Shown piece by piece: positions 1-64,000 of a DNA stretch of 64,000 nt (positions within the stretch are counted from its first letter, which is position 1; every line of letters starts with the position of its first letter). The notes under the pieces were generated by a model, which was not told the DNA's origin, did not search any database, and saw only the letters and a list, made by a program, of their open reading frames with translations. The position numbers and the translations under genes are program-made. Source of the stretch: Candidatus Komeilibacteria bacterium (GTDB lineage: Bacteria; Patescibacteriota; Patescibacteriia; UBA1558; GWA2-36-10); assembly GCA_018656065.1 (NCBI GenBank), contig JABHZY010000024.1, positions 75,980 through 139,979 on the forward strand. Reading direction: 5' to 3'.

Positions 1-1921
1 TAAATAAAGCATCTTCCTCTGATTTATTTGATCTAGTTATTTTAACAGTATTTATTATCTCTCCATTAGTTGAAATTTGAGCTTGATGATCAATTGTTTG
101 ATAAATATTATTATCGGTTTTGCCGCCAGCAATATTAGTATTAATAACAGCTAAATAATCTTTATTATAATTTAAACTTTTACCTGACCAACCAAAATCA
201 ACTAAAGATTCTTGAGTTAGTTTATTTTCACTATATATTTGAATGTCTTTATTGGCTAAAGTTTTCGCAAAAACTTCTACAATTTCTTTGTGTTTATCAT
301 TGTTGGATAATAATTTTTCTAAAACAATTGGCACTAGGTCAGCTATAACTGCTTTAGGCTCATTGGACTCTTCATCATAATTAAGCTCTACTTCTTCTTG
401 TAAAACATCAAAAATATTTTCTTGATTTATAACAATATCATAATCCTCTAAAGTAACTGGCCCTAAAACAGCCAATAAATCTTCTAAAACATTAGCATTA
501 ATAGCAATAACACCGTCTAGAGAACTAGCTCCGGCCTGCTGATAAAACCACATTATTTTTTTGGCAGAAGTAGGAAAATCATACCACCAATTTGCATCCC
601 AAATATTAAATCCTGAATTTATCAATGATAAAGCTTGAGGTGCCTTGAGTCTAGGACCCTGCCCAGCCTCTAAATCATATAAACCTCCTGTAGGAATCTC
701 TAGATTAACAATCTTACCTTGATAAACATCAAATAAAGCAAAACTGCCAATAAAACCTCCAGTGGGTCTTATTTCATTATTATTTTGAAAAAGCACTACA
801 TATCTTTTTTCACTATCATGTCCTAATAAATCTGAACTTAATGAAAAGATATCATTTAATTCTTCTAAATTAGCGATAGTAGAAGGCAAATATGTTTTTA
901 GTCCATCAAAGTATGGTCTAAAATTAGCTGGTAAAAGATTTGTCGAAATACCATCTAAATTTGTATTAGCTGCTTCTAGATAAGGTAAAGTTTTAGTTAT
1001 TTGATCATTAAGTAATACTATGTATTCTGTTGGATTACCATTGGTCTGCAGAGTCTGATTCAAAACTGTGGCTGCCTCAGAGATATTTGTAGCTACACTC
1101 AGCATATTTCTACTAAGAGAAATGGGCTTACCAACTACTGGCATCAAACTAGCAACGTTTAGCGTCCATTTTTGATATTCATTTAGAACGTCCTGTGCTT
1201 GAGAAAAATTGTCTAAAGCATTTTCAAAATTACCTTGAGCATCTTGATAAGAATTTTCTGAAGCTGATATGACTCCTGATTGAAGACTTATTAAACCTTC
1301 TTGACTAAAATCTAATATCTTCCCTTTATCATGCTTTATTTGTCCAAACATTACCATGCCTCTAATAGGTAATAATATAACAGCTACAATAACTGCAAAA
1401 AGTAAAGATTTGTTTAAGGCTACATTAAAATTAGATATTTTTATCTTTGGTAATTGCCAAGAAATATTTTTAGTGGTTTTTTTCTTAGTACTTGGTTGTT
1501 CTAATTTACTATATACTTTAGTAAAAGAGTCTTTATATTTTACAAAATTAAATTTCGGTTTTTTCGGAATTTCAACTTTTGTTTTTCTCAAATCTATTAC
1601 ATGATCTGAAGTTGCTGTTAAATCCTCTGCTTCTTCTATTTCTATAATTGAACGTTCTTTTACTTTTTTCTGTGCCTCTGGTTTTACTTCCCTTCTACTA
1701 CGTTCAGGATCTGCAACTTTTTTAATACTAGTCAAAATTTGAGAATAAGATAAATCTTGTTTGATTAATTTATCAAGCTCATTTAAAGCTTTTTGCTTTT
1801 CTTCTTTTACATTTTCTGAGTCTATATCATTATCAAATAAAAATTGATCTAAGTCATCTACTAGATCTTTTTTTATTTCTAAAATATCTGATTTTTTATT
1901 TTGTATTTTTTCCTTAGCCAT
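1..1921 (-). CDS. DUF4012-family envelope-associated protein; partial, since the C-terminal part of the gene runs off the window start
   Basis: Long minus-strand ORF with start ATG at 1921 continues past position 1. N-terminal TM helix. Contains the motif YVVLFQNNNEIRPTGGFIGSFA that is typical of DUF4012. Lies next to a glycosyltransferase cluster. Confidence 0.55.
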   Translation of the reverse strand, partial: MAKEKIQNKKSDILEIKKDLVDDLDQFLFDNDIDSENVKEEKQKALNELDKLIKQDLSYSQILTSIKKVADPERSRREVKPEAQKKVKERSIIEIEEAEDLTATSDHVIDLRKTKVEIPKKPKFNFVKYKDSFTKVYSKLEQPSTKKKTTKNISWQLPKIKISNFNVALNKSLLFAVIVAVILLPIRGMVMFGQIKHDKGKILDFSQEGLISLQSGVISASENSYQDAQGNFENALDNFSQAQDVLNEYQKWTLNVASLMPVVGKPISLSRNMLSVATNISEAATVLNQTLQTNGNPTEYIVLLNDQITKTLPYLEAANTNLDGISTNLLPANFRPYFDGLKTYLPSTIANLEELNDIFSLSSDLLGHDSEKRYVVLFQNNNEIRPTGGFIGSFALFDVYQGKIVNLEIPTGGLYDLEAGQGPRLKAPQALSLINSGFNIWDANWWYDFPTSAKKIMWFYQQAGASSLDGVIAINANVLEDLLAVLGPVTLEDYDIVINQENIFDVLQEEVELNYDEESNEPKAVIADLVPIVLEKLLSNNDKHKEIVEVFAKTLANKDIQIYSENKLTQESLVDFGWSGKSLNYNKDYLAVINTNIAGGKTDNNIYQTIDHQAQISTNGEIINTVKITRSNKSEEDALF

Positions 1922-1974
1922 AGCTGTTATCAAGATATATTATACCAGAATTTTTGCAAAAAACAAAGACATTT

Positions 1975-3582
1975 TTATTTAATATAGTAGGGAAACAAAA
2001 CAAAAGTATTATCTATGGGAATATACAGATGATCTTCCATTTTTAAGTTCTCTACAAACATATCTGCATCTCTAGAGAATACATAAATAGTGTCTTCATC
2101 CAAATGCCCGGCCTGTATTTTTTCCATCTGATTAGCCAAATACTCGTCCTGCCCAACTATAGGTCTAGCAAAATGTCCATTGTTAACACTAATATCATTT
2201 TGCGCTGCAAACATAGCAAAAATCATATAATTTTTATGTGGAATAACTGGATAAAAGGCTAAATGTTGATAATTTTGGCTAGCTTCTTTAAATTCAGTTG
2301 TTAAAATTGTTTCTCTAAATACTTGCCCCTCAAAAGTTTGTCCTCTTTGTTTTAAAATACCACTTAGATCATAAAATTGAATACTTAAAGTAATTATCAA
2401 AATCAATAAAGCTAATTTATATTTTAAAGTTTTTAGAATATAAAAAGATGATAAAACTAAAATATAAAACACTGGCCAAAAAAATCTACCAGAAGATCTA
2501 AATAATCCCAATACATCTTCACTTAAAAATTTACCCAAAGGTAAAGAAAATAATATATAAAAATTAAAAGCTACAACATGACTAATAGAAATTAAAATTA
2601 ATATTAAAGAAATTAAAATTAATGGCCATTGTTTATAAATAAATTGTTTTAAATTAGTTTTTACAAAAAATTTAACAGCTGATGCAAATAATAAAAGTAA
2701 AGTACCAAAGCCCAAATAATTAAAGCCTTCTGCTTGATAACGAATAATACCTAAATCTGGCAAAATATTTGACCAGCCCATAGGATTGAATATTGCATTG
2801 AGATTCATAGAAAAATCTCCATAGCCGGGTGCTTTAGCATTACCTGTCAAAAACAAACCTAAAATATAAGCTAATAAAAAAATTAAACCTTCTTCAAAAA
2901 CTAAAAAATATAATGTATCTTTTAAACCTATTTTTTTTCTAACAAAATATAAATTTAATAAATCTACTAACAATAAAAATAAATTAATAAAAAGTAAGTA
3001 TGGATGTACTAATAAAGATACAACTAAAATTAAAGACCATTTTAGATAACTTATTTTATTATGTTGAGCTAAGATAGTCCACAAGGCAGCTAGTATTAAA
3101 AAATGACCGCCTAATGCAAAATGACCGCCCAGACGAAAAAGCATTATAGGACTAAGTATAAAAAATAAAGACGCTAGTATAGCTGCTAAACGTTTTTTAA
3201 AAAATAAAGAAGATAATAAGTATCCGAAAACGCCTTGTAATACAAAACAAATAGCTATCCATAAACCAAAATATTGAAATGTTTGTGGCAATATGAAACG
3301 GATTGATTTAAAAAATATAGCCAATATTGGAATAGAATCTGTAAAACTAACAGCTATTCCAAATGGATAAGCGTAATTTGAGGCTAGGCCAATTGGCCAT
3401 GACCAATCAGCAACACTATACATTATCCAACCAAGATATTGCTGGACTGGATCTGGTCCCGCAGTAAGCAACCAAGCATCATATCTAGGATCTAAAATCT
3501 CACCGTAAATTAAAAGAAAGGCTACAAAACCCAGAATAGCTACTATTGTTATACTCAAAATGTTTTTTTGTTTATCTGACAC
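1975..3582 (-). CDS. polytopic membrane protein, putative GT-C-like glycan transferase or polymerase (YfhO-like)
   Basis: 535 aa with more than 10 predicted TM helices and a C-terminal soluble domain. Sits in a glycosyltransferase locus. Product assignment is only by architecture. Confidence 0.4.
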   Translation of the reverse strand: MSDKQKNILSITIVAILGFVAFLLIYGEILDPRYDAWLLTAGPDPVQQYLGWIMYSVADWSWPIGLASNYAYPFGIAVSFTDSIPILAIFFKSIRFILPQTFQYFGLWIAICFVLQGVFGYLLSSLFFKKRLAAILASLFFILSPIMLFRLGGHFALGGHFLILAALWTILAQHNKISYLKWSLILVVSLLVHPYLLFINLFLLLVDLLNLYFVRKKIGLKDTLYFLVFEEGLIFLLAYILGLFLTGNAKAPGYGDFSMNLNAIFNPMGWSNILPDLGIIRYQAEGFNYLGFGTLLLLFASAVKFFVKTNLKQFIYKQWPLILISLILILISISHVVAFNFYILFSLPLGKFLSEDVLGLFRSSGRFFWPVFYILVLSSFYILKTLKYKLALLILIITLSIQFYDLSGILKQRGQTFEGQVFRETILTTEFKEASQNYQHLAFYPVIPHKNYMIFAMFAAQNDISVNNGHFARPIVGQDEYLANQMEKIQAGHLDEDTIYVFSRDADMFVENLKMEDHLYIPIDNTFVLFPYYIK

Positions 3583-3584
3583 TC

Positions 3585-4943
3585 TTAGTAAATATTAGTA
3601 AGTAAAATATTTTTGGCAATTAATAAATATAAAATCCATGGTCCAAAAGCTAAAATAATCCACCAAATCTTATTTTTGAATATATTCCACCACTCTCTAT
3701 AGGCAAAGAAATTTAAAATTGGATAAGTAAAATATATAAAGTGCGCCTTTAAAACTCCGGCTTCTAAATAAGGTAAACGTAAATTATGATATAAAGATGC
3801 TGACCAGCCACCAACTAATACAACTAACAACAACAGATCATTATCCTCTATCTTTCGTTTTTTAATGGCCTTCCATAAAAAAGCTAACCAACCTACAAAC
3901 CAAATAAAGAAAATACCCAAAGCTAGACGATTAGTGTTAAGCATTGCTTGCCAAAGTTTAGCTGTAGTATAACGACCATTGCCTACCAATATTTTCTGAT
4001 CTTCTGGATTATTTTCTATACCCGGATAGTTAAATAAATTATAATAATCACCAAAACTATCGCTGAGTAATATAGAAAAATATGAATCCGGCTTGGAAAA
4101 CCAATATGGATAGTCTGTAAAAATATGAGTATTTATATTAAATATATACTTCCAACCATCACTTTTGATAATACTTTGTTTAGGTTTGTCGTCATAGATG
4201 TTTATGGAAAAATAAGTATTATAATTTTGTTGTTTGTAAGCAATCCAAGGAATATTTACAAAAAATACTACAAAAAAGATAATAAAAATATATTTCAAAA
4301 AATACTTTTGCTGGCTAAAAATATATTTTAATAAATAAAACACAATAACAGCTAGTAAAATTATTAAGGCGCTTATTTTTACTAAAGATGCTAAAGCTAA
4401 AATCAATGCCCAATAAACAACTTTTAATTCTTTACCCTTAGTTGCTAATTTAAATTTATAAAATAAAAGTAATAATAAAATTATTAAAGTATGTAAAAGT
4501 AATTCATTATTTATATAAGCTGATAATTTAACACCAACAAATAATATAGAAAATATGAAAGTATTAAGCAGAGCCAGCCATTTATTTTTTTTACTATAGT
4601 AATATGAAAACTGCCAAATTAAACCTAGAAAACCAAAATATATTAAAACATTAAATGTTTCCCACCAATTAAGCCCTTCTATACCTAAAAGCTGCCCAAA
4701 CTTAATCCAGCCAGTCAAAATATAATAATAAAGAGGTTCGTGCCAAGCTAAATATGTCTCATCTAAAGTAGCTAAGCGATTTTCATAAAGAATCGTTTCG
4801 GTATAAGTAATGTGTCCTCCACCATCATCAGCCCAATAAGTATTATATGACTTTATATTTTGCAAACGAATAAAAAAAGCTATTGCTAATATTAATAGCA
4901 AAGCTAAAAAGTAAAGTTTGTTTTTTCTAATCAATTCAAACAT
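3585..4943 (-). CDS. polytopic membrane protein, putative ArnT/PMT-like (GT-C fold) glycosyltransferase
   Basis: 452 aa, many TM helices, tightly coupled to neighbours in the glycosyltransferase cluster. Confidence 0.4.
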   Translation of the reverse strand: MFELIRKNKLYFLALLLILAIAFFIRLQNIKSYNTYWADDGGGHITYTETILYENRLATLDETYLAWHEPLYYYILTGWIKFGQLLGIEGLNWWETFNVLIYFGFLGLIWQFSYYYSKKNKWLALLNTFIFSILFVGVKLSAYINNELLLHTLIILLLLLFYKFKLATKGKELKVVYWALILALASLVKISALIILLAVIVFYLLKYIFSQQKYFLKYIFIIFFVVFFVNIPWIAYKQQNYNTYFSINIYDDKPKQSIIKSDGWKYIFNINTHIFTDYPYWFSKPDSYFSILLSDSFGDYYNLFNYPGIENNPEDQKILVGNGRYTTAKLWQAMLNTNRLALGIFFIWFVGWLAFLWKAIKKRKIEDNDLLLLVVLVGGWSASLYHNLRLPYLEAGVLKAHFIYFTYPILNFFAYREWWNIFKNKIWWIILAFGPWILYLLIAKNILLTNIY

Positions 4944-6033
4944 TATCTAATTTTTTATAGATCTCCAAAATCTCTTCTGACATCTTACGCCATGAATATT
5001 TATCTATTTGTTTATAGCCTGTTCTGATTAAATTATTACGCAAGTCATTATCATTTATAATCTCAAACATTTTCTTTTTAAGATCTTCTCTGTCCTTAGG
5101 ATTAAAATATAATGCGCTGTGTCCTAATACTTCTGGTAAAGAGCTAGAATCACTAGATAAAACTGGCAAGCCATAACTCATAGCTTCTAATGGTGGTAAG
5201 CCAAAGCCTTCATATAAAGATGGAAAAATATAAGCTCTAGCATTTTTATAATAACTATCTAACTTATCATCTGCTACGTAACCAGTAAAAATAACATTAG
5301 GACAATCAATGTCTTTAGCTAATTTTTCATAAAAATAATTTTTTTGTCCTACTAATATTAAATAATATTCTGAATGTTTCTGCCAAAATTCTTTAAAAAC
5401 TTCTATCAAAAATTCTAAATTTTTATGAGGATAAGCATTGCCAATATAAAGAAAATAGTTTTGTGGTAAATTAAAGGGCTCTTTTTGGCTACTAAAATAT
5501 GTACTAACTCCTTCATAAATCACCTCAATTTTTTTAGCCTCTCTATCTTCTAATTGGAAATATTCTTTGATATCTTTAGCTGTAAATTTAGAAACTGCTA
5601 TTATTTTTTTAGAATTTTTAACAGCATTTCTAATCACTTGTTTATAAAACCAATACTTTATCTTAAACCAAAAGGTATTTAAAGTACTAGCTTTACGACT
5701 TGGAAATTTAGTCATTATTAAATCATGGATGGTTACTACAAAATTACCACTATAAAAAATTGGCACGTTAAAATGTGGAAAATGGACTAGATCTGGCTTT
5801 AATTTATATAAAACCCAAGGTAATACAATTTGCTCTTTTATTCCATACCAATGACAGTCACAAATTTTAATTTCAAAATTATCCGGCAAATTAATTTCAG
5901 GAGTTTCTTTAAAAAGTAAAATATAATGATTTGATTTATCTAATTTTTTAAGTTCACTTAAAAACTCTTGATTATAACGACCAAGTCCACCGGGTTTTGT
6001 ACCAAAAATTCTAAAATCAATTACAATTCTCAT
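4936..6033 (-). CDS. GT4-family glycosyltransferase
   Basis: C-terminal EGFGLPPLEAMSYGLPVLSS motif (GT-B, retaining GT4 signature). Confidence 0.8.
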   Translation of the reverse strand: MRIVIDFRIFGTKPGGLGRYNQEFLSELKKLDKSNHYILLFKETPEINLPDNFEIKICDCHWYGIKEQIVLPWVLYKLKPDLVHFPHFNVPIFYSGNFVVTIHDLIMTKFPSRKASTLNTFWFKIKYWFYKQVIRNAVKNSKKIIAVSKFTAKDIKEYFQLEDREAKKIEVIYEGVSTYFSSQKEPFNLPQNYFLYIGNAYPHKNLEFLIEVFKEFWQKHSEYYLILVGQKNYFYEKLAKDIDCPNVIFTGYVADDKLDSYYKNARAYIFPSLYEGFGLPPLEAMSYGLPVLSSDSSSLPEVLGHSALYFNPKDREDLKKKMFEIINDNDLRNNLIRTGYKQIDKYSWRKMSEEILEIYKKLDNV

Positions 6034-7151
6034 TTTTTATAGCTATTAAATAAATCTAACATTTGTTGAGCTTGGTTTTCCCACTTAGGAACCTTAAAAC
6101 TACTAGCCGATTTTTTAAACTGTTTAATTAATTTTTCATCCTCAGTTAAAAACTTCAAAGCTTTATATATATCACTAATGTTATAAGGATCAACGTATAA
6201 AGCCTGTTGTTTGTTCATTTCCGGAAGGGCTGTTTTATAACTTACTATTACTGGTGTTTTATAAGAAATTGCTTCCATTGGTGGAAAACCAAAGCCTTCA
6301 TATAAAGAGGGCCAAATTAAACCCTGACTCATATAATACAAAGCATCTTTAGCTGGAGATTCTACATAATTTAAATAATGAATAAAAGGTCTTTTTTTAA
6401 TTTTTTGTAACAATTTTCTATAAACCCAACCCTTCTTACCAACTACTACCAAATGCACATCTGGAGATTCTAAATGATATCTATCAAAAGCTTTGATGAT
6501 ACTCTCTATATTTTTACGAGGCTCAAGTGTGCCTAAATAAATAAAAAACTTATCTGGAAGATTAAAATCTTTTAGTATATCTCTAGCTCTATCCTCATTC
6601 ATTGGAATAGAATTAATACCAGGATTAATTATAGTAATTTTATCTTCAGTTAAAGGAAAAAAACGCATTAAATCTCTTTTAGTATTGCCAGAAACAGCTA
6701 TAATTTTATCAGCCTGTCTAACCAATTTTTCTACATTTACCATTTTATGCCAATATCTTCTTCTTAAAGAATAAAATTCTCTACTATGTAAAAAAGATAA
6801 ATCATGAACTGTCAAAATCATTGGATATTTTTTTGATAAATTACAAAAATTAATATTAGGCATCCAAAAAAGATCTATGTCTTTAAAAAAATTTTCACAA
6901 ATATTAGAATTAATTCCCAATAATAAATTTAAATTCAAAACTTTATTAGCAATTGGAATATGAAAATGTTTAACATTTGATTGATTAAAATCTAATTGCA
7001 TATAAGGGTCCTTCTTCAAGCCCGAACTGAATAAATAATAATTATTTTCTTTATCCAATTCTAAAAGATGAGTAATAGCATAATAAATATATTTGCCAAT
7101 ACCTGTTAACTTTTTATTTCCTAAAGCTCTGATGTCTATACCTATATTCAT
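6030..7151 (-). CDS. GT4-family glycosyltransferase
   Basis: EGFGFPPMEAISYKTPVIVS motif; overlaps neighbours by 4 nt (operon). Confidence 0.8.
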   Translation of the reverse strand: MNIGIDIRALGNKKLTGIGKYIYYAITHLLELDKENNYYLFSSGLKKDPYMQLDFNQSNVKHFHIPIANKVLNLNLLLGINSNICENFFKDIDLFWMPNINFCNLSKKYPMILTVHDLSFLHSREFYSLRRRYWHKMVNVEKLVRQADKIIAVSGNTKRDLMRFFPLTEDKITIINPGINSIPMNEDRARDILKDFNLPDKFFIYLGTLEPRKNIESIIKAFDRYHLESPDVHLVVVGKKGWVYRKLLQKIKKRPFIHYLNYVESPAKDALYYMSQGLIWPSLYEGFGFPPMEAISYKTPVIVSYKTALPEMNKQQALYVDPYNISDIYKALKFLTEDEKLIKQFKKSASSFKVPKWENQAQQMLDLFNSYKK

Positions 7152-8245
7152 AAAGCTTCAATCAAGTTAAGTATCTTTTCCTTAAATCTTTTTTCATCAA
7201 ATTTTTTGGCATGCTCTCTAATAATTTTAGAATCAAATTTAGCATGATCAAATCTTAATATCTTGTGAGCTAAGGATTCCCAAGTCTGTTCTTCAAAAAA
7301 CAAACCAGTCTGATTATCAATCACTGTCTCTAATGCACCGCCCTTAGCATAAGCTATTACTGGCCTACCAGAAGACATTGCTTCTAAAGCAGATATACCA
7401 AAATCTTCTAATTGCGGATAAATAAATGCCTTACAACGCGCTAAATGATAATTCCTTTCTTTATCTGATACCTCACCTAAAAATTCAATGTTGGAATGAG
7501 CCATCTTTTTTAATTTTCTAAGTTCAGAACCTCCTCCAATTATTTTAAGTGGTAATTTCAAATTATTAAAAGCCTGAATTGCCAAATCTACTTTTTTATA
7601 TGGTCTAAGACGAGAAACTATAAGATAATAATCTTCTACTTCCTCCGAGATATGAAAATCGGCTACTCGAACTGGTGGATGGATAACTACTGAATTTTTT
7701 TTATAATGTTTTTTTATTTTATTAGCTATAAAATGTGAATTAGCTATAAAATGATCTACTTCTTGAGCTTTAGAAAAATCCCAATTTTGTAATTTATTTA
7801 AAACTTTAGGTAAAAAATTCTTTAATAATTTTCCTTCTGGTAAATTACCTATATATTCTTCTTTATCATCCCACAAATATCTAGTCGGTGCATGACAATA
7901 ACAAATATGCTTATTATTATGCCCTGTTTTTACGCCTTTAACAAAAGCCGAAGATGAAGAAATAATTAAATCATAACTACTTAAATCTGTTTTCTCCCAA
8001 ACCCTAGGCATTAACACTAAAAAATATTTAAAAAGTTTATTAATACCTGGAATTTTCTGTAAATTAGAAGTGACTATATTTTTCTGATTGAGTATTTTTT
8101 TAGTTATTTTAGGATCATTTATTAAAGTAAAAATAGGCGCTTGAGGATTTAAAGTAGCTAAAGCTACTAGAACTTTTTCAGCTCCACCTATTTGAAACAA
8201 ATGATCATGAGCCAGGGCAATTTTTTTCATATTATCCTTGATCAC
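7148..8245 (-). CDS. GT4-family glycosyltransferase
   Basis: EDFGISALEAMSSGRPVIAYAKGG motif; GGSE N-terminal motif. Confidence 0.75.
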   Translation of the reverse strand: MIKDNMKKIALAHDHLFQIGGAEKVLVALATLNPQAPIFTLINDPKITKKILNQKNIVTSNLQKIPGINKLFKYFLVLMPRVWEKTDLSSYDLIISSSSAFVKGVKTGHNNKHICYCHAPTRYLWDDKEEYIGNLPEGKLLKNFLPKVLNKLQNWDFSKAQEVDHFIANSHFIANKIKKHYKKNSVVIHPPVRVADFHISEEVEDYYLIVSRLRPYKKVDLAIQAFNNLKLPLKIIGGGSELRKLKKMAHSNIEFLGEVSDKERNYHLARCKAFIYPQLEDFGISALEAMSSGRPVIAYAKGGALETVIDNQTGLFFEEQTWESLAHKILRFDHAKFDSKIIREHAKKFDEKRFKEKILNLIEAL

Positions 8246-9620
8246 CTTTAATAACTGCCATTGGAGTTTTTAATAAGATTATCAAATCAAGTAGTACAGA
8301 CCAATTTTCTATATAAAAAATATCTAACTTAGCTTCTTCACTAAAATCTAAATTAGCTCGTCCAGAAACTTGAGCCATGCCAGTAATACCTGGTTTGATA
8401 AATAATAATTTCTTATAACCTTTTTGATATTTATCAACTTCAGCTGGTTCGTGTGGTCGTGGACCCACTAAGCTCATACTAGCCCCTAAAACATTAATAA
8501 GTTGTGGTAATTCATCTAGACTGGCTCGCCTTAAAAATTTACCAACTTTTGTAACTCTGGGATCATCTTTCATTTTAAAAAGCGGACCATCAACTCTTTC
8601 GTTATATTGCATCACTTCTGATTTCATTTTATCAGCATCTTTAACCATAGAACGAAATTTATACATTTTAAAAATTTTTCCTTTATTACCGACTCTAGAC
8701 AATTTCACAAAAATTGGTCCTTGAGAATCCAATTTAATAGCTATGGCTATAATTATAAACACTGGTGATAAAATTATTAACAATAAAATAGCTACTATTA
8801 AATCAAATGTTCTTTTATAAACATGACGCCAACCATCTAGCGGCGTACCTTGAATTTCAATAACAGGTAAACCAGCTACGGAATTTATATTAAAATGTAA
8901 ACTTTGAGTTTGAAAAAGACTGGCCACATATCGAAGATTCAAATGATTCTCCTGACAATAAGTTAATAAATTAAGAGCTTCTTTTTTTTCTATACTAGAG
9001 TCTGTCTGAATCAAATTATCAATTTGTTTATTTTTTATTTGACTTACAATATCTGATGAATTTTCTAAATCCCCCAAACTATTAAACTCCGCTATAATTT
9101 TATAACCCATCTGAGGACTTTTATTATAAGTATCTACAATTGCTTGGCGACTAATATCGCTGCCTAATACTATCACTTTAGATAGCCCGTGCCCTTTTTT
9201 GAGAAAATAATTTCGAATAGCAAAAACTATTATTCTAGATATAAAAAGATAAATAATAGTAAGTCCCCAAGAAAAAATTATAATAAAACGAGAAGAAAAT
9301 AATTCCTTCTGCCAAAAAATAGCTAAAATAATTATAATGCCAACTGTAGATACTCCTGTAAAAATTTTTGGTAATTCTTTAGCCAACTTTTTATCTCGCA
9401 TAGCATAAAAACCACTCATAGCAAAAACTATAATAGACATAAAAGCCACCTTAAAAGCTAAGCTAGCAAACTCTGATAAAGGCATTTCATAAAATACTGG
9501 CCTTATCTCTTCTATTGATTCTGAAAATCTTAAAAAATAAGCCGATAAAGCAGCTAGAACTACTATTGCATAATCAATAGGCACTAAAGCAATATTTACA
9601 ATAAAATTAGCTTTTTTCAT
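8232..9620 (-). CDS. undecaprenyl-phosphate sugar phosphotransferase (WbaP/CpsE-like priming transferase)
   Basis: N-terminal TM helices plus C-terminal sugar-transferase signature DELPQLINVLGASMSLVGPRP. Confidence 0.85.
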   Translation of the reverse strand: MKKANFIVNIALVPIDYAIVVLAALSAYFLRFSESIEEIRPVFYEMPLSEFASLAFKVAFMSIIVFAMSGFYAMRDKKLAKELPKIFTGVSTVGIIIILAIFWQKELFSSRFIIIFSWGLTIIYLFISRIIVFAIRNYFLKKGHGLSKVIVLGSDISRQAIVDTYNKSPQMGYKIIAEFNSLGDLENSSDIVSQIKNKQIDNLIQTDSSIEKKEALNLLTYCQENHLNLRYVASLFQTQSLHFNINSVAGLPVIEIQGTPLDGWRHVYKRTFDLIVAILLLIILSPVFIIIAIAIKLDSQGPIFVKLSRVGNKGKIFKMYKFRSMVKDADKMKSEVMQYNERVDGPLFKMKDDPRVTKVGKFLRRASLDELPQLINVLGASMSLVGPRPHEPAEVDKYQKGYKKLLFIKPGITGMAQVSGRANLDFSEEAKLDIFYIENWSVLLDLIILLKTPMAVIKGDQG

Positions 9621-9677
9621 AGTATAGATATAATATCATTTGCCCCTTATTTAGTAAATATCTATTAACTATTATCC

Positions 9678-9707
9678 TTGACAAAACTAGTAAAATATTG
9701 TATATAT
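9678..9707 (+). promoter_or_regulatory. sigma70-type promoter for rnpB
   Basis: TTGACA at 9678-9683, 17-18 nt spacer, TG + TATATA/ATATAT -10 around 9699-9707, about 10 nt upstream of the RNase P RNA 5' end. Confidence 0.55.
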
Positions 9708-9716
9708 TAAACATAA

Positions 9717-10060
9717 GGTTTAAATAGACCGAGATGATTGCTAATTATAGCGTAAAGCTATAATTAGAGGAAAGTCCGAACACCACAAAAAAGATAGTTG
9801 GTAACGCCAACCGTTTCTAATGCAAATTAGGGATAGGACAAGTGCAACAGAGAATATTCCTTCCTTCGGGATAAGGGTGAAAATGTCAGATAATTAGCTG
9901 ACACGTCAACATGGTGACATGTAGAAAGAGGTAAACTTCTATCCGGTGTAAGGCCAAATAGGCCCTTCGGGGCGGGTAGGCTGCTTGAGATTACAAGCAA
10001 TTGTAATCCTAGATAGATGATCATCCTAGACAGAATTCGGCTTATGAGGTCTATTTAAGC
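9717..10060 (+). ncRNA. rnpB: RNase P RNA (bacterial type)
   Basis: Conserved P4 halves GAGGAAAGUCCG and ACAGAAUUCGGCUUAU, AGGGUGAAA element, P3 hairpin (ctaattatagc/gctataattag), and a 13/14-nt P1 pairing between 9717-9730 and 10047-10060. Confidence 0.8.
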
Positions 10061-10170
10061 CTTTTTTATTACCTTAAAAAGTAGTTGACATATTTTATAT
10101 TTTATGATATATTATAATGTCCGCAAAAATCCTCTCAACATTCAAGCAATCAGCTGAAGGAGGTGAAATC

Positions 10171-10401
10171 ATGGACACCAAACCGGAAACCATCGAAATA
10201 AAGGAGTCAAATCAAGATGTTTGCAATGGATGCAACGCGACAAATCCCAGTAGATGTAGCCGATGCAATGGATGCTTATCCAAAATTGCCGGCGGTTATC
10301 AGGGCTACTGCGGATGTACATGCAAACACTCGGTTTGCCCTATTTGCGACACTGCCCGTCCTTTCGGGTATTGCCCTCACTGCGACGACAGCGAGGACTG
10401 A
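10171..10401 (+). CDS. small Cys-rich protein (76 aa, 14 Cys in CxxC/CxC pairs), function unknown
   Basis: RBS AGGAGG 8 nt upstream of ATG 10171. The track ORF 10117-10401 shares this frame. Locally GC-rich relative to the flanks. Followed by an A-run hairpin T-run bidirectional terminator at about 10465-10497. Confidence 0.5.
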   Translation: MDTKPETIEIKESNQDVCNGCNATNPSRCSRCNGCLSKIAGGYQGYCGCTCKHSVCPICDTARPFGYCPHCDDSED

Positions 10402-10494
10402 CCAGTTAAAGGAGGTCTACGGATTCATAATTTGTAAATCTCCTTTTCTTTTTGTTTAAAATAAAAAAACAGCTTAATTTAATAGGCTGCTTTT

Positions 10495-11592
10495 TTATTC
10501 CAAAATATAATCTAAAGTCTGACGAGCAACTTTAGACCAAGAAAACTGTTTGGCTCGTTCTAGACCTTTTTGCCTCAAATCACTCCTCTGCTCTTGATTA
10601 TTAAATATAATTTCAATTTTATTTTTTATATCTTCTATATCATCAGGATCAAAATACAAGGCAGACTCCTCGGCTACTTCTTTGAGCGCAGAAATATTTG
10701 AACAAACAACTGGTACTCCTGAAGCCATAGCCTCTAAAACTGGCAAACCAAAACCCTCAAACTTAGAAGGGAACACAAAGCCTGATGCCGAAGCCATTAA
10801 AGTCGGATAATTTGCTTGACTGACATAGCCCAAAAGCAATATATCCTCTTTTACATTTTCAGCCTGACACATTTTTTCAATTTCATCGTAACCATAATTA
10901 CCTGGACGACCACCTAAAACTAATGGCCATTTACGGCTGGTTTTTTTATATGCTTTAATAAGATTTAATACATTCTTTTTTGTTTCTAATCTACCAATAT
11001 AAAGTAAATATTTATCTGGATAATCATGCTTATCAATAAATGATTGTTTTAATTCATTGTCTATAGGTAAAAAAGTATCTTCTTTATAGCCTAAATGAAT
11101 AACTTTTATTTTATGCTTAGCTTTAGGAAAATATTTTATTATATCCTGCCTAGTAGCTTCAGAAATAGTAATAATCTTATCCGCTCGCTTGATAGCCAGA
11201 TTATGAGAAAATCTTTGATAAATACGTTCTAGCGGATGATAAAGCTCTGGATTTCTATAAAAACCAAGATCATGAATAGTCACAATCATCTCTCCTCTAC
11301 CAAAAAGTGGTAAAGCGTTAGTAGCAAAAAATTTATCAACAGGTCTAACAAAAAGTTCCCAGGCTAATCTAAAATGTGTCCAAAATTTTCTAAATGGCCA
11401 CGGCAAAGATTTTAAACAAAAATTATCCGGTGCATCTTTGAGATCACCGGCTATATATTTATTATAATAAATAACAAACTTATTTTCTTTATCTATTTTT
11501 TTAAATTCTTGGAGTAAATGCCAAGCATACCATTCGGTACCGGTCTTGTATTTTTTATTAGCTCTAGTAGCTTCTAGTCCTAATGTTTTCAT
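10495..11592 (-). CDS. GT4-family glycosyltransferase
   Basis: EGFGLPVLEAMASGVPVVCS motif. Confidence 0.8.
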   Translation of the reverse strand: MKTLGLEATRANKKYKTGTEWYAWHLLQEFKKIDKENKFVIYYNKYIAGDLKDAPDNFCLKSLPWPFRKFWTHFRLAWELFVRPVDKFFATNALPLFGRGEMIVTIHDLGFYRNPELYHPLERIYQRFSHNLAIKRADKIITISEATRQDIIKYFPKAKHKIKVIHLGYKEDTFLPIDNELKQSFIDKHDYPDKYLLYIGRLETKKNVLNLIKAYKKTSRKWPLVLGGRPGNYGYDEIEKMCQAENVKEDILLLGYVSQANYPTLMASASGFVFPSKFEGFGLPVLEAMASGVPVVCSNISALKEVAEESALYFDPDDIEDIKNKIEIIFNNQEQRSDLRQKGLERAKQFSWSKVARQTLDYILE

Positions 11593-11602
11593 TACTATTA
11601 AA

Positions 11603-12616
11603 TTATTTAGCAGATAATATACTTCGTTTATATGATTCTAGATTCTCTAAAGCAATACCAGTACCACGAGCCACACAAAGAAGTGACTCATCAGCCACAT
11701 AAGCTGGTACACCAGTAGCTTGAGACAATAATTTATCCATATTACGCAACAATGAAGTTCCGCCTGATAAAACCATACCTTTATCCATAATATCAGCAGA
11801 TAGCTCCGGTGGCGTTTGATAAAGCACAGATTTTACAGCTGCAATTAAACTCTGTAATTCATTTTGCAAGGCTTCAGTTACATCATCAGAATTTACTGTA
11901 ATAGTACGCGGCAAACCAGACACCATATCACGACCCTTAATATCCAAAATTAGCTTTTCCTCTTTTGGTAAAAATTGAGCACTACCAATCTTTATTTTTA
12001 CTTCTTCAGCAGTTCTTTCTCCAATAGCTAAATTATATTTTTTCTTAATATGTTCAGCAATAGCTCCATCATATTTATTACCACCAATTCTAACTGAAGT
12101 ATTAGCTACTACGCCTCCTAAAGAAATAACTGCTATTTCACTAGTACCACCTCCCATATCAACAATCATATGCCCAGAAGCACTACCAATAGGAATATCA
12201 GCTCCTATGGCGGCTGCTATAGGCTCTTTAATGATATAAGCTGCCTTGGCACCAGCATTTAGCGTAGCATCAATTACAGCCCTTCTTTCAGTAGATGTAA
12301 TACCAGCCGGCACGGCAATCATAACTTCTGGACGAAATATCTTCATTCCTCCTACCGCTTTATTTATAAAATATTTGAGCATGCTTTCCGTAGTACGATA
12401 ATCTGCAATTACACCATCTTTAAGTGGTCGAGAAGCAATAATAGAATCTGGGGTACGTCCAATCATTTCCTTAGCTTCATCTCCTACAGCTAAAACTTTT
12501 TTGTCCAAAACTGAAATAGCCACTACTGATGGCTCATTTATTACAATACCTCGCTTTGGAATATATACCAAAGTATAAGCAGTACCTAAATCTATACCAA
12601 TTTTTTTTATAAACAT
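11603..12616 (-). CDS. MreB-like actin homolog (second paralog)
   Basis: N-terminal GIDLGTAYTLVY, DMGGGTSEIAV, actin-fold ATPase motifs. Confidence 0.8.
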   Translation of the reverse strand: MFIKKIGIDLGTAYTLVYIPKRGIVINEPSVVAISVLDKKVLAVGDEAKEMIGRTPDSIIASRPLKDGVIADYRTTESMLKYFINKAVGGMKIFRPEVMIAVPAGITSTERRAVIDATLNAGAKAAYIIKEPIAAAIGADIPIGSASGHMIVDMGGGTSEIAVISLGGVVANTSVRIGGNKYDGAIAEHIKKKYNLAIGERTAEEVKIKIGSAQFLPKEEKLILDIKGRDMVSGLPRTITVNSDDVTEALQNELQSLIAAVKSVLYQTPPELSADIMDKGMVLSGGTSLLRNMDKLLSQATGVPAYVADESLLCVARGTGIALENLESYKRSILSAK

Positions 12617-12622
12617 GAATAA

Positions 12623-13081
12623 TTATTGAATCTCTAAAATCTTACATTTTGTTTTACCACTTGGCAAGTCTACCTCTACTTCATCACCAATTGTCTTACC
12701 CATTAACGCTTCACCAAATGGTGATTCTAGCGATATTTTACCCTGCACTGGATCAGCTTCAGTACTACCTACGATAGTAAAGTCTAATATCTGGCCTTCT
12801 TTATCAATCTTTACCTGACGGCCAACTTGAACCTTACCATCATCTTTCATTTTTTCAGCTACAAGAGAAGTTTTTACTAGATGTTCTAATTCTAAAATAC
12901 GACCCTCTACAAAAGACTGTTCTTCTTTAGCTTCTTGATATTCAGCATTTTCTGATAAATCACCCAATTCTTTAGCTGATTTAATTCTTTCAGATACCTC
13001 AGGGCGTTTTTTAGTCTTTAAAATCTCTAACTCTTCCTTGAGTTTATTAAGACCTTCTTCAGTTAAAACTTTATTGTCCAT
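12623..13081 (-). CDS. greA: transcription elongation factor GreA
   Basis: N-terminal coiled-coil LTEEGLNKLKEELEIL plus C-terminal FKBP-like domain; 152 aa. Confidence 0.9.
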   Translation of the reverse strand: MDNKVLTEEGLNKLKEELEILKTKKRPEVSERIKSAKELGDLSENAEYQEAKEEQSFVEGRILELEHLVKTSLVAEKMKDDGKVQVGRQVKIDKEGQILDFTIVGSTEADPVQGKISLESPFGEALMGKTIGDEVEVDLPSGKTKCKILEIQ

Positions 13082-13126
13082 AATAAATTATTTTTATTTC
13101 TAATTAGTATACTAAATATTATCAAA

Positions 13127-15034
13127 TTATTGAGAAAAATACCACTCCATAAATTCTCTAGTAATAGTAACTGCCAAACCTCTATCACCACCCTCTTCTA
13201 CTAATACGGTAGTTACTATCTTAGCATCTTCATAAGGAGCAAAAGCAGCCATCCAAGAATGCGGAGTTTTATTTCTATTAAACTGGGCCGTGCCCGTTTT
13301 ACCAGCTACATCAACTGTTACTGACTGGAGGCTCTGAGCTGTACCATCGGTGATCGTCATACGTAAACCTCTCTTTATAGTATTTAAATTATCAGATGCT
13401 ATAATATTAGTCAAAAGTGTCTTAGGTTTAAAAACAGTTGTATTATCCCCTACTTTACTTTCTTTTATAAAATGTGGTTCATAAACATGGCCATCATTAG
13501 CAAAATAAGACATCATTGTAGCAGCTTGCAATGGTGTACTTAATAAATATCCCTGTCCGATGGAAAGATTATAAGTATCACCAAGATACCATCTTTCATC
13601 AAAAGTAGCTTCTTTCCATTCTTTAGAAGGTAAAAATCCATCAACTTCTGAATTCAAATCAATGCCTGTTAATTTACCTAGACCAAATTTTCTAGAATAT
13701 TCAATAATCTTATCAGACCCCAATCCTAAACTAAGCCATTCATTATTTCCACCACCAATAGAATAAAAAAATGTATTAACTGAGTCAGCAATAGCCCAAT
13801 ATATATTAGTTAATCCATGCCCTCCGCTACGCCAATCTGGAAAAAAACTACTACCTATCTGAACACCGCCTGTACTATTAACTGTAAAACTAGAATTAAT
13901 AAGCTTTTCTTCTAAGGCAGCTGCCGATACCACTGCTTTAAATATAGAACCCATTGGATAGGTACCAGATATAGTTCTATTTAATAATGGTAAATTTTCA
14001 TTAGCTACTATTTCGCCATATTCTTCATCATTTAACAAAGTAGTGAAAATATTATTATCATAACTAGGTAGAGATACCATAGCCAAGACTCCACCATCCT
14101 TAGGATCAAGTATTACTGCTGCCATCTTAGGATTATCATAAAGTTCAGCGTTTTTTTGCATTATCTCAAATAACTTGGCTTGAGCTTTAGCATCTACAGT
14201 TAAAACTAAGTCTGAACCATCTATTGGTTCGATCATTGATAAAATATTTTTTTCTCTAAATAAAGCGTCTACTTCAATTTGCCTTATACCATCTTGCCCC
14301 TTGATAGAGTTTTCATACATTAATTCTAAACCTGTTTTACCAATTCTATCATAATAATTATATCTTCTATTGGCTATGTCATCTTCTGTCACTGCCCCTA
14401 AATAACCCATGGCATGACTAAGTCCCAAATAATTAAAATATTCACGACGAGGTTCATAAGCTACATCAATACTAGGTTGCGATTCTGATAATATAATTAA
14501 CCTCATAGCTAAATCATAAGGTAAATTTTCGTACATCAATATTTTAGTTGATTTATTTTCTTCATTATAAATATTATTTTCTAATTCATCTTTTGAGATA
14601 TCTAAAATATTAGATAATTTATTAAATAAATCCTGCTTAGCTAATTCATCTTCAGGAAAAATATCTTTATCTAAATAAAGAAAAAAATAAGAAATATTTT
14701 TCACTAATAAATCACCAAAACGATCATACATCAAACCACGATTAGCTTTAATAACGTCAGATTTAATACGATTACCCTCAGCTATATTTCTAAAATATTC
14801 TCCTTTGATGGCCTGTAAATAAAAAGCTCGTCCAAATAGAATAAATAAACAAATAAAAAAAATAAGAAATAACCAACGTATTTTTTTATCTTCGAAAAAT
14901 CTACCTAATTGTTGAGTTTTATCAACTAAGCCAAAATCCAAATAATCACCACTCTTTTTTTGCTTTATAAAGCCACCTACTTTTGAGTCGCGTATTTGTC
15001 CTTCTTGAATTTTAAAAGGATTGTTTTTGATCAT
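13127..15034 (-). CDS. mrdA: penicillin-binding protein 2 (elongasome transpeptidase)
   Basis: N-terminal TM, dimerisation domain, SxxK (GSIFK), SxN (SVN), KTG (KTGTA) motifs; sits in the mreBCD operon. Confidence 0.85.
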   Translation of the reverse strand: MIKNNPFKIQEGQIRDSKVGGFIKQKKSGDYLDFGLVDKTQQLGRFFEDKKIRWLFLIFFICLFILFGRAFYLQAIKGEYFRNIAEGNRIKSDVIKANRGLMYDRFGDLLVKNISYFFLYLDKDIFPEDELAKQDLFNKLSNILDISKDELENNIYNEENKSTKILMYENLPYDLAMRLIILSESQPSIDVAYEPRREYFNYLGLSHAMGYLGAVTEDDIANRRYNYYDRIGKTGLELMYENSIKGQDGIRQIEVDALFREKNILSMIEPIDGSDLVLTVDAKAQAKLFEIMQKNAELYDNPKMAAVILDPKDGGVLAMVSLPSYDNNIFTTLLNDEEYGEIVANENLPLLNRTISGTYPMGSIFKAVVSAAALEEKLINSSFTVNSTGGVQIGSSFFPDWRSGGHGLTNIYWAIADSVNTFFYSIGGGNNEWLSLGLGSDKIIEYSRKFGLGKLTGIDLNSEVDGFLPSKEWKEATFDERWYLGDTYNLSIGQGYLLSTPLQAATMMSYFANDGHVYEPHFIKESKVGDNTTVFKPKTLLTNIIASDNLNTIKRGLRMTITDGTAQSLQSVTVDVAGKTGTAQFNRNKTPHSWMAAFAPYEDAKIVTTVLVEEGGDRGLAVTITREFMEWYFSQ

Positions 15035-15515
15035 GACGCTTCACCCAAAAATTATAATAAATTAAATGTAAAAATATTACTAAAAATATATTAATGCCTG
15101 TCATTTTTAATATAGGTTTTATCAAATTATTATCAATAATATATAAATCCCAATTAAAAATTAAATCACTTGCCCAAAATAACAACCAAAATACTACAAA
15201 AGAAAATAAAGTAAGCAATATGATAGACAAAATATTTTTAGAACTTAGAATAGTAACTTGCAAACTTTTTAATACAAAAACAATAATAACAAATATAACG
15301 GCATGCAAACCAAAAATTCCTGTGAAAGAATCTATAAAAAATCCAGCCAATAATGCAAAAGTGTAATATACCCACTCCTTTTCAGAATTAAAATAAATTA
15401 ATAAAAGTGCGACTAAAAATGGCTGCAAAAATTGCCAACCATTATCATAGAAGTTTAGAAATAAGTATAAGAAACTACTTATCAAAAATATTAATATAAA
15501 ATAGAGATACCTCAT
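15012..15515 (-). CDS. mreD: rod shape-determining protein MreD
   Basis: 167 aa, 5 TM helices, between mreC and mrdA. Confidence 0.6.
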   Translation of the reverse strand: MRYLYFILIFLISSFLYLFLNFYDNGWQFLQPFLVALLLIYFNSEKEWVYYTFALLAGFFIDSFTGIFGLHAVIFVIIVFVLKSLQVTILSSKNILSIILLTLFSFVVFWLLFWASDLIFNWDLYIIDNNLIKPILKMTGINIFLVIFLHLIYYNFWVKRHDQKQSF

Positions 15516-16252
15516 GATTGAGTAATAACTGCTAAAGTAAACAAAACCTCATAATTTATCAAAGGTAGCACAGATGCTTCCTTAAAAAGCTCTTCCTGTT
15601 CAAATTCTACATTCTCTATCTGACCAACTACCAAACCAGAAGGTATCTTAGGATCAATATCTGCAGTAACTACTATATCTCCTTTTTTTATTTCTTGTTC
15701 TTGAGGTATAAAACTAAGCTCCATTACTAAACCTAAAGAACCACTAAGTATGCCCGAAACATTTCTATCATCACCTATTTTGACAGCTAACTTAGAAAAA
15801 TGATCCGTTAAAAGTCTAAGCTTTGAGGAGTCTATTCCTGCATCTATAATTTTACCAACTACAATGCCATTGCTAACTACTACGGCTTGTCCATTTTCTA
15901 TGCCTCTATCTCTACCCGCATCTATAATTAATATATTACGGTTCAGTGGATCTCTACTTAATATATTAACTACAGCTAAATTATATTCCTTTTTATTTTT
16001 TAATTCTAATAATTCACGTAGTTCATTATTTTCTTGTTTAAGTTCTTTAAGTTGATTATTTTCTACTAAAAGATTCTTATACTCTTCTTCAAGATTATCA
16101 GGAAAACTTAATAAAGTTGTATTAAATTTTTCTGGACTAAAACTTTTTCTAAAAATTATTCCTAAATCAAAAATTTGCCCGTTTTTAAATAATATAAACA
16201 GAGCAATTATTGTGATAAAAATTAAAAAAAATTTTAAATTTTGTCTTAGCAT
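15512..16252 (-). CDS. mreC: rod shape-determining protein MreC
   Basis: N-terminal TM, coiled coil, beta-rich C-terminal domain; follows mreB. Confidence 0.75.
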   Translation of the reverse strand: MLRQNLKFFLIFITIIALFILFKNGQIFDLGIIFRKSFSPEKFNTTLLSFPDNLEEEYKNLLVENNQLKELKQENNELRELLELKNKKEYNLAVVNILSRDPLNRNILIIDAGRDRGIENGQAVVVSNGIVVGKIIDAGIDSSKLRLLTDHFSKLAVKIGDDRNVSGILSGSLGLVMELSFIPQEQEIKKGDIVVTADIDPKIPSGLVVGQIENVEFEQEELFKEASVLPLINYEVLFTLAVITQS

Positions 16253-16263
16253 AGGCTATTTAA

Positions 16264-17316
16264 CTATCCCCATCCCATATCTTTAGTAGAAGGTAAAAGT
16301 ATTTCTCTTAGATTATCTAAATCATCCAAAACTTTACCAGTACCTCTAACTACAGCTGTAAGAGGTTCATCAGTAATATGAACTGGCATCTTTGTTTCTT
16401 GAGATATCAGAATATCCAAACCTTTTAACAAGGCTCCACCACCTGTTAGCACCATACCTCTTTCATAAAGGTCTGAGACTAATTCTGGTGGTGTATTTTC
16501 AATAGTTGCTTTTATGTTTTCTACAATTAATTTAATTGGCTTGATAATAGCTTCACGAATATTAGCTTCTGTTACTTGTACTTCTTTTGGTAAACCAGTT
16601 AAAAGATCGCGACCACGCATAGTAGTCTTTACAGGCTTATCACTAGCCATAATTGATCCTATTTGGATTTTTATTTTTTCAGCAGTACGTTCACCTAAAA
16701 GTAAATTAAATTTATCACGAGCATATTGAATAATAGCCTCATTAAATTTATCACCAGCCAATTTAAGTGATTTCCAAGAAACTACGCCTCCTAGAGAAAT
16801 AACAGCTATTTCTGTGGTACCACCACCAATATCCACTATCATAGAACCTGAAGCCTCTTGAATTGGTAAACCAGCTCCAATAGCAGCTGCCATTGGCTCT
16901 TCTATAAGTAAAACCTCTGAAGCACCAGCTCCCATCACAGAGTCTTCTACTGCCTTTCTTTCTACTTCTGTTACATCTAAAGGAATACCAATTACCACTC
17001 TTGGCCGAGGCATAAAAGTAAATGATTCTTTATGAACTTTTTCAATAAAATGCTTAATCATTTTTTCAGATACTTCAAAATCAGAAATAATTCCATCTAC
17101 TAATGGCCTAGTGACTGTAATATGTTGTGGAGTTTTACCAAGCATAATCTTAGCATCATCACCAACAGCTATAATTTTTTCTGTACGATTATTGATAGCT
17201 ACTATAGAGGGTTCATTGACTACAATGCCTTGATCTTTAACATAAACCAAAATATTGGCTGTACCTAGGTCAATGCCAATATCTTTGGAAAAGTTTTTAA
17301 AAAGTCCTTTAAACAT
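16264..17316 (-). CDS. mreB: rod shape-determining protein MreB
   Basis: GIDLGTANILVYV, DIGGGTTEIAV motifs; 350 aa. Confidence 0.9.
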   Translation of the reverse strand: MFKGLFKNFSKDIGIDLGTANILVYVKDQGIVVNEPSIVAINNRTEKIIAVGDDAKIMLGKTPQHITVTRPLVDGIISDFEVSEKMIKHFIEKVHKESFTFMPRPRVVIGIPLDVTEVERKAVEDSVMGAGASEVLLIEEPMAAAIGAGLPIQEASGSMIVDIGGGTTEIAVISLGGVVSWKSLKLAGDKFNEAIIQYARDKFNLLLGERTAEKIKIQIGSIMASDKPVKTTMRGRDLLTGLPKEVQVTEANIREAIIKPIKLIVENIKATIENTPPELVSDLYERGMVLTGGGALLKGLDILISQETKMPVHITDEPLTAVVRGTGKVLDDLDNLREILLPSTKDMGWG

Positions 17317-18560
17317 TATTTGTAAAATTTATTAATTTTTTTAATAACACTATCTAAATCTAACAATTCTTTACTATGGTCTTTTCTATAAATAAGCTCT
17401 AATTCTGATTGTTTATCAGAAATAATTAATTGCAGACAATTACCTAATAAATCAGCGTCTTTGAATTTCTTACCGAATGATATATCTCTATCATCAAATA
17501 ATACTTCTAGGCCATTTTCACGTAATTTTTCATAGACCTTATTAGCTCGTTCATTTGTCTTATCATTTTTTGACAGATTTAGCAAATGAACATGGTATGG
17601 TGTAGTAGCTTTAGTCCATATAATACCGTCTTTGTCATGACTAGCCTCTACTACAGTACCCATAACACGCCCTAGACCAATGCCATATGAGCCCATAAGC
17701 ACATTTTTCATCTGGCCATCTTCAGTAGTATATTTTAGCCCTAAGGACTCTGAATATTTAGTGCCAAGTCTAAAAATATTACCAGCTTCAACAGTTTTAG
17801 CTTCTTCTGTCTTAACTCCACATTTTGGACATTTATCACCAGCTTTAATTTTGGTAATTTCTTTATTTTGAGCCCAACCACATTCAGTACATAAAACAGT
17901 AATATCTTCTCCAGCCTCTGTCTTAACCATGAATTCATGAGAAAACTGTTTACTCATAGATCCACCAGAAGCTTCAACTGAAAAAGCCTCTAACCCTAAT
18001 CTTTTAAAAATAGTCAAATAAGCATCATGCACTCTAAAATAATATTCATCTAAATCTTTTTCATCTGCGTGGAAACTATAAAGATCTTTCATAGAAAATT
18101 CACGACCACGAAGTAAGCCAGACTTTGCTCGTTTTTCATTTCTAAACTTGTCTTGAATTTGATAAATATATATTGGTAAATCTTTATAAGATTTGATTTG
18201 TTGTTTGGCTAGTTCAGTCACTACTTCTTCATGGGTAGTAGCTAAACCTACTTCGCTACCATGACCATCTTCAAATTGATACATAATATCTTCCATCTCA
18301 GACCAACGACCAGTTTTATCCCAAAGCTCTTTTGGTTGCAAAGCTGTCATTAACATTTCTTGACCATCTACCGCATCCATCTCTTCTCTAATTATATTTT
18401 CAACTTTACGAAAAACTTTAAGACCAAGTGGTAAGTAGTTATATACACCAGCCATATGTTTTTCTATAAACCCGCCACGAATAAGTAATTCAGCGTTAAT
18501 AGATTTTTCATCTTTACTGACTTCTCGTCTGGTTTTTCCAAATAATTTTGATTGTATCAT
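17316..18560 (-). CDS. proS: prolyl-tRNA synthetase, short form (class II; editing insertion apparently absent)
   Basis: Class II motif 2: FRNEKRAKSGLLRGREFSMKDLYSF. Zn-ribbon insertion: CTECG...CPKCG. C-terminal anticodon-binding domain. Confidence 0.7.
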   Translation of the reverse strand: MIQSKLFGKTRREVSKDEKSINAELLIRGGFIEKHMAGVYNYLPLGLKVFRKVENIIREEMDAVDGQEMLMTALQPKELWDKTGRWSEMEDIMYQFEDGHGSEVGLATTHEEVVTELAKQQIKSYKDLPIYIYQIQDKFRNEKRAKSGLLRGREFSMKDLYSFHADEKDLDEYYFRVHDAYLTIFKRLGLEAFSVEASGGSMSKQFSHEFMVKTEAGEDITVLCTECGWAQNKEITKIKAGDKCPKCGVKTEEAKTVEAGNIFRLGTKYSESLGLKYTTEDGQMKNVLMGSYGIGLGRVMGTVVEASHDKDGIIWTKATTPYHVHLLNLSKNDKTNERANKVYEKLRENGLEVLFDDRDISFGKKFKDADLLGNCLQLIISDKQSELELIYRKDHSKELLDLDSVIKKINKFYK

Positions 18561-18562
18561 AT

Positions 18563-18895
18563 TTAATCTTTTAATAAATTGATAATGCGTTCTTTCTCAA
18601 CTTCCAAAATACCTCCATCATAATCTCCGCTATGAGCTGTCTGTCCTTTGTGACAAGCTCCCTTTTGATCAAGATGTAATGAAAATTCAATTCCATCTTT
18701 TGTTTCTTTATTATAAATATGGAAACGCGGAAATTCACCACCCTCTAGACGTCTAGAAAAACTTTTGCCGTTTCTATGTGGATGATAACCAATCCGCCTA
18801 GCTAAGGCCAAAATATTATATTTATTGTTATTAATCAAAAATTTCATAAATTTACATAAACCAAGATGTGACTGCATTCCAAATACCAGCACCAT
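18563..18895 (-). CDS. hypothetical protein with a His/Cys cluster (a later start at M17, about 18847, is possible)
   Basis: ORF only. The HPHRNG...HLDQKGACHKGQTAHSGDYDGG motif suggests metal binding. No family recognised. Confidence 0.3.
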   Translation of the reverse strand: MVLVFGMQSHLGLCKFMKFLINNNKYNILALARRIGYHPHRNGKSFSRRLEGGEFPRFHIYNKETKDGIEFSLHLDQKGACHKGQTAHSGDYDGGILEVEKERIINLLKD

Positions 18896-19961
18896 AGATT
18901 TTAAAATCTCTCAAAGTAACTGCCACTAATATCGCCACTAATATAATAAAACCACTATTATGTATCCAAGCTTCTGCTTTTTCATTTAATTTTTTACGAG
19001 TAATAGCTTCAAGTAATATAAATAAAGCTCGACCACCATCAAGAGCTGGGAATGGGAAGAAATTAATAACTCCTAAATTGATAGATAGTATAGCAGCAAA
19101 ATATACAATGTTAATAAAACCAAGTTTTACAATTTGCCCAGTCACCACTGCTACTGCTACTGGCCCACCAAATCCTGAAGCTAAATTACCTTCCGTGATA
19201 AGATCCTTAACTAAATTATACAAAGCGGCCACAATGCCGACTATCATAGCAATAGTCACTTTGAATCCCTGAACTATACTGCCAAAAAAACCATACTCTA
19301 TAATACCAGTCTCAGTGATACCAACTCCTATCATTAACTCTCCGCCCTCTTCTAGAATTTCGTGTTTTAAATTATACGTTTCTTCTTGATTATCTCCTTT
19401 ACGTACAGCTAATGCTATATCTTCGCCTCTTAGAAATTCTAATTGAGTATAAACATCTTCATAATTATCAAAAGCCTGTCCATTAACTTCTAATATTTTA
19501 TCACCAACATCTAGACCAGCTTTATCAGCTGGACTATCTTTAGCTATTTGCAGAATAACTACATTCTTATCTTTAATTTCTTTGCCAATAGTATCTTCGG
19601 TTAACTCTTGTGGAAAACCAGCCATAAATACTATAGAAAGCAACACAAAAGCTAAAACAAAATTCATAAATACACCAGCTGAAATAATGATTAATTTTTT
19701 CCAAGCTGGTTGATTTACAAAACTCCTAGGATCATCCTGACCCTCGCCTTGTTCACCGGTAATTTTTACAAAACCGCCCATTGGTATCCAATTGATAGAA
19801 TATTTTACACCTTTTCTTACCCACGAAACAATCTTTGGCGGAAAACCAATTGCAAATTCTTCTACGTCTACTCCTAACTTTATAGCGCTAACAAAATGCC
19901 CAAGTTCATGAACTAATATTAAAACACCTAAAATTATTATAAATATTATAACTGCTTCCAT
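18852..19961 (-). CDS. rseP: site-2 protease RseP (M50 zinc metalloprotease with PDZ domain)
   Basis: HELGHF HExxH motif in TM1, central PDZ domain, LDGG motif near the C-terminus. Confidence 0.85.
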   Translation of the reverse strand: MEAVIIFIIILGVLILVHELGHFVSAIKLGVDVEEFAIGFPPKIVSWVRKGVKYSINWIPMGGFVKITGEQGEGQDDPRSFVNQPAWKKLIIISAGVFMNFVLAFVLLSIVFMAGFPQELTEDTIGKEIKDKNVVILQIAKDSPADKAGLDVGDKILEVNGQAFDNYEDVYTQLEFLRGEDIALAVRKGDNQEETYNLKHEILEEGGELMIGVGITETGIIEYGFFGSIVQGFKVTIAMIVGIVAALYNLVKDLITEGNLASGFGGPVAVAVVTGQIVKLGFINIVYFAAILSINLGVINFFPFPALDGGRALFILLEAITRKKLNEKAEAWIHNSGFIILVAILVAVTLRDFKIYGAGIWNAVTSWFM

Positions 19962-19965
19962 AAAA

Positions 19966-20520
19966 TTAAATTGTCATTATTTCTTTTTCTTTTTCGTCGC
20001 CGATTTGTTTAATCTTTTCATTATACTCTTTAACTAATTCATCTAATTCTTTTAAAGCTCCAAACCTATCATCTTCAGAAATTTGTTTACTTTTCTCTAA
20101 AGAAATTATTTCTTCTTTTACTCTTTCTCTATTATTTCTTAAGGTAATACGTGAATCTTCAGCTTTTTTATGAAGTATTTTTACTAATTCTTTACGAGAT
20201 TCTTCAGTCAAAGGAGGGAAATTTAATCTAACTAAATCTCCATCCACCACTGGATTAACATTTAAATCTGCTTGGTTAAGAGCTCTTTCTATATCAGCTA
20301 ATATACTTTTATCCCAAGGTTTAATCACGATACTTTGAGGCTCTGGGCTAGTGATAGCCGCTAACTGTAAAAGTTCTGTATTAACTCCATAACTTTCTAC
20401 AGAAATATTTTCCACTAAACTAGGCGAAACTCGGCCCGTTCTTAATGAAGTAATATCCTCTTGAAAAAAACTAATAGTTTTTTCAAATTCTTCCTTGTGT
20501 TTTTCAATTAAATTATTCAT
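19966..20520 (-). CDS. frr: ribosome recycling factor
   Basis: 184 aa, full-length similarity to the RRF fold (LRTGRVSPSLVENISVESYG). Confidence 0.9.
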   Translation of the reverse strand: MNNLIEKHKEEFEKTISFFQEDITSLRTGRVSPSLVENISVESYGVNTELLQLAAITSPEPQSIVIKPWDKSILADIERALNQADLNVNPVVDGDLVRLNFPPLTEESRKELVKILHKKAEDSRITLRNNRERVKEEIISLEKSKQISEDDRFGALKELDELVKEYNEKIKQIGDEKEKEIMTI

Positions 20521-20530
20521 TATTTTAAAA

Positions 20531-21859
20531 TTATTTTTTCTTAATTTGATAAGCTCCTAAATATAAAAATCTATTATCGAGTGAAAATGACAATGAACGA
20601 GCGCTATGATTAGTCGGTAAGTCATCAATAGCCCAGCTTCCACCATTGTCTATAGAATGATAAAGAGCTTTTGAAGTGGCGTAAAATAATTCATCAGTAT
20701 TTTTCGGATTTACCAATACTGCAAATATAGCCTCTCCTTTATTTGGTGGTGTAAGTAATTTGATCTGCTTCCAAATTGGACCATATTTATCTACCATTAC
20801 TCTATAAATAGCTCCATTATTAGCATAAATAACTGCATCCTCAACACTTCTATCTAAAGTAGCTGTGATCACAGATTTTGCACTTTTTATCTTTTTTAAA
20901 GCTACATATTTGTCTGTTTTTTCATAATCAATTTTTTCTTGCTTTGTTAAATACTGACAGGTAACCCTATTTTTTTCTTCTTGGGCATCTTCTAACAATT
21001 GAGCTTTACGATCTTCATCGTCAACACCTTCAGTATACTCTTTTTTTTCTGCTTTACTTAGACCTTTGCAAGTCTTCTTAAGTTTAGCCTCTTCTTTATC
21101 AGCTAAAAATTCTTCAAATTTAATATCCTCATCCACTTCAGCTCTATCAACTCTTAAATCTAAAAGATTTTCCCAAGTATCACCATTGTCTAAGCTTTTA
21201 AATATTCCCTTACTTTGAGTAACAGCATAGACTATTTGACTTTCTTCATTTTCTCCTACAAAAATTTTTCTTATATTATTACTAAAACGCTTTATAACAT
21301 CCCAAGACTTTCCATAATCCTTACTACGTAAAAAAGATCCTCCAGAAGTTCCAGCGTAGATTACACTATTATTATTATAACTAACCGCTAAAGATTTAAT
21401 ATATTTATCCTTAGCTGGTTCAAAATATACTTTTTCCCAGGTACGAGAACAATCAGTAGTTTTATAAATAGCATTATGAACAGCCACAAAAATAGTACAA
21501 TTCCTTTCTTGATCCACTACTATATCATTTATAGTACCCTTACCATCTAAAGTTCTGGTCCAGCCTTCGCCATAATCATAACTATAGAATATTCCATCAT
21601 GCTGTGTTCCTAAATAAATAGCACTATCATCTAAAGGATCAAAAGTCATAACCGTAACGCTAGCGGCATCAAAAGTAGCCTTTTTAGTTCCTACTGTGAA
21701 AATAGTATTCATTTTACTCCAAGTAGCTCCTAAATCATTACTCCTAAAAAATCCGCCCGTTAAATTTTCTGGCGCTTTAGATTTATTTGAAACACTAATA
21801 CACCCTGATAAAAACAGTGGTAATATGAGGACCAAGGCAGCTAATTTTTGTTTTTTCAT
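20531..21859 (-). CDS. lipoprotein with BNR/Asp-box repeats (beta-propeller)
   Basis: Lipobox LSGC. At least six S-x-D-x-G-x-T/S-W repeats: SNDLGATW, SYDYGEGW, TTDCSRTW, SKDYGKSW, SLDNGDTW, SIDNGGSW. Confidence 0.6.
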   Translation of the reverse strand: MKKQKLAALVLILPLFLSGCISVSNKSKAPENLTGGFFRSNDLGATWSKMNTIFTVGTKKATFDAASVTVMTFDPLDDSAIYLGTQHDGIFYSYDYGEGWTRTLDGKGTINDIVVDQERNCTIFVAVHNAIYKTTDCSRTWEKVYFEPAKDKYIKSLAVSYNNNSVIYAGTSGGSFLRSKDYGKSWDVIKRFSNNIRKIFVGENEESQIVYAVTQSKGIFKSLDNGDTWENLLDLRVDRAEVDEDIKFEEFLADKEEAKLKKTCKGLSKAEKKEYTEGVDDEDRKAQLLEDAQEEKNRVTCQYLTKQEKIDYEKTDKYVALKKIKSAKSVITATLDRSVEDAVIYANNGAIYRVMVDKYGPIWKQIKLLTPPNKGEAIFAVLVNPKNTDELFYATSKALYHSIDNGGSWAIDDLPTNHSARSLSFSLDNRFLYLGAYQIKKK

Positions 21860-21863
21860 ATTT

Positions 21864-22928
21864 TTATTCGATACTTAAAAATAAATTTTCCCACATTAAT
21901 TGTGGTGATATATTATAATTTAATTTTTGTTTAGCTTTATTTATTAACAGAAGATTATTTATTAAACTTTGTTGATTAAATTTTTGAGACAAAGCGTTTA
22001 TTTCTTTATTATAAATTTCGTTTACTATTGGTCGATCTAGCTTAACCCATAAAATATCTCTTAAAAAAACTTCAAAAAGATCTAAATATTCTCTAGTTAG
22101 ATTACCTAATTCATATAATTTGTAACCTGGATATTCTTTTTTCAAAATTTCAAACCATTTATCTATAGCTTGCATATAATAAAAAGTTCCGCCTGCCATC
22201 ATTTTTAGTATAAAACTTGAGCTTTTCTTAAATTGTTCTAAATCATCTGCCATTAATCTCAAGGCTACGCCTGGTCTACCAAAAGATAAATTAATAATTG
22301 TTTCTTTTTCTTCATTAGAAAACTTATAATTTTCTAACCAAGCTTTCATATCTTCTTTAACTAAAGATTTAAATTTTACTAACTGAGCTCTAGATATAAC
22401 AGTACTAGGTAAATTAGCAATGGAATCAGCTATCATAATAATAGTAGTATTAGCTGGCGGCTCTTCTAAAGTTTTAAGTAAGGCATTAGCACTGAACAAA
22501 TTAATAGTCTCCGTACCATAAATAATAGCGATCTTTCTATGCCCACTAAGATTAGACATGGAAATTTTATGTAAAAATTCACGAATATTATCTACGCTCA
22601 AAGCTTCTCTATCACCTACTTTATAAAGATCTAAAAAAGTACCTCGATTTATCATCTGACAATAATCACACTTATCGCAAGGCTTACTTTTGTCAGATAA
22701 ACAAAAAATACTTCTGACAAAGTAATCTGTGACTGTTTTTTTACCCAAACCAGCTGGACCATAAAACAAATATGTATTGGCCAGCTTATCTTGACTAATA
22801 GTCTCTTGTAAAAACTTTAATTGGTTTTTATGACCATAAATAGGCCACTTATATGGCTGTGACATTACATATAAAATACCATTTTCTAAGCTAAAAATCA
22901 ACCTGTGAATAAAAGAAAACCGTTGCAA
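21864..22928 (-). CDS. holB: DNA polymerase III delta-prime subunit
   Basis: LFYGPAGLGKKT P-loop-like, Zn module CDKCDYCQ, SRAQ sensor motif; 354 aa. Confidence 0.7.
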   Translation of the reverse strand: MQRFSFIHRLIFSLENGILYVMSQPYKWPIYGHKNQLKFLQETISQDKLANTYLFYGPAGLGKKTVTDYFVRSIFCLSDKSKPCDKCDYCQMINRGTFLDLYKVGDREALSVDNIREFLHKISMSNLSGHRKIAIIYGTETINLFSANALLKTLEEPPANTTIIMIADSIANLPSTVISRAQLVKFKSLVKEDMKAWLENYKFSNEEKETIINLSFGRPGVALRLMADDLEQFKKSSSFILKMMAGGTFYYMQAIDKWFEILKKEYPGYKLYELGNLTREYLDLFEVFLRDILWVKLDRPIVNEIYNKEINALSQKFNQQSLINNLLLINKAKQKLNYNISPQLMWENLFLSIE

Positions 22929-22960
22929 TCATAAATGACTACAACGGTATATGCCTGATA

Positions 22961-23212
22961 CTAACTAGCAGCTGACTCGGTTTGCTTACGAACCCTCTCG
23001 CGTTCCTCAATACACTGAGTGTAATACTCTTTGTTTAGACGATCGAACTCGCGTAAACTGATAGCAGTCCGATGATCTTCGGGTTGCAAACTGCAGAGCT
23101 TATACCAAGGATTAAATAATCCCCCCGGATTGTGAGTCTCAACTTGCCCATCACAATCCTCATAAGGACAGTCGTCCCCAATAAGCAAATCATCCCACTT
23201 CGGCTCTTTCAT
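22961..23212 (-). CDS. small GC-rich inserted gene (83 aa, 4 Cys), unknown function
   Basis: About 330 nt of visibly higher G+C than the flanks. SD AGGAGAG 4 nt upstream of ATG at 23212. The track ORF extends to 23251. Confidence 0.45.
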   Translation of the reverse strand: MKEPKWDDLLIGDDCPYEDCDGQVETHNPGGLFNPWYKLCSLQPEDHRTAISLREFDRLNKEYYTQCIEERERVRKQTESAAS

Positions 23213-23315
23213 AATCTCTCCTAATAAGTTGCGGGAAATTAATCCCTCCAATAGACGATCCGAATCAATATCGAATCAAGAACAGACCAAAATATAATAA
23301 AAAAACAGACTTTTG

Positions 23316-23711
23316 TCAAGTCTGTTCATCAAGTGCTTTATTGACCAAAGCATCCGCTTCTTTGTTATTCTCTCGCCGTACATGAGCAAAGCTAATTTTT
23401 TTAAATTTGAGACTCAAATTCCAAGTTTTAACGAATACTTTAGCTAATTCCTTATTTTTTACTTTATATTCTTGCTTAAGTTGTTTAACAACTAATTCAC
23501 TATCCAGATAACACTCTAATTCTTTAATATTATTTTTTATAGCTAATTTTAATCCATGTTCTAGGGCTTGATACTCAGCTTGATTGTTAGTAGTTTCACC
23601 AATATATTTAGAAAAGTCTGCTATTTTATCCTCTCCCTTATAAAAAACACCACCAATAGCGGCTGGGCCTGGATTACCTCTAGCTCCTCCGTCTGTAAAA
23701 AGCTTAACCAT
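23316..23711 (-). CDS. rnhA: ribonuclease HI
   Basis: TDGGARGNPGPAAIG plus NNQAEYQAL motifs; A-run hairpin terminator downstream at about 23285-23315. Confidence 0.8.
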   Translation of the reverse strand: MVKLFTDGGARGNPGPAAIGGVFYKGEDKIADFSKYIGETTNNQAEYQALEHGLKLAIKNNIKELECYLDSELVVKQLKQEYKVKNKELAKVFVKTWNLSLKFKKISFAHVRRENNKEADALVNKALDEQT

Positions 23712-25401
23712 TATTTTTAATATCTTTAATAATCAATTGTATTTCTCGATTGCCATTCCATTGATTGATACTTAAATTATATACTATATCTATTTTATCT
23801 CCCAACTCTAATGGCATTTTACCTAAGCCAAAAGCAATTGCTCCTTTTTTCTTATTACCTTTAGAAACTTCTAACTTCAAATGCTTTCCATCGTTACCAA
23901 CTTGTCTTAAAGAAGTGACTGATAAACCCGTAGACATAAATAAGGGTTCTGGATTTTTTTGTCCATAGGGACGAAATTTTTCTAGCAAATCAACTAGATC
24001 CCAAGATATTTCTTCAAAATCTATACCTAATTCTATTTCTAAACTTGATTTAAACTGTGCATCCTTAAGTTTATCAGCTGCTCTCTCTTTCATCTTTTTT
24101 ATAAACTCTTCCTGTTTAACTGGATCCATAGAAAAACCACAAGCCTGCGGATGTCCACCATATTTAATAAGTAATTCCTCATTATCTTGTAAAGCTTCAA
24201 TAATATTAAATTCTGGAACACTTCTCCCGGAGCCAACTATATTATCCTCTACCTTAGTCATCACAAAAGCTGGCCTTGAATACTCACGAGATAATCTTCC
24301 AGCCACTAGACCAGTTAAACCACTGGACCATTCTGGATTATAGAAAGTTAGTAGGGAATCATCTTCGTTTATTTTTTGAGCTTTAGCCTCACGAACAATT
24401 TTCTCAGTTAATTTTTGTCTATCTAAATTTGATTGGTTAAGTTCTGTGGCAAGTTCTGTGGCCTTAGCATCATCTTCTTCAACCATCAAAAAATAAGCTA
24501 GGTTAGCATGATCCATACGACCAGCAGCATTGACTCTTGGTGCTAAAGAAAAACCAATTGATCTAGTATCAATTTTATTAACATCTAAATTAGCAATTTC
24601 TATCAGCTTTTTCATTCCTAGACGCTGTGTTTTTTTAAGAACCAGCATTCCATATTTAACTAATGTCCTGTTTTCTCCTAATAAAGGCACCATATCCGCT
24701 ACAGTAGCTAAAGCCACCATATCTAATAACCATTTTTCATTAAGCTCTTTTTCTTTGGCAGATAAATCATTCTTAACATGAGAAAGTAATGCCTGAGCCA
24801 ATTTAAAAGCCACACCTCCACCGGCTAAAAATTTAAAAGGATATTTTTCATCTTTAACTTGCGGATGAATAATAGCTAGGGCTTTAGGTAATTTCTCAGG
24901 GACAGTATGATGATCAGTAATAATAACATCTAAACCTTTTTCATTAGCTATATTTACTTCTTCGTAATTACTAATTCCACAATCACAAGTGATAACTACT
25001 TTACTTTTACCAGCTAATTCTTCTACTGCTTTTTTATTTAAGCCATAGCCTTCCTTTTCACGATGAGGTAAATATACTTCCACATTAGCTTTCAAATTTT
25101 TAAGCACACTGCGAAGTATAACAGCTGAAGAAACTCCATCGGCATCATAATCACCATAGACAGTTATAAGCTCTTTATTTTTTATAGCTTTATATATTCT
25201 CTGACAAACTTTTTCCATATCTTTAAAAAGATGTGGATCATGAACATCCTTACTATAATCCGGACTTAAAAACTCATCAATTTCTTTTTGAGTTTTGAGA
25301 TCACGGTTATATAATAATTGAACTACAATAGGATGTAATTCTGGAAATTCATCTATAAATTCTTGACTAGGCTTTTGAGGTAATTTCCAAATATATGACA
25401 T
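23704..25401 (-). CDS. recJ: single-stranded-DNA-specific exonuclease RecJ
   Basis: DHH motifs (VYGDYDADGVSS, ITDHH), DHHA1 domain (GGHPQACG). Confidence 0.85.
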   Translation of the reverse strand: MSYIWKLPQKPSQEFIDEFPELHPIVVQLLYNRDLKTQKEIDEFLSPDYSKDVHDPHLFKDMEKVCQRIYKAIKNKELITVYGDYDADGVSSAVILRSVLKNLKANVEVYLPHREKEGYGLNKKAVEELAGKSKVVITCDCGISNYEEVNIANEKGLDVIITDHHTVPEKLPKALAIIHPQVKDEKYPFKFLAGGGVAFKLAQALLSHVKNDLSAKEKELNEKWLLDMVALATVADMVPLLGENRTLVKYGMLVLKKTQRLGMKKLIEIANLDVNKIDTRSIGFSLAPRVNAAGRMDHANLAYFLMVEEDDAKATELATELNQSNLDRQKLTEKIVREAKAQKINEDDSLLTFYNPEWSSGLTGLVAGRLSREYSRPAFVMTKVEDNIVGSGRSVPEFNIIEALQDNEELLIKYGGHPQACGFSMDPVKQEEFIKKMKERAADKLKDAQFKSSLEIELGIDFEEISWDLVDLLEKFRPYGQKNPEPLFMSTGLSVTSLRQVGNDGKHLKLEVSKGNKKKGAIAFGLGKMPLELGDKIDIVYNLSINQWNGNREIQLIIKDIKNNG

Positions 25402-25469
25402 AAAAATAAAATCACGTAAGTTAACGTGATAATATTGTATCAGTAATTGATATGTTTTGACAAATAACC

Positions 25470-25856
25470 CTACTTTATCTTAAGAACCTTAATCTTACGA
25501 ATATTTTTTGAACTACTTTTTTGAACTACTTTTTCTTCTAGCTTAGGAAGTGTTTTTATTTCCGGCTTAGAATGTTTGGCGGACTTTTTTTTCTTAGCTT
25601 TCCCAGGTTTTAAATATTTTAATTCCTGTTGCAAAAACCACAAAGCAAAAGTTAACATAAATAAACCAACTAATGTTAACAAGAAAAATGGATTATTAAA
25701 ATTAAAAAATGAAAACTCTGGTTTATGAACTTCTTGATATTCATCAACAATAGCCACAACCTCTTGATTGAGTTCATTTAATTTATTGTCAGTCTCTAGT
25801 AGATTATCCATAATTGGATCCTCCACTTGGACTATTTTTTTTATTTGCTCAGACAT
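25470..25856 (-). CDS. hypothetical small membrane protein
   Basis: ORF; one TM helix plus a Lys-rich tail. Confidence 0.3.
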   Translation of the reverse strand: MSEQIKKIVQVEDPIMDNLLETDNKLNELNQEVVAIVDEYQEVHKPEFSFFNFNNPFFLLTLVGLFMLTFALWFLQQELKYLKPGKAKKKKSAKHSKPEIKTLPKLEEKVVQKSSSKNIRKIKVLKIK

Positions 25857-26980
25857 TTGATTGTTTTATTTGCAATATTAATCATCTCAGCTTCTTCAAT
25901 AACTAACACTTTACAATTTTTTGGTTTTTGTATTTTTTTAAGTATCATTTTACGTATAATAGCGCTATTTTGACCAATACCCCCTGTGAAAACTATGGCA
26001 TCTAATTTTTTACTCATACCAATATAAGAAGCTAAAAAACGCGCAACATTATAAACAAAGATTGATATGGCTAACTTAGCTCTCTTTCTGTCTAATGGAC
26101 TATATTTATGACTAGCTTTGAAACCACTAACCTTATAACCAGCAGCTGATAAAATGTCTCTCAAATCCCTCATATTGGTCAATCCTAGTAGGCCAGACTT
26201 TTTATTTAATAAATCTTCAATATCTTTGTTTTTCATCTTTAGCTCAGAGGCTAAATAAAATACTATAGCCGTTGGTACATCTCCACTCCTAGTAGACATA
26301 GTTAAGCCTTCATTAGGAGAAAATCCCATAGTAGTATCTATTACCTTACCATCCATATACCAAGCCAGACTAGATCCGGAACCAAGGTGACAAGTAACAG
26401 CTTTGAATTTGTTTATTTTTTTATCTAATTTTTTAGCTGCTAACTTAGTAACCATTTCGTGATTCAAACCATGAAAGCCATATTTTCTGATTTTATGCTT
26501 ATTATATAAAAAATTTGGCAGAGAATATTGATAGACTTCTGGTTTTAATCCACTGTGCCAAGAAGTATCAAAAGAAACTGACATTTTTACTCGTGGCCAA
26601 GTTTGCCTAACTAATTTCATTAACTCCAAAGTAACAGGGTTATGAAGTGGAGCTAACTTATTGTATTTAACAATTTTTTTTAAAAAACTATTATTAACCT
26701 TAACTGTATCAGTAAATTCTTCTCCGCCATGAACGATTCTAAAACCTACATAACGAATATCATAAACATCTAAAATTTCATATAAATAATCCCACCAATC
26801 TTTGAGATTATAACCAGTCTGATAATTTATGGTTTTCTTTTTATATTTTAAAACACTTTTATCTCCATGTAAAGAAATTGATCCATCTAAAACTTGTTTA
26901 CCAATTTTTTTAGTAACTTCAAAAACAGTAAATTTTAAACTACTACTTCCTCCATTTAAAACTAATAAATGTTTTTTCAT
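25841..26980 (-). CDS. ackA: acetate/propionate kinase
   Basis: N-terminal LVLNGGSSSLKF (acetokinase signature 1); 379 aa. Confidence 0.8.
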   Translation of the reverse strand: MKKHLLVLNGGSSSLKFTVFEVTKKIGKQVLDGSISLHGDKSVLKYKKKTINYQTGYNLKDWWDYLYEILDVYDIRYVGFRIVHGGEEFTDTVKVNNSFLKKIVKYNKLAPLHNPVTLELMKLVRQTWPRVKMSVSFDTSWHSGLKPEVYQYSLPNFLYNKHKIRKYGFHGLNHEMVTKLAAKKLDKKINKFKAVTCHLGSGSSLAWYMDGKVIDTTMGFSPNEGLTMSTRSGDVPTAIVFYLASELKMKNKDIEDLLNKKSGLLGLTNMRDLRDILSAAGYKVSGFKASHKYSPLDRKRAKLAISIFVYNVARFLASYIGMSKKLDAIVFTGGIGQNSAIIRKMILKKIQKPKNCKVLVIEEAEMINIANKTIKCLSK

Positions 26981-27543
26981 ATATCTAAATCTACTACACT
27001 ACAGCTAAGTAAACCTGCTGCATTTGCCTCGTCAGTATCTAAATGAATAACTGTACTATAGTTACCAATTCTAACGGTTATTTCTCTAATCTCCATAGCC
27101 CGCGGACCTCTGACTATAGCCCTCACCTTTTGACCAGCTTTAAGTTTCCATTTTTTAGCATCTTCTTTGGATATATGCAGATGTCTCTTAGCTATAATTA
27201 CCCCTTCTTTGAGTCTAACGCTACCTTTTGGCCCTTTGATGGTTACACCGCCTGGACTAGCCTTAAGATCTCCTGACACACGAAATTCAGGCTTAACACC
27301 TATATTTCTAGCGTCAGTCAAAGATAATTCAATTTGAGTTTGTTTTCTAACTGGCCCTACTATACGAATCATTAACTTTCCCTCTGGCCCTTTAATTTCT
27401 ACTTTTCCCTTAGCTGCAAATTCACCTGGTTGAGATAATTTTTTAATAGCTTTAAGCTCATAACCTTTACCAAAAAGCTTATCCAGATGAGCTCTAGAAA
27501 GATGTAAATGTCTAGCTGAAATTTCTGCTTTTACTTTTTTCAT
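26977..27543 (-). CDS. PduL-type phosphate acyltransferase (phosphotransacetylase analog)
   Basis: Two tandem PduL-like repeats with RHLHLS / RHLHIS motifs. Translationally coupled to ackA. Confidence 0.6.
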   Translation of the reverse strand: MKKVKAEISARHLHLSRAHLDKLFGKGYELKAIKKLSQPGEFAAKGKVEIKGPEGKLMIRIVGPVRKQTQIELSLTDARNIGVKPEFRVSGDLKASPGGVTIKGPKGSVRLKEGVIIAKRHLHISKEDAKKWKLKAGQKVRAIVRGPRAMEIREITVRIGNYSTVIHLDTDEANAAGLLSCSVVDLDI

Positions 27544-27544
27544 A

Positions 27545-28573
27545 CTATAAATTATACTTTTTCAAATCTTTAGCTGTAAGCAATCCTTCTTGAGCGCCTA
27601 TTTTCATAATTACTGAATTACTATTCAAAACCCCTAATTTTAAAGATTTTTCTAAGTCCCAATTATATTTAATCAAACCAGCTGTTAATCCGGAACCAAA
27701 TGAATCTCCAGCACCAGTTGTATTAATGCCTTTACGTTTTAAAGCTGCTTTGAAATACATTTTTTTACCATCATACATATAAGCACCCTTAGGTCCGTCA
27801 GTAATAACAGTCAATCTTTGACCATATTGATGTAAAAATTTAAGAATATTTCTAATATTATCTTTAGTATCTTTTCCTTTAACGCTCATTACTAATTCTA
27901 AAGCTTCATCACGATTAACATCAAATACAGCTGTGCGTTTCATATACTTAGCTAATCCTTTAAGGCCTAATTTCAATTGGTTGGTGCCTGGATTCCAAGC
28001 AATCTGACAACCCTTTTTCTCACAATGATCAAAAAGACGATTTAAGCCAGGTTTAAAATTACCCGACAAAGAAGTAAGATATACCCAGGGTGTATTTATT
28101 TTTTTGATGACTGACTGACTAAGTTCAATTTTATTATTAGCACCTCGATAAGCAAATATTACATGTTCTTTAAACTTGCCAACATTTATAATAGATGAAG
28201 TCCCCGTTTTCAAATTCTTTTGTATTTGTAATAATTTAGTAGATACTTTTCTAGATTTTAAATAATCTATCATTTCTTTGGCTACCAAATCATCTCCCAG
28301 AGACAAAATAGCTTGAGTTTTTATTCCTAAAGAGGCTAAAGATACCGCGGCATTCATACCACCGCCACCAAAAACAAAATGTACATCTTTACTATAAAGC
28401 TTAGCTCCATATTCAAAACCAATTAATTTTTGACGAAGCAAGTCTGCTTTATTATCAATAATCACCATGTCATCCGTATAAAACATAATGTCACGGGTTG
28501 CACCGCCTATAGTGGTAATTTTATTTTTTAACATTTCTTTAAATATAACGATTGTATTCCTTAATTCTGTCAA
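27545..28573 (-). CDS. PfkB-family carbohydrate/nucleoside kinase
   Basis: GGGGMNAAVSLA (GG motif) and NTTGAGDSFGSG (GAGD motif) motifs. Confidence 0.8.
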   Translation of the reverse strand: MTELRNTIVIFKEMLKNKITTIGGATRDIMFYTDDMVIIDNKADLLRQKLIGFEYGAKLYSKDVHFVFGGGGMNAAVSLASLGIKTQAILSLGDDLVAKEMIDYLKSRKVSTKLLQIQKNLKTGTSSIINVGKFKEHVIFAYRGANNKIELSQSVIKKINTPWVYLTSLSGNFKPGLNRLFDHCEKKGCQIAWNPGTNQLKLGLKGLAKYMKRTAVFDVNRDEALELVMSVKGKDTKDNIRNILKFLHQYGQRLTVITDGPKGAYMYDGKKMYFKAALKRKGINTTGAGDSFGSGLTAGLIKYNWDLEKSLKLGVLNSNSVIMKIGAQEGLLTAKDLKKYNL

Positions 28574-28766
28574 TTATCATTTTCATAATGTAAATAAAAA
28601 CCGTAAACATACCCGTTACAAAAATCATTTGACCTTTAAATCCAACATCGAAGGAAGCTAATTGCTGGACAAGAGTAATAGCTACTAAAATTCCTAGTAC
28701 AACTACTGCTGTAAAAAGAAGCATAACTAAAGTAAAAATTAATTCTACAACTTTATGCAAAGACAT
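28539..28766 (-). CDS. hypothetical small membrane protein
   Basis: 75 aa, two TM helices. Confidence 0.3.
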   Translation of the reverse strand: MSLHKVVELIFTLVMLLFTAVVVLGILVAITLVQQLASFDVGFKGQMIFVTGMFTVFIYIMKMIIDRIKEYNRYI

Positions 28767-28815
28767 AATTATTATTTTTAATTATTTGATTATATTATAA
28801 CAAAAATAGAGACAA

Positions 28816-29289
28816 TTAGCTAATGTCTCTAAATTTTATAATATGGTATCCAGCCACTGCCATGGCCACCCCAACATTGAGTGATTCTTTAATGCCGTTC
28901 ATGGGTAAAGAAATAGTTGTGTCGACTTGTTTAAGCATAGTCTCAGACACACCGTGTACTTCATTTCCTAATAAGAGTGCCATAGGAAATTTTGGCTTAA
29001 AATCCAAATAATCAATAGAGCTATCGCCAGTTTCCAAAGCTACAATTTTGACACCTTCTTTTTTTAATTTTTTAATCAAATAAGAAAGACTTTTATAATG
29101 CTGCCAGGACACAGCCTCTTCGGCTCCCAAAGCTACTTTAGATATTTCTTTTCTTGGTGGAGTACCAGAGTAGCCAGTCAAAAACAGCCGATCTACTCCT
29201 AGAGCATCGGCAGTTCGAAACATCGTGCCTATGTTATATAGGCTACGAATATTATGAGCGATGATATATAAATCTTTATTCGTTGTCAT
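28816..29289 (-). CDS. SpoU/TrmH-family (SPOUT) RNA 2'-O-methyltransferase
   Basis: LLLGNEVHGVS and SLNVGVAMAV motifs of the SPOUT knot. Confidence 0.8.
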   Translation of the reverse strand: MTTNKDLYIIAHNIRSLYNIGTMFRTADALGVDRLFLTGYSGTPPRKEISKVALGAEEAVSWQHYKSLSYLIKKLKKEGVKIVALETGDSSIDYLDFKPKFPMALLLGNEVHGVSETMLKQVDTTISLPMNGIKESLNVGVAMAVAGYHIIKFRDIS

Positions 29290-30883
29290 GAAAAACTTCT
29301 TCTTTTTTCTCTCTCATAAATCCAAGCCAATCTTCAAAAGCAGCTACAAACAATTTAAATGGCGCTTCAATGATGTAATCCATAATAAAAGCAAAAAGAT
29401 TTATACTCTTAAATCTAGCAGACATCCAACGTCCAGCTGAAACAACTGGTAATGCAAAAAAGTTTATAAAGAATGATAAAACGCCCTCTTTTTTCTTTTC
29501 TATTCGGAGTTCTTTGGCAGTAGCCCTAATACGAATAGCAAAAAAACTAACCGCTGTTAAGAAGAATAAGAATATTGCGCCACTGAGTAGGTTAAATTCT
29601 AAACGTCTAAGGAAATATATAATAGCTCCAAAAACTACAATATATAAAACTGTGTACATAAAATAATAAAAAACTTGATAAGAAAGATTTTTATTATATT
29701 TAGTTTTGAGCTGACACAAAATAGATTGCTCAGGCTTGTTGTAAACTACATTGTGTAAATTCTCCAAAATTAAGTCTGTATTTTTTTTACTCAATGGTCT
29801 AATAGTAAGTGTCACTAAAAACATTAAAAATACTGGAAATAAAACATTAATACCTAAATTAGTATAGTGCACTCCATCTAAAACATACATTTCGTATGGA
29901 AATTCAACAAGTAAAGCTATTAAAGATTTTGTAATAAAAATATAAACTATTGCTCTAATTGAAGCACGAGATATTCTATTTTTAATGCTTTTATATTTTT
30001 TATTAATGAGTAGCTTGGCTTCTGCCTCCAGCATATCTGGATTAGCCAAAAGCTCTTGAATACCACTACCATGACTTAGAATCAACTCATGTAAAATCTT
30101 AAAAGTAACTACTGGCTCTTTAATAGACTTTAAAATTCTACGTTGGTATGGGTGTCTAAGATGGTGATGAATATTTTTATAGATCTCTGGCAGGTGAGTA
30201 GCCATTATTTTAATAGTGTCTCTATCAGCGTTAAGCCATTTATCATAAAATAAATTCAAAAGATGAAAAGATATAATAGTATCGTCTGACTTTACTATAG
30301 ATTTATGAATAGCAATATAGAGTTGAAGATTCTTTTCCCTAATACTAAGATCATCATCACCCTTTAACTTAACCCTGGGTTTGCTAATCTCATACATGGC
30401 CTCAATGACCGCATCGCCAATATCTTCAGGATTAAGTAATATATCAATTTCACAAGCCTCAAGAGCGATTAACCAATCAAAATATTCTCTGATCTCGTCG
30501 CCGTGATACAAATCATTCATTAAAGAAAATAAATCATTGTATTTTTTTATAATCTTTTCTACTTCGGCTATTTTATATTCAGGAATGGTTTTATTTGGAA
30601 GATAACGAGAACGCACTAAATCTTCTATTAAGCCAGTGGCAATTTGTGGCTTAAGAAGCTCCATAATAAAACGTCGTTTAATATTTCTTTCAATAGCAAA
30701 ACGACGAAGTAAATGAACTTCTTTGAAATCAACAGTGTTACGAAGTTTTTCGTATAAAGCTGAAAAATGACTAGTTATTTCTTCAACTTCTACCAAACTT
30801 TCTTCTTGAGCTGCAAGTTCTCTTTGCCTGTAAATCTGTTCTAATTTTTTATAAAGTAGAATGATTTCTTGCGATATTTTCAT
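29276..30883 (-). CDS. hypothetical membrane protein (N-terminal soluble domain, C-terminal multi-TM)
   Basis: ORF only. Confidence 0.3.
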   Translation of the reverse strand: MKISQEIILLYKKLEQIYRQRELAAQEESLVEVEEITSHFSALYEKLRNTVDFKEVHLLRRFAIERNIKRRFIMELLKPQIATGLIEDLVRSRYLPNKTIPEYKIAEVEKIIKKYNDLFSLMNDLYHGDEIREYFDWLIALEACEIDILLNPEDIGDAVIEAMYEISKPRVKLKGDDDLSIREKNLQLYIAIHKSIVKSDDTIISFHLLNLFYDKWLNADRDTIKIMATHLPEIYKNIHHHLRHPYQRRILKSIKEPVVTFKILHELILSHGSGIQELLANPDMLEAEAKLLINKKYKSIKNRISRASIRAIVYIFITKSLIALLVEFPYEMYVLDGVHYTNLGINVLFPVFLMFLVTLTIRPLSKKNTDLILENLHNVVYNKPEQSILCQLKTKYNKNLSYQVFYYFMYTVLYIVVFGAIIYFLRRLEFNLLSGAIFLFFLTAVSFFAIRIRATAKELRIEKKKEGVLSFFINFFALPVVSAGRWMSARFKSINLFAFIMDYIIEAPFKLFVAAFEDWLGFMREKKEEVFHDNE

Positions 30884-30992
30884 AGCTAAAATATACCATA
30901 ATTAAGCTTTTTCTTCAATATAATATATATCATAATAATAAGACAAAAGCAAGTCATTTGCTTTTATAAAAATAAGCTGCTAAAATATTTAC

Positions 30993-31376
30993 ATGAGTGA
31001 AAAAGATCTAATAAAAAAAGCTGGTTTAAAAATTACATCTGCCAATATGTCTGTTTTTAAGGCCTTAAAAAATAACCACAACCCCCTATCTGCGAAAGAA
31101 ATTTGGAATGGACTTAATAAAAAAATAAACCTTGTTTCTATATATAGAATATTAGAACGTTTTTCATTAGCTGGACTAATTAATGAAGATACTATTAATC
31201 ATGCTCGTCAAGAAAAAGTATATCACCTCTCCTCTGCTCATCATCACCATATGTTTTGTCAATCTTGTGAAAAAATATTTTGCATACCTTGTAAGTTAAA
31301 TATCGACTTACCCAAAAATTTTAAATTAATAAAACATCAAATCCAACTAACTGGATTATGTAATAAATGTAAATAA
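30993..31376 (+). CDS. zur: Fur-family metalloregulator (likely Zur)
   Basis: Winged helix (SIYRILERFSLAGLI), HHHH and CxxC...CxxC metal sites. Immediately upstream of the ZIP transporter. Confidence 0.75.
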   Translation: MSEKDLIKKAGLKITSANMSVFKALKNNHNPLSAKEIWNGLNKKINLVSIYRILERFSLAGLINEDTINHARQEKVYHLSSAHHHHMFCQSCEKIFCIPCKLNIDLPKNFKLIKHQIQLTGLCNKCK

Positions 31377-31380
31377 AAAT

Positions 31381-32271
31381 ATGTTATTAATCTACATCAT
31401 CGTGGCCACAGTAGCAGTCAGCCTATTGTCACTTATCGGCCTTAGTTTATTCTTCAAAAAAAGATACTCTCAAAAAATAATGGAAGCAACTGTATCTTTA
31501 GCTGCGGCTGTGCTATTAGGAAATGTATTTTTCCATATGTTACCTGAAATAGTAGAAGAATCTCATCATGAAAACTTTGATTTTCAATCTTTGGCTTTTT
31601 GGATGCTTGGTTCAATTGTATTTTTCTTCTTTACTGAAAAATATTTACATTGGCATAATTGTCATCATCATCAAGATCATGGCAATAATAAACACCAACA
31701 CAATGAAAAATGTACTCACCCTATGGGTATAAATATTTTAATCGGCGATGGTCTACACAATTTAATTGATGGTATGGCCATTGCAGCAGCTTTTATGCTT
31801 GATGTTCAATTGGGCGTCTTGGCAACCATTGCTATAGCTCTACACGAAATTCCTCAAGAAATTGGTGATTTTAGTTTGCTTCTATACGCAGGTTATTCTA
31901 AAACCAAGGCATTGCTATGGAATTTGATTTCTGCTCTAATGGCTGTCTTAGGAGGAATAATTACTTATTTCTTTGCCCAAAGTGGTGATACACAACTAAT
32001 ACTGACTTCTATTGCAGCTGGTAGTTTTTTATATATTGCCATGAGCGATATTATGCCCCATCTTCATAATTCAAAAAATAATCATTATAAGGTGCAGGTT
32101 TTATGGTTTGTTATAGGTTTAATATTAATATATTCTATTAATCAATTTATTAGCTTTGGACATACACACGAAGCTATTCACGAACCTAATAATCAAGCTA
32201 TTCACGAACATATCGACGATCATGAGCACGAAGAAAATCATGAAGATGAACATGATTATGACCATCAATAA
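31381..32271 (+). CDS. ZIP-family zinc transporter (ZupT-like) with His-rich loops
   Basis: 8 TM helices, HEIPQEIGDF signature, His-rich segments. Confidence 0.8.
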   Translation: MLLIYIIVATVAVSLLSLIGLSLFFKKRYSQKIMEATVSLAAAVLLGNVFFHMLPEIVEESHHENFDFQSLAFWMLGSIVFFFFTEKYLHWHNCHHHQDHGNNKHQHNEKCTHPMGINILIGDGLHNLIDGMAIAAAFMLDVQLGVLATIAIALHEIPQEIGDFSLLLYAGYSKTKALLWNLISALMAVLGGIITYFFAQSGDTQLILTSIAAGSFLYIAMSDIMPHLHNSKNNHYKVQVLWFVIGLILIYSINQFISFGHTHEAIHEPNNQAIHEHIDDHEHEENHEDEHDYDHQ

Positions 32272-32293
32272 ATAGTTTTCATTTATATAAATT

Positions 32294-32319
32294 AAGGACC
32301 TTTAAATAGGTCCTTTTTA
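32294..32319 (+). terminator. rho-independent terminator after the ZIP transporter
   Basis: aaggacc/ggtcctt 7-bp stem, T-run. Confidence 0.6.
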
Positions 32320-32321
32320 TA

Positions 32322-32350
32322 TTGACAAAATAACTAAAATATGATATAAT
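32322..32350 (+). promoter_or_regulatory. consensus sigma70 promoter (TTGACA-N17-TATAAT)
   Basis: TTGACA 32322-32327, TATAAT 32345-32350; drives the first gene of the GC-rich cassette. Confidence 0.6.
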
Positions 32351-32410
32351 AATATATCTTCAATTGGAATTCGCCGATGAAGATATACCCTGTCAAATGG
32401 AGCAAACAAT

Positions 32411-32872
32411 ATGAATACGATGAAAATCGTGCTCTCCCTGATTATCATGCTGATTTTCACGGGCGTCGTCCTGGCTGATGACGAATCGCTCAGGCCCGAA
32501 CTGAACAACGCCGTCCAGCAGCTGGAAAGCAACTGGAACAGCATGACCCCCTACCAGCGTGGTGATCAAGAGCAGGAAATCGCCAGATTGGTCCTACTGC
32601 CAAAGGACTATATCGGAACCATGTTCAGGTACCACTACCTGTACACCGATACGGCCTACTTCTCCGAATGCCCCGAGGAACGGAGAGATAGGATGTGGAA
32701 CTATATCCTTGAACGGCAGAGGTGGGATACGCATGATATGCAGGTGTTGGCCAACAACTTCTACATTGAAGGCTACCACTTCGAAGCTAGGTTGTTGTTC
32801 AACCACAACCTCGATAGGCTCCAACCTATCAATCCCAACCTCGAACCCGAGGACACCTTGGAACTAGAGTAG
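32411..32872 (+). CDS. secreted protein of the GC-rich cassette, unknown function
   Basis: Signal peptide MNTMKIVLSLIIMLIFTGVVLADD. GC-rich codon usage unlike the host. Confidence 0.5.
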   Translation: MNTMKIVLSLIIMLIFTGVVLADDESLRPELNNAVQQLESNWNSMTPYQRGDQEQEIARLVLLPKDYIGTMFRYHYLYTDTAYFSECPEERRDRMWNYILERQRWDTHDMQVLANNFYIEGYHFEARLLFNHNLDRLQPINPNLEPEDTLELE

Positions 32873-32900
32873 CAGCCACCAACGCTGCTTCACCCTCTCG

Positions 32901-32930
32901 GATCCCGACCGGAAATCGGGATCTTTTATT
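32901..32930 (+). terminator. rho-independent terminator
   Basis: GATCCCGA/TCGGGATC 8-bp stem plus T-run. Confidence 0.6.
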
Positions 32931-32947
32931 TGTTCTCAGACTTACTA

Positions 32948-32976
32948 TTGACAAAAATAAATATACATGCTAGTAT
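32948..32976 (+). promoter_or_regulatory. sigma70-like promoter (TTGACA-N17-TAGTAT)
   Basis: Same architecture as the tRNA-Gln promoter at 35407. Confidence 0.5.
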
Positions 32977-33025
32977 GACTTGAAACATTAAAATTTCATT
33001 CAATGAAGCTTTGAAGAACTGTCTG

Positions 33026-33071
33026 TATTTGGACGCTTGGACAGTTTGGAGCTAGTAGCGTAACCGGCATT
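33026..33071 (+). repeat. structured leader repeat, copy 1
   Basis: Sequence tatttggacgcttggacagtttggagctagtagcgtaaccggcatt. Contains TTGGAC-gc-TTGGAC direct half-sites. Flanking aactgtc/gacagtt arms form a hairpin. Confidence 0.5.
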
Positions 33072-33195
33072 GTGTAATGAATCTCAACAAATGAGCTTGA
33101 TTTACTTAAAATGCCTGGATGGGTATTTTTTTGTATTTTAAGTTCTTTATACAACATAATAGGAAAAACATCAGTGAGGCAATGAAAAACCGCCT

Positions 33196-33285
33196 ATATT
33201 TGGACGCTTGCACCCGGTAAATTATTCTTAGGAATAAATAAACCGAGGTCAAGGGTGGTTTGGAGCTAGTAGCGTAACCGGCATT
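33196..33285 (+). repeat. structured leader repeat, copy 2 (with a 47-nt stem-loop insertion caccc...gggtg)
   Basis: Same 5' (tatttggacgcttg) and 3' (gtttggagctagtagcgtaaccggcatt) blocks as copy 1. Confidence 0.5.
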
Positions 33286-33310
33286 TAGATGCTTGTTATA
33301 TTTAGTTAAG

Positions 33311-33333
33311 ACGCCTTCTCTGAGGCGTTTTTG
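33311..33333 (+). terminator. intrinsic terminator / attenuator immediately upstream of the REC gene
   Basis: acgcct-tctctg-aggcgt hairpin plus TTTTT, 28 nt before ATG 33361. Confidence 0.55.
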
Positions 33334-33360
33334 TGTTTCCCCCAACAGGAGGTGCCTGCA

Positions 33361-33771
33361 ATGGCCCGAGTTTTCATTTTTGACAACGATCCGACCATGG
33401 CTCTGACTATGGCCTTTGGTCTGGAATCTGAAGGGCACGAAGTCCTGACCAACATCGAGACCAACGAATCTGGCGGACATCACGCTGAGCTGAACACTAC
33501 CAAGGTGATTCGCAAAATGCTCGAGTGGAAACCGGTCCCCGATGTAATTATCATCGAGTGCTTGGAAGTCGACAGCGAACGTTTCATGAGCATCCTCCAG
33601 GGTGCTGGTATGCAGCACCTGACGGTCCTAGCGATGTCACATCGCTATAAGAACAACACTCGCCTGCAACGACTGATGAGTGAGTACGGCGCCTTCTGCA
33701 TGCCGAAACCACTCAACGTCAATAATCTTGTGGAATATGTTCAGGAGCTCTCGACAAGTCCGGTTGGCTGA
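33361..33771 (+). CDS. receiver-only response regulator (CheY-like REC domain, no output domain)
   Basis: RBS GGAGG. N-terminal ARVFIFDNDP and further REC-like motifs. The track ORF 33331-33771 shares this frame. Confidence 0.65.
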   Translation: MARVFIFDNDPTMALTMAFGLESEGHEVLTNIETNESGGHHAELNTTKVIRKMLEWKPVPDVIIIECLEVDSERFMSILQGAGMQHLTVLAMSHRYKNNTRLQRLMSEYGAFCMPKPLNVNNLVEYVQELSTSPVG

Positions 33772-33836
33772 TTTAGCACAGCTTCTCTGCAAAGCTGGGG
33801 GGAATTCCCTAGACGAACGGAGAGGAGGTGATAATT

Positions 33837-33959
33837 ATGTTCAACGCTCTGACTTCGAGGATGATGAAGGGTAAGGGAGCCGTCGTGGTGTGCACGCTGT
33901 GTGTCATCGGCTTCCAGACCCTGAATCTGATTGATCTGTTCTGGTGGTTGCGCAAGTAA
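33837..33959 (+). CDS. micro-ORF A (40 aa), hydrophobic, C-terminal LIDLFWWLRK
   Basis: Strong RBS GGAGAGGAGGTG 6 nt upstream of the start. Paralog of micro-ORF B. Conserved hairpin 33984-34001 follows the stop. Confidence 0.4.
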   Translation: MFNALTSRMMKGKGAVVVCTLCVIGFQTLNLIDLFWWLRK

Positions 33960-34133
33960 CCTCTATGAAGTGTTAACCCCTGTGTCACTCTAAGGAGTGG
34001 CCAACCGGGAGCCTGTCAAAATGCTAATCCCCCCAGCGATTGGCAGGCCCCCACCCTCCTTACCTATAGATTAACTAATATAACTTCTATAGCTGGGAAC
34101 ATATATCTCAAGCTTATAAGAGGAGGTTACACC

Positions 34134-34199
34134 ATGGACTTTGTTTATATCGTAACGGGCTTGTCCCTGATCGATTTGTGGTGGTGGTTACGCAAGTAA
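34134..34199 (+). CDS. micro-ORF B (21 aa), C-terminal LIDLWWWLRK with three consecutive Trp codons
   Basis: RBS AGGAGG. Same C-terminal motif and same downstream hairpin (34223-34240) as micro-ORF A. Confidence 0.4.
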   Translation: MDFVYIVTGLSLIDLWWWLRK

Positions 34200-34299
34200 C
34201 CTAGTTGAGCACTAACTCCTGCGTCACTCTAAGGAGTGACCAACCGGGGATTTGTCGAATAGTCACGTTCCCAGTTATCGACGAATCCCCATCCCCGAC

Positions 34300-34322
34300 C
34301 TTACTCACATGGTGTGAGTAAG
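34300..34322. promoter_or_regulatory. perfect 10-bp inverted repeat (CTTACTCACA-tgg-TGTGAGTAAG), candidate operator
   Basis: Lies 28 nt upstream of the lipoprotein ATG. No T-run follows, so it is not a terminator. Confidence 0.4.
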
Positions 34323-34349
34323 TAACTCCACCTCACAGGAGGAAAAATC

Positions 34350-35057
34350 ATGAAGAAGTACGCATTTCTGACCCTGAGTATCCTGGCGCTTCTGGCCCTG
34401 GGTGCTTGCAGTGACACCGACAAGATCACCGATGTCCAATCGGACAACAACAACCAGCCGACCATTACGGCCGGCGAAATCCACACCGAGTTCCTCGAAC
34501 TGCTCTACGCCGAGAATGACTTCGCCAAGCGCGAGAAGTCAAGCCAGGTCTCGAGCGCCACTACGACGGCCAACGAGATTCTGATTCGTCACGGCCTGAA
34601 GCCGATGTCGGAAGCCGATGTCGAAACGGAACTCCAGCGGGGTCGCGAAATGGCTCAGATGGACCCTGTTCAGTTGATTGAGAGCATCTTGACTCCCGAA
34701 GAACTGATCTGGTGGGATCGTTTCTCTTGGGAAGCCAAAGTTTTCGACGCCAAGAAGGTCTACCGGCAACACTGCAACCTGTACGGTGCCCCTACCGAAG
34801 GCAGCATGCTGAGCAACCTGTTGGACATGAGCCTGTCCTCGGCCGAGTTTTGGGATGTCTACCGTGAAAAGGACATTCCGACTTACCAGAACCCCTACAT
34901 ACCGATGACCAAAAGCTGGCGCGGTGTGCTCCGTTTCGTGGTGGCCGTAGTCGTCGATGGTGGTGCAGGAGCAGCGTGTGCTGCTGGTGGCCCCATCGTA
35001 TCAGGTGTTGTTGGCGGCCTGGCTAGCGCCGGTGCTGACGGCATGATTTTCGACTAG
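34350..35057 (+). CDS. lipoprotein with Gly/Ala-rich hydrophobic C-terminal tail
   Basis: Lipobox LALGAC. C-terminal VVAVVVDGGAGAACAAGGPIVSGVVGGLASAGADG. GC-rich. Confidence 0.55.
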   Translation: MKKYAFLTLSILALLALGACSDTDKITDVQSDNNNQPTITAGEIHTEFLELLYAENDFAKREKSSQVSSATTTANEILIRHGLKPMSEADVETELQRGREMAQMDPVQLIESILTPEELIWWDRFSWEAKVFDAKKVYRQHCNLYGAPTEGSMLSNLLDMSLSSAEFWDVYREKDIPTYQNPYIPMTKSWRGVLRFVVAVVVDGGAGAACAAGGPIVSGVVGGLASAGADGMIFD

Positions 35058-35099
35058 CCACTCGCCTTCAGAGATTCTAACCTTAAACCCTTTAAGGGG

Positions 35100-35336
35100 G
35101 TGAATGCTATGCAGGATTACCTGTTAATCATTCTCTTTTGCATCATTGGTTCCGTCGTCGGTAACTTGGTGCTGAAGAATGATCGTTTTTCCCGTTTCTT
35201 AGGAATAGGCCTAGGATTGTCACCGGCATTTGCTATCATCGAGCATATGCCACTCCTCCTACTGGCCGCCCTGCTCTTCGGTCCGCTGCTTGCTTGGCGA
35301 CGACATCATGTTCGTTGTCAATCTAGCCCGACCTAG
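35100..35336 (+). CDS. small two-TM membrane protein (likely start ATG 35109)
   Basis: SD AAGGGGG 9 nt upstream of ATG 35109. Hydrophobic 70-75 aa. Confidence 0.4.
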   Translation: MNAMQDYLLIILFCIIGSVVGNLVLKNDRFSRFLGIGLGLSPAFAIIEHMPLLLLAALLFGPLLAWRRHHVRCQSSPT

Positions 35337-35355
35337 AGTAGGTCTCAAAGCCCAG

Positions 35356-35395
35356 AAGGACCCGTCACTGCATATGCACACGGGTCCTTTTCTCT
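35356..35395 (+). terminator. strong rho-independent terminator ending the GC-rich cassette
   Basis: 10-bp stem aaggacccgt/acgggtcctt plus T-run. Confidence 0.7.
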
Positions 35396-35406
35396 TATCT
35401 ATAATA

Positions 35407-35435
35407 TTGACAAATTGTCCAAAAAATAGTAGTAT
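35407..35435 (+). promoter_or_regulatory. tRNA-Gln promoter (TTGACA-N17-TAGTAT)
   Basis: TTGACA 35407-35412; -10 at 35430-35435. Lies 22 nt upstream of the tRNA. Confidence 0.5.
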
Positions 35436-35456
35436 ATTACTGCTTTTATTAAACCT

Positions 35457-35530
35457 TCGGAGATCGTCTAATGGTAGGACACCTGGTTTTGGTCCAGGCA
35501 ATCGGGGTTCGATCCCCTGTCTCCGAGCCA
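35457..35530 (+). tRNA. tRNA-Gln (anticodon UUG), CCA encoded
   Basis: Manual fold: acceptor TCGGAGA/TCTCCGA, D-arm GTCT/GGAC, anticodon stem CCTGG/CCAGG with loop TTTTGGT, T-arm CGGGG-TTCGATC-CCCTG, 3' GCCA; 74 nt. Confidence 0.75.
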
Positions 35531-35580
35531 AATCGAGATAAGTTATTACGCACGAGACGCGTAGTATATAATATATTAAA

Positions 35581-35610
35581 AAACAACCACTTTATGAGGT
35601 TGTTTTTTAA
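35581..35610. terminator. bidirectional terminator (A-run, AACAACC/GGTTGTT hairpin, T-run)
   Basis: Serves the tRNA on the plus strand and the 35616-36089 gene on the minus strand. Confidence 0.55.
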
Positions 35611-35615
35611 CTCTA

Positions 35616-36089
35616 TTATTTACAAATACCAGTTGAGCCATATGCATATGTACCAAATGCCATACCACCCTCGCTGCGTGCAAAATGACCATTATTTTTA
35701 TCAACATGAAAAATGTCACTAGCACCACTTGAATAAGCTATCATCCCAACTACAATTATATTCTCATCTTCAAATAATTTACTTATCGGTGCCTTGCCTC
35801 CTAGCGAGCCAAGCATTTGCGGATTTTTAGTATTAAGGTCAAGAAGTCCTATTACTGTGCCTACACTATTCTCATTGCTAGAATAAATTATTTCACATGA
35901 TAAATCATTATTCATAATAAAAAATTTATTATCTGGCAAATCCATATAGAGAATATCTCTCTCAATAGGCTCATCAACTCCCCCTCCTTTATAAAAAGAA
36001 ACTACTGCAATAAAAGTTATAATAAGTAGAAAACTCATGACCTTGATAATGGTCATCTTAGTTTTTTTACTGTTTTCTTTTTCGCTCAT
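35616..36089 (-). CDS. hypothetical membrane-anchored protein
   Basis: ORF; N-terminal TM helix. Confidence 0.3.
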   Translation of the reverse strand: MSEKENSKKTKMTIIKVMSFLLIITFIAVVSFYKGGGVDEPIERDILYMDLPDNKFFIMNNDLSCEIIYSSNENSVGTVIGLLDLNTKNPQMLGSLGGKAPISKLFEDENIIVVGMIAYSSGASDIFHVDKNNGHFARSEGGMAFGTYAYGSTGICK

Positions 36090-36103
36090 ATATTTATTTT
36101 AAT

Positions 36104-36718
36104 TTATATGAATTTTTTAAAATCTTCAATTTTTATAATTTTAATTTCTACATTTTTAAATTTAATCTTATTCTGTGGAATATTAATTACAGATTTATGA
36201 CCAAAAATAAGAATTGGTTTAATAAACTTACTAGACTCTTCCCCAAATTTTATATCTTTAACTAAGCTACAATGCATTAATAAATCATTTAATACTTTTG
36301 TATGGTCATAATTAGAAACTTTGAGTAAATTATTTTTAAAGGTTACTAATCCAGCCCAATTTTTTACTTCTATGCCAAAATATTTATTATTTTTAGTTAC
36401 TAAAAAATCTAAATCTCCATATTTAGTATTAATATTTTGTTCGTAATTAATATCTAATTTTTTTAATTTTTGAGCTAGCTGTGTTTCTAAATCAAGACCT
36501 TTGCTATAAGGTGTTTGTTTTTTTATGTATCCTTCTGTAATATTAATTATTGCTATACTAATAATAGCTAATAATATCCCTATTAAAAAACTACCTATTT
36601 GGCTTTCAAATGGATAAATATGTCCTATAAAAAATGCACATACTATTAATAAAGCCACTATAAAATTATTATAGAGCTTATATTTTGTAATTTTACCCTC
36701 TAGATAATCGTTTGCCAT
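36104..36718 (-). CDS. NERD-domain (nuclease-related) protein with two N-terminal TM helices
   Basis: Motif GLDLETQLAQKL...YGDLDFLV...FGIEVKNWAG matches the NERD signature. Confidence 0.6.
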   Translation of the reverse strand: MANDYLEGKITKYKLYNNFIVALLIVCAFFIGHIYPFESQIGSFLIGILLAIISIAIINITEGYIKKQTPYSKGLDLETQLAQKLKKLDINYEQNINTKYGDLDFLVTKNNKYFGIEVKNWAGLVTFKNNLLKVSNYDHTKVLNDLLMHCSLVKDIKFGEESSKFIKPILIFGHKSVINIPQNKIKFKNVEIKIIKIEDFKKFI

Positions 36719-36725
36719 ATATTTA

Positions 36726-36965
36726 TTAAAAAATAATAATCACATTTATTGCTGTAGCTACGATTAGAAGAATTGTAAGTCCAATCATAATCCAAGACTG
36801 AATGGTCATAACCCTTGATTGTTTGTCTAACATTTGCGCAAGACCTATCATAGCATAAGCACTCGCTTCACTAGTTCTATTTAGTATTTTATTATCTTCC
36901 CTAGAATAATAATCATCGTTCATAGTTTCTAGTAGTTTTTTGGCTACTTTAGTTTCTTCATTCAT
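36726..36965 (-). CDS. hypothetical small TM protein
   Basis: ORF, 79 aa. Confidence 0.25.
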   Translation of the reverse strand: MNEETKVAKKLLETMNDDYYSREDNKILNRTSEASAYAMIGLAQMLDKQSRVMTIQSWIMIGLTILLIVATAINVIIIF

Positions 36966-36974
36966 ATACCTATT

Positions 36975-37277
36975 TTAATTATTTTTATCCACCAAAATAA
37001 AATAAAAAATTACCACTACAATATCAAGCATTATCCACAAACTTTTTTCATACAAATGAATCGGTAAAAATGGATTAAACAACGCAGCGATAGCAATAAG
37101 TAACCAAAACCAACCATCTGTTCTTTTCTTAATCCCATACAAGGTATAGGCATAAAAAGCGGATACACCTGTTACAATAAATTTTAAAAAATTATAATAA
37201 CCATAAGGAACATCAAAAAAAGATACTACAATTATTATTGTTGCTATTATTGCTGGAGTTTTGCTAATTTTTTTCAT
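36975..37277 (-). CDS. hypothetical membrane protein
   Basis: ORF, 100 aa, 3 TM. Confidence 0.25.
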   Translation of the reverse strand: MKKISKTPAIIATIIIVVSFFDVPYGYYNFLKFIVTGVSAFYAYTLYGIKKRTDGWFWLLIAIAALFNPFLPIHLYEKSLWIMLDIVVVIFYFILVDKNN

Positions 37278-37286
37278 AAATTCTAA

Positions 37287-37781
37287 TTATTCTTCAGAAA
37301 TATAATCAATAATACTTTTAAATGTAGAAAAATTATCTGAACTATCTGCATCTTCAGAAATTTGAGCACAAATCATTATCCAAAGTTGCATATTTTTTTT
37401 AGTATTATCTTCACCTTTAAACATTTCTAATAAAATTTCAATTTTACGTTTTTCTAAGCCAAGAACCACAGAACACGATTCAATTAATTTATCCGCGTTA
37501 TATTCTCTGTCATTTGAAGATACATCCCATATTATAATTGTGTTCCATATATTTTTTAATTTATTAGAATTCAAATCAGATATACTTGTTCGAAACATGC
37601 CTTCATCTGGATGAAACATTATCAAAATCATTTGTTGAGCTAAAAAGAAACCCCTGCGTATTATATTCTGCGATGGAGTATCACTTAAACCAAAAATCTT
37701 AGAATCTAACTCATTGGACATTGGAGTATTTATAGAGTTAAATTTATAAATTTTACCACTTAAAGCGCTGAATAATCCCAT
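37287..37781 (-). CDS. hypothetical protein (MGLF paralog 1)
   Basis: Shares the N-terminal MGLF and the F(F/L)xxQM(I/T)L block with the adjacent gene. Confidence 0.3.
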   Translation of the reverse strand: MGLFSALSGKIYKFNSINTPMSNELDSKIFGLSDTPSQNIIRRGFFLAQQMILIMFHPDEGMFRTSISDLNSNKLKNIWNTIIIWDVSSNDREYNADKLIESCSVVLGLEKRKIEILLEMFKGEDNTKKNMQLWIMICAQISEDADSSDNFSTFKSIIDYISEE

Positions 37782-37786
37782 ATAAT

Positions 37787-38332
37787 TTATTGATTATTTT
37801 TTATATATGTATAAACACCATTTGTTAATGTGTTGGATAGTGTTGTAATCAAATACATAGCAAAAAAAGGATCTAATTCATCCACATAACCAAACTCATG
37901 CATAAAAAGTCTTGTATATTTTATTGCGTACTTACTAGATTCCTCTTCTGTTGAAGGAAAATTTTTAGATAGATTATTATACTTAGATAAGTCTTTATCT
38001 GTGAAATCAAAAACATTTTTAATATGATCCAATTTTATTACTCCAGATCCATGATTTTTGTAACTTAAAAAATAGTACATAAAACATAGTTTAAAAAGAT
38101 TCTTTACTGTTTCTTTATCTAGATTATCCTTTTCATTTGAAATATAATTAAAACCTTCGTCTTTTTTTTCTAAAAGTAACTCCAAGGTCATCTGTGCTCC
38201 CATTAAAAAAGCTTCAGAAAAAATTTCAATATGCCTGTTATTTGATTCTCTGGGAATCCTTTTAATATAAAAACTGATTATACTATCAATTTCATCAATT
38301 TCAGAAAATTTATTTTTTTTAAATAACCCCAT
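37787..38332 (-). CDS. hypothetical protein (MGLF paralog 2)
   Basis: Tandem paralog of 37287-37781. Confidence 0.3.
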   Translation of the reverse strand: MGLFKKNKFSEIDEIDSIISFYIKRIPRESNNRHIEIFSEAFLMGAQMTLELLLEKKDEGFNYISNEKDNLDKETVKNLFKLCFMYYFLSYKNHGSGVIKLDHIKNVFDFTDKDLSKYNNLSKNFPSTEEESSKYAIKYTRLFMHEFGYVDELDPFFAMYLITTLSNTLTNGVYTYIKNNQ

Positions 38333-38343
38333 ATAGTCTATTT

Positions 38344-38877
38344 TTATATTAACTTTTTATAAATATTATGATTCAAATCGTCAAAAACAACAAAAATTAT
38401 TTCATCAAATGCATCTTGATATTTTTCAATATACTTATTCACTATATCCATAGCTACTTTAGCTGCCTTATCCTTAGGATAACCATACACACCTGTTGAT
38501 ATAGCTGGAAAAGCTATTGTTTTTAAATTATTTTCTCTAGCTAAATCTAAACTTCCTTCGTAACAACTAATCAATAAACCCTTTGGATCATCATCTGAGG
38601 CATAAATTGGTCCTACAACGTGTATTATATGTTTAGCCGGAAGATTATAACCTTTTGTTATTTTAGCACCTCCTACATGACAACCACCTAACCTAGCGCA
38701 TTCTTCTAATAAGTCTTCCCCAGCCGCCATATGGATAGCTCCATCGACTCCTCCTCCACCTAATAGTGTTGGATTAGCTGCATTTACTATAACATCTACA
38801 TTAATAGTTGTTATATCACCTTTTTTTATTGTTATTTTAGTGTTCATAATATTAATACCAACAAATATCTTGCTCAT
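38344..38877 (-). CDS. macro domain protein (ADP-ribose binding/hydrolase, MacroD/YmdB-like)
   Basis: Motifs VDVIVNAANPTLLGGGGVDGAIH and HVVGPIY; the true start is probably ATG 38847. Confidence 0.8.
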   Translation of the reverse strand: MSKIFVGINIMNTKITIKKGDITTINVDVIVNAANPTLLGGGGVDGAIHMAAGEDLLEECARLGGCHVGGAKITKGYNLPAKHIIHVVGPIYASDDDPKGLLISCYEGSLDLARENNLKTIAFPAISTGVYGYPKDKAAKVAMDIVNKYIEKYQDAFDEIIFVVFDDLNHNIYKKLI

Positions 38878-39757
38878 TAGTAATAGCCTTTTTGTCTATA
38901 AGATATTTTATAGCCTCATCATGACTACCCAAAGTATCAATCAATCCATTATCTAGAGCCATCTGTCCTAATACTGTAGAGCCATCTGCTAATTGTGTAA
39001 CTTTATCAACTTCTAGCCCTCTGTTTTGAGCAACCTGATCAATAAAATATCTATACATAATATCTATATCTCTTTGCCACAAAGCCTTTTCTTCTTCCGT
39101 AATTATTTTGTCTGGATCTCCAGTGTCTTTGAATTTTCCAGAATTGAGTTCTATATAAGTAATGCCTTGTTCTTCGTTTTGTTTAGTATAATTTAAATGA
39201 GAAGCTGTAATACCAATACTACCAACATCTGATAAAGGTGAAGCAATTATATAATCAGCTCCTGTCGCCGCCAAATAAGCTGACGACGCAGCTCCATCTC
39301 TAATAACCACCACTGTTGGTTTTGTAGCTTTCTTAAGAGCGTTAGCTATTTCTTCTCCAGCTACAGCACTTCCCCCATATGAACTAATTTCTAGAATTAT
39401 AGCCGAAACACTACTAGACTTTTCTGCATCATTGATTGCCCAAAGAATATCATCAGCTGATGTACTAATAGACACTAGCTCTTCTGACTCATCTCCTGTT
39501 ATCATGGCATATGTAGTCAATTCTCCATTAAGCATTATACCCATAACTGAACAATAGTCTTGATAATCTTCTTCTACATATTCTTCATCATAATATCCAT
39601 AATCATCCTCATCCATCTCATCAAATAAAGATATGAGTTGATTCTCTGCATCATATTTAATTATTATAATAGATGCTGATATAAAAATTAATCCCGCTAT
39701 TACAGCAAAAAATACAGAAAGAGCTATAAAAATTCTTTTCCAATTTAGTTTTGTCAT
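38852..39757 (-). CDS. S49-family peptidase (SppA-like / phage prohead-protease-like), N-terminal TM plus acidic linker
   Basis: Crotonase/ClpP-fold S49 motifs: SYGGSAVAGEEIANAL, DGAASSAYLAATGADYIIASP, DVGSIGI. Confidence 0.65.
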   Translation of the reverse strand: MTKLNWKRIFIALSVFFAVIAGLIFISASIIIIKYDAENQLISLFDEMDEDDYGYYDEEYVEEDYQDYCSVMGIMLNGELTTYAMITGDESEELVSISTSADDILWAINDAEKSSSVSAIILEISSYGGSAVAGEEIANALKKATKPTVVVIRDGAASSAYLAATGADYIIASPLSDVGSIGITASHLNYTKQNEEQGITYIELNSGKFKDTGDPDKIITEEEKALWQRDIDIMYRYFIDQVAQNRGLEVDKVTQLADGSTVLGQMALDNGLIDTLGSHDEAIKYLIDKKAITNEQDICWY

Positions 39758-39943
39758 AATTCTATTTTTTATTTATAAAAGATTCTAAATTATCTATTTT
39801 ATACTTCTTATTAAAATCAACTATAGAAATATTATTAATAATTTTTTTGATTAAAACTTCATCAGAAGGACGAGCAGTTGTTGCAATAAAATAAATACCA
39901 ACATCTTTATCTTCCTATGCAATCTTAATGAATATTCATATAT

Positions 39944-40093
39944 CTACTTCTTGCCCGGCTTAACTTTATAAACCAGAAGTTCACGCTCCAAGCTCAAAGC
40001 GATTATTTCTTTATCTATAATCTTTATACGTTTCATGGTCTCTAAAAATTCATCAGACCTTAAACGTTTTACTTTTGTATTTATTTTTTTCAT
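39944..40093 (-). CDS. small ORF (49 aa), unknown
   Basis: The ORF runs from ATG at 40093 to TAG at 39944 (MKKINTKVKRLRSDEFLE...). It lies between the REC and S49 peptidase genes and is below the track threshold. Confidence 0.2.
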   Translation of the reverse strand: MKKINTKVKRLRSDEFLETMKRIKIIDKEIIALSLERELLVYKVKPGKK

Positions 40094-40094
40094 A

Positions 40095-40508
40095 TTATCC
40101 AAATTTAGGTTTATAGTTTATTGGGTCTTCAAAGTATTCTTTTATTTTAGCTATAAATTCTGACGGTATATGATTAGCTGTTACAAAATAATCAGTAACT
40201 CCTAATTCTTTACCTTTAATTATATCTTCTTCCTGTGATAGATTTGTCAGCATGAAGATTGGAATATTTTTAGTTCTCTTATCTTTCATTAATATTTTTG
40301 TAGCCTTATATCCATCCATTACTGGCATGATAATGTCCATAATTATTAAATCAGGATTAATTTCTAAAATGTATTTTACAAATTTATCAGCTTTATCTGT
40401 CTCTGGATGTTCCTTCCAAATATGTTCAAAATTATTCTGTTTAAATTTTACTTGATACATCTTACCTAAAAAAGTGTCATCATCAAATTGTAAAATTTTC
40501 TTTACCAT
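40095..40508 (-). CDS. receiver-only response regulator (REC domain)
   Basis: Acidic pocket FDDD, phospho-acceptor-like IMDIIMP, MLTN; 137 aa, no output domain. Confidence 0.65.
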   Translation of the reverse strand: MVKKILQFDDDTFLGKMYQVKFKQNNFEHIWKEHPETDKADKFVKYILEINPDLIIMDIIMPVMDGYKATKILMKDKRTKNIPIFMLTNLSQEEDIIKGKELGVTDYFVTANHIPSEFIAKIKEYFEDPINYKPKFG

Positions 40509-40525
40509 AATATTATCATAAAAAA

Positions 40526-40894
40526 TTAGTATTTTTTAAATATATTTCTTAATAACACTGGTATTTTATTAAGTGGCCAGAAAATGACAAATCTTGGATA
40601 TGGTCTAATTATTAAATATATAACTAAGCTAATAATAAAAATAATAAACCACCCCCAGGCTGCACCTTCTTCATCACTACAATATCTTGAACAAGAATTG
40701 TAAGAAGTAATAAAAATAAAAGCTAAAAATAATGATAAATAAACAAATAACCCCAATACTGCCTGAAACTTAATTTTATGTTTTTTAACTTTTTTTCGTT
40801 CTGACGTGGATTTTTGGGCAAAAACCCCTTCTCCACAGTACCCGCAAAATGAACTAGTGTGAGCTATATTTTTATTGCATTTAGAACATTTCAT
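40526..40894 (-). CDS. zinc-ribbon membrane protein (paralog 3)
   Basis: N-terminal CSKC-x13-CGYCG, then 2 TM helices. Confidence 0.45.
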   Translation of the reverse strand: MKCSKCNKNIAHTSSFCGYCGEGVFAQKSTSERKKVKKHKIKFQAVLGLFVYLSLFLAFIFITSYNSCSRYCSDEEGAAWGWFIIFIISLVIYLIIRPYPRFVIFWPLNKIPVLLRNIFKKY

Positions 40895-40897
40895 ATA

Positions 40898-41422
40898 TTA
40901 ACTTTTTATAAATGTATTTTTTGCTCTTTTTGATTTCCATAGATACAAAGACCATACAATGGTGTACAAAACTTGTTTTATTGTATCTTCTCCGTATTCT
41001 CCGTCATAAATAAAAATCATGATCAAAAGAACACTACCTATAACGTTTATAATTAAAAACCATTTCTTAAAAGACTTTTTCTTTTTGACCATCAAATAAA
41101 TTAACCACGCAGAAGCAATGATAGCTACAGTACTACCACCTAAAGAATATGCATCAAAACCAAAAGCATCTAGCTCTGTAAAATAATAAAACACCTCAAT
41201 AATTGGACTAATAAAAACTCCAAATGCTAAAAGAGCTAACCAGCCACCAAACCCTTCTTGTTTGTTTTTTTCTTCATTAATAGATTTTATTTGTTCGATG
41301 TGTGATTCAGTTTTTTTAACACCACACTTACCACAAAATTCATGATCTTCTACAATATTATTGCCACATTTATGACATAACATAGATTTTATATTAATAA
41401 TTATTAAATGTATTTTTACCAA
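40898..41422 (-). CDS. zinc-ribbon membrane protein (paralog 2; likely start ATG 41383)
   Basis: CHKC-x11-CGKCG, then 3 TM helices. Confidence 0.45.
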   Translation of the reverse strand: MVKIHLIIINIKSMLCHKCGNNIVEDHEFCGKCGVKKTESHIEQIKSINEEKNKQEGFGGWLALLAFGVFISPIIEVFYYFTELDAFGFDAYSLGGSTVAIIASAWLIYLMVKKKKSFKKWFLIINVIGSVLLIMIFIYDGEYGEDTIKQVLYTIVWSLYLWKSKRAKNTFIKS

Positions 41423-42164
41423 CGGTATCTATATCAATATTCCCATTATAACTAGTTTCTAACTCTAACTCCCAAATAGTATATTCGGAACTTGTTGTGT
41501 CGAAATCAAACGTACCATCAAATTCAAAAAAACTTGGTTTTAAAGTAAATTCTTTTGAATAAGAATCCCAATCATTTCCCTGAGTTGCAATGACTTTATA
41601 GTTACCATCAGATATACCTGTGACTGTAAAAATATTATTTTTTTTAACATAAAAAGTAATAATTGACTTGTTAGTTCTCGTACTAACAAGTTTTATTACA
41701 GCGTCCTCATTAGTTCCATTATCTATAGTTAGCTCTCCCTCGCCACTTAAATAATAGCTAACAGAATCAATTGTAAAACCATTAGTTAAAGATCTAATAT
41801 TGGCAGGTGGTTTTACATAAGTAGGAGTATTTACATTTTTATTATTCTCAGATACATAATTACTATCTGAATCATTAGATGCCGCTATAATAATAATGAC
41901 TATTACTATAACTAGTATTATGAAAAATTTAGAATATCTCATTATCCAATCTTTAAATTCTCCTGAGGGTTTATTATCTGTTGTCTTTTTGGCTTTATAA
42001 ACACTAGATTCATTTTGTGCCAAGCTAGTATCTACTGGTGAGCCACAGTCTGTACAAAAACTAGAATTAGCTTCTATAAGTTTACTACAATTATTGCAGT
42101 ATTTTGTCACTTCTACATCATCATTTGTGGATAGAAAATCAGTTTTTAAATCTAATTTTTTCAT
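41394..42164 (-). CDS. zinc-ribbon membrane protein with extracytoplasmic domain (paralog 1)
   Basis: CNNC-x11-CTDCG, 1 TM, about 150-aa C-terminal beta-rich domain. Confidence 0.45.
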   Translation of the reverse strand: MKKLDLKTDFLSTNDDVEVTKYCNNCSKLIEANSSFCTDCGSPVDTSLAQNESSVYKAKKTTDNKPSGEFKDWIMRYSKFFIILVIVIVIIIIAASNDSDSNYVSENNKNVNTPTYVKPPANIRSLTNGFTIDSVSYYLSGEGELTIDNGTNEDAVIKLVSTRTNKSIITFYVKKNNIFTVTGISDGNYKVIATQGNDWDSYSKEFTLKPSFFEFDGTFDFDTTSSEYTIWELELETSYNGNIDIDTVGKNTFNNY

Positions 42165-42179
42165 AATTTTATAATTATT

Positions 42180-43259
42180 TTACCATCTCTCTAAATGAGC
42201 TAATGACTCATATCGATTAATTTCATTAATATCAATTGGATTATAGCGTTTTATGTCATCTTCAATCATTTTTTGATCTATATATGGCTTATCATCATTC
42301 GCTGCACTTCGAGAAACATTTTCAAGTATACCCTCTATAATATCTGAACTAGCATAATTTTCAGTTAAATTAGCTAATGTATCAAAGTTAATTTTTTTAC
42401 TTGTTGGTCTGCCAGATAAACCTATTTTAAATAATTCTTTTCTTGCTTCAAAATCAGGTGGTGATACATATATTCTTTTGTCCATTCTACCAGAACGTAA
42501 TATTGCCATATCAATTCTATCTGGATAATTTGTTGCAGCTACAACTAAAATTTTGTTATCACTTGCGTCATTTAATTGCATGAGAAACTCATTAATTTCT
42601 TCTTCTTTATGAGATGAGGAATCCTGTAAACCATCTCTTTTGGGGACCAATCCGCTAATCTCATCAAGAAAAATAATTGCTGGGGCATTCATTTTTGCCA
42701 TTTCAAATACTTTACCAATATTACTAACTGAACCATGAATAAAAGGCGTCGCAAGATCAGAATGTTTTATTTCATAATATTTATACTTTAGTTCTTCGGC
42801 TAATTTCCTAACTATAAATGTTTTACCGCAGCCGGGTGGTCCATATAGTAAAACTCCATTAGGAATTGACACTTTAAATTTTTTAAAACGTTCTGGTTGT
42901 AAAAGCGGGTTAATAACGTCTTTTAACAATAATTCTTTAAGTTTTCTCATCCCAGCCACACTTTGAAAGCCTTTTAATATAGTTAAGTCTTCTATAACGG
43001 ATGTTATTTTTTCATTAGAATGTTCCTTAACAATTAATCCGAGATAACTTTTATCACCATATTTTATTTTCAATAAATCTTTTTTTCTACTTTCATTAAC
43101 TATATCTTCATGAATTAAATTCGTAAATAAATATAAAAAATCATCATCTGATAATTCGTATATTTCTGTAAAATAAAGTTTTTCTATTCTACGAACCACA
43201 AGAACATCTTTCTTTATTTTAAACCCATTATGTAGTGTTGGTTTATTTTGTATAGTCAT
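42180..43259 (-). CDS. classic-clade AAA+ ATPase with unknown N-domain
   Basis: Walker A GPPGCGKT, Walker B IIFLDEISGL, second region of homology ATNYPDRIDMAILRSGRMDKRIYV. Confidence 0.8.
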   Translation of the reverse strand: MTIQNKPTLHNGFKIKKDVLVVRRIEKLYFTEIYELSDDDFLYLFTNLIHEDIVNESRKKDLLKIKYGDKSYLGLIVKEHSNEKITSVIEDLTILKGFQSVAGMRKLKELLLKDVINPLLQPERFKKFKVSIPNGVLLYGPPGCGKTFIVRKLAEELKYKYYEIKHSDLATPFIHGSVSNIGKVFEMAKMNAPAIIFLDEISGLVPKRDGLQDSSSHKEEEINEFLMQLNDASDNKILVVAATNYPDRIDMAILRSGRMDKRIYVSPPDFEARKELFKIGLSGRPTSKKINFDTLANLTENYASSDIIEGILENVSRSAANDDKPYIDQKMIEDDIKRYNPIDINEINRYESLAHLERW

Positions 43260-43261
43260 AA

Positions 43262-44914
43262 TTATGCTTTATTTACTATTCTAGACTTATATACCCATGC
43301 AGCTATCCAAAAAATGAACCCCACACCATAGAACCATACTGTAAGCCATCCTAAGATATATAATATATTATGAACATGCATTTTTTTACTTATGTTACTA
43401 AGTTTATGTGTTAATCCAGAATATAAAACGCAATCAAAAAGTACTGTCACTATATTTCGTTCATATGTGTCTCCTAACTTATTTTGTATAGCAGTTAACA
43501 TATCTCTTCGCATTTCATCCAATTGACTTAAATTATCAATATTTGCATCTTTTATTGTTTGAACTACACTATTTAAAACCTTATCAATTGCTTCTTTATC
43601 AAGTTCAAATAAATCAAAATTATCATATATTAATTGATACATTTCATCAAACATTGGCAATGCACTTTCTTTGTTGATTGACCACTGCTCTACCGTTTCT
43701 TCATACATTTTCATTATATATAATATAAGAGCCATTTTTTTCTGCTCCTGAAGTTGTTGGATTCTTTTTACGTTTTTTGGTTTTTTGGTTTTTTCATCAG
43801 CTAAATATTCATCAGCTTTTTGCATTGCTTCTTGATATTTTTTCTCTTCAAATAAATCTAATAACGGTTTTAATTCTTTTGCATCTTTTTCTACATCCTT
43901 AAGTGTTTTTTTATCTTGTTTAAGCTTATTAGTTAAACTATCGGTACCTGCTATTTCTTCAGCTACATTAATTAAAGAAATAGATATATCGGTTTCACTT
44001 AAATTATTGTGTAAATCAAGAACAATTAATCTTAAAGCATTTGCTACACGATCTCTTAATGATTTAACTTTCGTATCATCATATAGACCTATGTCTATCA
44101 ATTTATTAAGTTCGCCTTGTATTACTTCTATAGATTGTTGAATTTCTTTTTTTTCTTCGTCATCGAAAATACCATCTTCACTAACATTAAGACCCTCGAG
44201 TTTTGAAACATGTTCGGATAAAATATTAACAGTGGGGTTAATATATTCTTTTTCAACGTTAGAACCATGAGTATCAAATAATTCATTGAAATGTAATATG
44301 ATACTTGGGTCATTATGTTTTTTAGCAAGATCACTAAAAATATCTGCTAATAATTTTGTAGCCTGTTCTTGTAATTCTTTATATAAAGTATTATCTACTC
44401 CTAAATCATCATGAAGATCATATACCTTTTTAAAACTGTTCCAAAATTTATCAGATTCGATAATCTCTTTCCATAAAATTAAAACTCTATCTAGATATAA
44501 TTTATTCACATTAGTTTCTAAAAAAGATATCAATAAAATTGCTAAATTTTTTCTATACCCATATGATTTAATTGTATTACCAATAGCTTTATCATCCCAA
44601 ACACGAATAGCATCTTCTATATTATTAGATTTCAATAGCCCAACTGCTTGTTCATCTAAATTGTCTCGTATCTCAAACCAAAAAAAGTATTCAAAAATTT
44701 TCTTTCTTGGTAAAGCCAAGCGCTCAGCTGCTTTTTTTACTTCAAGTTCATTTTTACGTAATGGAACTTCATTTATATCTAAATCATAAGTGGGAATATC
44801 ATCAATTTTGTTACGCGCTATAATCTCTCTTAATCTTTTAGCTATATCACTTGTTGTAGCAGTAGTATCTAAACCAAGAGTCCGATAAGCGTTGTTAGAT
44901 ATGTAGTTACTCAT
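43262..44914 (-). CDS. J-domain-like co-chaperone candidate with C-terminal membrane anchor (no canonical HPD)
   Basis: N-terminal AYRTLGLDTTATTSDIAKRLREI resembles J-domain helix II. Long helical middle. C-terminal TM helices. Start/stop abut the Hsp70 and AAA genes. Confidence 0.4.
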   Translation of the reverse strand: MSNYISNNAYRTLGLDTTATTSDIAKRLREIIARNKIDDIPTYDLDINEVPLRKNELEVKKAAERLALPRKKIFEYFFWFEIRDNLDEQAVGLLKSNNIEDAIRVWDDKAIGNTIKSYGYRKNLAILLISFLETNVNKLYLDRVLILWKEIIESDKFWNSFKKVYDLHDDLGVDNTLYKELQEQATKLLADIFSDLAKKHNDPSIILHFNELFDTHGSNVEKEYINPTVNILSEHVSKLEGLNVSEDGIFDDEEKKEIQQSIEVIQGELNKLIDIGLYDDTKVKSLRDRVANALRLIVLDLHNNLSETDISISLINVAEEIAGTDSLTNKLKQDKKTLKDVEKDAKELKPLLDLFEEKKYQEAMQKADEYLADEKTKKPKNVKRIQQLQEQKKMALILYIMKMYEETVEQWSINKESALPMFDEMYQLIYDNFDLFELDKEAIDKVLNSVVQTIKDANIDNLSQLDEMRRDMLTAIQNKLGDTYERNIVTVLFDCVLYSGLTHKLSNISKKMHVHNILYILGWLTVWFYGVGFIFWIAAWVYKSRIVNKA

Positions 44915-44915
44915 A

Positions 44916-47417
44916 TTAATTTGTTATACCTGATAAATTATCCCCTAAAATTTCCTGCTCTTCTTTAGGTAATAAAGACATTAAGCCTCGTACACTTTCT
45001 TGTAAACCATCTTCATCACCATTTTCTATGGCAGCTTTCCCTTTATTAATATAATATTTTGCCTCATCATCATTAGTAAAATTATAACCACCCTCTGTTA
45101 ATCTCTCATATTGAGCAGCCCAAAAAGCCGGATTTTCAATCATTATAGACATACCAAGATCTGTTATTTGTTCATTGATTCTCAAAAGTAGCTCTTTATC
45201 ATTTTTTTCAATAGCTGTCTCACCTTCTTTTTTTAATATATTAAACTGTTCTTGTTTTTCAATTTTTTTATCTTCTTTTAGTAAAACAACAATAAATTTC
45301 TGAGTATCTTCACAGCTGCTTTTAAATTTTTTAATTAAAACTGAAATCTCTGAATCTTTTTCAATGCGCGCTAATTCATTTTGTAATTCACGTAGTTCTT
45401 TTTGCGCCTTTCTTCCATCATCTTGGTCAGTCGAAGCATTTTTTATATTGTTTGATATGGAAGATAACTTTTCCTGAAATGATTTACGTTCTGAGGTTGA
45501 ACTAACATTTGATAAATCGCTTACTTGTTTTCTAGCTGTCTCAGTTTCTTCAATAAGCTTCTGTTTATCTATATCTTTTGCAAAAATTGAACCTCTTGCA
45601 TTAAACGATTTATCTATTTGTTCAATATACGCATAAACAGAAACCTGTCGGGATTCATCAACTTCAATAGTTAATTCAATTGGCGTACTAGCTGGTAAAT
45701 CCTTTGGAATATCACTACCCTTAATTAATAAGTTACAAACTTCCATATTTTTATGTGGATCATCAGACTCTCCTTCTTTAATCCAAATTGGAAGTTCAAC
45801 GTCCTGTCCTTTTTCCAATTTTTTAATTGTTTTATATGTAGTTGGCTCTGATTTTAATGGTAATATACTCCCACGATCAAATATTGGTACAAATTTATTT
45901 TTATAACTAAAATTATTAGCACTATCACGTTGAGCTATAACTATACCTATTGTGTGTGCAATTGGAGCATTTGATACTGAAAGTCCATGAGTAATTGAAA
46001 ATGAATCAGGATCTATTGTTATTGGTTTATTTTTATCATTAAACAAATATAAATAATACACATTTTGTTTGTTTGTTTCTAATGGTAAAGTATCATAAAA
46101 TTTTCCATTCTTAAGTTTAATTTTCTGACTACTATAATGCCCACTATCACTCTGTATTTGGAGAGAATAAGCCTCTTCAATACCATCAAGTTCTTTAATA
46201 ATTCCCGATATTGCAGTTTCAGTTTCAGATGTCAATGTATCATAATTAAGATCTATAGATAATATATTGTTTTTTAACTTTTTTTTATGCTTACGAATAT
46301 TATCTGGTATTTTTTGACTAGTAGAAAAAATACTAGCGCCTCTAGCTATAGATGTTAAAGGATCTGAGGTAGTATCAACATCAATTTTTAAATCATATTC
46401 TAATCGTTGACGAATATAAGGCACTAATGTTGATCCCCCAACAAGAACTATCTTGGATATGGCTGATTTTTTTATACTAGATGATTTTATTACTTTATTA
46501 GTAAGTTCAATTGTTTTATCAATTTTTATTTTTATTAATTTTTCAAATTCTTTTCTAGTAAAAATAAATGAAAAATTTATTTCATTCCCATTGTCATCCA
46601 TACCAATATCACTAATTTCAATCGTAGCTTTTTCATATTGTGATAAATACACTTTAGATTGTTCAGCCATGTACTTAAGTTTGGCAAATATGGTTTTAAT
46701 ACTAGAATCAGAATTTGACCGATCAATATTAGCAACAGAATATTTTTCTTGAATTTTAGGAATAATTATTTGATCAACTATAATGTTGTCAAAATCTTTA
46801 CCTCCTAAAAAATTATCCCCTTGATGCTCAAGCACACTAAGAGTTCCACCTTTTGAAGATATAAGAGCTATATCAAAAGTTCCGCCTCCTAAATCGTATA
46901 CTAACCAGTTTTCATCTTTAGATTTCATGAAGCCATATGAAATAGCTGCTGCTATAGGTTCTTGTAATAAAACTACATAGTCAAATCCAGCTAAATTACC
47001 AGCTCTTTTTGTGGCCTCTGATTGAAGAATTGAGAAATGTGCAGGCACAGTTATAACTACTGCTGAAGTATCAAAATCAGGATATTTACGTAATATATCT
47101 TCTTTTAAATTTTTTATAATCTCTGCTGATATTTCTTCTGCTAATAAGCCCTTTTTTAATCTAGGAAAAACCACTTTTTCAGCACTACCCATTAATCTTT
47201 TAATCTCTGCTTTATAATTTTCTACGTCTTCACGTAATGATTCCTTTGCCGTTTTACCAACAATTATATTACCTGATTTATCAACGCCAACTACGGAATG
47301 TGTATATTCGTCATTAAATATGTTTTTTACAATTTCTACATTTCCTCCTATATTTACTGCTACTTCGGAATTTGTAGTGCCTAAATCAATACCAATTTGT
47401 ATGTTTTGTGTATTCAT
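44916..47417 (-). CDS. Hsp70-family ATPase (DnaK/HscC-like) with extended C-terminal region, 833 aa
   Basis: IGIDLGTTNSEVAV, VYDLGGGTFDIALI, LVGGSTLVPYIRQ actin-fold/Hsp70 motifs. The rest is beta-rich then coiled coil. Confidence 0.85.
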   Translation of the reverse strand: MNTQNIQIGIDLGTTNSEVAVNIGGNVEIVKNIFNDEYTHSVVGVDKSGNIIVGKTAKESLREDVENYKAEIKRLMGSAEKVVFPRLKKGLLAEEISAEIIKNLKEDILRKYPDFDTSAVVITVPAHFSILQSEATKRAGNLAGFDYVVLLQEPIAAAISYGFMKSKDENWLVYDLGGGTFDIALISSKGGTLSVLEHQGDNFLGGKDFDNIIVDQIIIPKIQEKYSVANIDRSNSDSSIKTIFAKLKYMAEQSKVYLSQYEKATIEISDIGMDDNGNEINFSFIFTRKEFEKLIKIKIDKTIELTNKVIKSSSIKKSAISKIVLVGGSTLVPYIRQRLEYDLKIDVDTTSDPLTSIARGASIFSTSQKIPDNIRKHKKKLKNNILSIDLNYDTLTSETETAISGIIKELDGIEEAYSLQIQSDSGHYSSQKIKLKNGKFYDTLPLETNKQNVYYLYLFNDKNKPITIDPDSFSITHGLSVSNAPIAHTIGIVIAQRDSANNFSYKNKFVPIFDRGSILPLKSEPTTYKTIKKLEKGQDVELPIWIKEGESDDPHKNMEVCNLLIKGSDIPKDLPASTPIELTIEVDESRQVSVYAYIEQIDKSFNARGSIFAKDIDKQKLIEETETARKQVSDLSNVSSTSERKSFQEKLSSISNNIKNASTDQDDGRKAQKELRELQNELARIEKDSEISVLIKKFKSSCEDTQKFIVVLLKEDKKIEKQEQFNILKKEGETAIEKNDKELLLRINEQITDLGMSIMIENPAFWAAQYERLTEGGYNFTNDDEAKYYINKGKAAIENGDEDGLQESVRGLMSLLPKEEQEILGDNLSGITN

Positions 47418-47420
47418 AAT

Positions 47421-47936
47421 TTATTTTTTATTCTTCAATAAAATAACCTTCGCTTTATTTACAAAATGCCCTTTTACTATAATTGCTGGTTCGATAGTTT
47501 CTTTTATCATTGGCCATTTTAAATTATCCATTTGCTCAACAGATAATATTTCTACATTCATTCCCTCTGTATATTTTTCTTCATGATATTCACGAATCTC
47601 TACATCATGACGTTTAAGATAACCTTTCAATTTATGCACTGAATTTTCCATGATCTTTTTCTTATTATCATCGATGGAGTCAGACAAGCTATTTATTTTT
47701 CTTTCTAATCTCCATACCTCAATAGCTAGCTCAACAAAATCTTTAGTATCTTGAGAGATTTGTAAAAATTTTGACTGTACAGATGATTTAATCTCTGTCT
47801 TAAGCATAATTACTGACTCCTGTAATCTATTAATAATATTCAATAAAAGCTTAATTGTTGCTATTATCCCAATTAAAATAAAAACTATAGCTACTGAAAT
47901 AACTAAAATTTTAAAATCAACCATTAATAAATTCAT
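47421..47936 (-). CDS. membrane-anchored GrpE-like nucleotide exchange factor candidate
   Basis: N-terminal TM, long helix, C-terminal ...VEIL...IIVKGHFVNKAKVILLKN resembling the GrpE C-terminal beta domain (KGY.LNgRviRpA.V). Stop lies 3 nt before the Hsp70 start. Confidence 0.4.
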   Translation of the reverse strand: MNLLMVDFKILVISVAIVFILIGIIATIKLLLNIINRLQESVIMLKTEIKSSVQSKFLQISQDTKDFVELAIEVWRLERKINSLSDSIDDNKKKIMENSVHKLKGYLKRHDVEIREYHEEKYTEGMNVEILSVEQMDNLKWPMIKETIEPAIIVKGHFVNKAKVILLKNKK

Positions 47937-47961
47937 ATATATTAATAAATTATTAGTAAAT

Positions 47962-49305
47962 TTAGTATGGATCTGTACAAATATATACTCCGTCCTCTAC
48001 ATAACCTGCGTATCTACTATTTCTTCCAACATCTCTTTCACAAATAACATTGATTGAAGCAGTAGTAACACAAGATGTTCTATCTATATTCCAATCATAA
48101 CTATAACCACAACCACATACTCTTTTATCATTTTGTATATAAGAGTAACTACCTGTCCCATATGCGTTAATGCAAGAATTATTAAGTGCATCTATAGTAT
48201 AACACGCAGTTCTATCATTATTCCAATAATATCCTGATTTACAAGCACAAATATTAGTTTTACCATCTTCTGAATATTCTAAGAAACTTGTTCCCGGATA
48301 ACTTTTTGCACAAGATTGATCTCTTGCAACTATTAAATCTATACAGCTAGTGCGAGCAGTATTCCAATCATACCCACTAATACAATCACAAATTGGACCA
48401 CCGTTATCACCCTTTTTACCACTATAACGACTTTTATTCCCATATGCATCTTTACATATTTGATCATTTGTTTTTGGAACAATAGGCACAATAACACATA
48501 TTGTTTTCGAAACATTCCACATATAACCAGATAAACACCCACAAATTGGATCACCATTAGAATCTATATCTCCAGTCGAATAACTATATACTCCGTGATT
48601 ATCTATACAAATCTCTTTATTACTTTTTGTCTTTGGAATTATTGGAATATATATGTCATCTTCCTTATCTTCCGTCTTTTGATCTACTATAACATTTATA
48701 TCATCTTTTTTAATTTCAACTGAATCATCTATTTTTGAAATTATGTTTTCTGGAATTAATGTGTGGTACATCCATCCGGTTGCCTTTGTCCAACTAGATT
48801 GTGGCAATTCTTCTGCCTGCGAAGTGTTATTATCAAAATATCCACGCTCGATAAGATTCACTTTATACCACTCACCAGAAGATTCAATAATCTCTATACG
48901 AGGCAACATCGCGCCATATTGAATAACATCACAATCAAATGAAGGACACTCTCGTAAATTTTCATTTCCTATGCCTTCAAAGACCATTGGTATGTCTGCA
49001 CCATCTATTTTATTAAAATCATCAGTCTCAGAAGTTATAATATCTGAAGTTATGATATCTTTAGTTAAATCTGTTGGAATATCATTATCTGAATTAATTT
49101 TTGAAACAATAAGAAAAATAAAAAAAAGACCAATAATACTAAAAATTAAAATGTTCATCCATTTAACTTTATTACTATTAGACACTTTTTTATTAGAATC
49201 TAATTCTTTATTTGAATTAATACTATTGGCTTGCTTTGTTTTTAAAGAGTCTTTATCGTCAAGGAAACTAAGATCAATATTTAAAGACTTTCTCTTCTTT
49301 TTCAT
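47962..49305 (-). CDS. membrane-anchored extracytoplasmic protein with SH3b-like domain and about 5 Cys-rich repeats
   Basis: Signal anchor. GEWYKV...GWMY (SH3_3-like). Repeats of the form C..AYG..S.YSG..GD.G.PICxCxSGYxWNxxRTxC. Confidence 0.4.
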   Translation of the reverse strand: MKKKRKSLNIDLSFLDDKDSLKTKQANSINSNKELDSNKKVSNSNKVKWMNILIFSIIGLFFIFLIVSKINSDNDIPTDLTKDIITSDIITSETDDFNKIDGADIPMVFEGIGNENLRECPSFDCDVIQYGAMLPRIEIIESSGEWYKVNLIERGYFDNNTSQAEELPQSSWTKATGWMYHTLIPENIISKIDDSVEIKKDDINVIVDQKTEDKEDDIYIPIIPKTKSNKEICIDNHGVYSYSTGDIDSNGDPICGCLSGYMWNVSKTICVIVPIVPKTNDQICKDAYGNKSRYSGKKGDNGGPICDCISGYDWNTARTSCIDLIVARDQSCAKSYPGTSFLEYSEDGKTNICACKSGYYWNNDRTACYTIDALNNSCINAYGTGSYSYIQNDKRVCGCGYSYDWNIDRTSCVTTASINVICERDVGRNSRYAGYVEDGVYICTDPY

Positions 49306-49421
49306 GTGTTTATCTAAATTTAAATAGAATATTTAAAGATATTTAATTTCATAATAAAATTCTCTTTTATCATCCCACTTTTAACTTCAAAAGTCAATAA
49401 TTATACTAACACTAGAGAAAA

Positions 49422-50738
49422 CTAGCTTTTAAGAGTTAATAACTTATTATTTAACATTAATCTACTTTGAAAACAACCCAGTAACTCTCTTTTTTCTAAT
49501 ATACTCCCTTCTCTTAATATATACTTTGCATAATTTCGTATATCAATATCAGCAATTACAACTCTGTCTTTTACTCCCAATAATGCTTGTTGAAATTTTT
49601 TAAACCTCTCAACCTCAATTTTAATCTTCTCTTTAATTCCAATTTCATTGATATCTATAGTTCCAATCAATTTCTCAAATTGCTTAACTAAATCTAATTC
49701 ATTTATATACCCACATTTACAAAATCTATCTCTTGTTTTTGCACAACTGTAGTAGATATAACGATGTACATTACCATTTTTCTGTTTCTTTATTTTCTGC
49801 TCAGCAGTTATACCAGAACCACATAATCCACATTTCATTAATCTAGTAAAAGCAAACTCTTTGTTATTAACCTTAACAATGTGTTTTTGCATTTGTTCTT
49901 GAGTCGCATCAAACAACTCTTTAGTGATAATAGGCTCATGTTTACCTGTATACCAATTACCACTTCTCTTCGGATACTCAAAAACACCATAATAGAAGGT
50001 ATTTTTGAAGAGTACGTAGAGATTACCTAATGTAAGATTTTTATTACCTACTGTCTTAAAATTTAAATCAAATTTTAGCCAATGGTAAACTTTACGACCA
50101 CTCCATTTTTCATAAGCAACTTTTTCAAATATCTGTTTGATAATAGGGGCGCGGTCTGGGTCAATAATAGCCTCACATTTATGATCCATATTTTTATCTT
50201 TTAAATATCCAGTTGGAGCGGGCGCAGGCCATAAACCCATCTCAACTCTTGCTTTAAGTCCCCTTCTTACATTTATACTTTTATTATCATTCTCTAACTT
50301 TGCCTGCGAACATAAAATCATTAAAAGAAATTTTTCGTTTGGCGAGTTCTTAAACTGTTGACCATAGGTACGTATCTCAATTAATAACTTCTGATCCATA
50401 AGATCTACTAAACTTCCTAGATCTCCGGCATTTCTACTTAGCCTATCTGGCGCCCAAGTTATAATCCCGTTATATCTCCCACGCCTTATATCTTCAAGTA
50501 TTTCTTTAAACACTGGACGTTGTCCAGAATCTTTAGCAGAATGAGCTTCTCTACGTATATCTATAATCTCAAGCTCATCACGCTCTGCGATTGCAAGCAT
50601 TTCTTTAACTTGTGAATCAATAGAAAGAGCCTGTTTCTCGTCTGATTCAGTTGATTTACGAGCATATAAACAATACTTAATTTTAACGTCTGTGACTTGT
50701 TTTTCCTTACCAATTAAGGATGTTTTATTGTTTTCCAT
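49422..50738 (-). CDS. large serine recombinase (resolvase/integrase)
   Basis: Catalytic N-domain YARKSTESDEKQ...RLSRN, recombinase domain, Zn ribbon CGLCGSG...YYSCAK. Confidence 0.8.
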   Translation of the reverse strand: MENNKTSLIGKEKQVTDVKIKYCLYARKSTESDEKQALSIDSQVKEMLAIAERDELEIIDIRREAHSAKDSGQRPVFKEILEDIRRGRYNGIITWAPDRLSRNAGDLGSLVDLMDQKLLIEIRTYGQQFKNSPNEKFLLMILCSQAKLENDNKSINVRRGLKARVEMGLWPAPAPTGYLKDKNMDHKCEAIIDPDRAPIIKQIFEKVAYEKWSGRKVYHWLKFDLNFKTVGNKNLTLGNLYVLFKNTFYYGVFEYPKRSGNWYTGKHEPIITKELFDATQEQMQKHIVKVNNKEFAFTRLMKCGLCGSGITAEQKIKKQKNGNVHRYIYYSCAKTRDRFCKCGYINELDLVKQFEKLIGTIDINEIGIKEKIKIEVERFKKFQQALLGVKDRVVIADIDIRNYAKYILREGSILEKRELLGCFQSRLMLNNKLLTLKS

Positions 50739-50892
50739 ACCTTAATTGATGACACATTTCATAGCTTCTGCTAAGCACTACGTTGTCGACAACTTGTTGG
50801 CAACTTTCCTTAGCAAAACATCAAATAAGCGTTATAATATAGACGTAAACATACATAATATGTATAATTGAAATAATTATTAAATTAAAAAT

Positions 50893-51696
50893 ATGTCAGG
50901 ATTTTTTGCATTTTTATTATTTTTATCATTACTTAGCATACCTATTGGATTGATAAAGCCTAGTCTTTTTAATAAACTATTTAAAAAAGATATGACTAGG
51001 AAGAAATTGACTATCATTTTTGTTATTACTAGCTTTGTATTATTTTTTGCTTTTGGGTCTACTGTTGATTCTACCGTTGACATTCAAGATAATAAAACTA
51101 TTGATGTTCAAGATGATAAAATAGCTCTTAAAGAAAATAATGAGCCCACTGACACTCAAAAAGAACCTAACGAAGAAGAAAAAAATACAGTAGTAAATGA
51201 AGAATCTGAAGAAACGAATAATACAAACGAAGAAGAAAACACAGTATTAAATAATAAATCCGAAGAGTCTAATACTAACACAGATGAAAATGATATTACT
51301 CCTCCACCAACCCAAGTAGAAGAGCCAATAATAGATCCAGCTCCTCAAACAACTAGGGAAAGCGCATTAGTAATTTTAAAAGAAAATGCTAAACAAGAAT
51401 GGGGAGAAGACTACAGTATGGTTCAATATGAATATGAAGGCCAAGTAGAAGCCTATGATTGGGTTATGGCTAAAACCGAATATCCAGATATTATGAATAA
51501 GGCCAAACAAGAATGGGGAAATGATTATAAAATGGTTAAGTATGAATATGAAGGTCAAGTAGAAGCCTATGAATGGATAGAAGCCCAAACAGAATATCCA
51601 AACATTATGAGTAATGCTAAACAAGAATGGGGAGATGATTATAAAATGGTTAAGTATGAGTACAATAAGCAGGTTGAAGCTTATGATAACTTATAA
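50893..51696 (+). CDS. membrane-anchored acidic protein with three 39-aa tandem repeats
   Basis: TM. E/N/T-rich low-complexity region. Three copies of AKQEWG-DY-MV-YEYEGQVEAY-W--A-TEYP-IM. Confidence 0.4.
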   Translation: MSGFFAFLLFLSLLSIPIGLIKPSLFNKLFKKDMTRKKLTIIFVITSFVLFFAFGSTVDSTVDIQDNKTIDVQDDKIALKENNEPTDTQKEPNEEEKNTVVNEESEETNNTNEEENTVLNNKSEESNTNTDENDITPPPTQVEEPIIDPAPQTTRESALVILKENAKQEWGEDYSMVQYEYEGQVEAYDWVMAKTEYPDIMNKAKQEWGNDYKMVKYEYEGQVEAYEWIEAQTEYPNIMSNAKQEWGDDYKMVKYEYNKQVEAYDNL

Positions 51697-53133
51697 TATC
51701 CATACTTCTGGCATTGGCTGATTTAAATCTCTAGTGATCTCATTAATTAACAGGGAAAAAGCATCAGATAAATCATCATGCTTCTCACTACCAAATCCTA
51801 ATAGTTGCTGTCTTAGTGTATCTATTCCTTGTCTAGGAAATAATACATTACCAGCTTGTATCTGATGTGTAGTTGCGGATAGACGTGATCTTTTGTCTGC
51901 TCCAGCTACAGGAACACCCACTACGTTAATATGACTATATTCTGATTGTAAATTCTGCACTAAGTATTCTTGGGCCGCTACACTTTCAACATAAAATGTT
52001 GCACCAGATCCAAATGTATTATGAAGTAATAATGTTTCCTGTATAATCTCAGGAAAAGTTATCCTCTTATTTATAGGATTAGGTAAGATATATATTTTTG
52101 CATCTTTCCCATAACCATAAACTTTTGCACAAACCATCGCTGTACAATCAGCAGTGGTTTTTTGAGATATAGCTAAATCAATTCCTATCGCAACACTTCT
52201 TAAATTTCTTTCGTTTGGTAGTTCATCATAATAATGTAACCAACCCTCTTGAATCAACTGGCCCTCATCAGATATTATTCTTAACATGTATTCTCTATTC
52301 CAAGCAACTTCATTTCCTATCTTCCTACATTCCATCTCAACATCTTTATCTGTAGGATATTTACCAGGCCAAAGACAATTACCCTTTTCATCAACTAAAG
52401 GAAAATAAAGGAATCTCCCATCTGTACGATTATTATCAATGTCACTCTTGAGCCTCATGAGAAGCGAGTCCTCATGTAGTAAATTACCAACCACTACCAA
52501 TCTTGCGTCTTTATCTCCAGCAGGAACCACCTCTCCTTTTAACCATTGATAGGTCTTGTTCCTACCTTCTAAGGTCTTTGCTGATGTCATATTTTCAACA
52601 TCGTCACAAATAATTAAATCTGGTCTATGCTCATGATGCCTAATTCCACGAATACTTTGTTCAGCGGAAGCAACAGTAATACGAGCATTGGTATTTGAGA
52701 ATACTAGAGAATGTGAACCCCATTCATCACTATCTTCACGAAATGGTCCTAAATCTCTTTTTAATAGGTCATTATCTTCTAGCTCTCGACGTAGATTCAT
52801 CATATGTTGTTTTGCCTGAGCCTGCGTTTGGCAAAAAATAGTAACAAATCTTTTCTGTTGGCTTCCAAGGATGGCCCAAATTGGGTAAGCAGTGGTAACC
52901 ATTGTAGATTTACCCGACCCTCTAAAGGCTACTACAAATAGATCTTCATTATCACTTTTTTCCAGTACATGGATGATTTCTTTCTGGAAGTCTGCTGTTG
53001 CATATTTTATATAATGTGCAAAATAAAAGTGAAAGAAGTAAGAAAAGCTTTCTTTAGTTATTGCTACTCTTACTTTTTTATCCTTTGTCATTTGATCTAC
53101 TAGCTCTTGTGGTATCATTTTTTTCTTTAACAT
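51691..53133 (-). CDS. phage terminase large subunit
   Basis: Walker A FRGSGKST, Walker B LIICDDVE, C-terminal RNase-H-like nuclease (AIGIDLA). Confidence 0.8.
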   Translation of the reverse strand: MLKKKMIPQELVDQMTKDKKVRVAITKESFSYFFHFYFAHYIKYATADFQKEIIHVLEKSDNEDLFVVAFRGSGKSTMVTTAYPIWAILGSQQKRFVTIFCQTQAQAKQHMMNLRRELEDNDLLKRDLGPFREDSDEWGSHSLVFSNTNARITVASAEQSIRGIRHHEHRPDLIICDDVENMTSAKTLEGRNKTYQWLKGEVVPAGDKDARLVVVGNLLHEDSLLMRLKSDIDNNRTDGRFLYFPLVDEKGNCLWPGKYPTDKDVEMECRKIGNEVAWNREYMLRIISDEGQLIQEGWLHYYDELPNERNLRSVAIGIDLAISQKTTADCTAMVCAKVYGYGKDAKIYILPNPINKRITFPEIIQETLLLHNTFGSGATFYVESVAAQEYLVQNLQSEYSHINVVGVPVAGADKRSRLSATTHQIQAGNVLFPRQGIDTLRQQLLGFGSEKHDDLSDAFSLLINEITRDLNQPMPEVWIL

Positions 53134-53527
53134 ATTCTTTATTGTTATCTGATAAAATATCCGCCAATTGCAGAGCTTTGTGAACTACTGCAGTTTGTGA
53201 CGGAGTAAGTTCTCCTGAATCTTCAAATTTAGAAGTAACTTCTACTTTGTCTCTAAAACGTGGATTTCGATGATTAAGCCAAAACCTTATAGCAGAAAAA
53301 TTTTTTTCTTTTATAAGAGTCAATAATTGGCTTTCAGACATATCATTAACCAAGTCTTCACCTTCGACTAATGCCTCATCCATAGCTTTAGAGAATTTTT
53401 TATCGTCTCGCTTCCAACGATAGATACTATTTCTTGATATGCCAGTTTTCTCGCAAGCTACTTGCACTATTGGAACTTTTTTTAGCTCCGCAAGAAAGCT
53501 GTCTCTAATTCTATTTTTCTTAGACAT
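53078..53527 (-). CDS. HTH protein, terminase small subunit-like
   Basis: N-terminal helix-turn-helix (CEKTGISRNSIYRWK). Position is immediately upstream of TerL and overlaps it by 56 nt. Confidence 0.4.
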   Translation of the reverse strand: MSKKNRIRDSFLAELKKVPIVQVACEKTGISRNSIYRWKRDDKKFSKAMDEALVEGEDLVNDMSESQLLTLIKEKNFSAIRFWLNHRNPRFRDKVEVTSKFEDSGELTPSQTAVVHKALQLADILSDNNKEYVKEKNDTTRASRSNDKG

Positions 53528-54794
53528 GATCCACCTTTGCCTTTCTACCGGTTAACTTCTCATATCTTCTGATAGTCAAATCACAAAATATAGGTTCTAG
53601 CTCAATTGCATAAACTTTTCGCTTTAGTTGTTCACTAGCAATAATAGTACTACCTGAACCAGAGAATGAATCTAGAATGATATCTCCTGGCCTACTACAA
53701 CGCCTTATAGCCTTCTCATGAAGCTTTGGTGGCTTACTAGTCGCATGTTCATATTTTTGACCAGATAAACGCTTTACAAGCCATATATCAAGCTCGTCAG
53801 AAGCTTCGGCAAATAGGTTGTTACCTGTAGTCATCTCTTTATTCAATACTTCGTTGAGATTGTTAATATTAGGTGTAATATATGGTTTACCCAGCACTCC
53901 ATATACCACAGGCTCATAACATTTATTGAAGGCGACCTTTGGCGTGGGATTCTGTGAATTTTTTAACCACAAACACACTCGCTTATTCACAATACCGAGT
54001 TCTCTGTATAATTCTTGTATCAAACCAATATAAGTTTGATCACACCAATAGAAGATGTGACTATTGGCAGCTGTAACCGATAAAGCAGTAACTAAAGTTT
54101 CTTTTATAAAGTTTTTATACTCTTCATAAGTGCGTTTATCATTTACATTACCACCATAATCTTTCTTACCTCCAATTCCCTTAGAATAATCTAGATTTAT
54201 ATTGTAAGGTGGATCACTATATATCATTGAAGCTTTTTCATCTCCAAACAATCGTTTGAGATTTTTTGGATCAGTAGAACTACCACATAACAACTTATGT
54301 GGTCCTAAATAAATTAAGTCACCCAGCTTTGTTTTTGGTGTCTTAATTTTCTTAAGTTCTTCTTCGACATCAAAATTCTCATCTTTGACTTCTAGCTCCT
54401 CGTCCCATAAATGAGCCAGGTCTATTTGATCAAAACCTATATCAACTAACAGATCGAGATCAAAAGACTTTAATTTTTCAAAATCCCAAGAGCCACCTAA
54501 GGTGTTGCTAGCTATAAGGTAACGCTCGGATTCTTCTTTGGTTAGTTGTCTGTTAGGAATACGAACATCAATAAGCTCTTCGCCTCGACCTAATAGCTGT
54601 AGAGCCTTGATTCTCTGATGGCCAGCTAATATTTTGCCATTTAGATCAATAGCTGGTATTTCCACTAAATTGAACTTTTTCAAATTCTTTTGTAAATCTG
54701 ACATTTGCTTATCAGAAATAGTACGAGGATTAACGTCTTGTGGAATAAGATCATTTACTCGTTTTGACACTGTGTGCCATTTCAATTTTTCCAT
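53520..54794 (-). CDS. ParB-like nuclease domain fused to beta-class DNA N6A/N4C methyltransferase
   Basis: ParB N-domain (EIPAIDLNGKILAGHQRIKA). DPPY motif (IYSDPPYN) precedes the FxGxG motif (ILDSFSGSGST). Confidence 0.8.
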   Translation of the reverse strand: MEKLKWHTVSKRVNDLIPQDVNPRTISDKQMSDLQKNLKKFNLVEIPAIDLNGKILAGHQRIKALQLLGRGEELIDVRIPNRQLTKEESERYLIASNTLGGSWDFEKLKSFDLDLLVDIGFDQIDLAHLWDEELEVKDENFDVEEELKKIKTPKTKLGDLIYLGPHKLLCGSSTDPKNLKRLFGDEKASMIYSDPPYNINLDYSKGIGGKKDYGGNVNDKRTYEEYKNFIKETLVTALSVTAANSHIFYWCDQTYIGLIQELYRELGIVNKRVCLWLKNSQNPTPKVAFNKCYEPVVYGVLGKPYITPNINNLNEVLNKEMTTGNNLFAEASDELDIWLVKRLSGQKYEHATSKPPKLHEKAIRRCSRPGDIILDSFSGSGSTIIASEQLKRKVYAIELEPIFCDLTIRRYEKLTGRKAKVDHV

Positions 54795-54878
54795 AATTTT
54801 ATTATTTAATTATTAATTAAAAAACCGTAATCGACTTTGATTACAGCTTATAATAACTAATAAAAGTATGGGTGGGGT

Positions 54879-55712
54879 TTAAGGAGTATCTTTAAACCCT
54901 ACAGATTTTTTCAGTTTCTCAATGTTACTAACTATATTTCTAATAGTCCCCCAACTAGAAATTCCGTACTTTTCTCTTATTACTTTTTCAGTTTCATGAT
55001 CCGTTCTTTCATTATACCAACATTTATCTCTTTTATATTTTGAAGTTGGTTTTTTTCTAAACTCTTTATAAATATTATATATCTCCAAATCTCTATGAAA
55101 ATTTTTATATTCCTTGTGTTTTACTTTATATTTTGACAAAGTAGCTTGTTCTTCTTTAATTATTGGCCATAATTTTTCAAGATCTTCTTTTCTTGTATGT
55201 GGTAATATTTTAATAAATAATTCGGCTTCACCTATTTTTTCATTCCTTTTCCAAGTAATAATTAATGGGGTATTAGTAAACTCTCTTTTATTGAAAAAGA
55301 TGTATTCGATAACAAAATCTTTAAATCTCCTATAGTTTTTATCCTTTCTTTTAATGTTATATTCTCTAAGAAGATCATCTATATCACTACCATATACAGG
55401 AGGTAATTCTCTATACTGAAGTTTTTCTATCTTATCTTGTTCTTTTTTACTCCAACTATCCTTACCTCTAGTTATTTTACTAATTTTATTTTTAAATTTT
55501 TCGCTATATTCAATCTTAGCTCTACAGTCAAAGTATCTATCATTCCATTTTAGATATTCTTTGTAGCTTTTAAATCCATTGTCTGGTATTGGACAACCAA
55601 ACTTATTGAACTTTTTAATTAATTGATCTATAAATTTAATAAATTTAGGATCAGCCATTATAAATTCAGCCTTATAATAATCTGTATTATGTATTTTTCT
55701 TATCTTCTTCAT
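54879..55712 (-). CDS. hypothetical basic protein
   Basis: ORF, Lys/Arg-rich; no recombinase motifs found. Confidence 0.3.
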   Translation of the reverse strand: MKKIRKIHNTDYYKAEFIMADPKFIKFIDQLIKKFNKFGCPIPDNGFKSYKEYLKWNDRYFDCRAKIEYSEKFKNKISKITRGKDSWSKKEQDKIEKLQYRELPPVYGSDIDDLLREYNIKRKDKNYRRFKDFVIEYIFFNKREFTNTPLIITWKRNEKIGEAELFIKILPHTRKEDLEKLWPIIKEEQATLSKYKVKHKEYKNFHRDLEIYNIYKEFRKKPTSKYKRDKCWYNERTDHETEKVIREKYGISSWGTIRNIVSNIEKLKKSVGFKDTP

Positions 55713-55752
55713 AACTTGATTTTGCCACTTTTTAGGCGTAAAGTAAAGTCAT

Positions 55753-56259
55753 ATGGGATTATCAGATAAAACAATAAAAGAGTACCAAAGGATATTCAAG
55801 GAAAGCTACAATCATCCTGTCTCCTATGAAAAAGCTGAGGAATATGGGAATAGATTAGCTGACTTTTTCCAATTAATAGTTGATATGGATATGGCTAATG
55901 AAGAGAAAAAGGCTCGTTTAAAAGAATCTCCCAAAGGATTTCCTTTAGATGATGGCTCTACTTATAATTGTTGCGTGTGTTATAGACAAGTAACTGGTAA
56001 AGAAGGTTGGTATGATAAATATGGTAATAAGTGCCTAAATTGCCAAAAAGCCCTGGATAAAAAGGTAATTCCAGGCTATATTTGTAATGATAGAGATAGC
56101 TTCTATTTAATCTGGGAATTAAAAGATAAATTTGGCATTCATCACACTACTGCCAGAAAGATGGTTAGAGAAGGTAAATTAAAAGCTAGAATTATACAAA
56201 ATGAGCATGGTAAGCTTCATGAGTATGTGTTTATAATAAAAGAAAATAAAAAATTATGA
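55753..56259 (+). CDS. hypothetical protein with Cys cluster
   Basis: Cys cluster CCVCYRQ...CLNCQ. Overlaps the next gene by 4 nt. Confidence 0.3.
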   Translation: MGLSDKTIKEYQRIFKESYNHPVSYEKAEEYGNRLADFFQLIVDMDMANEEKKARLKESPKGFPLDDGSTYNCCVCYRQVTGKEGWYDKYGNKCLNCQKALDKKVIPGYICNDRDSFYLIWELKDKFGIHHTTARKMVREGKLKARIIQNEHGKLHEYVFIIKENKKL

Positions 56260-57059
56260 AAATTGTTTATATAGATGAATCTGGTAAAGATAAAAAAAGT
56301 CCTTTTGCTGTTCTGTGTGGTATCTCATTTGATCATAATAGAATGAGTAAAACAAAAAAAGATTGGCTTCATTTTATTAAATGGTTAAACAAAGAGGGAG
56401 TAAGAACATCTGAAATGCATACTTCTCAATTTTTTGCTGGCAAAGGTTGTTGGTACACTCTTAAGGGTGATAAAAGAAAAAAAATTACCGAAGGTGTAAT
56501 TCATTGGATTAATAAAAGGGCGCATGAATTTTGCGTTGTTGCCGCTGATAAAAAAATTTTTACTGCTAAAAAAGATGAAAAAATATCTGTATATAAAAAT
56601 ATCTGGTTTTTCTTATCTACGCATTTAATATTTGCCTTTAGCAAAAGATATCAGGGAGAAAATGGTACAAAGGGAGACTTTATAGGTATATTTGATGAAG
56701 GGTGTGTCGGATCAGAGTTTAGTGATTTTATTTTGTCAGATGACGCAAATACTTTATTTAAGGAATATACAGGTGTTAAAAAATGTTTAATTAAGTTGAG
56801 CGATGCTCCACTTTCAGCTAACTCAAAACATTCTAGTCTAATTCAAATAGCTGATTTTATAGTTTTCTTTGTTAGAAGAAAAATAGAATTAGAATATAAT
56901 ATGAAAGAAGAATATTTAGGTGAAAAAAAGGATATTGATATTTTTTATAAAGGTCTTTTAAAAAATAAAATGCAACAAAGATTTATTTATAAAAAAGCTG
57001 GCAGATCTAATATTGAAGATATTTTTTATTCAACAGCGCCAGATTTTTTAAAAAAATAA
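56256..57059 (+). CDS. DUF3800-family protein
   Basis: N-terminal KIVYIDESGKD (the YIDESG hallmark). Confidence 0.5.
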   Translation: MKIVYIDESGKDKKSPFAVLCGISFDHNRMSKTKKDWLHFIKWLNKEGVRTSEMHTSQFFAGKGCWYTLKGDKRKKITEGVIHWINKRAHEFCVVAADKKIFTAKKDEKISVYKNIWFFLSTHLIFAFSKRYQGENGTKGDFIGIFDEGCVGSEFSDFILSDDANTLFKEYTGVKKCLIKLSDAPLSANSKHSSLIQIADFIVFFVRRKIELEYNMKEEYLGEKKDIDIFYKGLLKNKMQQRFIYKKAGRSNIEDIFYSTAPDFLKK

Positions 57060-57224
57060 ACATTACACCTTACTGTAACTATATAACGTAAATACGTGTC
57101 ACTTTTGTCACTTTTTAGTAGCGCTCGAGACGCGTCGAAATACTATCATAAAAATACTCCCAAAAGCCTTACAGGGCTTGATTCTAAAAAGTTCTAGCAC
57201 GAGACGGCGAGCCAAATAAAAAAA

Positions 57225-57250
57225 CATCAACCTCTGTTGGTGCTTTTTTA
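57225..57250. terminator. bidirectional terminator
   Basis: A7, catcaac-ctct-gttggtg hairpin, T-run. Confidence 0.5.
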
Positions 57251-57304
57251 TTTATGTGTTTGTGATATACTTATTGTATGAATAAATATTAAATAAAGTT
57301 AAAA

Positions 57305-57550
57305 ATGGATAAATACGAATGTTATAATTGCAAAAAGATATCTAACCCTGATGATCCAGATACTAATTGGATTGTACTACATAAAAGAAATCATAAAAGA
57401 TTATTGGGTTGTGATTGTGGATATGGATTATATCCAGGACAGATTACTTCATTAGTTGCAAGTCCTGATGAAGTTGAAGATCAAAAAGAACAATTGATAA
57501 AAGCAGGTGTAAACCTTGATAAAAAGAAAAAAGCTGCTAAGAAAAAATAA
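57305..57550 (+). CDS. small zinc-finger-like protein with Lys-rich tail
   Basis: CYNC...CDCGYG; 81 aa. Last gene before the attR-like repeat. Confidence 0.35.
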   Translation: MDKYECYNCKKISNPDDPDTNWIVLHKRNHKRLLGCDCGYGLYPGQITSLVASPDEVEDQKEQLIKAGVNLDKKKKAAKKK

Positions 57551-57574
57551 TCTATTTTCTATCACTCAAATCAT

Positions 57575-57608
57575 GGCAATCGGGATTTGATCCCCTATCT
57601 CCGAACCA
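57575..57608 (+). repeat. imperfect direct repeat of the tRNA-Gln 3' end (attR-like)
   Basis: ggcaatcgggatttgatcccctatctccgaacca against the tRNA 35497-35530 ggcaatcggggttcgatcccctgtctccgagcca: 30/34 identical. Confidence 0.6.
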
Positions 57609-57615
57609 TAAAAAA

Positions 57616-57643
57616 ACACGCCTAAAGCGTGCTTTTTTGTTTA
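57616..57643. terminator. bidirectional terminator
   Basis: A-run, cacgc/gcgtg hairpin, T6. Confidence 0.5.
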
Positions 57644-57645
57644 TT

Positions 57646-58317
57646 TTATTGCGGCTTCCAACCACTTATCAAACTAGCATCCTCAAATCCATTTCTTATA
57701 GCCTTAATAAACTCTGTTTCCAATTCATGCTGATCTTTGGTACAAGTTGCTTGCGGCTGTTGATAAAACAAGAAAAAGCCATCAAATTGTTTTATGTCTG
57801 CTTCACGACCTTCAAAAAAATCTGCACTTGCCATTCCTGGACTACTAGGTGTATCCGATATCCAAGAAATCCGACCACCGGCGTCCTCTTCACAATACTT
57901 ACTTATCTCATTCAAAGATTTAGTAGAAAATCCAACAGTAAAATCTTCAACATCTTTGTAAATAACCTCATTAATTAATGAAGAATCAATTGGAATCTGA
58001 AAACCCAGTTCAGTAATTTTTAACATTTTAGTTATTTGGATAGAAGTGCCATAATCCATTTCAGGGTTTCTGCAAACACACATAGGATTTTCTAGCTGTC
58101 TGCCGGCAGAATCATAATCAGTCAAACAAACCTCATCATCATCTTCCCCTTTACATATATGTCCCATGTCAATACAGTCTTTATTAGTCTGACAATATTC
58201 TTTTTGCTCATTAGAATTTGACGATGGTTGATGAATAACTTTTGAATTATCAATATTGATACTACAACCAGCTCCCATTAATAAAAATATACTTAGTGTT
58301 AAAATTATTTTTTTCAT
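57646..58317 (-). CDS. secreted Cys-containing lipoprotein, unknown function
   Basis: Lipobox LMGAGC; 223 aa. Confidence 0.4.
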   Translation of the reverse strand: MKKIILTLSIFLLMGAGCSINIDNSKVIHQPSSNSNEQKEYCQTNKDCIDMGHICKGEDDDEVCLTDYDSAGRQLENPMCVCRNPEMDYGTSIQITKMLKITELGFQIPIDSSLINEVIYKDVEDFTVGFSTKSLNEISKYCEEDAGGRISWISDTPSSPGMASADFFEGREADIKQFDGFFLFYQQPQATCTKDQHELETEFIKAIRNGFEDASLISGWKPQ

Positions 58318-58321
58318 AATT

Positions 58322-59926
58322 CTATTTCACGGCTACTTTGATAAAATCTCGAAATAATGGGTGTGGTCTTAATGGACGAGATTTAAATTCTGGATGAAAT
58401 TGGCTAGCTACAAAATATGGATGATCTTTAAGCTCTATAATTTCTACTAACTTTTTATCTGGTGATAAACCAGCAAATCTCATGCCCGCCTGTTCAAGCT
58501 GTTCTTTATAAGCCATATTAAACTCATACCTATGTCTGTGACGCTCGGAAATCTTTGGTATGCCATAAGCTTTATAAGATAATGATTTCTTATCTAACAC
58601 ACAAGGATAAGCTCCTAAACGAAGCGTGCCTCCTTTATCTTCATCTTTGTGATGACCTGGTAAAATATGAATTACTGGATTTGGAGTTTTAGCATTAAAC
58701 TCAGTAGAATCTACCTCTTCAGTACCTAAAACATGTCTAGCAAATTCAATAGTAGCCACTTGCATACCTAGACAAAGACCTAAATATGGTTTTTTATGCT
58801 CTCTGGCATATTTAGCAGCCATTATTTTACCTTCAACTCCTCTAGCTCCAAAACCACCTGGTACCACTATACCAGCTGCTTTTTTTAATTTAGCTAATTC
58901 TTTTTTATCTTTTTTCTCTAATTTACCAGCATTAATCCAAAGTAAATCCAGTTTAGCATTATTATGATAACAAGCTGATTTCAAAGATTCTACCACAGAA
59001 ATATAAGCATCAATATTTTCATTATACTTACCTACTAGAGCAATAGATAATTTCTTTCTAGTCTTCTTAATCTTAGAAACTAAAGCTTTCCATTCACTTA
59101 AATCTGGTTTTTTCTTAGGTAATTTTAATTTTTCAAAAATAATTTCTGAAATATTAGCTTTTTCAAAAAGAATTGGTACTTCATAAATAGTCTTAACAGT
59201 CAAAGCTGGAATCACAGCTCTAGGATCTACATCAGCAAACATAGCAATCTTTTTTAACTCATCTTTACCCACTTTAAGATCAGACCTAGTCAAAATTATA
59301 TCTGGCTGAATACCACGACGATGTAATTCTCTTACTGACATCTGTGTTGGCTTTGTTTTAAGCTCCCTAGAAGCTATTAGATAAGGTAATAAAGTTAAAT
59401 GTACAAACATTACATTCTCATCTCCCATTTCATTATGAAACTGACGCAGAGCTTCTAAAAATGGTTCACCTTCAATATCGCCAACCGTACCTCCAATTTC
59501 CACTAATAAAAAATCGGCCTTTGATTCTTTAGCTGCATTACGAAGATAATCTTTTATTTCATTAGTAATATGAGGCACAATTTGAATAGTCTTACCTAAA
59601 TATGCACCAGCCCGCTCTCCTTTAAGCACTGTTTCATATACTCTGCCAGTAGTTAGGTTTGATAACTTGGATAAACTAGTATCAATAAATCTCTCATAAT
59701 GTCCTAAATCAAGATCAGTTTCACTACCATCGTCAGTTACAAACACTTCACCATGTTGATAAGGACTCATTGTACCAGGATCTATATTTAAATATGGATC
59801 TAACTTGCTAGTATAAACAGAATAACCGGCTGATTTGAGTATTGCTCCGATAGATGCAGAGGCGATTCCTTTGCCTAATCCCGAACATACTCCGCCGGTT
59901 ATAAAGATGTATTTAGTCTTAACCAT
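58322..59926 (-). CDS. pyrG: CTP synthase
   Basis: N-terminal KYIFITGGVCSGLGKG; glutamine amidotransferase domain with GLCLGMQ. Confidence 0.9.
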   Translation of the reverse strand: MVKTKYIFITGGVCSGLGKGIASASIGAILKSAGYSVYTSKLDPYLNIDPGTMSPYQHGEVFVTDDGSETDLDLGHYERFIDTSLSKLSNLTTGRVYETVLKGERAGAYLGKTIQIVPHITNEIKDYLRNAAKESKADFLLVEIGGTVGDIEGEPFLEALRQFHNEMGDENVMFVHLTLLPYLIASRELKTKPTQMSVRELHRRGIQPDIILTRSDLKVGKDELKKIAMFADVDPRAVIPALTVKTIYEVPILFEKANISEIIFEKLKLPKKKPDLSEWKALVSKIKKTRKKLSIALVGKYNENIDAYISVVESLKSACYHNNAKLDLLWINAGKLEKKDKKELAKLKKAAGIVVPGGFGARGVEGKIMAAKYAREHKKPYLGLCLGMQVATIEFARHVLGTEEVDSTEFNAKTPNPVIHILPGHHKDEDKGGTLRLGAYPCVLDKKSLSYKAYGIPKISERHRHRYEFNMAYKEQLEQAGMRFAGLSPDKKLVEIIELKDHPYFVASQFHPEFKSRPLRPHPLFRDFIKVAVK

Positions 59927-59931
59927 GATAT

Positions 59932-60387
59932 TTATTCTGATTTAATATTGATAAAAAAGCTGATTAATTGATTACTTGGTAGTCGTAAAAATACATTATG
60001 CTTGCCCAATTCTTTAAGTAAGCTCGGTTTGACAAACCAATTATCATGAATTTCTAAATTAAATTTATTTTTAACCTCTGCTATTATATCATTAGTTGAG
60101 ATTCCTTTAAAGAGGGTGTTTTTATCAGATACTTTGCCAGTAAAAGATATACTTTGTTTATTTAATGTTTTGGCTATTTTTTGATAATTTTCTTCTTGAG
60201 CTGAAACTTTGGCGTCAGCTTTGTTCTGCTGCGCTTGGAAACTAGCTATATTGGCTGGACTTGCTAAAACAGCTTTGTCTTGAGCTAATAAAAAATTATT
60301 AGCATAGCCATCGGAAACCTCCTTAATATCTCCTTTGAGACCTAGTGATTTTATATCTTCAGTAAGTATTACTTTCATATTATTCAA
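59932..60387 (-). CDS. rplI: ribosomal protein L9
   Basis: MKVILTEDIKSLGLKGDIKEVSDGYANNFL; probable start at M4. Confidence 0.8.
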   Translation of the reverse strand: MNNMKVILTEDIKSLGLKGDIKEVSDGYANNFLLAQDKAVLASPANIASFQAQQNKADAKVSAQEENYQKIAKTLNKQSISFTGKVSDKNTLFKGISTNDIIAEVKNKFNLEIHDNWFVKPSLLKELGKHNVFLRLPSNQLISFFINIKSE

Positions 60388-61648
60388 ATATTAATTCTTT
60401 AGCACGCTCAAGTTGTGGATCTATATCAGCTTCATAATCTTCTATTGTCAAATCAATTTCAAAATCAGGTAGAATACCCTCACCTTCTATAGTCCGTCCA
60501 TTTGGAGTAAGCCAACGAGCTACAGTTAATTTAATTGAAGAGTCATCTTTAAGTTCCATTAATTGCTGAACTGAACCTTTACCAAAAGTAGTCATTCCAA
60601 CCACCTCGGCCATTTCATAATCTTGCAATGCTCCTGCTAAAATCTCAGAGGCTGAAGCAGATCCCTCATTAACTAAAACTATTGTTTTTAAATGTGATAA
60701 ACTATTTTTCTTAGTAGTTTTATAATCTCTATCATCTCTTTTATCAGAAAAAGTTTCTCTGACTACTGTAGAATTTTGTTCTAGCCAATAACTAGCAATA
60801 TCAACTGAGGTAGACAAATAACCACCTGGATTATTTCTAACATCGATAATTATACCCTCTGGATTATCTTTTAATACATCTTGGACTACTTTAGCAAAAC
60901 GCTCATCTGTATCATCATTAAAATGTGTAATCTCTACAATAGCAATGTTATCTTCTAATCTGTAAATAACACTAGGAATATCTATTTTATCTCTAATAAT
61001 ACTAACATCTCTTGGTACTTCTGCTCCTTTTGAAAATATAGTTAATATTACTTCTACACCTTTATCTCCCCTAATATGAGTGACTGCCTCGTTAGAGCTC
61101 ATAGCAGTGATATCTAGCCCATCTACAGCCAAAATCCTGTCACCAGACTTTAATCCTGCTAGATCAGCTGGCGTACCAGCTAAAGGAGCAATAACTACAA
61201 TAAATCCTTCGCGACGTCCAATCTCTGCGCCAATACCAAAGAAACTACCTTCTAGTTCTTGAGAAAACTCTTCAGTTAATTCTGGATCAAAAAATAAAGT
61301 GTGAGGATCCCCTAAAGCATCTACCATGCCAGAAATAGCTCCATAAAATAAATCCTGATCATCTATCTCAGATTTTTCTAAATATTCATCATGAAGCAAA
61401 TTCCAAACCTCTTCAAATAAATCAATATCTATTTCATCTTGTTCAAAAAAAATATTCTTTAATTCTTCAGAAGTCTGCTGTATCACTTGTTCAGATGTCT
61501 GAGGTTCTTTATATTGAGTGCCGGCTGCCATACCAGCTACAAAAAAAGCTAGTAACAAAAAAATATAGGCATAAATTTTAGATGTTTTATACCATTTAGC
61601 TTCTTTCTTATTATCTACAAATTGATTATTGTCACTAAATTGATCCAT
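60380..61648 (-). CDS. ctp: carboxyl-terminal processing protease (S41)
   Basis: N-terminal TM, PDZ domain (GLKSGDRILAVDG), S41 catalytic region (TFGKGSVQ). Confidence 0.8.
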   Translation of the reverse strand: MDQFSDNNQFVDNKKEAKWYKTSKIYAYIFLLLAFFVAGMAAGTQYKEPQTSEQVIQQTSEELKNIFFEQDEIDIDLFEEVWNLLHDEYLEKSEIDDQDLFYGAISGMVDALGDPHTLFFDPELTEEFSQELEGSFFGIGAEIGRREGFIVVIAPLAGTPADLAGLKSGDRILAVDGLDITAMSSNEAVTHIRGDKGVEVILTIFSKGAEVPRDVSIIRDKIDIPSVIYRLEDNIAIVEITHFNDDTDERFAKVVQDVLKDNPEGIIIDVRNNPGGYLSTSVDIASYWLEQNSTVVRETFSDKRDDRDYKTTKKNSLSHLKTIVLVNEGSASASEILAGALQDYEMAEVVGMTTFGKGSVQQLMELKDDSSIKLTVARWLTPNGRTIEGEGILPDFEIDLTIEDYEADIDPQLERAKELIFE

Positions 61649-61685
61649 AATTTTTATTTATACTCTAGGCTGAGCCTATCGAAGC

Positions 61686-62990
61686 CTAATCTTCTACTCT
61701 TTTAATTTTAGCTCCCATATTAGACAAACGAAGGTCTAATTCCTGATAGCCTCTATCAACTTGGTAAATATTAGTTACTTTTGATTCTCCTGAAGCAGCT
61801 AAAGCAGCAATAATTAAGGTAGCTCCAGCCCTAAGATCAAAACTAGTAATTTCTTTGCCGAAAAGAGGTGCTGGACCTATAACTACTACTCTATGAGGGT
61901 CAGATACTACTAAATTAGCTCCCATTTTTTGTAATTCAGCTACATATTTTAAACGACCATCATACATCCAATCATGAATTAATGACGTGCCCTTAGCTTG
62001 AGTCATCATAACTGTAAATGGCTGAATTAAATCTGCTGCAAAACCTGGGTGAGGCATATCATGTAATTTCTTAATAGCTTTAAGATCTACTTTGCCATTT
62101 ACTTTTATATTAGCTAATTTATAATTTGGATTGGCTTTGAGGTCTAAATATTCAATATCCAATTTTAAACCAACTTCTTTATATTTTTCAATCTCCAAAG
62201 CCATGAATTGTGGAGCTGTATTTTCAATTACAAATTCTGACTTAGTGGCACCAGCTAATGATATAAATGTCCCAGTCTCTATTGGATCAGGCATTATATA
62301 ATATTCACCACCTCTTAAATTATTAACTCCCTTAATATTTAAAGAATGAGTACCAATACCTTCTATTTCAGCTCCCAATGATTCCAAAAACCAACAAAGA
62401 TCTTGTACTGAAGGTTCGGCAGCTACAATATTTATTCTAACATTTCCTTGATTGAGTACTGAAGCCAAAATCATATTTTCTGTACCTGTTACAGAAAATT
62501 CACTTAAAGTGATTTCTTCTTCAGCTGGACGTTTTTTCTCTAAGGTATAAGATTTATCATCATCCTCATTTCTACTAACATCAACACCTAATTTTTTAAA
62601 CCCAATAAAATGAGAATCTAAAGAACGTGAGCCGATCTGACAGCCACCTGGTTCTTTAGTATTTAATTTACCAAAGCGACCAACCAGAGCTCCCATCAAA
62701 AGAATGGAAGATCTCATAGCCGAAACCAACTTCATATCCATTTTATTAGGATCTGCATCAGCATTATCAATCTTAAGACTATTTCTATCTATCCAAGTGA
62801 CTTTGGACCCCATAGAAACCAGAATTTGGATCATCTTTTTAACGTCCTCTATCAAGGGTACATTATGTAAGACAATCTCTTCTTTACTTAGTAAAGTTGC
62901 GGCAATTATTGGAGTAGCTGCATTTTTAAACCCAGCTACTTTGATGGACCCATGCAAGCTGTTTCCACCTTGAATTATAAAACTAGACAT
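61686..62990 (-). CDS. murA: UDP-N-acetylglucosamine 1-carboxyvinyltransferase
   Basis: Full-length EPT fold; N-terminal FIIQGGNSLHGSIKVAGFKNAATPIIAA. Confidence 0.9.
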   Translation of the reverse strand: MSSFIIQGGNSLHGSIKVAGFKNAATPIIAATLLSKEEIVLHNVPLIEDVKKMIQILVSMGSKVTWIDRNSLKIDNADADPNKMDMKLVSAMRSSILLMGALVGRFGKLNTKEPGGCQIGSRSLDSHFIGFKKLGVDVSRNEDDDKSYTLEKKRPAEEEITLSEFSVTGTENMILASVLNQGNVRINIVAAEPSVQDLCWFLESLGAEIEGIGTHSLNIKGVNNLRGGEYYIMPDPIETGTFISLAGATKSEFVIENTAPQFMALEIEKYKEVGLKLDIEYLDLKANPNYKLANIKVNGKVDLKAIKKLHDMPHPGFAADLIQPFTVMMTQAKGTSLIHDWMYDGRLKYVAELQKMGANLVVSDPHRVVVIGPAPLFGKEITSFDLRAGATLIIAALAASGESKVTNIYQVDRGYQELDLRLSNMGAKIKRVED

Positions 62991-63050
62991 AGTATAGTAA
63001 TATTGAATTATTTATATAAATAATACCCTAAATTTGAATTTATAACAAGA

Positions 63051-64000
63051 TGGAAAAAACTCTTAGAAAAATCACTGTCTCAATATTTTTTATATTATTT
63101 TTTATTTTAGCTCCACTATTAACCGCCTATTCTTTGGGCTATAGATATGACTTTTCAAATGGAAGCATTCAAAAAAATGGAGCTTTTTATGTTAAATCCT
63201 ATCCACGTGATGCAGAGATTTTTGTTGATAATAAAAAGAATAGAAGTAAAACCCCTACCCAGGTAATAAACGTCCTACCAGGTGAACATGAATTAGTAAT
63301 AGAGAAAAATAATTACATTTCTTGGACAAAAAATTTAGATGTTTATTCTGGAGAAACTACTTTTGCTGAAGACATTGTATTATTTTTAGAAAATAGACCA
63401 AAAACTATTTTGGGAACTGGTAGTGATAATTTATTAATTAATAAAAATAAAGACAAATACGCTTTTCTAGATAATGATTACCAACTTCTAATCACTGATA
63501 TTGAACAAGCTAAGGTTTTTGAAATTAATACTTTAGATAAAAGTTATGAATTAGTAGATTGGTCCTCAGATAATCAAAAAATATTATTACGTAACGATAC
63601 AAAATATTTTAGTTTTGATATAGATCAAAAAGAATTAAATGCTATCCCTATAATAGGAATAGATAAAATGATTTGGGAAAATAATTCTAATACACTTATT
63701 TATCTCAAAGAAAATAAATTATATAGGCATCACCATAAAAATGCTTGGGATTCTTCTGGCCAAGCTGACGAACTATTAGATATCCAACATTATATAAATG
63801 ATTTTGCTATCAAAGATAAATGGTTAATTATTCAATATACTTTTGATAAAAACAATTTTGTTCAACAACTTAATAAAAACAACTTGGAAATTATACAAGT
63901 TATAAATAACGTTAACCTGGGAAATTTAGATGTCTTGCTAGCTGAAGATAATAATATTATTTTTACTCTAGGTTCAAAATTATATATTAAAAATATTTTT
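63051..64000 (+). CDS. PEGA-domain membrane protein; partial, since the 3' end runs off the window
   Basis: ATG 63051, N-terminal TM, PEGA-like block PRDAEIFVDNKK...PGEHELVIEKNNY; open to the window end. Confidence 0.5.

What the first reader, a model, noticed from the sequence alone, without database searches (positions are those of the whole stretch)
40095..47936. Mobile-element-borne, membrane-tethered Hsp70 triad (GrpE-like, Hsp70, J-like) coupled to an AAA+ ATPase, three zinc-ribbon membrane proteins and a receiver-only regulator
Seen in sequence: eight co-directional genes with abutting or overlapping stops and starts on the minus strand.
- (i) 47421-47936: a 171-aa protein with an N-terminal TM helix, a long helix and a C-terminal KGHFVNKAKVIL segment that resembles the GrpE beta-domain.
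- (ii) 44916-47417: an 833-aa Hsp70 with all three actin-fold phosphate/adenosine motifs and an atypical long C-terminal region.
- (iii) 43262-44914: a 550-aa protein whose N-terminus resembles J-domain helix II (AYRTLGL...DIAKRLREI) but has no HPD motif, and whose C-terminus is TM-anchored.
- (iv) 42180-43259: a classic-clade AAA ATPase (Vps4/katanin/FtsH-like box II) with an unknown N-domain.
- (v-vii) Three paralogous proteins, each with an N-terminal CxxC-N11-13-CxxC zinc ribbon followed by TM helices.
- (viii) A standalone REC domain.

From established knowledge, the membrane-anchored J-protein plus specialised Hsp70 arrangement is reminiscent of E. coli HscC-DjlC. I know of no described module that adds a tethered GrpE analog, a classic AAA ATPase and zinc-ribbon membrane proteins, and none carried on an integrated element in a reduced genome.

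Inference: this is either a cargo-encoded membrane protein remodelling or extraction machine, or a conflict system.
Basis: partly seen in the sequence, partly recalled or inferred. Interest (0 to 1): 0.85.

Follow-up and report, generated by a model that had tools for sequence, protein, structure and literature searches.

The report
Membrane-tethered Hsp70–AAA machine with tagged clients
A mobile operon found sporadically in tiny symbiotic (Patescibacteria/CPR) bacteria encodes its own membrane-anchored Hsp70 chaperone set plus a Cdc48-like unfolding motor, together with diverse membrane proteins that all carry the same short N-terminal tag, which suggests an undescribed machine that handles surface proteins.

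Summary
All eight minus-strand genes exist as described.

**Parts confirmed**
- The 171-aa protein belongs to a divergent, TM-anchored GrpE family: 25 of 27 orthologues hit Pfam GrpE.
- The 833-aa protein is an ATPase-competent Hsp70. Its J-domain contact residues are remodelled across the whole family.
- The 359-aa protein is a classic-clade AAA, closest to Cdc48 D2.

**What is conserved**
- The order GrpE-like, Hsp70, J-like, AAA is fixed in about 44 loci, nearly all Patescibacteria. They sit in variable, MGE-rich contexts.
- REC and two of the three zinc-ribbon proteins were not found at any other locus examined.

**New findings**
- Genes lying between the J-like and AAA genes elsewhere, and the 447-aa gene upstream here, fall into at least four unrelated membrane-protein classes.
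- All share an N-terminal tag, [KH]-L-x-h-D-L-[DE]-F-L-D.
- In some genomes the ectodomain is fused to the J-like protein instead.
- Every Hsp70 ends in SGIT-x.

**Reading**
The best reading is a tag-directed chaperone/unfoldase acting on co-encoded membrane proteins. Its biological role (surface remodelling or conflict) is inferred. I found no description of this module.

The parts
47962..49305 (-). Tagged single-pass membrane protein (447 aa). It has the N-terminal tag 'SLNIDLSFLDD' at aa 7-17, a low-complexity linker, a TM at aa 46-64, an SH3-like segment and Cys-rich EGF/TNFR-like repeats outside the cell.
   Evidence: sequence; weak SH3_3, RANK_CRD_2, ADGRF3_N; TM; it shares the tag with every gene found between the J-like and AAA genes in other loci. 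Its C-terminal half is 50-54% identical to those in L006-L013, L021 and L030.
47421..47936 (-). TM-anchored GrpE homologue (171 aa), the predicted nucleotide-exchange factor of the module's Hsp70.
   Evidence: 25 of 27 family members hit PF01025, best 9e-9; precomputed GrpE hits on orthologues. N-terminal TM. The window copy alone is below Pfam detection.
44916..47417 (-). Atypical Hsp70 (833 aa). It has an NBD, an insertion of about 100 aa, a divergent SBD-beta, a long helical C-terminal region and a conserved extreme C-terminus '[LM]SGIT-x'.
   Evidence: NBD; below the DnaK equivalog cut-off; catalytic residues conserved throughout; R167->V/I in 37 of 39, N170->Q and T173->I in 39 of 39. SBD-beta hhalign P = 3e-4. 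C-terminal tail motif conserved in the 39 orthologues.
43262..44914 (-). Tail-anchored scaffold (550 aa). It has an HPD-less J-fold domain (aa about 8-80, 'YDLD' where YHPD would be), a conserved TPR-like helical region (to about aa 330), a variable helical region and a C-terminal TM (aa 517-535).
42180..43259 (-). Classic-clade AAA ATPase (359 aa) with a conserved N-domain of unknown fold (aa 1-95); the predicted unfoldase or extractase.
   Evidence: PF00004 7e-34; FtsH, PAN, CDC48, CdvC families, all below equivalog cut-offs; Cdc48/p97/VAT D2 best; Walker A/B and SRH arginines conserved; pore loop Y/F-x-H-G.
41394..42164 (-). Zinc-ribbon membrane protein znA (256 aa). It has a degenerate tag 'KKLDLKTDFL', CxxC-x11-CxxC, one TM and a beta-rich ectodomain that recurs downstream of the AAA/DUF6804 genes in other loci.
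   Evidence: ectodomain homologues in L006-L013 and L019.
40898..41422 (-). Zinc-ribbon plus DUF2569 multi-TM protein znB. The public gene call starts at 41383 (161 aa). It was not found next to the module in any other locus examined.
   Evidence: DUF2569 3e-11, Zn_Ribbon_1 1.6e-4; (only one weak match, in L041).
40526..40894 (-). Zinc-ribbon 2-TM protein znC (122 aa). It was not found at any other locus examined.
   Evidence: (no counterpart elsewhere).
40095..40508 (-). Stand-alone receiver domain (137 aa). It was not found at any other locus examined.
   Evidence: PF00072 2e-13; (no counterpart in other loci).
38852..39757 (-). TM-anchored SppA/S49 peptidase (301 aa). A homologue follows the module in six other loci.
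   Evidence: TIGR00706 SppA_dom 165.6 bits, above cut-off; phrog_53; L006, L007, L008, L011, L015, L030.
36975..37277 (-). DUF6804 small 3-TM protein. In other loci it is usually the gene directly after the AAA.
   Evidence: PF20619 1.8e-20; 18 of the flanking ORFs scanned are DUF6804.
49422..54794 (-). Neighbouring cassette: large serine recombinase (49422-50738), an unknown repeat protein on the + strand (50893-51696), TerL (51691-53133), TerS-like HTH (53078-53527) and ParB-N6/N4 methylase (53520-54794). It marks the mobile context and is not part of the chaperone machine.
   Evidence: The same cassette lies next to the module in the opposite orientation in L047/L022. A serine recombinase and TerL also lie next to the module in L018, L020, L028, L029, L031 and L042.

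Best explanation
This is a self-contained, horizontally mobile operon for a membrane-tethered Hsp70 machine that acts on its own co-encoded membrane proteins.

Shown:
- a TM-anchored GrpE homologue;
- an ATPase-competent but non-DnaK Hsp70;
- a tail-anchored scaffold whose N-terminus has a J fold without HPD, followed by TPR-like repeats;
- a Cdc48/FtsH-type AAA ATPase.
These four always occur together and in this order. Unrelated integral membrane proteins encoded inside or next to the operon all begin with the same cytosolic tag, [KH]-[LI]-x-h-D-L-[DE]-F-L-D. A disordered linker and a TM helix follow the tag.

Inferred mechanism:
1. The scaffold docks the tag. The gene fusions point to the scaffold as the partner. 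The scaffold may also dock the conserved SGIT-x tail of the Hsp70, in the way TPR co-chaperones bind EEVD.
2. The scaffold positions Hsp70 at the membrane, with the anchored GrpE recycling it.
3. Hsp70, the AAA ring, or both then engage the 40-60-residue unstructured N-terminal tail. They pull on, unfold or extract the membrane protein, and so set the amount or conformation of the variable ectodomains displayed on the cell surface.

Inferred role: because the operon is cargo of variable, MGE-rich regions in episymbiotic Patescibacteria, it most likely serves surface remodelling in a conflict or host-interaction setting rather than general proteostasis.
For: Identity of the parts.

Strict four-gene synteny in about 44 loci from many Patescibacteria lineages.

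Topology: the GrpE-like protein has an N-terminal TM, the scaffold a C-terminal TM, and the tagged proteins an N-in single or multi-pass topology (and the sequences).

Tag: the regex hits 45 of 2430 ORFs, and 41 of these are exactly the module-linked genes, with the tag starting about 4-8 residues after the initiating Met. The tagged proteins fall into at least four unrelated classes: RDD, Yip1, Cys-rich EGF/TNFR-like, and coiled-coil with two Cys.

Fusion ('Rosetta stone'): in L017, L032 and L039 no separate tagged gene exists. There the scaffold continues through its TM into an S/T linker and the coiled-coil/Cys ectodomain.

Coupled changes: HPD is lost from the J fold, and in parallel the Hsp70 residues that contact HPD in DnaK are replaced family-wide (R167, N170, T173).

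Conserved Hsp70 C-terminal tail.

Accessory or mobile status.
Against: - No binding, ATPase or phenotype data exist.
- The partner of the tag is not identified; Hsp70 SBD, AAA N-domain and scaffold are all possible.
- No co-folding could be run.
- The SBD-beta assignment is weak (hhalign probability 39%).
- No protease is a fixed member, so 'extraction for degradation' lacks its end point. SppA is present in only about 7 of 44 loci and may face outwards.
- L037 and L043 show neither a tagged gene in the gap nor a fusion.
- The element boundaries in the window were not found.
Confidence: 0.5

Rival explanations
1. Chaperone-guarded abortive-infection or exclusion system. The dedicated Hsp70 (with the AAA) keeps tagged membrane proteins (RDD, Yip1, DUF6804, DUF2569 and others) inactive by holding their N-terminal tag. 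Phage or invading-element proteins titrate or perturb the chaperone. The membrane proteins are then released and damage or seal the membrane. This resembles toxin-antitoxin-chaperone systems, in which a chaperone-addiction tag is the switch.
For: - MGE and defence-island neighbours: SoFic, LmuA-like, PDC-S04, BpuJI, C5-methylase, UvrD, RhuM, integrases.
- An XRE regulator lies directly upstream in at least 10 of 41 loci.
- Distribution is sporadic and some copies are decayed, in L028 and L036.
- The membrane partners are variable while the ATPase core is conserved.
- Chaperones acting as phage sensors have precedents in the literature listed (DnaJ-bNACHT25; TAC systems).
Against: - No recognisable toxin or effector domain is a fixed member.
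- PADLOC finds no system-level match; only a generic AAA similarity to IetA, which is weaker than the match to FtsH or Cdc48.
- Many tagged proteins have large, disulfide-rich or coiled-coil ectodomains, which look like surface or receptor proteins rather than pores.
- The defence enrichment among neighbours is modest and was not tested statistically.
Confidence: 0.22
2. Import or pulling motor analogous to the mitochondrial PAM complex. A membrane-tethered Hsp70 with an anchored GrpE and a J-like (Pam16-like) subunit ratchets polypeptides, or the N-termini of the tagged proteins, through a membrane channel formed by the associated multi-TM proteins. It would work as a dedicated insertion or translocation pathway for element-encoded surface proteins.
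For: - All soluble domains are predicted on the cytosolic face next to TM anchors.
- A shared N-terminal signal on diverse proteins is typical of sorting systems.
Against: - The tag lies on the cytosolic side and the ectodomains lie C-terminal to the TM, so ordinary Sec/YidC insertion would suffice.
- No conserved channel protein is present.
- No HPD-bearing J partner is present in the module.
- The AAA has no counterpart in PAM.
Confidence: 0.1
3. Chaperone set serving the mobile element's own life cycle (replication, packaging or particle assembly). Precedents are phage lambda, which uses host DnaK-DnaJ-GrpE for replication, and closteroviruses, which use an Hsp70 homologue for virion assembly.
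For: TerL, TerS, a ParB-methylase and a serine recombinase lie next to the module in the window and in at least seven other loci.
Against: - The cassette occurs in either orientation relative to the module and is absent from the flanks of most loci.
- No capsid, portal or tail genes lie nearby.
- Only 1 of 2.9 million IMG/VR contigs carries the module, and no GenBank phage or PLSDB plasmid does.
- Membrane anchoring and the tagged membrane proteins are not explained.
Confidence: 0.06
4. It is simply the host's housekeeping dnaK-dnaJ-grpE set in a divergent lineage.
For: All three functional classes of an Hsp70 system are present. The host's canonical dnaK was not seen in the 64-kb window. The 635-aa ORF that looked like a candidate is PBP2, within an mre operon.
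Against: - The score of 238 bits is far below the DnaK equivalog cut-off of 822.
- There is no HPD motif, and the J-interface residues are replaced.
- The components are membrane-anchored.
- Only 39 loci were found among 185,579 species genomes. This is a pattern-limited lower bound.
- The flanks are MGE-rich and variable, and some copies are pseudogenised.
Confidence: 0.02

Closest known systems
E. coli HscC-DjlC/DjlB (specialised Hsp70 with C-terminally membrane-anchored J-proteins). Basis: my own knowledge of the family.
   Same: A non-DnaK Hsp70 paralogue is encoded next to a tail-anchored co-chaperone, and the system is accessory rather than essential.
   Different: DjlC and DjlB have a canonical HPD J-domain, and HscC works without GrpE. 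There is no AAA partner, no tagged membrane clients, no TPR-like scaffold and no insertion or SGIT tail in the Hsp70.
[not shown]
   Different: PAM has an HPD-bearing partner (Pam18), a defined channel (TIM23) and no AAA ATPase. It is eukaryotic and essential, and is not cargo of mobile DNA.
ERAD-C / membrane-protein extraction (Ssa1 Hsp70, tail-anchored J-protein Hlj1, Cdc48/p97) and bacterial FtsH dislocation from free cytosolic tails. Basis: my own knowledge.
   Same: It combines Hsp70, a tail-anchored J-type co-chaperone and a Cdc48-type AAA. The substrates are membrane proteins with an accessible cytosolic tail.
   Different: The module has no ubiquitin system, no proteasome and no fused protease. 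Recognition would be through a short genetically encoded tag. Homology is limited to the generic Hsp70, J and AAA folds.
GAP1-N2 GTPase-centric predicted conflict systems with HSP70, GrpE and a DnaJ- or TPR-fused FNIII protein (Kaur et al. 2020, eLife, PMC7159879)
   Same: It is a predicted accessory, membrane-proximal system that couples a dedicated Hsp70, a GrpE and a J- or TPR-bearing partner with variable membrane and extracellular components.
   Different: Those systems are built around TRAFAC GTPases and GAP1, occur in Actinobacteria and Firmicutes, use FNIII-repeat proteins and have no classic AAA. No GTPase, GAP1 or FNIII domain appeared among the families reported for the module or its scanned flanks.
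Toxin-antitoxin-chaperone (TAC) systems (bioRxiv 10.1101/2024.02.24.581848, listed)
   Same: A dedicated chaperone recognises a short appended tag on a co-encoded partner protein.
   Different: TAC uses a SecB-like chaperone, a C-terminal tag on a soluble antitoxin and a defined toxin. None of these is present here.
CoCoNuT Type III systems with Hsp70-like CnuD (Bell et al. 2024, eLife, PMC11090510)
   Same: An Hsp70-like NBD/SBD is recruited into a predicted defence operon.
   Different: CnuD has degenerate ATPase motifs, is fused or linked to McrBC and HEPN nucleases and is predicted to bind RNA. Here the ATPase motifs are intact and the partners are GrpE, J-like and AAA.

Membership tests
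Hsp70 superfamily (PF00012) | Actin-fold NBD with phosphate-1, phosphate-2 and adenosine motifs and catalytic residues | tested here: met
   Pfam 2.2e-71 over aa 8-364. DnaK NBD structures match at 1e-52.
Hsp70 superfamily (PF00012) | Peptide-binding SBD-beta following a hydrophobic linker | tested here: inconclusive
   Pfam and PDB phmmer align only the NBD. hhalign of the family's C-terminal half against DnaK 380-638 gives probability 39% and P = 3e-4, with the expected register. An insertion of about 100 aa precedes it.
DnaK orthologue (TIGR02350 prok_dnaK) | Score above the curated equivalog cut-off | tested here: not met
   238.1 bits against a cut-off of 822.55. The HscA models are also far below their cut-offs.
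DnaK orthologue (TIGR02350 prok_dnaK) | Conserved J-domain (HPD) contact residues R167, N170, T173 | tested here: not met
   V/I in 37 of 39, Q in 39 of 39 and I in 39 of 39 orthologues.
GrpE (PF01025) | Sequence match to the GrpE profile | tested here: met
   25 of 27 family members match, best E = 9.2e-9. Precomputed hits are on record for orthologues. The window protein alone is below detection but aligns over its full length with the family.
GrpE (PF01025) | Nucleotide-exchange activity on the partner Hsp70 | not testable with these tools
   Needs a biochemical assay.
J-domain proteins (PF00226) | Four-helix J fold | tested here: met
   [not shown]
J-domain proteins (PF00226) | HPD tripeptide between helices II and III | tested here: not met
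   A conserved 'Y-D-L-D' occupies the position of 'Y-H-P-D', after an 8-residue insertion. No HPD is present in any of the 26 aligned members.
J-domain proteins (PF00226) | Stimulation of Hsp70 ATPase | not testable with these tools
   Needs a biochemical assay.
Classic-clade AAA (Cdc48/FtsH/PAN/Vps4) | Walker A/B and a second region of homology with arginine fingers | tested here: met
   PF00004 7e-34. The Cdc48 D2 domain matches at 2.5e-40. GPPGCGKT, hhhhDE and RSGRMD are conserved in 40 orthologues.
Classic-clade AAA (Cdc48/FtsH/PAN/Vps4) | Membership of a named subfamily (FtsH, PAN, CDC48, CdvC, IteA equivalogs) | tested here: not met
   All are far below the curated cut-offs, for example FtsH 170.7 against 600 and CdvC 121 against 650. 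The N-domain matches nothing.
HscC-DjlC type system | Tail-anchored co-chaperone with a canonical HPD J-domain; no GrpE partner | tested here: not met
   A tail anchor is present, but HPD is absent and a dedicated GrpE homologue is present.
Known anti-phage defence systems (PADLOC 2.0) | Match of the component set to a catalogued system | tested here: not met
   Only the AAA hits IetA and TRIP13 models, and it does so generically. The other components have no significant hit.
GAP1-N2 GTPase-centric HSP70-GrpE systems (Kaur et al. 2020) | TRAFAC GTPase(s), GAP1 and an FNIII-repeat protein in the neighbourhood | tested here: not met
   No GTPase, GAP1 or FNIII domain appears among the Pfam families reported for the window genes or the flanking ORFs of other loci.

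The most novel reading that the evidence does not exclude
The module is a prokaryotic, ubiquitin-independent counterpart of eukaryotic membrane-associated Hsp70 machines (ERAD-C or PAM-like). A short genetically encoded N-terminal tag (h-L-x-h-D-L-[DE]-F-L-D) would address otherwise unrelated integral membrane proteins to a tail-anchored J-fold/TPR scaffold. That scaffold would also hold the Hsp70 by its conserved SGIT-x C-terminal tail, as EEVD-TPR docking does in eukaryotes. A Cdc48-like AAA would then extract or reset the tagged proteins. This would make it a new tag-directed membrane-protein sorting or extraction pathway, spread by mobile DNA among CPR bacteria.
Probability: 0.25. Interest if true: 0.9.

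Novelty: new variant of a known kind. Interest (0 to 1): 0.72.

Why it matters
Specialised bacterial Hsp70 systems are few (DnaK, HscA, HscC). As far as I could find, none combines a dedicated membrane-anchored GrpE, an HPD-less J-fold scaffold and a Cdc48-type AAA.

Three features make the system directly testable:
- HPD has been lost together with the DnaK residues that read it.
- The Hsp70 has a conserved C-terminal tail.
- Unrelated membrane proteins share a tag.

These offer a natural experiment on how Hsp70 can be activated and targeted without the canonical J-domain mechanism. They also define a candidate client set that can be read straight from the sequence.

Biologically, the module is cargo of mobile regions in Patescibacteria, which depend on surface contact with host cells. 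It could therefore bear on how these organisms, or their mobile elements, reshape the cell surface or exclude competitors.

If the tag-directed extraction reading holds, it would also be a bacterial analogue of eukaryotic membrane-protein quality-control machines.

Tried and rejected
- **Housekeeping dnaK operon.** Rejected on score, motifs and distribution. An ORF run at 10.5-17.3 kb that looked like hrcA-grpE-dnaK-dnaJ by size is in fact mreB-mreC-mreD-PBP2-greA-mreB. The host's own dnaK could therefore not be seen.
- **Complete prophage.** Rejected. TerL, TerS and ParB-methylase are present, but no portal, capsid or tail genes are. The module is nearly absent from IMG/VR, with 1 contig, and absent from GenBank phages, PLSDB plasmids and BFVD folds.
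- **att sites.** No copy of the tRNA-Gln 3' end and no convincing direct repeats flank the region. The element boundaries remain undefined.
- **Pfam GrpE on the window protein alone, and the GrpE-family profile against PDB sequences.** Neither gave a GrpE hit. Family-wide scanning was needed.
- **Census of tag-bearing proteins in the 5.8-billion-protein collection.** A 44-residue profile returned only 3 short fragments.
- **afdb50 fold library.** Unavailable.
- **Promoter and terminator scan.** Uninformative in this AT-rich DNA.
- **A 4-kb gene-free gap upstream of the module in L003.** Suspected to be a large ncRNA; it is a 23S-5S rRNA operon.
- **Literature searches.** They found no description of the module or of DUF6804.

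Full report
**1. What is in the window**

They are packed with gaps of 1-17 nt and one overlap.

The window is chromosomal DNA of a low-GC (about 29%) Patescibacteria organism. The 171-aa protein is identical to a protein that NCBI names as from 'Candidatus Komeilibacteria bacterium', found on contigs up to 448 kb. Housekeeping genes lie on both sides:
- to the left, RNase P RNA, an mre operon with PBP2, GreA, ProRS and RecJ;
- to the right, CTP synthase, an S41 protease and a MurA/EPSP-type enzyme.

**2. Identity of the parts**

*Hsp70.* The 833-aa protein has an unambiguous Hsp70 NBD: Pfam 2e-71, and 1e-52 to solved DnaK NBDs. In an alignment of 39 orthologues with E. coli DnaK, every catalytic residue is conserved. 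The residues that contact the HPD motif of DnaJ are replaced throughout the family:
- R167 to V/I;
- N170 to Q in 39 of 39;
- T173 to I in 39 of 39.

An insertion of about 100 aa follows the NBD. A divergent SBD-beta can be aligned only weakly (hhalign P = 3e-4). The long helical C-terminal region ends in a conserved '[LM]SGIT-x' tail in the 39 orthologues. The protein scores 238 bits against the DnaK equivalog cut-off of 822, so it is not a DnaK orthologue.

*GrpE-like protein.* The 171-aa protein alone hits nothing. Its family, 27 aligned members at 30-42% identity, matches Pfam GrpE in 25 cases, best 9e-9. Orthologues also carry precomputed GrpE hits. All members have an N-terminal TM helix with positive-inside residues after it. 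That places the GrpE domain in the cytoplasm.

*J-like scaffold.* The 550-aa protein has no Pfam, NCBIfam or PADLOC family. It belongs to a large uncharacterised family: more than 150 close homologues, and 1912 cluster representatives at E <= 1e-3.
- The first 330 residues or so are conserved.
- The last 200 or so come in three forms: helical with a tail anchor (as here), a soluble beta-rich domain, or a TM followed by an ectodomain.
- The full-length AF2 model (pLDDT 82) is all-helical and resembles TPR or helical-repeat co-chaperone domains only generically.
- The N-terminal 80 residues have four helices in J-domain order.
- A family profile weakly hits J domains in the PDB.
- hhalign against eight J domains gives 85.5% probability. 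The conserved 'YDLD' falls where 'YHPD' would be.

So this is a J fold that fails the defining HPD test. The loss matches the altered HPD-contact residues in the Hsp70.

*AAA ATPase.* The 359-aa protein is a classic-clade AAA with intact Walker A/B and SRH arginines. Its pore loop is unusual (Y/F-x-H-G) and its conserved N-domain matches nothing. It is closest to Cdc48/p97/VAT D2 but belongs to no named subfamily.

*Other genes.* The three zinc-ribbon proteins share only the CxxC-x11-CxxC ribbon. The REC domain is genuine.

**3. The conserved unit**

I examined the following loci:
- 39 from species-representative genomes, mostly Paceibacterota, Saccharibacteria, Uhrbacteria, Doudnabacteria, Peregrinibacteria, Moranbacteria and Yanofskybacteria, plus a few bins labelled as other phyla;
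- several metagenome contigs;
- one IMG/VR contig.

In all of them the order GrpE-like, Hsp70, J-like, (0-2 membrane-protein genes), AAA is kept wherever the contig allows.

Other recurring neighbours are:
- DUF6804, a small 3-TM protein, which usually follows the AAA;
- an XRE-type HTH gene directly before the GrpE-like gene in at least 10 of 41 loci;
- a homologue of the znA ectodomain and a TM-anchored SppA, which follow in a subset.

REC and znC have no counterpart anywhere else. znB has one weak match, in L041.

**4. A shared tag on the associated membrane proteins (new)**

Every gene lying between the J-like and AAA genes begins, a few residues after the initiating Met, with [KH]-[LI]-x-h-D-L-[DE]-F-L-D. 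In 39 distinct examples F and L are invariant and D and L are at least 92% conserved. A 30-50-residue low-complexity linker and a TM helix follow.

A regular expression for the tag, applied to the first 70 residues, hits 45 of 2430 ORFs in all loci plus the window. Of these, 41 are exactly the module genes.

In the window the tagged gene is the 447-aa ORF immediately upstream of the GrpE-like gene ('MKKKRKSLNIDLSFLDDKD'). znA starts with a degenerate version ('KKLDLKTDFL').

The tagged proteins belong to at least four unrelated classes:
- RDD;
- Yip1-like multi-TM;
- Cys-rich EGF/TNFR-like repeats;
- a coiled-coil hairpin bracketed by two cysteines.

In three Saccharibacteria loci without a separate tagged gene, the J-like protein itself continues through its TM into an S/T linker and that coiled-coil/Cys ectodomain. 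This fusion argues that the scaffold and the tagged proteins act as one complex, and that the tag replaces a covalent link to the scaffold.

**5. Context**

In the window the module lies in a co-directional gene run bounded on the left by tRNA-Gln (35457-35530). The run contains a NERD protein, DUF6804, a Macro domain and SppA. To the right of the module lie a large serine recombinase, TerL, TerS and a ParB-methylase, followed by DUF3800.

The recombinase-TerL-TerS-methylase cassette recurs next to the module in other genomes, in either orientation. There are no capsid, portal or tail genes.

Flanks elsewhere hold integrases, Fic/SoFic, RhuM, restriction-modification genes, UvrD-like helicases and other defence-catalogue families. 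Some flanks are plain housekeeping genes or an rRNA operon. Two loci carry decayed copies.

The module is therefore accessory and horizontally mobile. I could not define the element's ends. I also could not verify directly that carrier genomes have a canonical dnaK.

**6. How it most likely works**

Shown: the parts, their fixed association, their membrane-proximal topology and the shared tag.

Inferred:
1. The tail-anchored J-fold/TPR scaffold docks the tag, and possibly also the SGIT tail of the Hsp70.
2. The anchored GrpE recycles the Hsp70.
3. Hsp70, the Cdc48-like AAA, or both engage the unstructured cytosolic tail and pull on, unfold or extract the tagged membrane protein.
4. This controls which variable ectodomains are displayed on the surface.

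The closest working analogies are ERAD-C (Hsp70, tail-anchored J-protein, Cdc48), FtsH-type dislocation from free tails, and the PAM motor. Homology does not go beyond the generic folds.

A defence reading, in which the chaperone guards membrane effectors as in TAC systems, is the main rival and is not excluded. Service to the element's life cycle and a housekeeping role are unlikely.

**7. Novelty**

Full-text searches found no description of this module. The nearest published items are predicted GTPase-centric conflict systems that include HSP70, GrpE and DnaJ/TPR-FNIII proteins, and the Hsp70-like CnuD of CoCoNuTs. Both differ in core components.

I class it as a new variant of a known kind, namely a specialised Hsp70 system. 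A reading not excluded by the evidence, tag-directed membrane-protein extraction or sorting, would be categorically new.

Noticed in passing
window 32400-35350 (+ strand): An island of about 50-55% GC sits in a 29% GC genome, between the Fur/ZIP genes and tRNA-Gln. It holds small + strand ORFs: a REC-like ORF at 33362-33771; two tiny paralogous ORFs ending in WWLRK, each followed by a near-identical 'cactctaaggagtg.ccaaccggg' element; and a 235-aa lipoprotein-like ORF. Two tandem c-di-GMP-II riboswitch aptamers lie upstream of the REC-like ORF: 32995-33078 at 74 bits, and 33166-33291 at 49.7 bits, just under the gathering score. The promoters around the island are AT-rich and host-like.
   Followed up: partly
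window 50893-51696 (+), repeats at 51385-51687: The only + strand gene inside the co-directional run encodes a 267-aa protein. It has an N-terminal TM, an acidic low-complexity region and three 114-bp (38-aa) tandem repeats ('AKQEWG.DY.MVKYEYEGQVEAY.W') at 77-84% identity. An ORF of similar size (213 aa, + strand) occupies the same position between TerL and the recombinase in L047; its similarity was not tested.
   Followed up: no
window 49422-54794; L047 13655-19226: A conserved cassette of ParB-N6/N4 methylase, TerS-like HTH, TerL, a small opposite-strand ORF and a large serine recombinase, with no capsid, portal or tail genes. It lies next to the Hsp70 module in either orientation in several Patescibacteria genomes. 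It may be a satellite-like or remnant packaging element. TerL is at most 26% identical to any GenBank phage terminase.
   Followed up: partly
window 40095-40508: The stand-alone receiver domain keeps the acidic pocket (DDD), the acceptor Asp and the Thr. It appears to lack the conserved Lys ('DYFVTAN' where 'DY..KP' is usual) and has an insertion after beta-1, so it may be an atypical or pseudo-receiver. This was read by eye from the sequence.
   Followed up: no
window 11603-12616 and 16264-17316: Two full-length MreB paralogues (both above NCBIfam cut-offs) bracket greA, PBP2, mreD and mreC in one co-directional cluster.
   Followed up: no
L028 (whole module) and L036 588-5719: In two genomes the module genes are broken into several short ORFs, which indicates decayed or pseudogenised copies or poor assemblies.
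   Followed up: no
L001 14301-15951; window 38344-38877 and 36104-36718: A Macro domain protein accompanies the module in the window and in L001, where a 372-aa SNase-domain protein follows it. The window also has a 2-TM NERD nuclease-related protein. These are possible effector-like neighbours, but they do not recur in most loci.
   Followed up: partly
L046 1852-6592: On the single IMG/VR contig, the module is preceded by a UvrD-like helicase (647 aa), a 502-aa protein and a 364-aa protein. This resembles a helicase-nuclease defence gene set.
   Followed up: no
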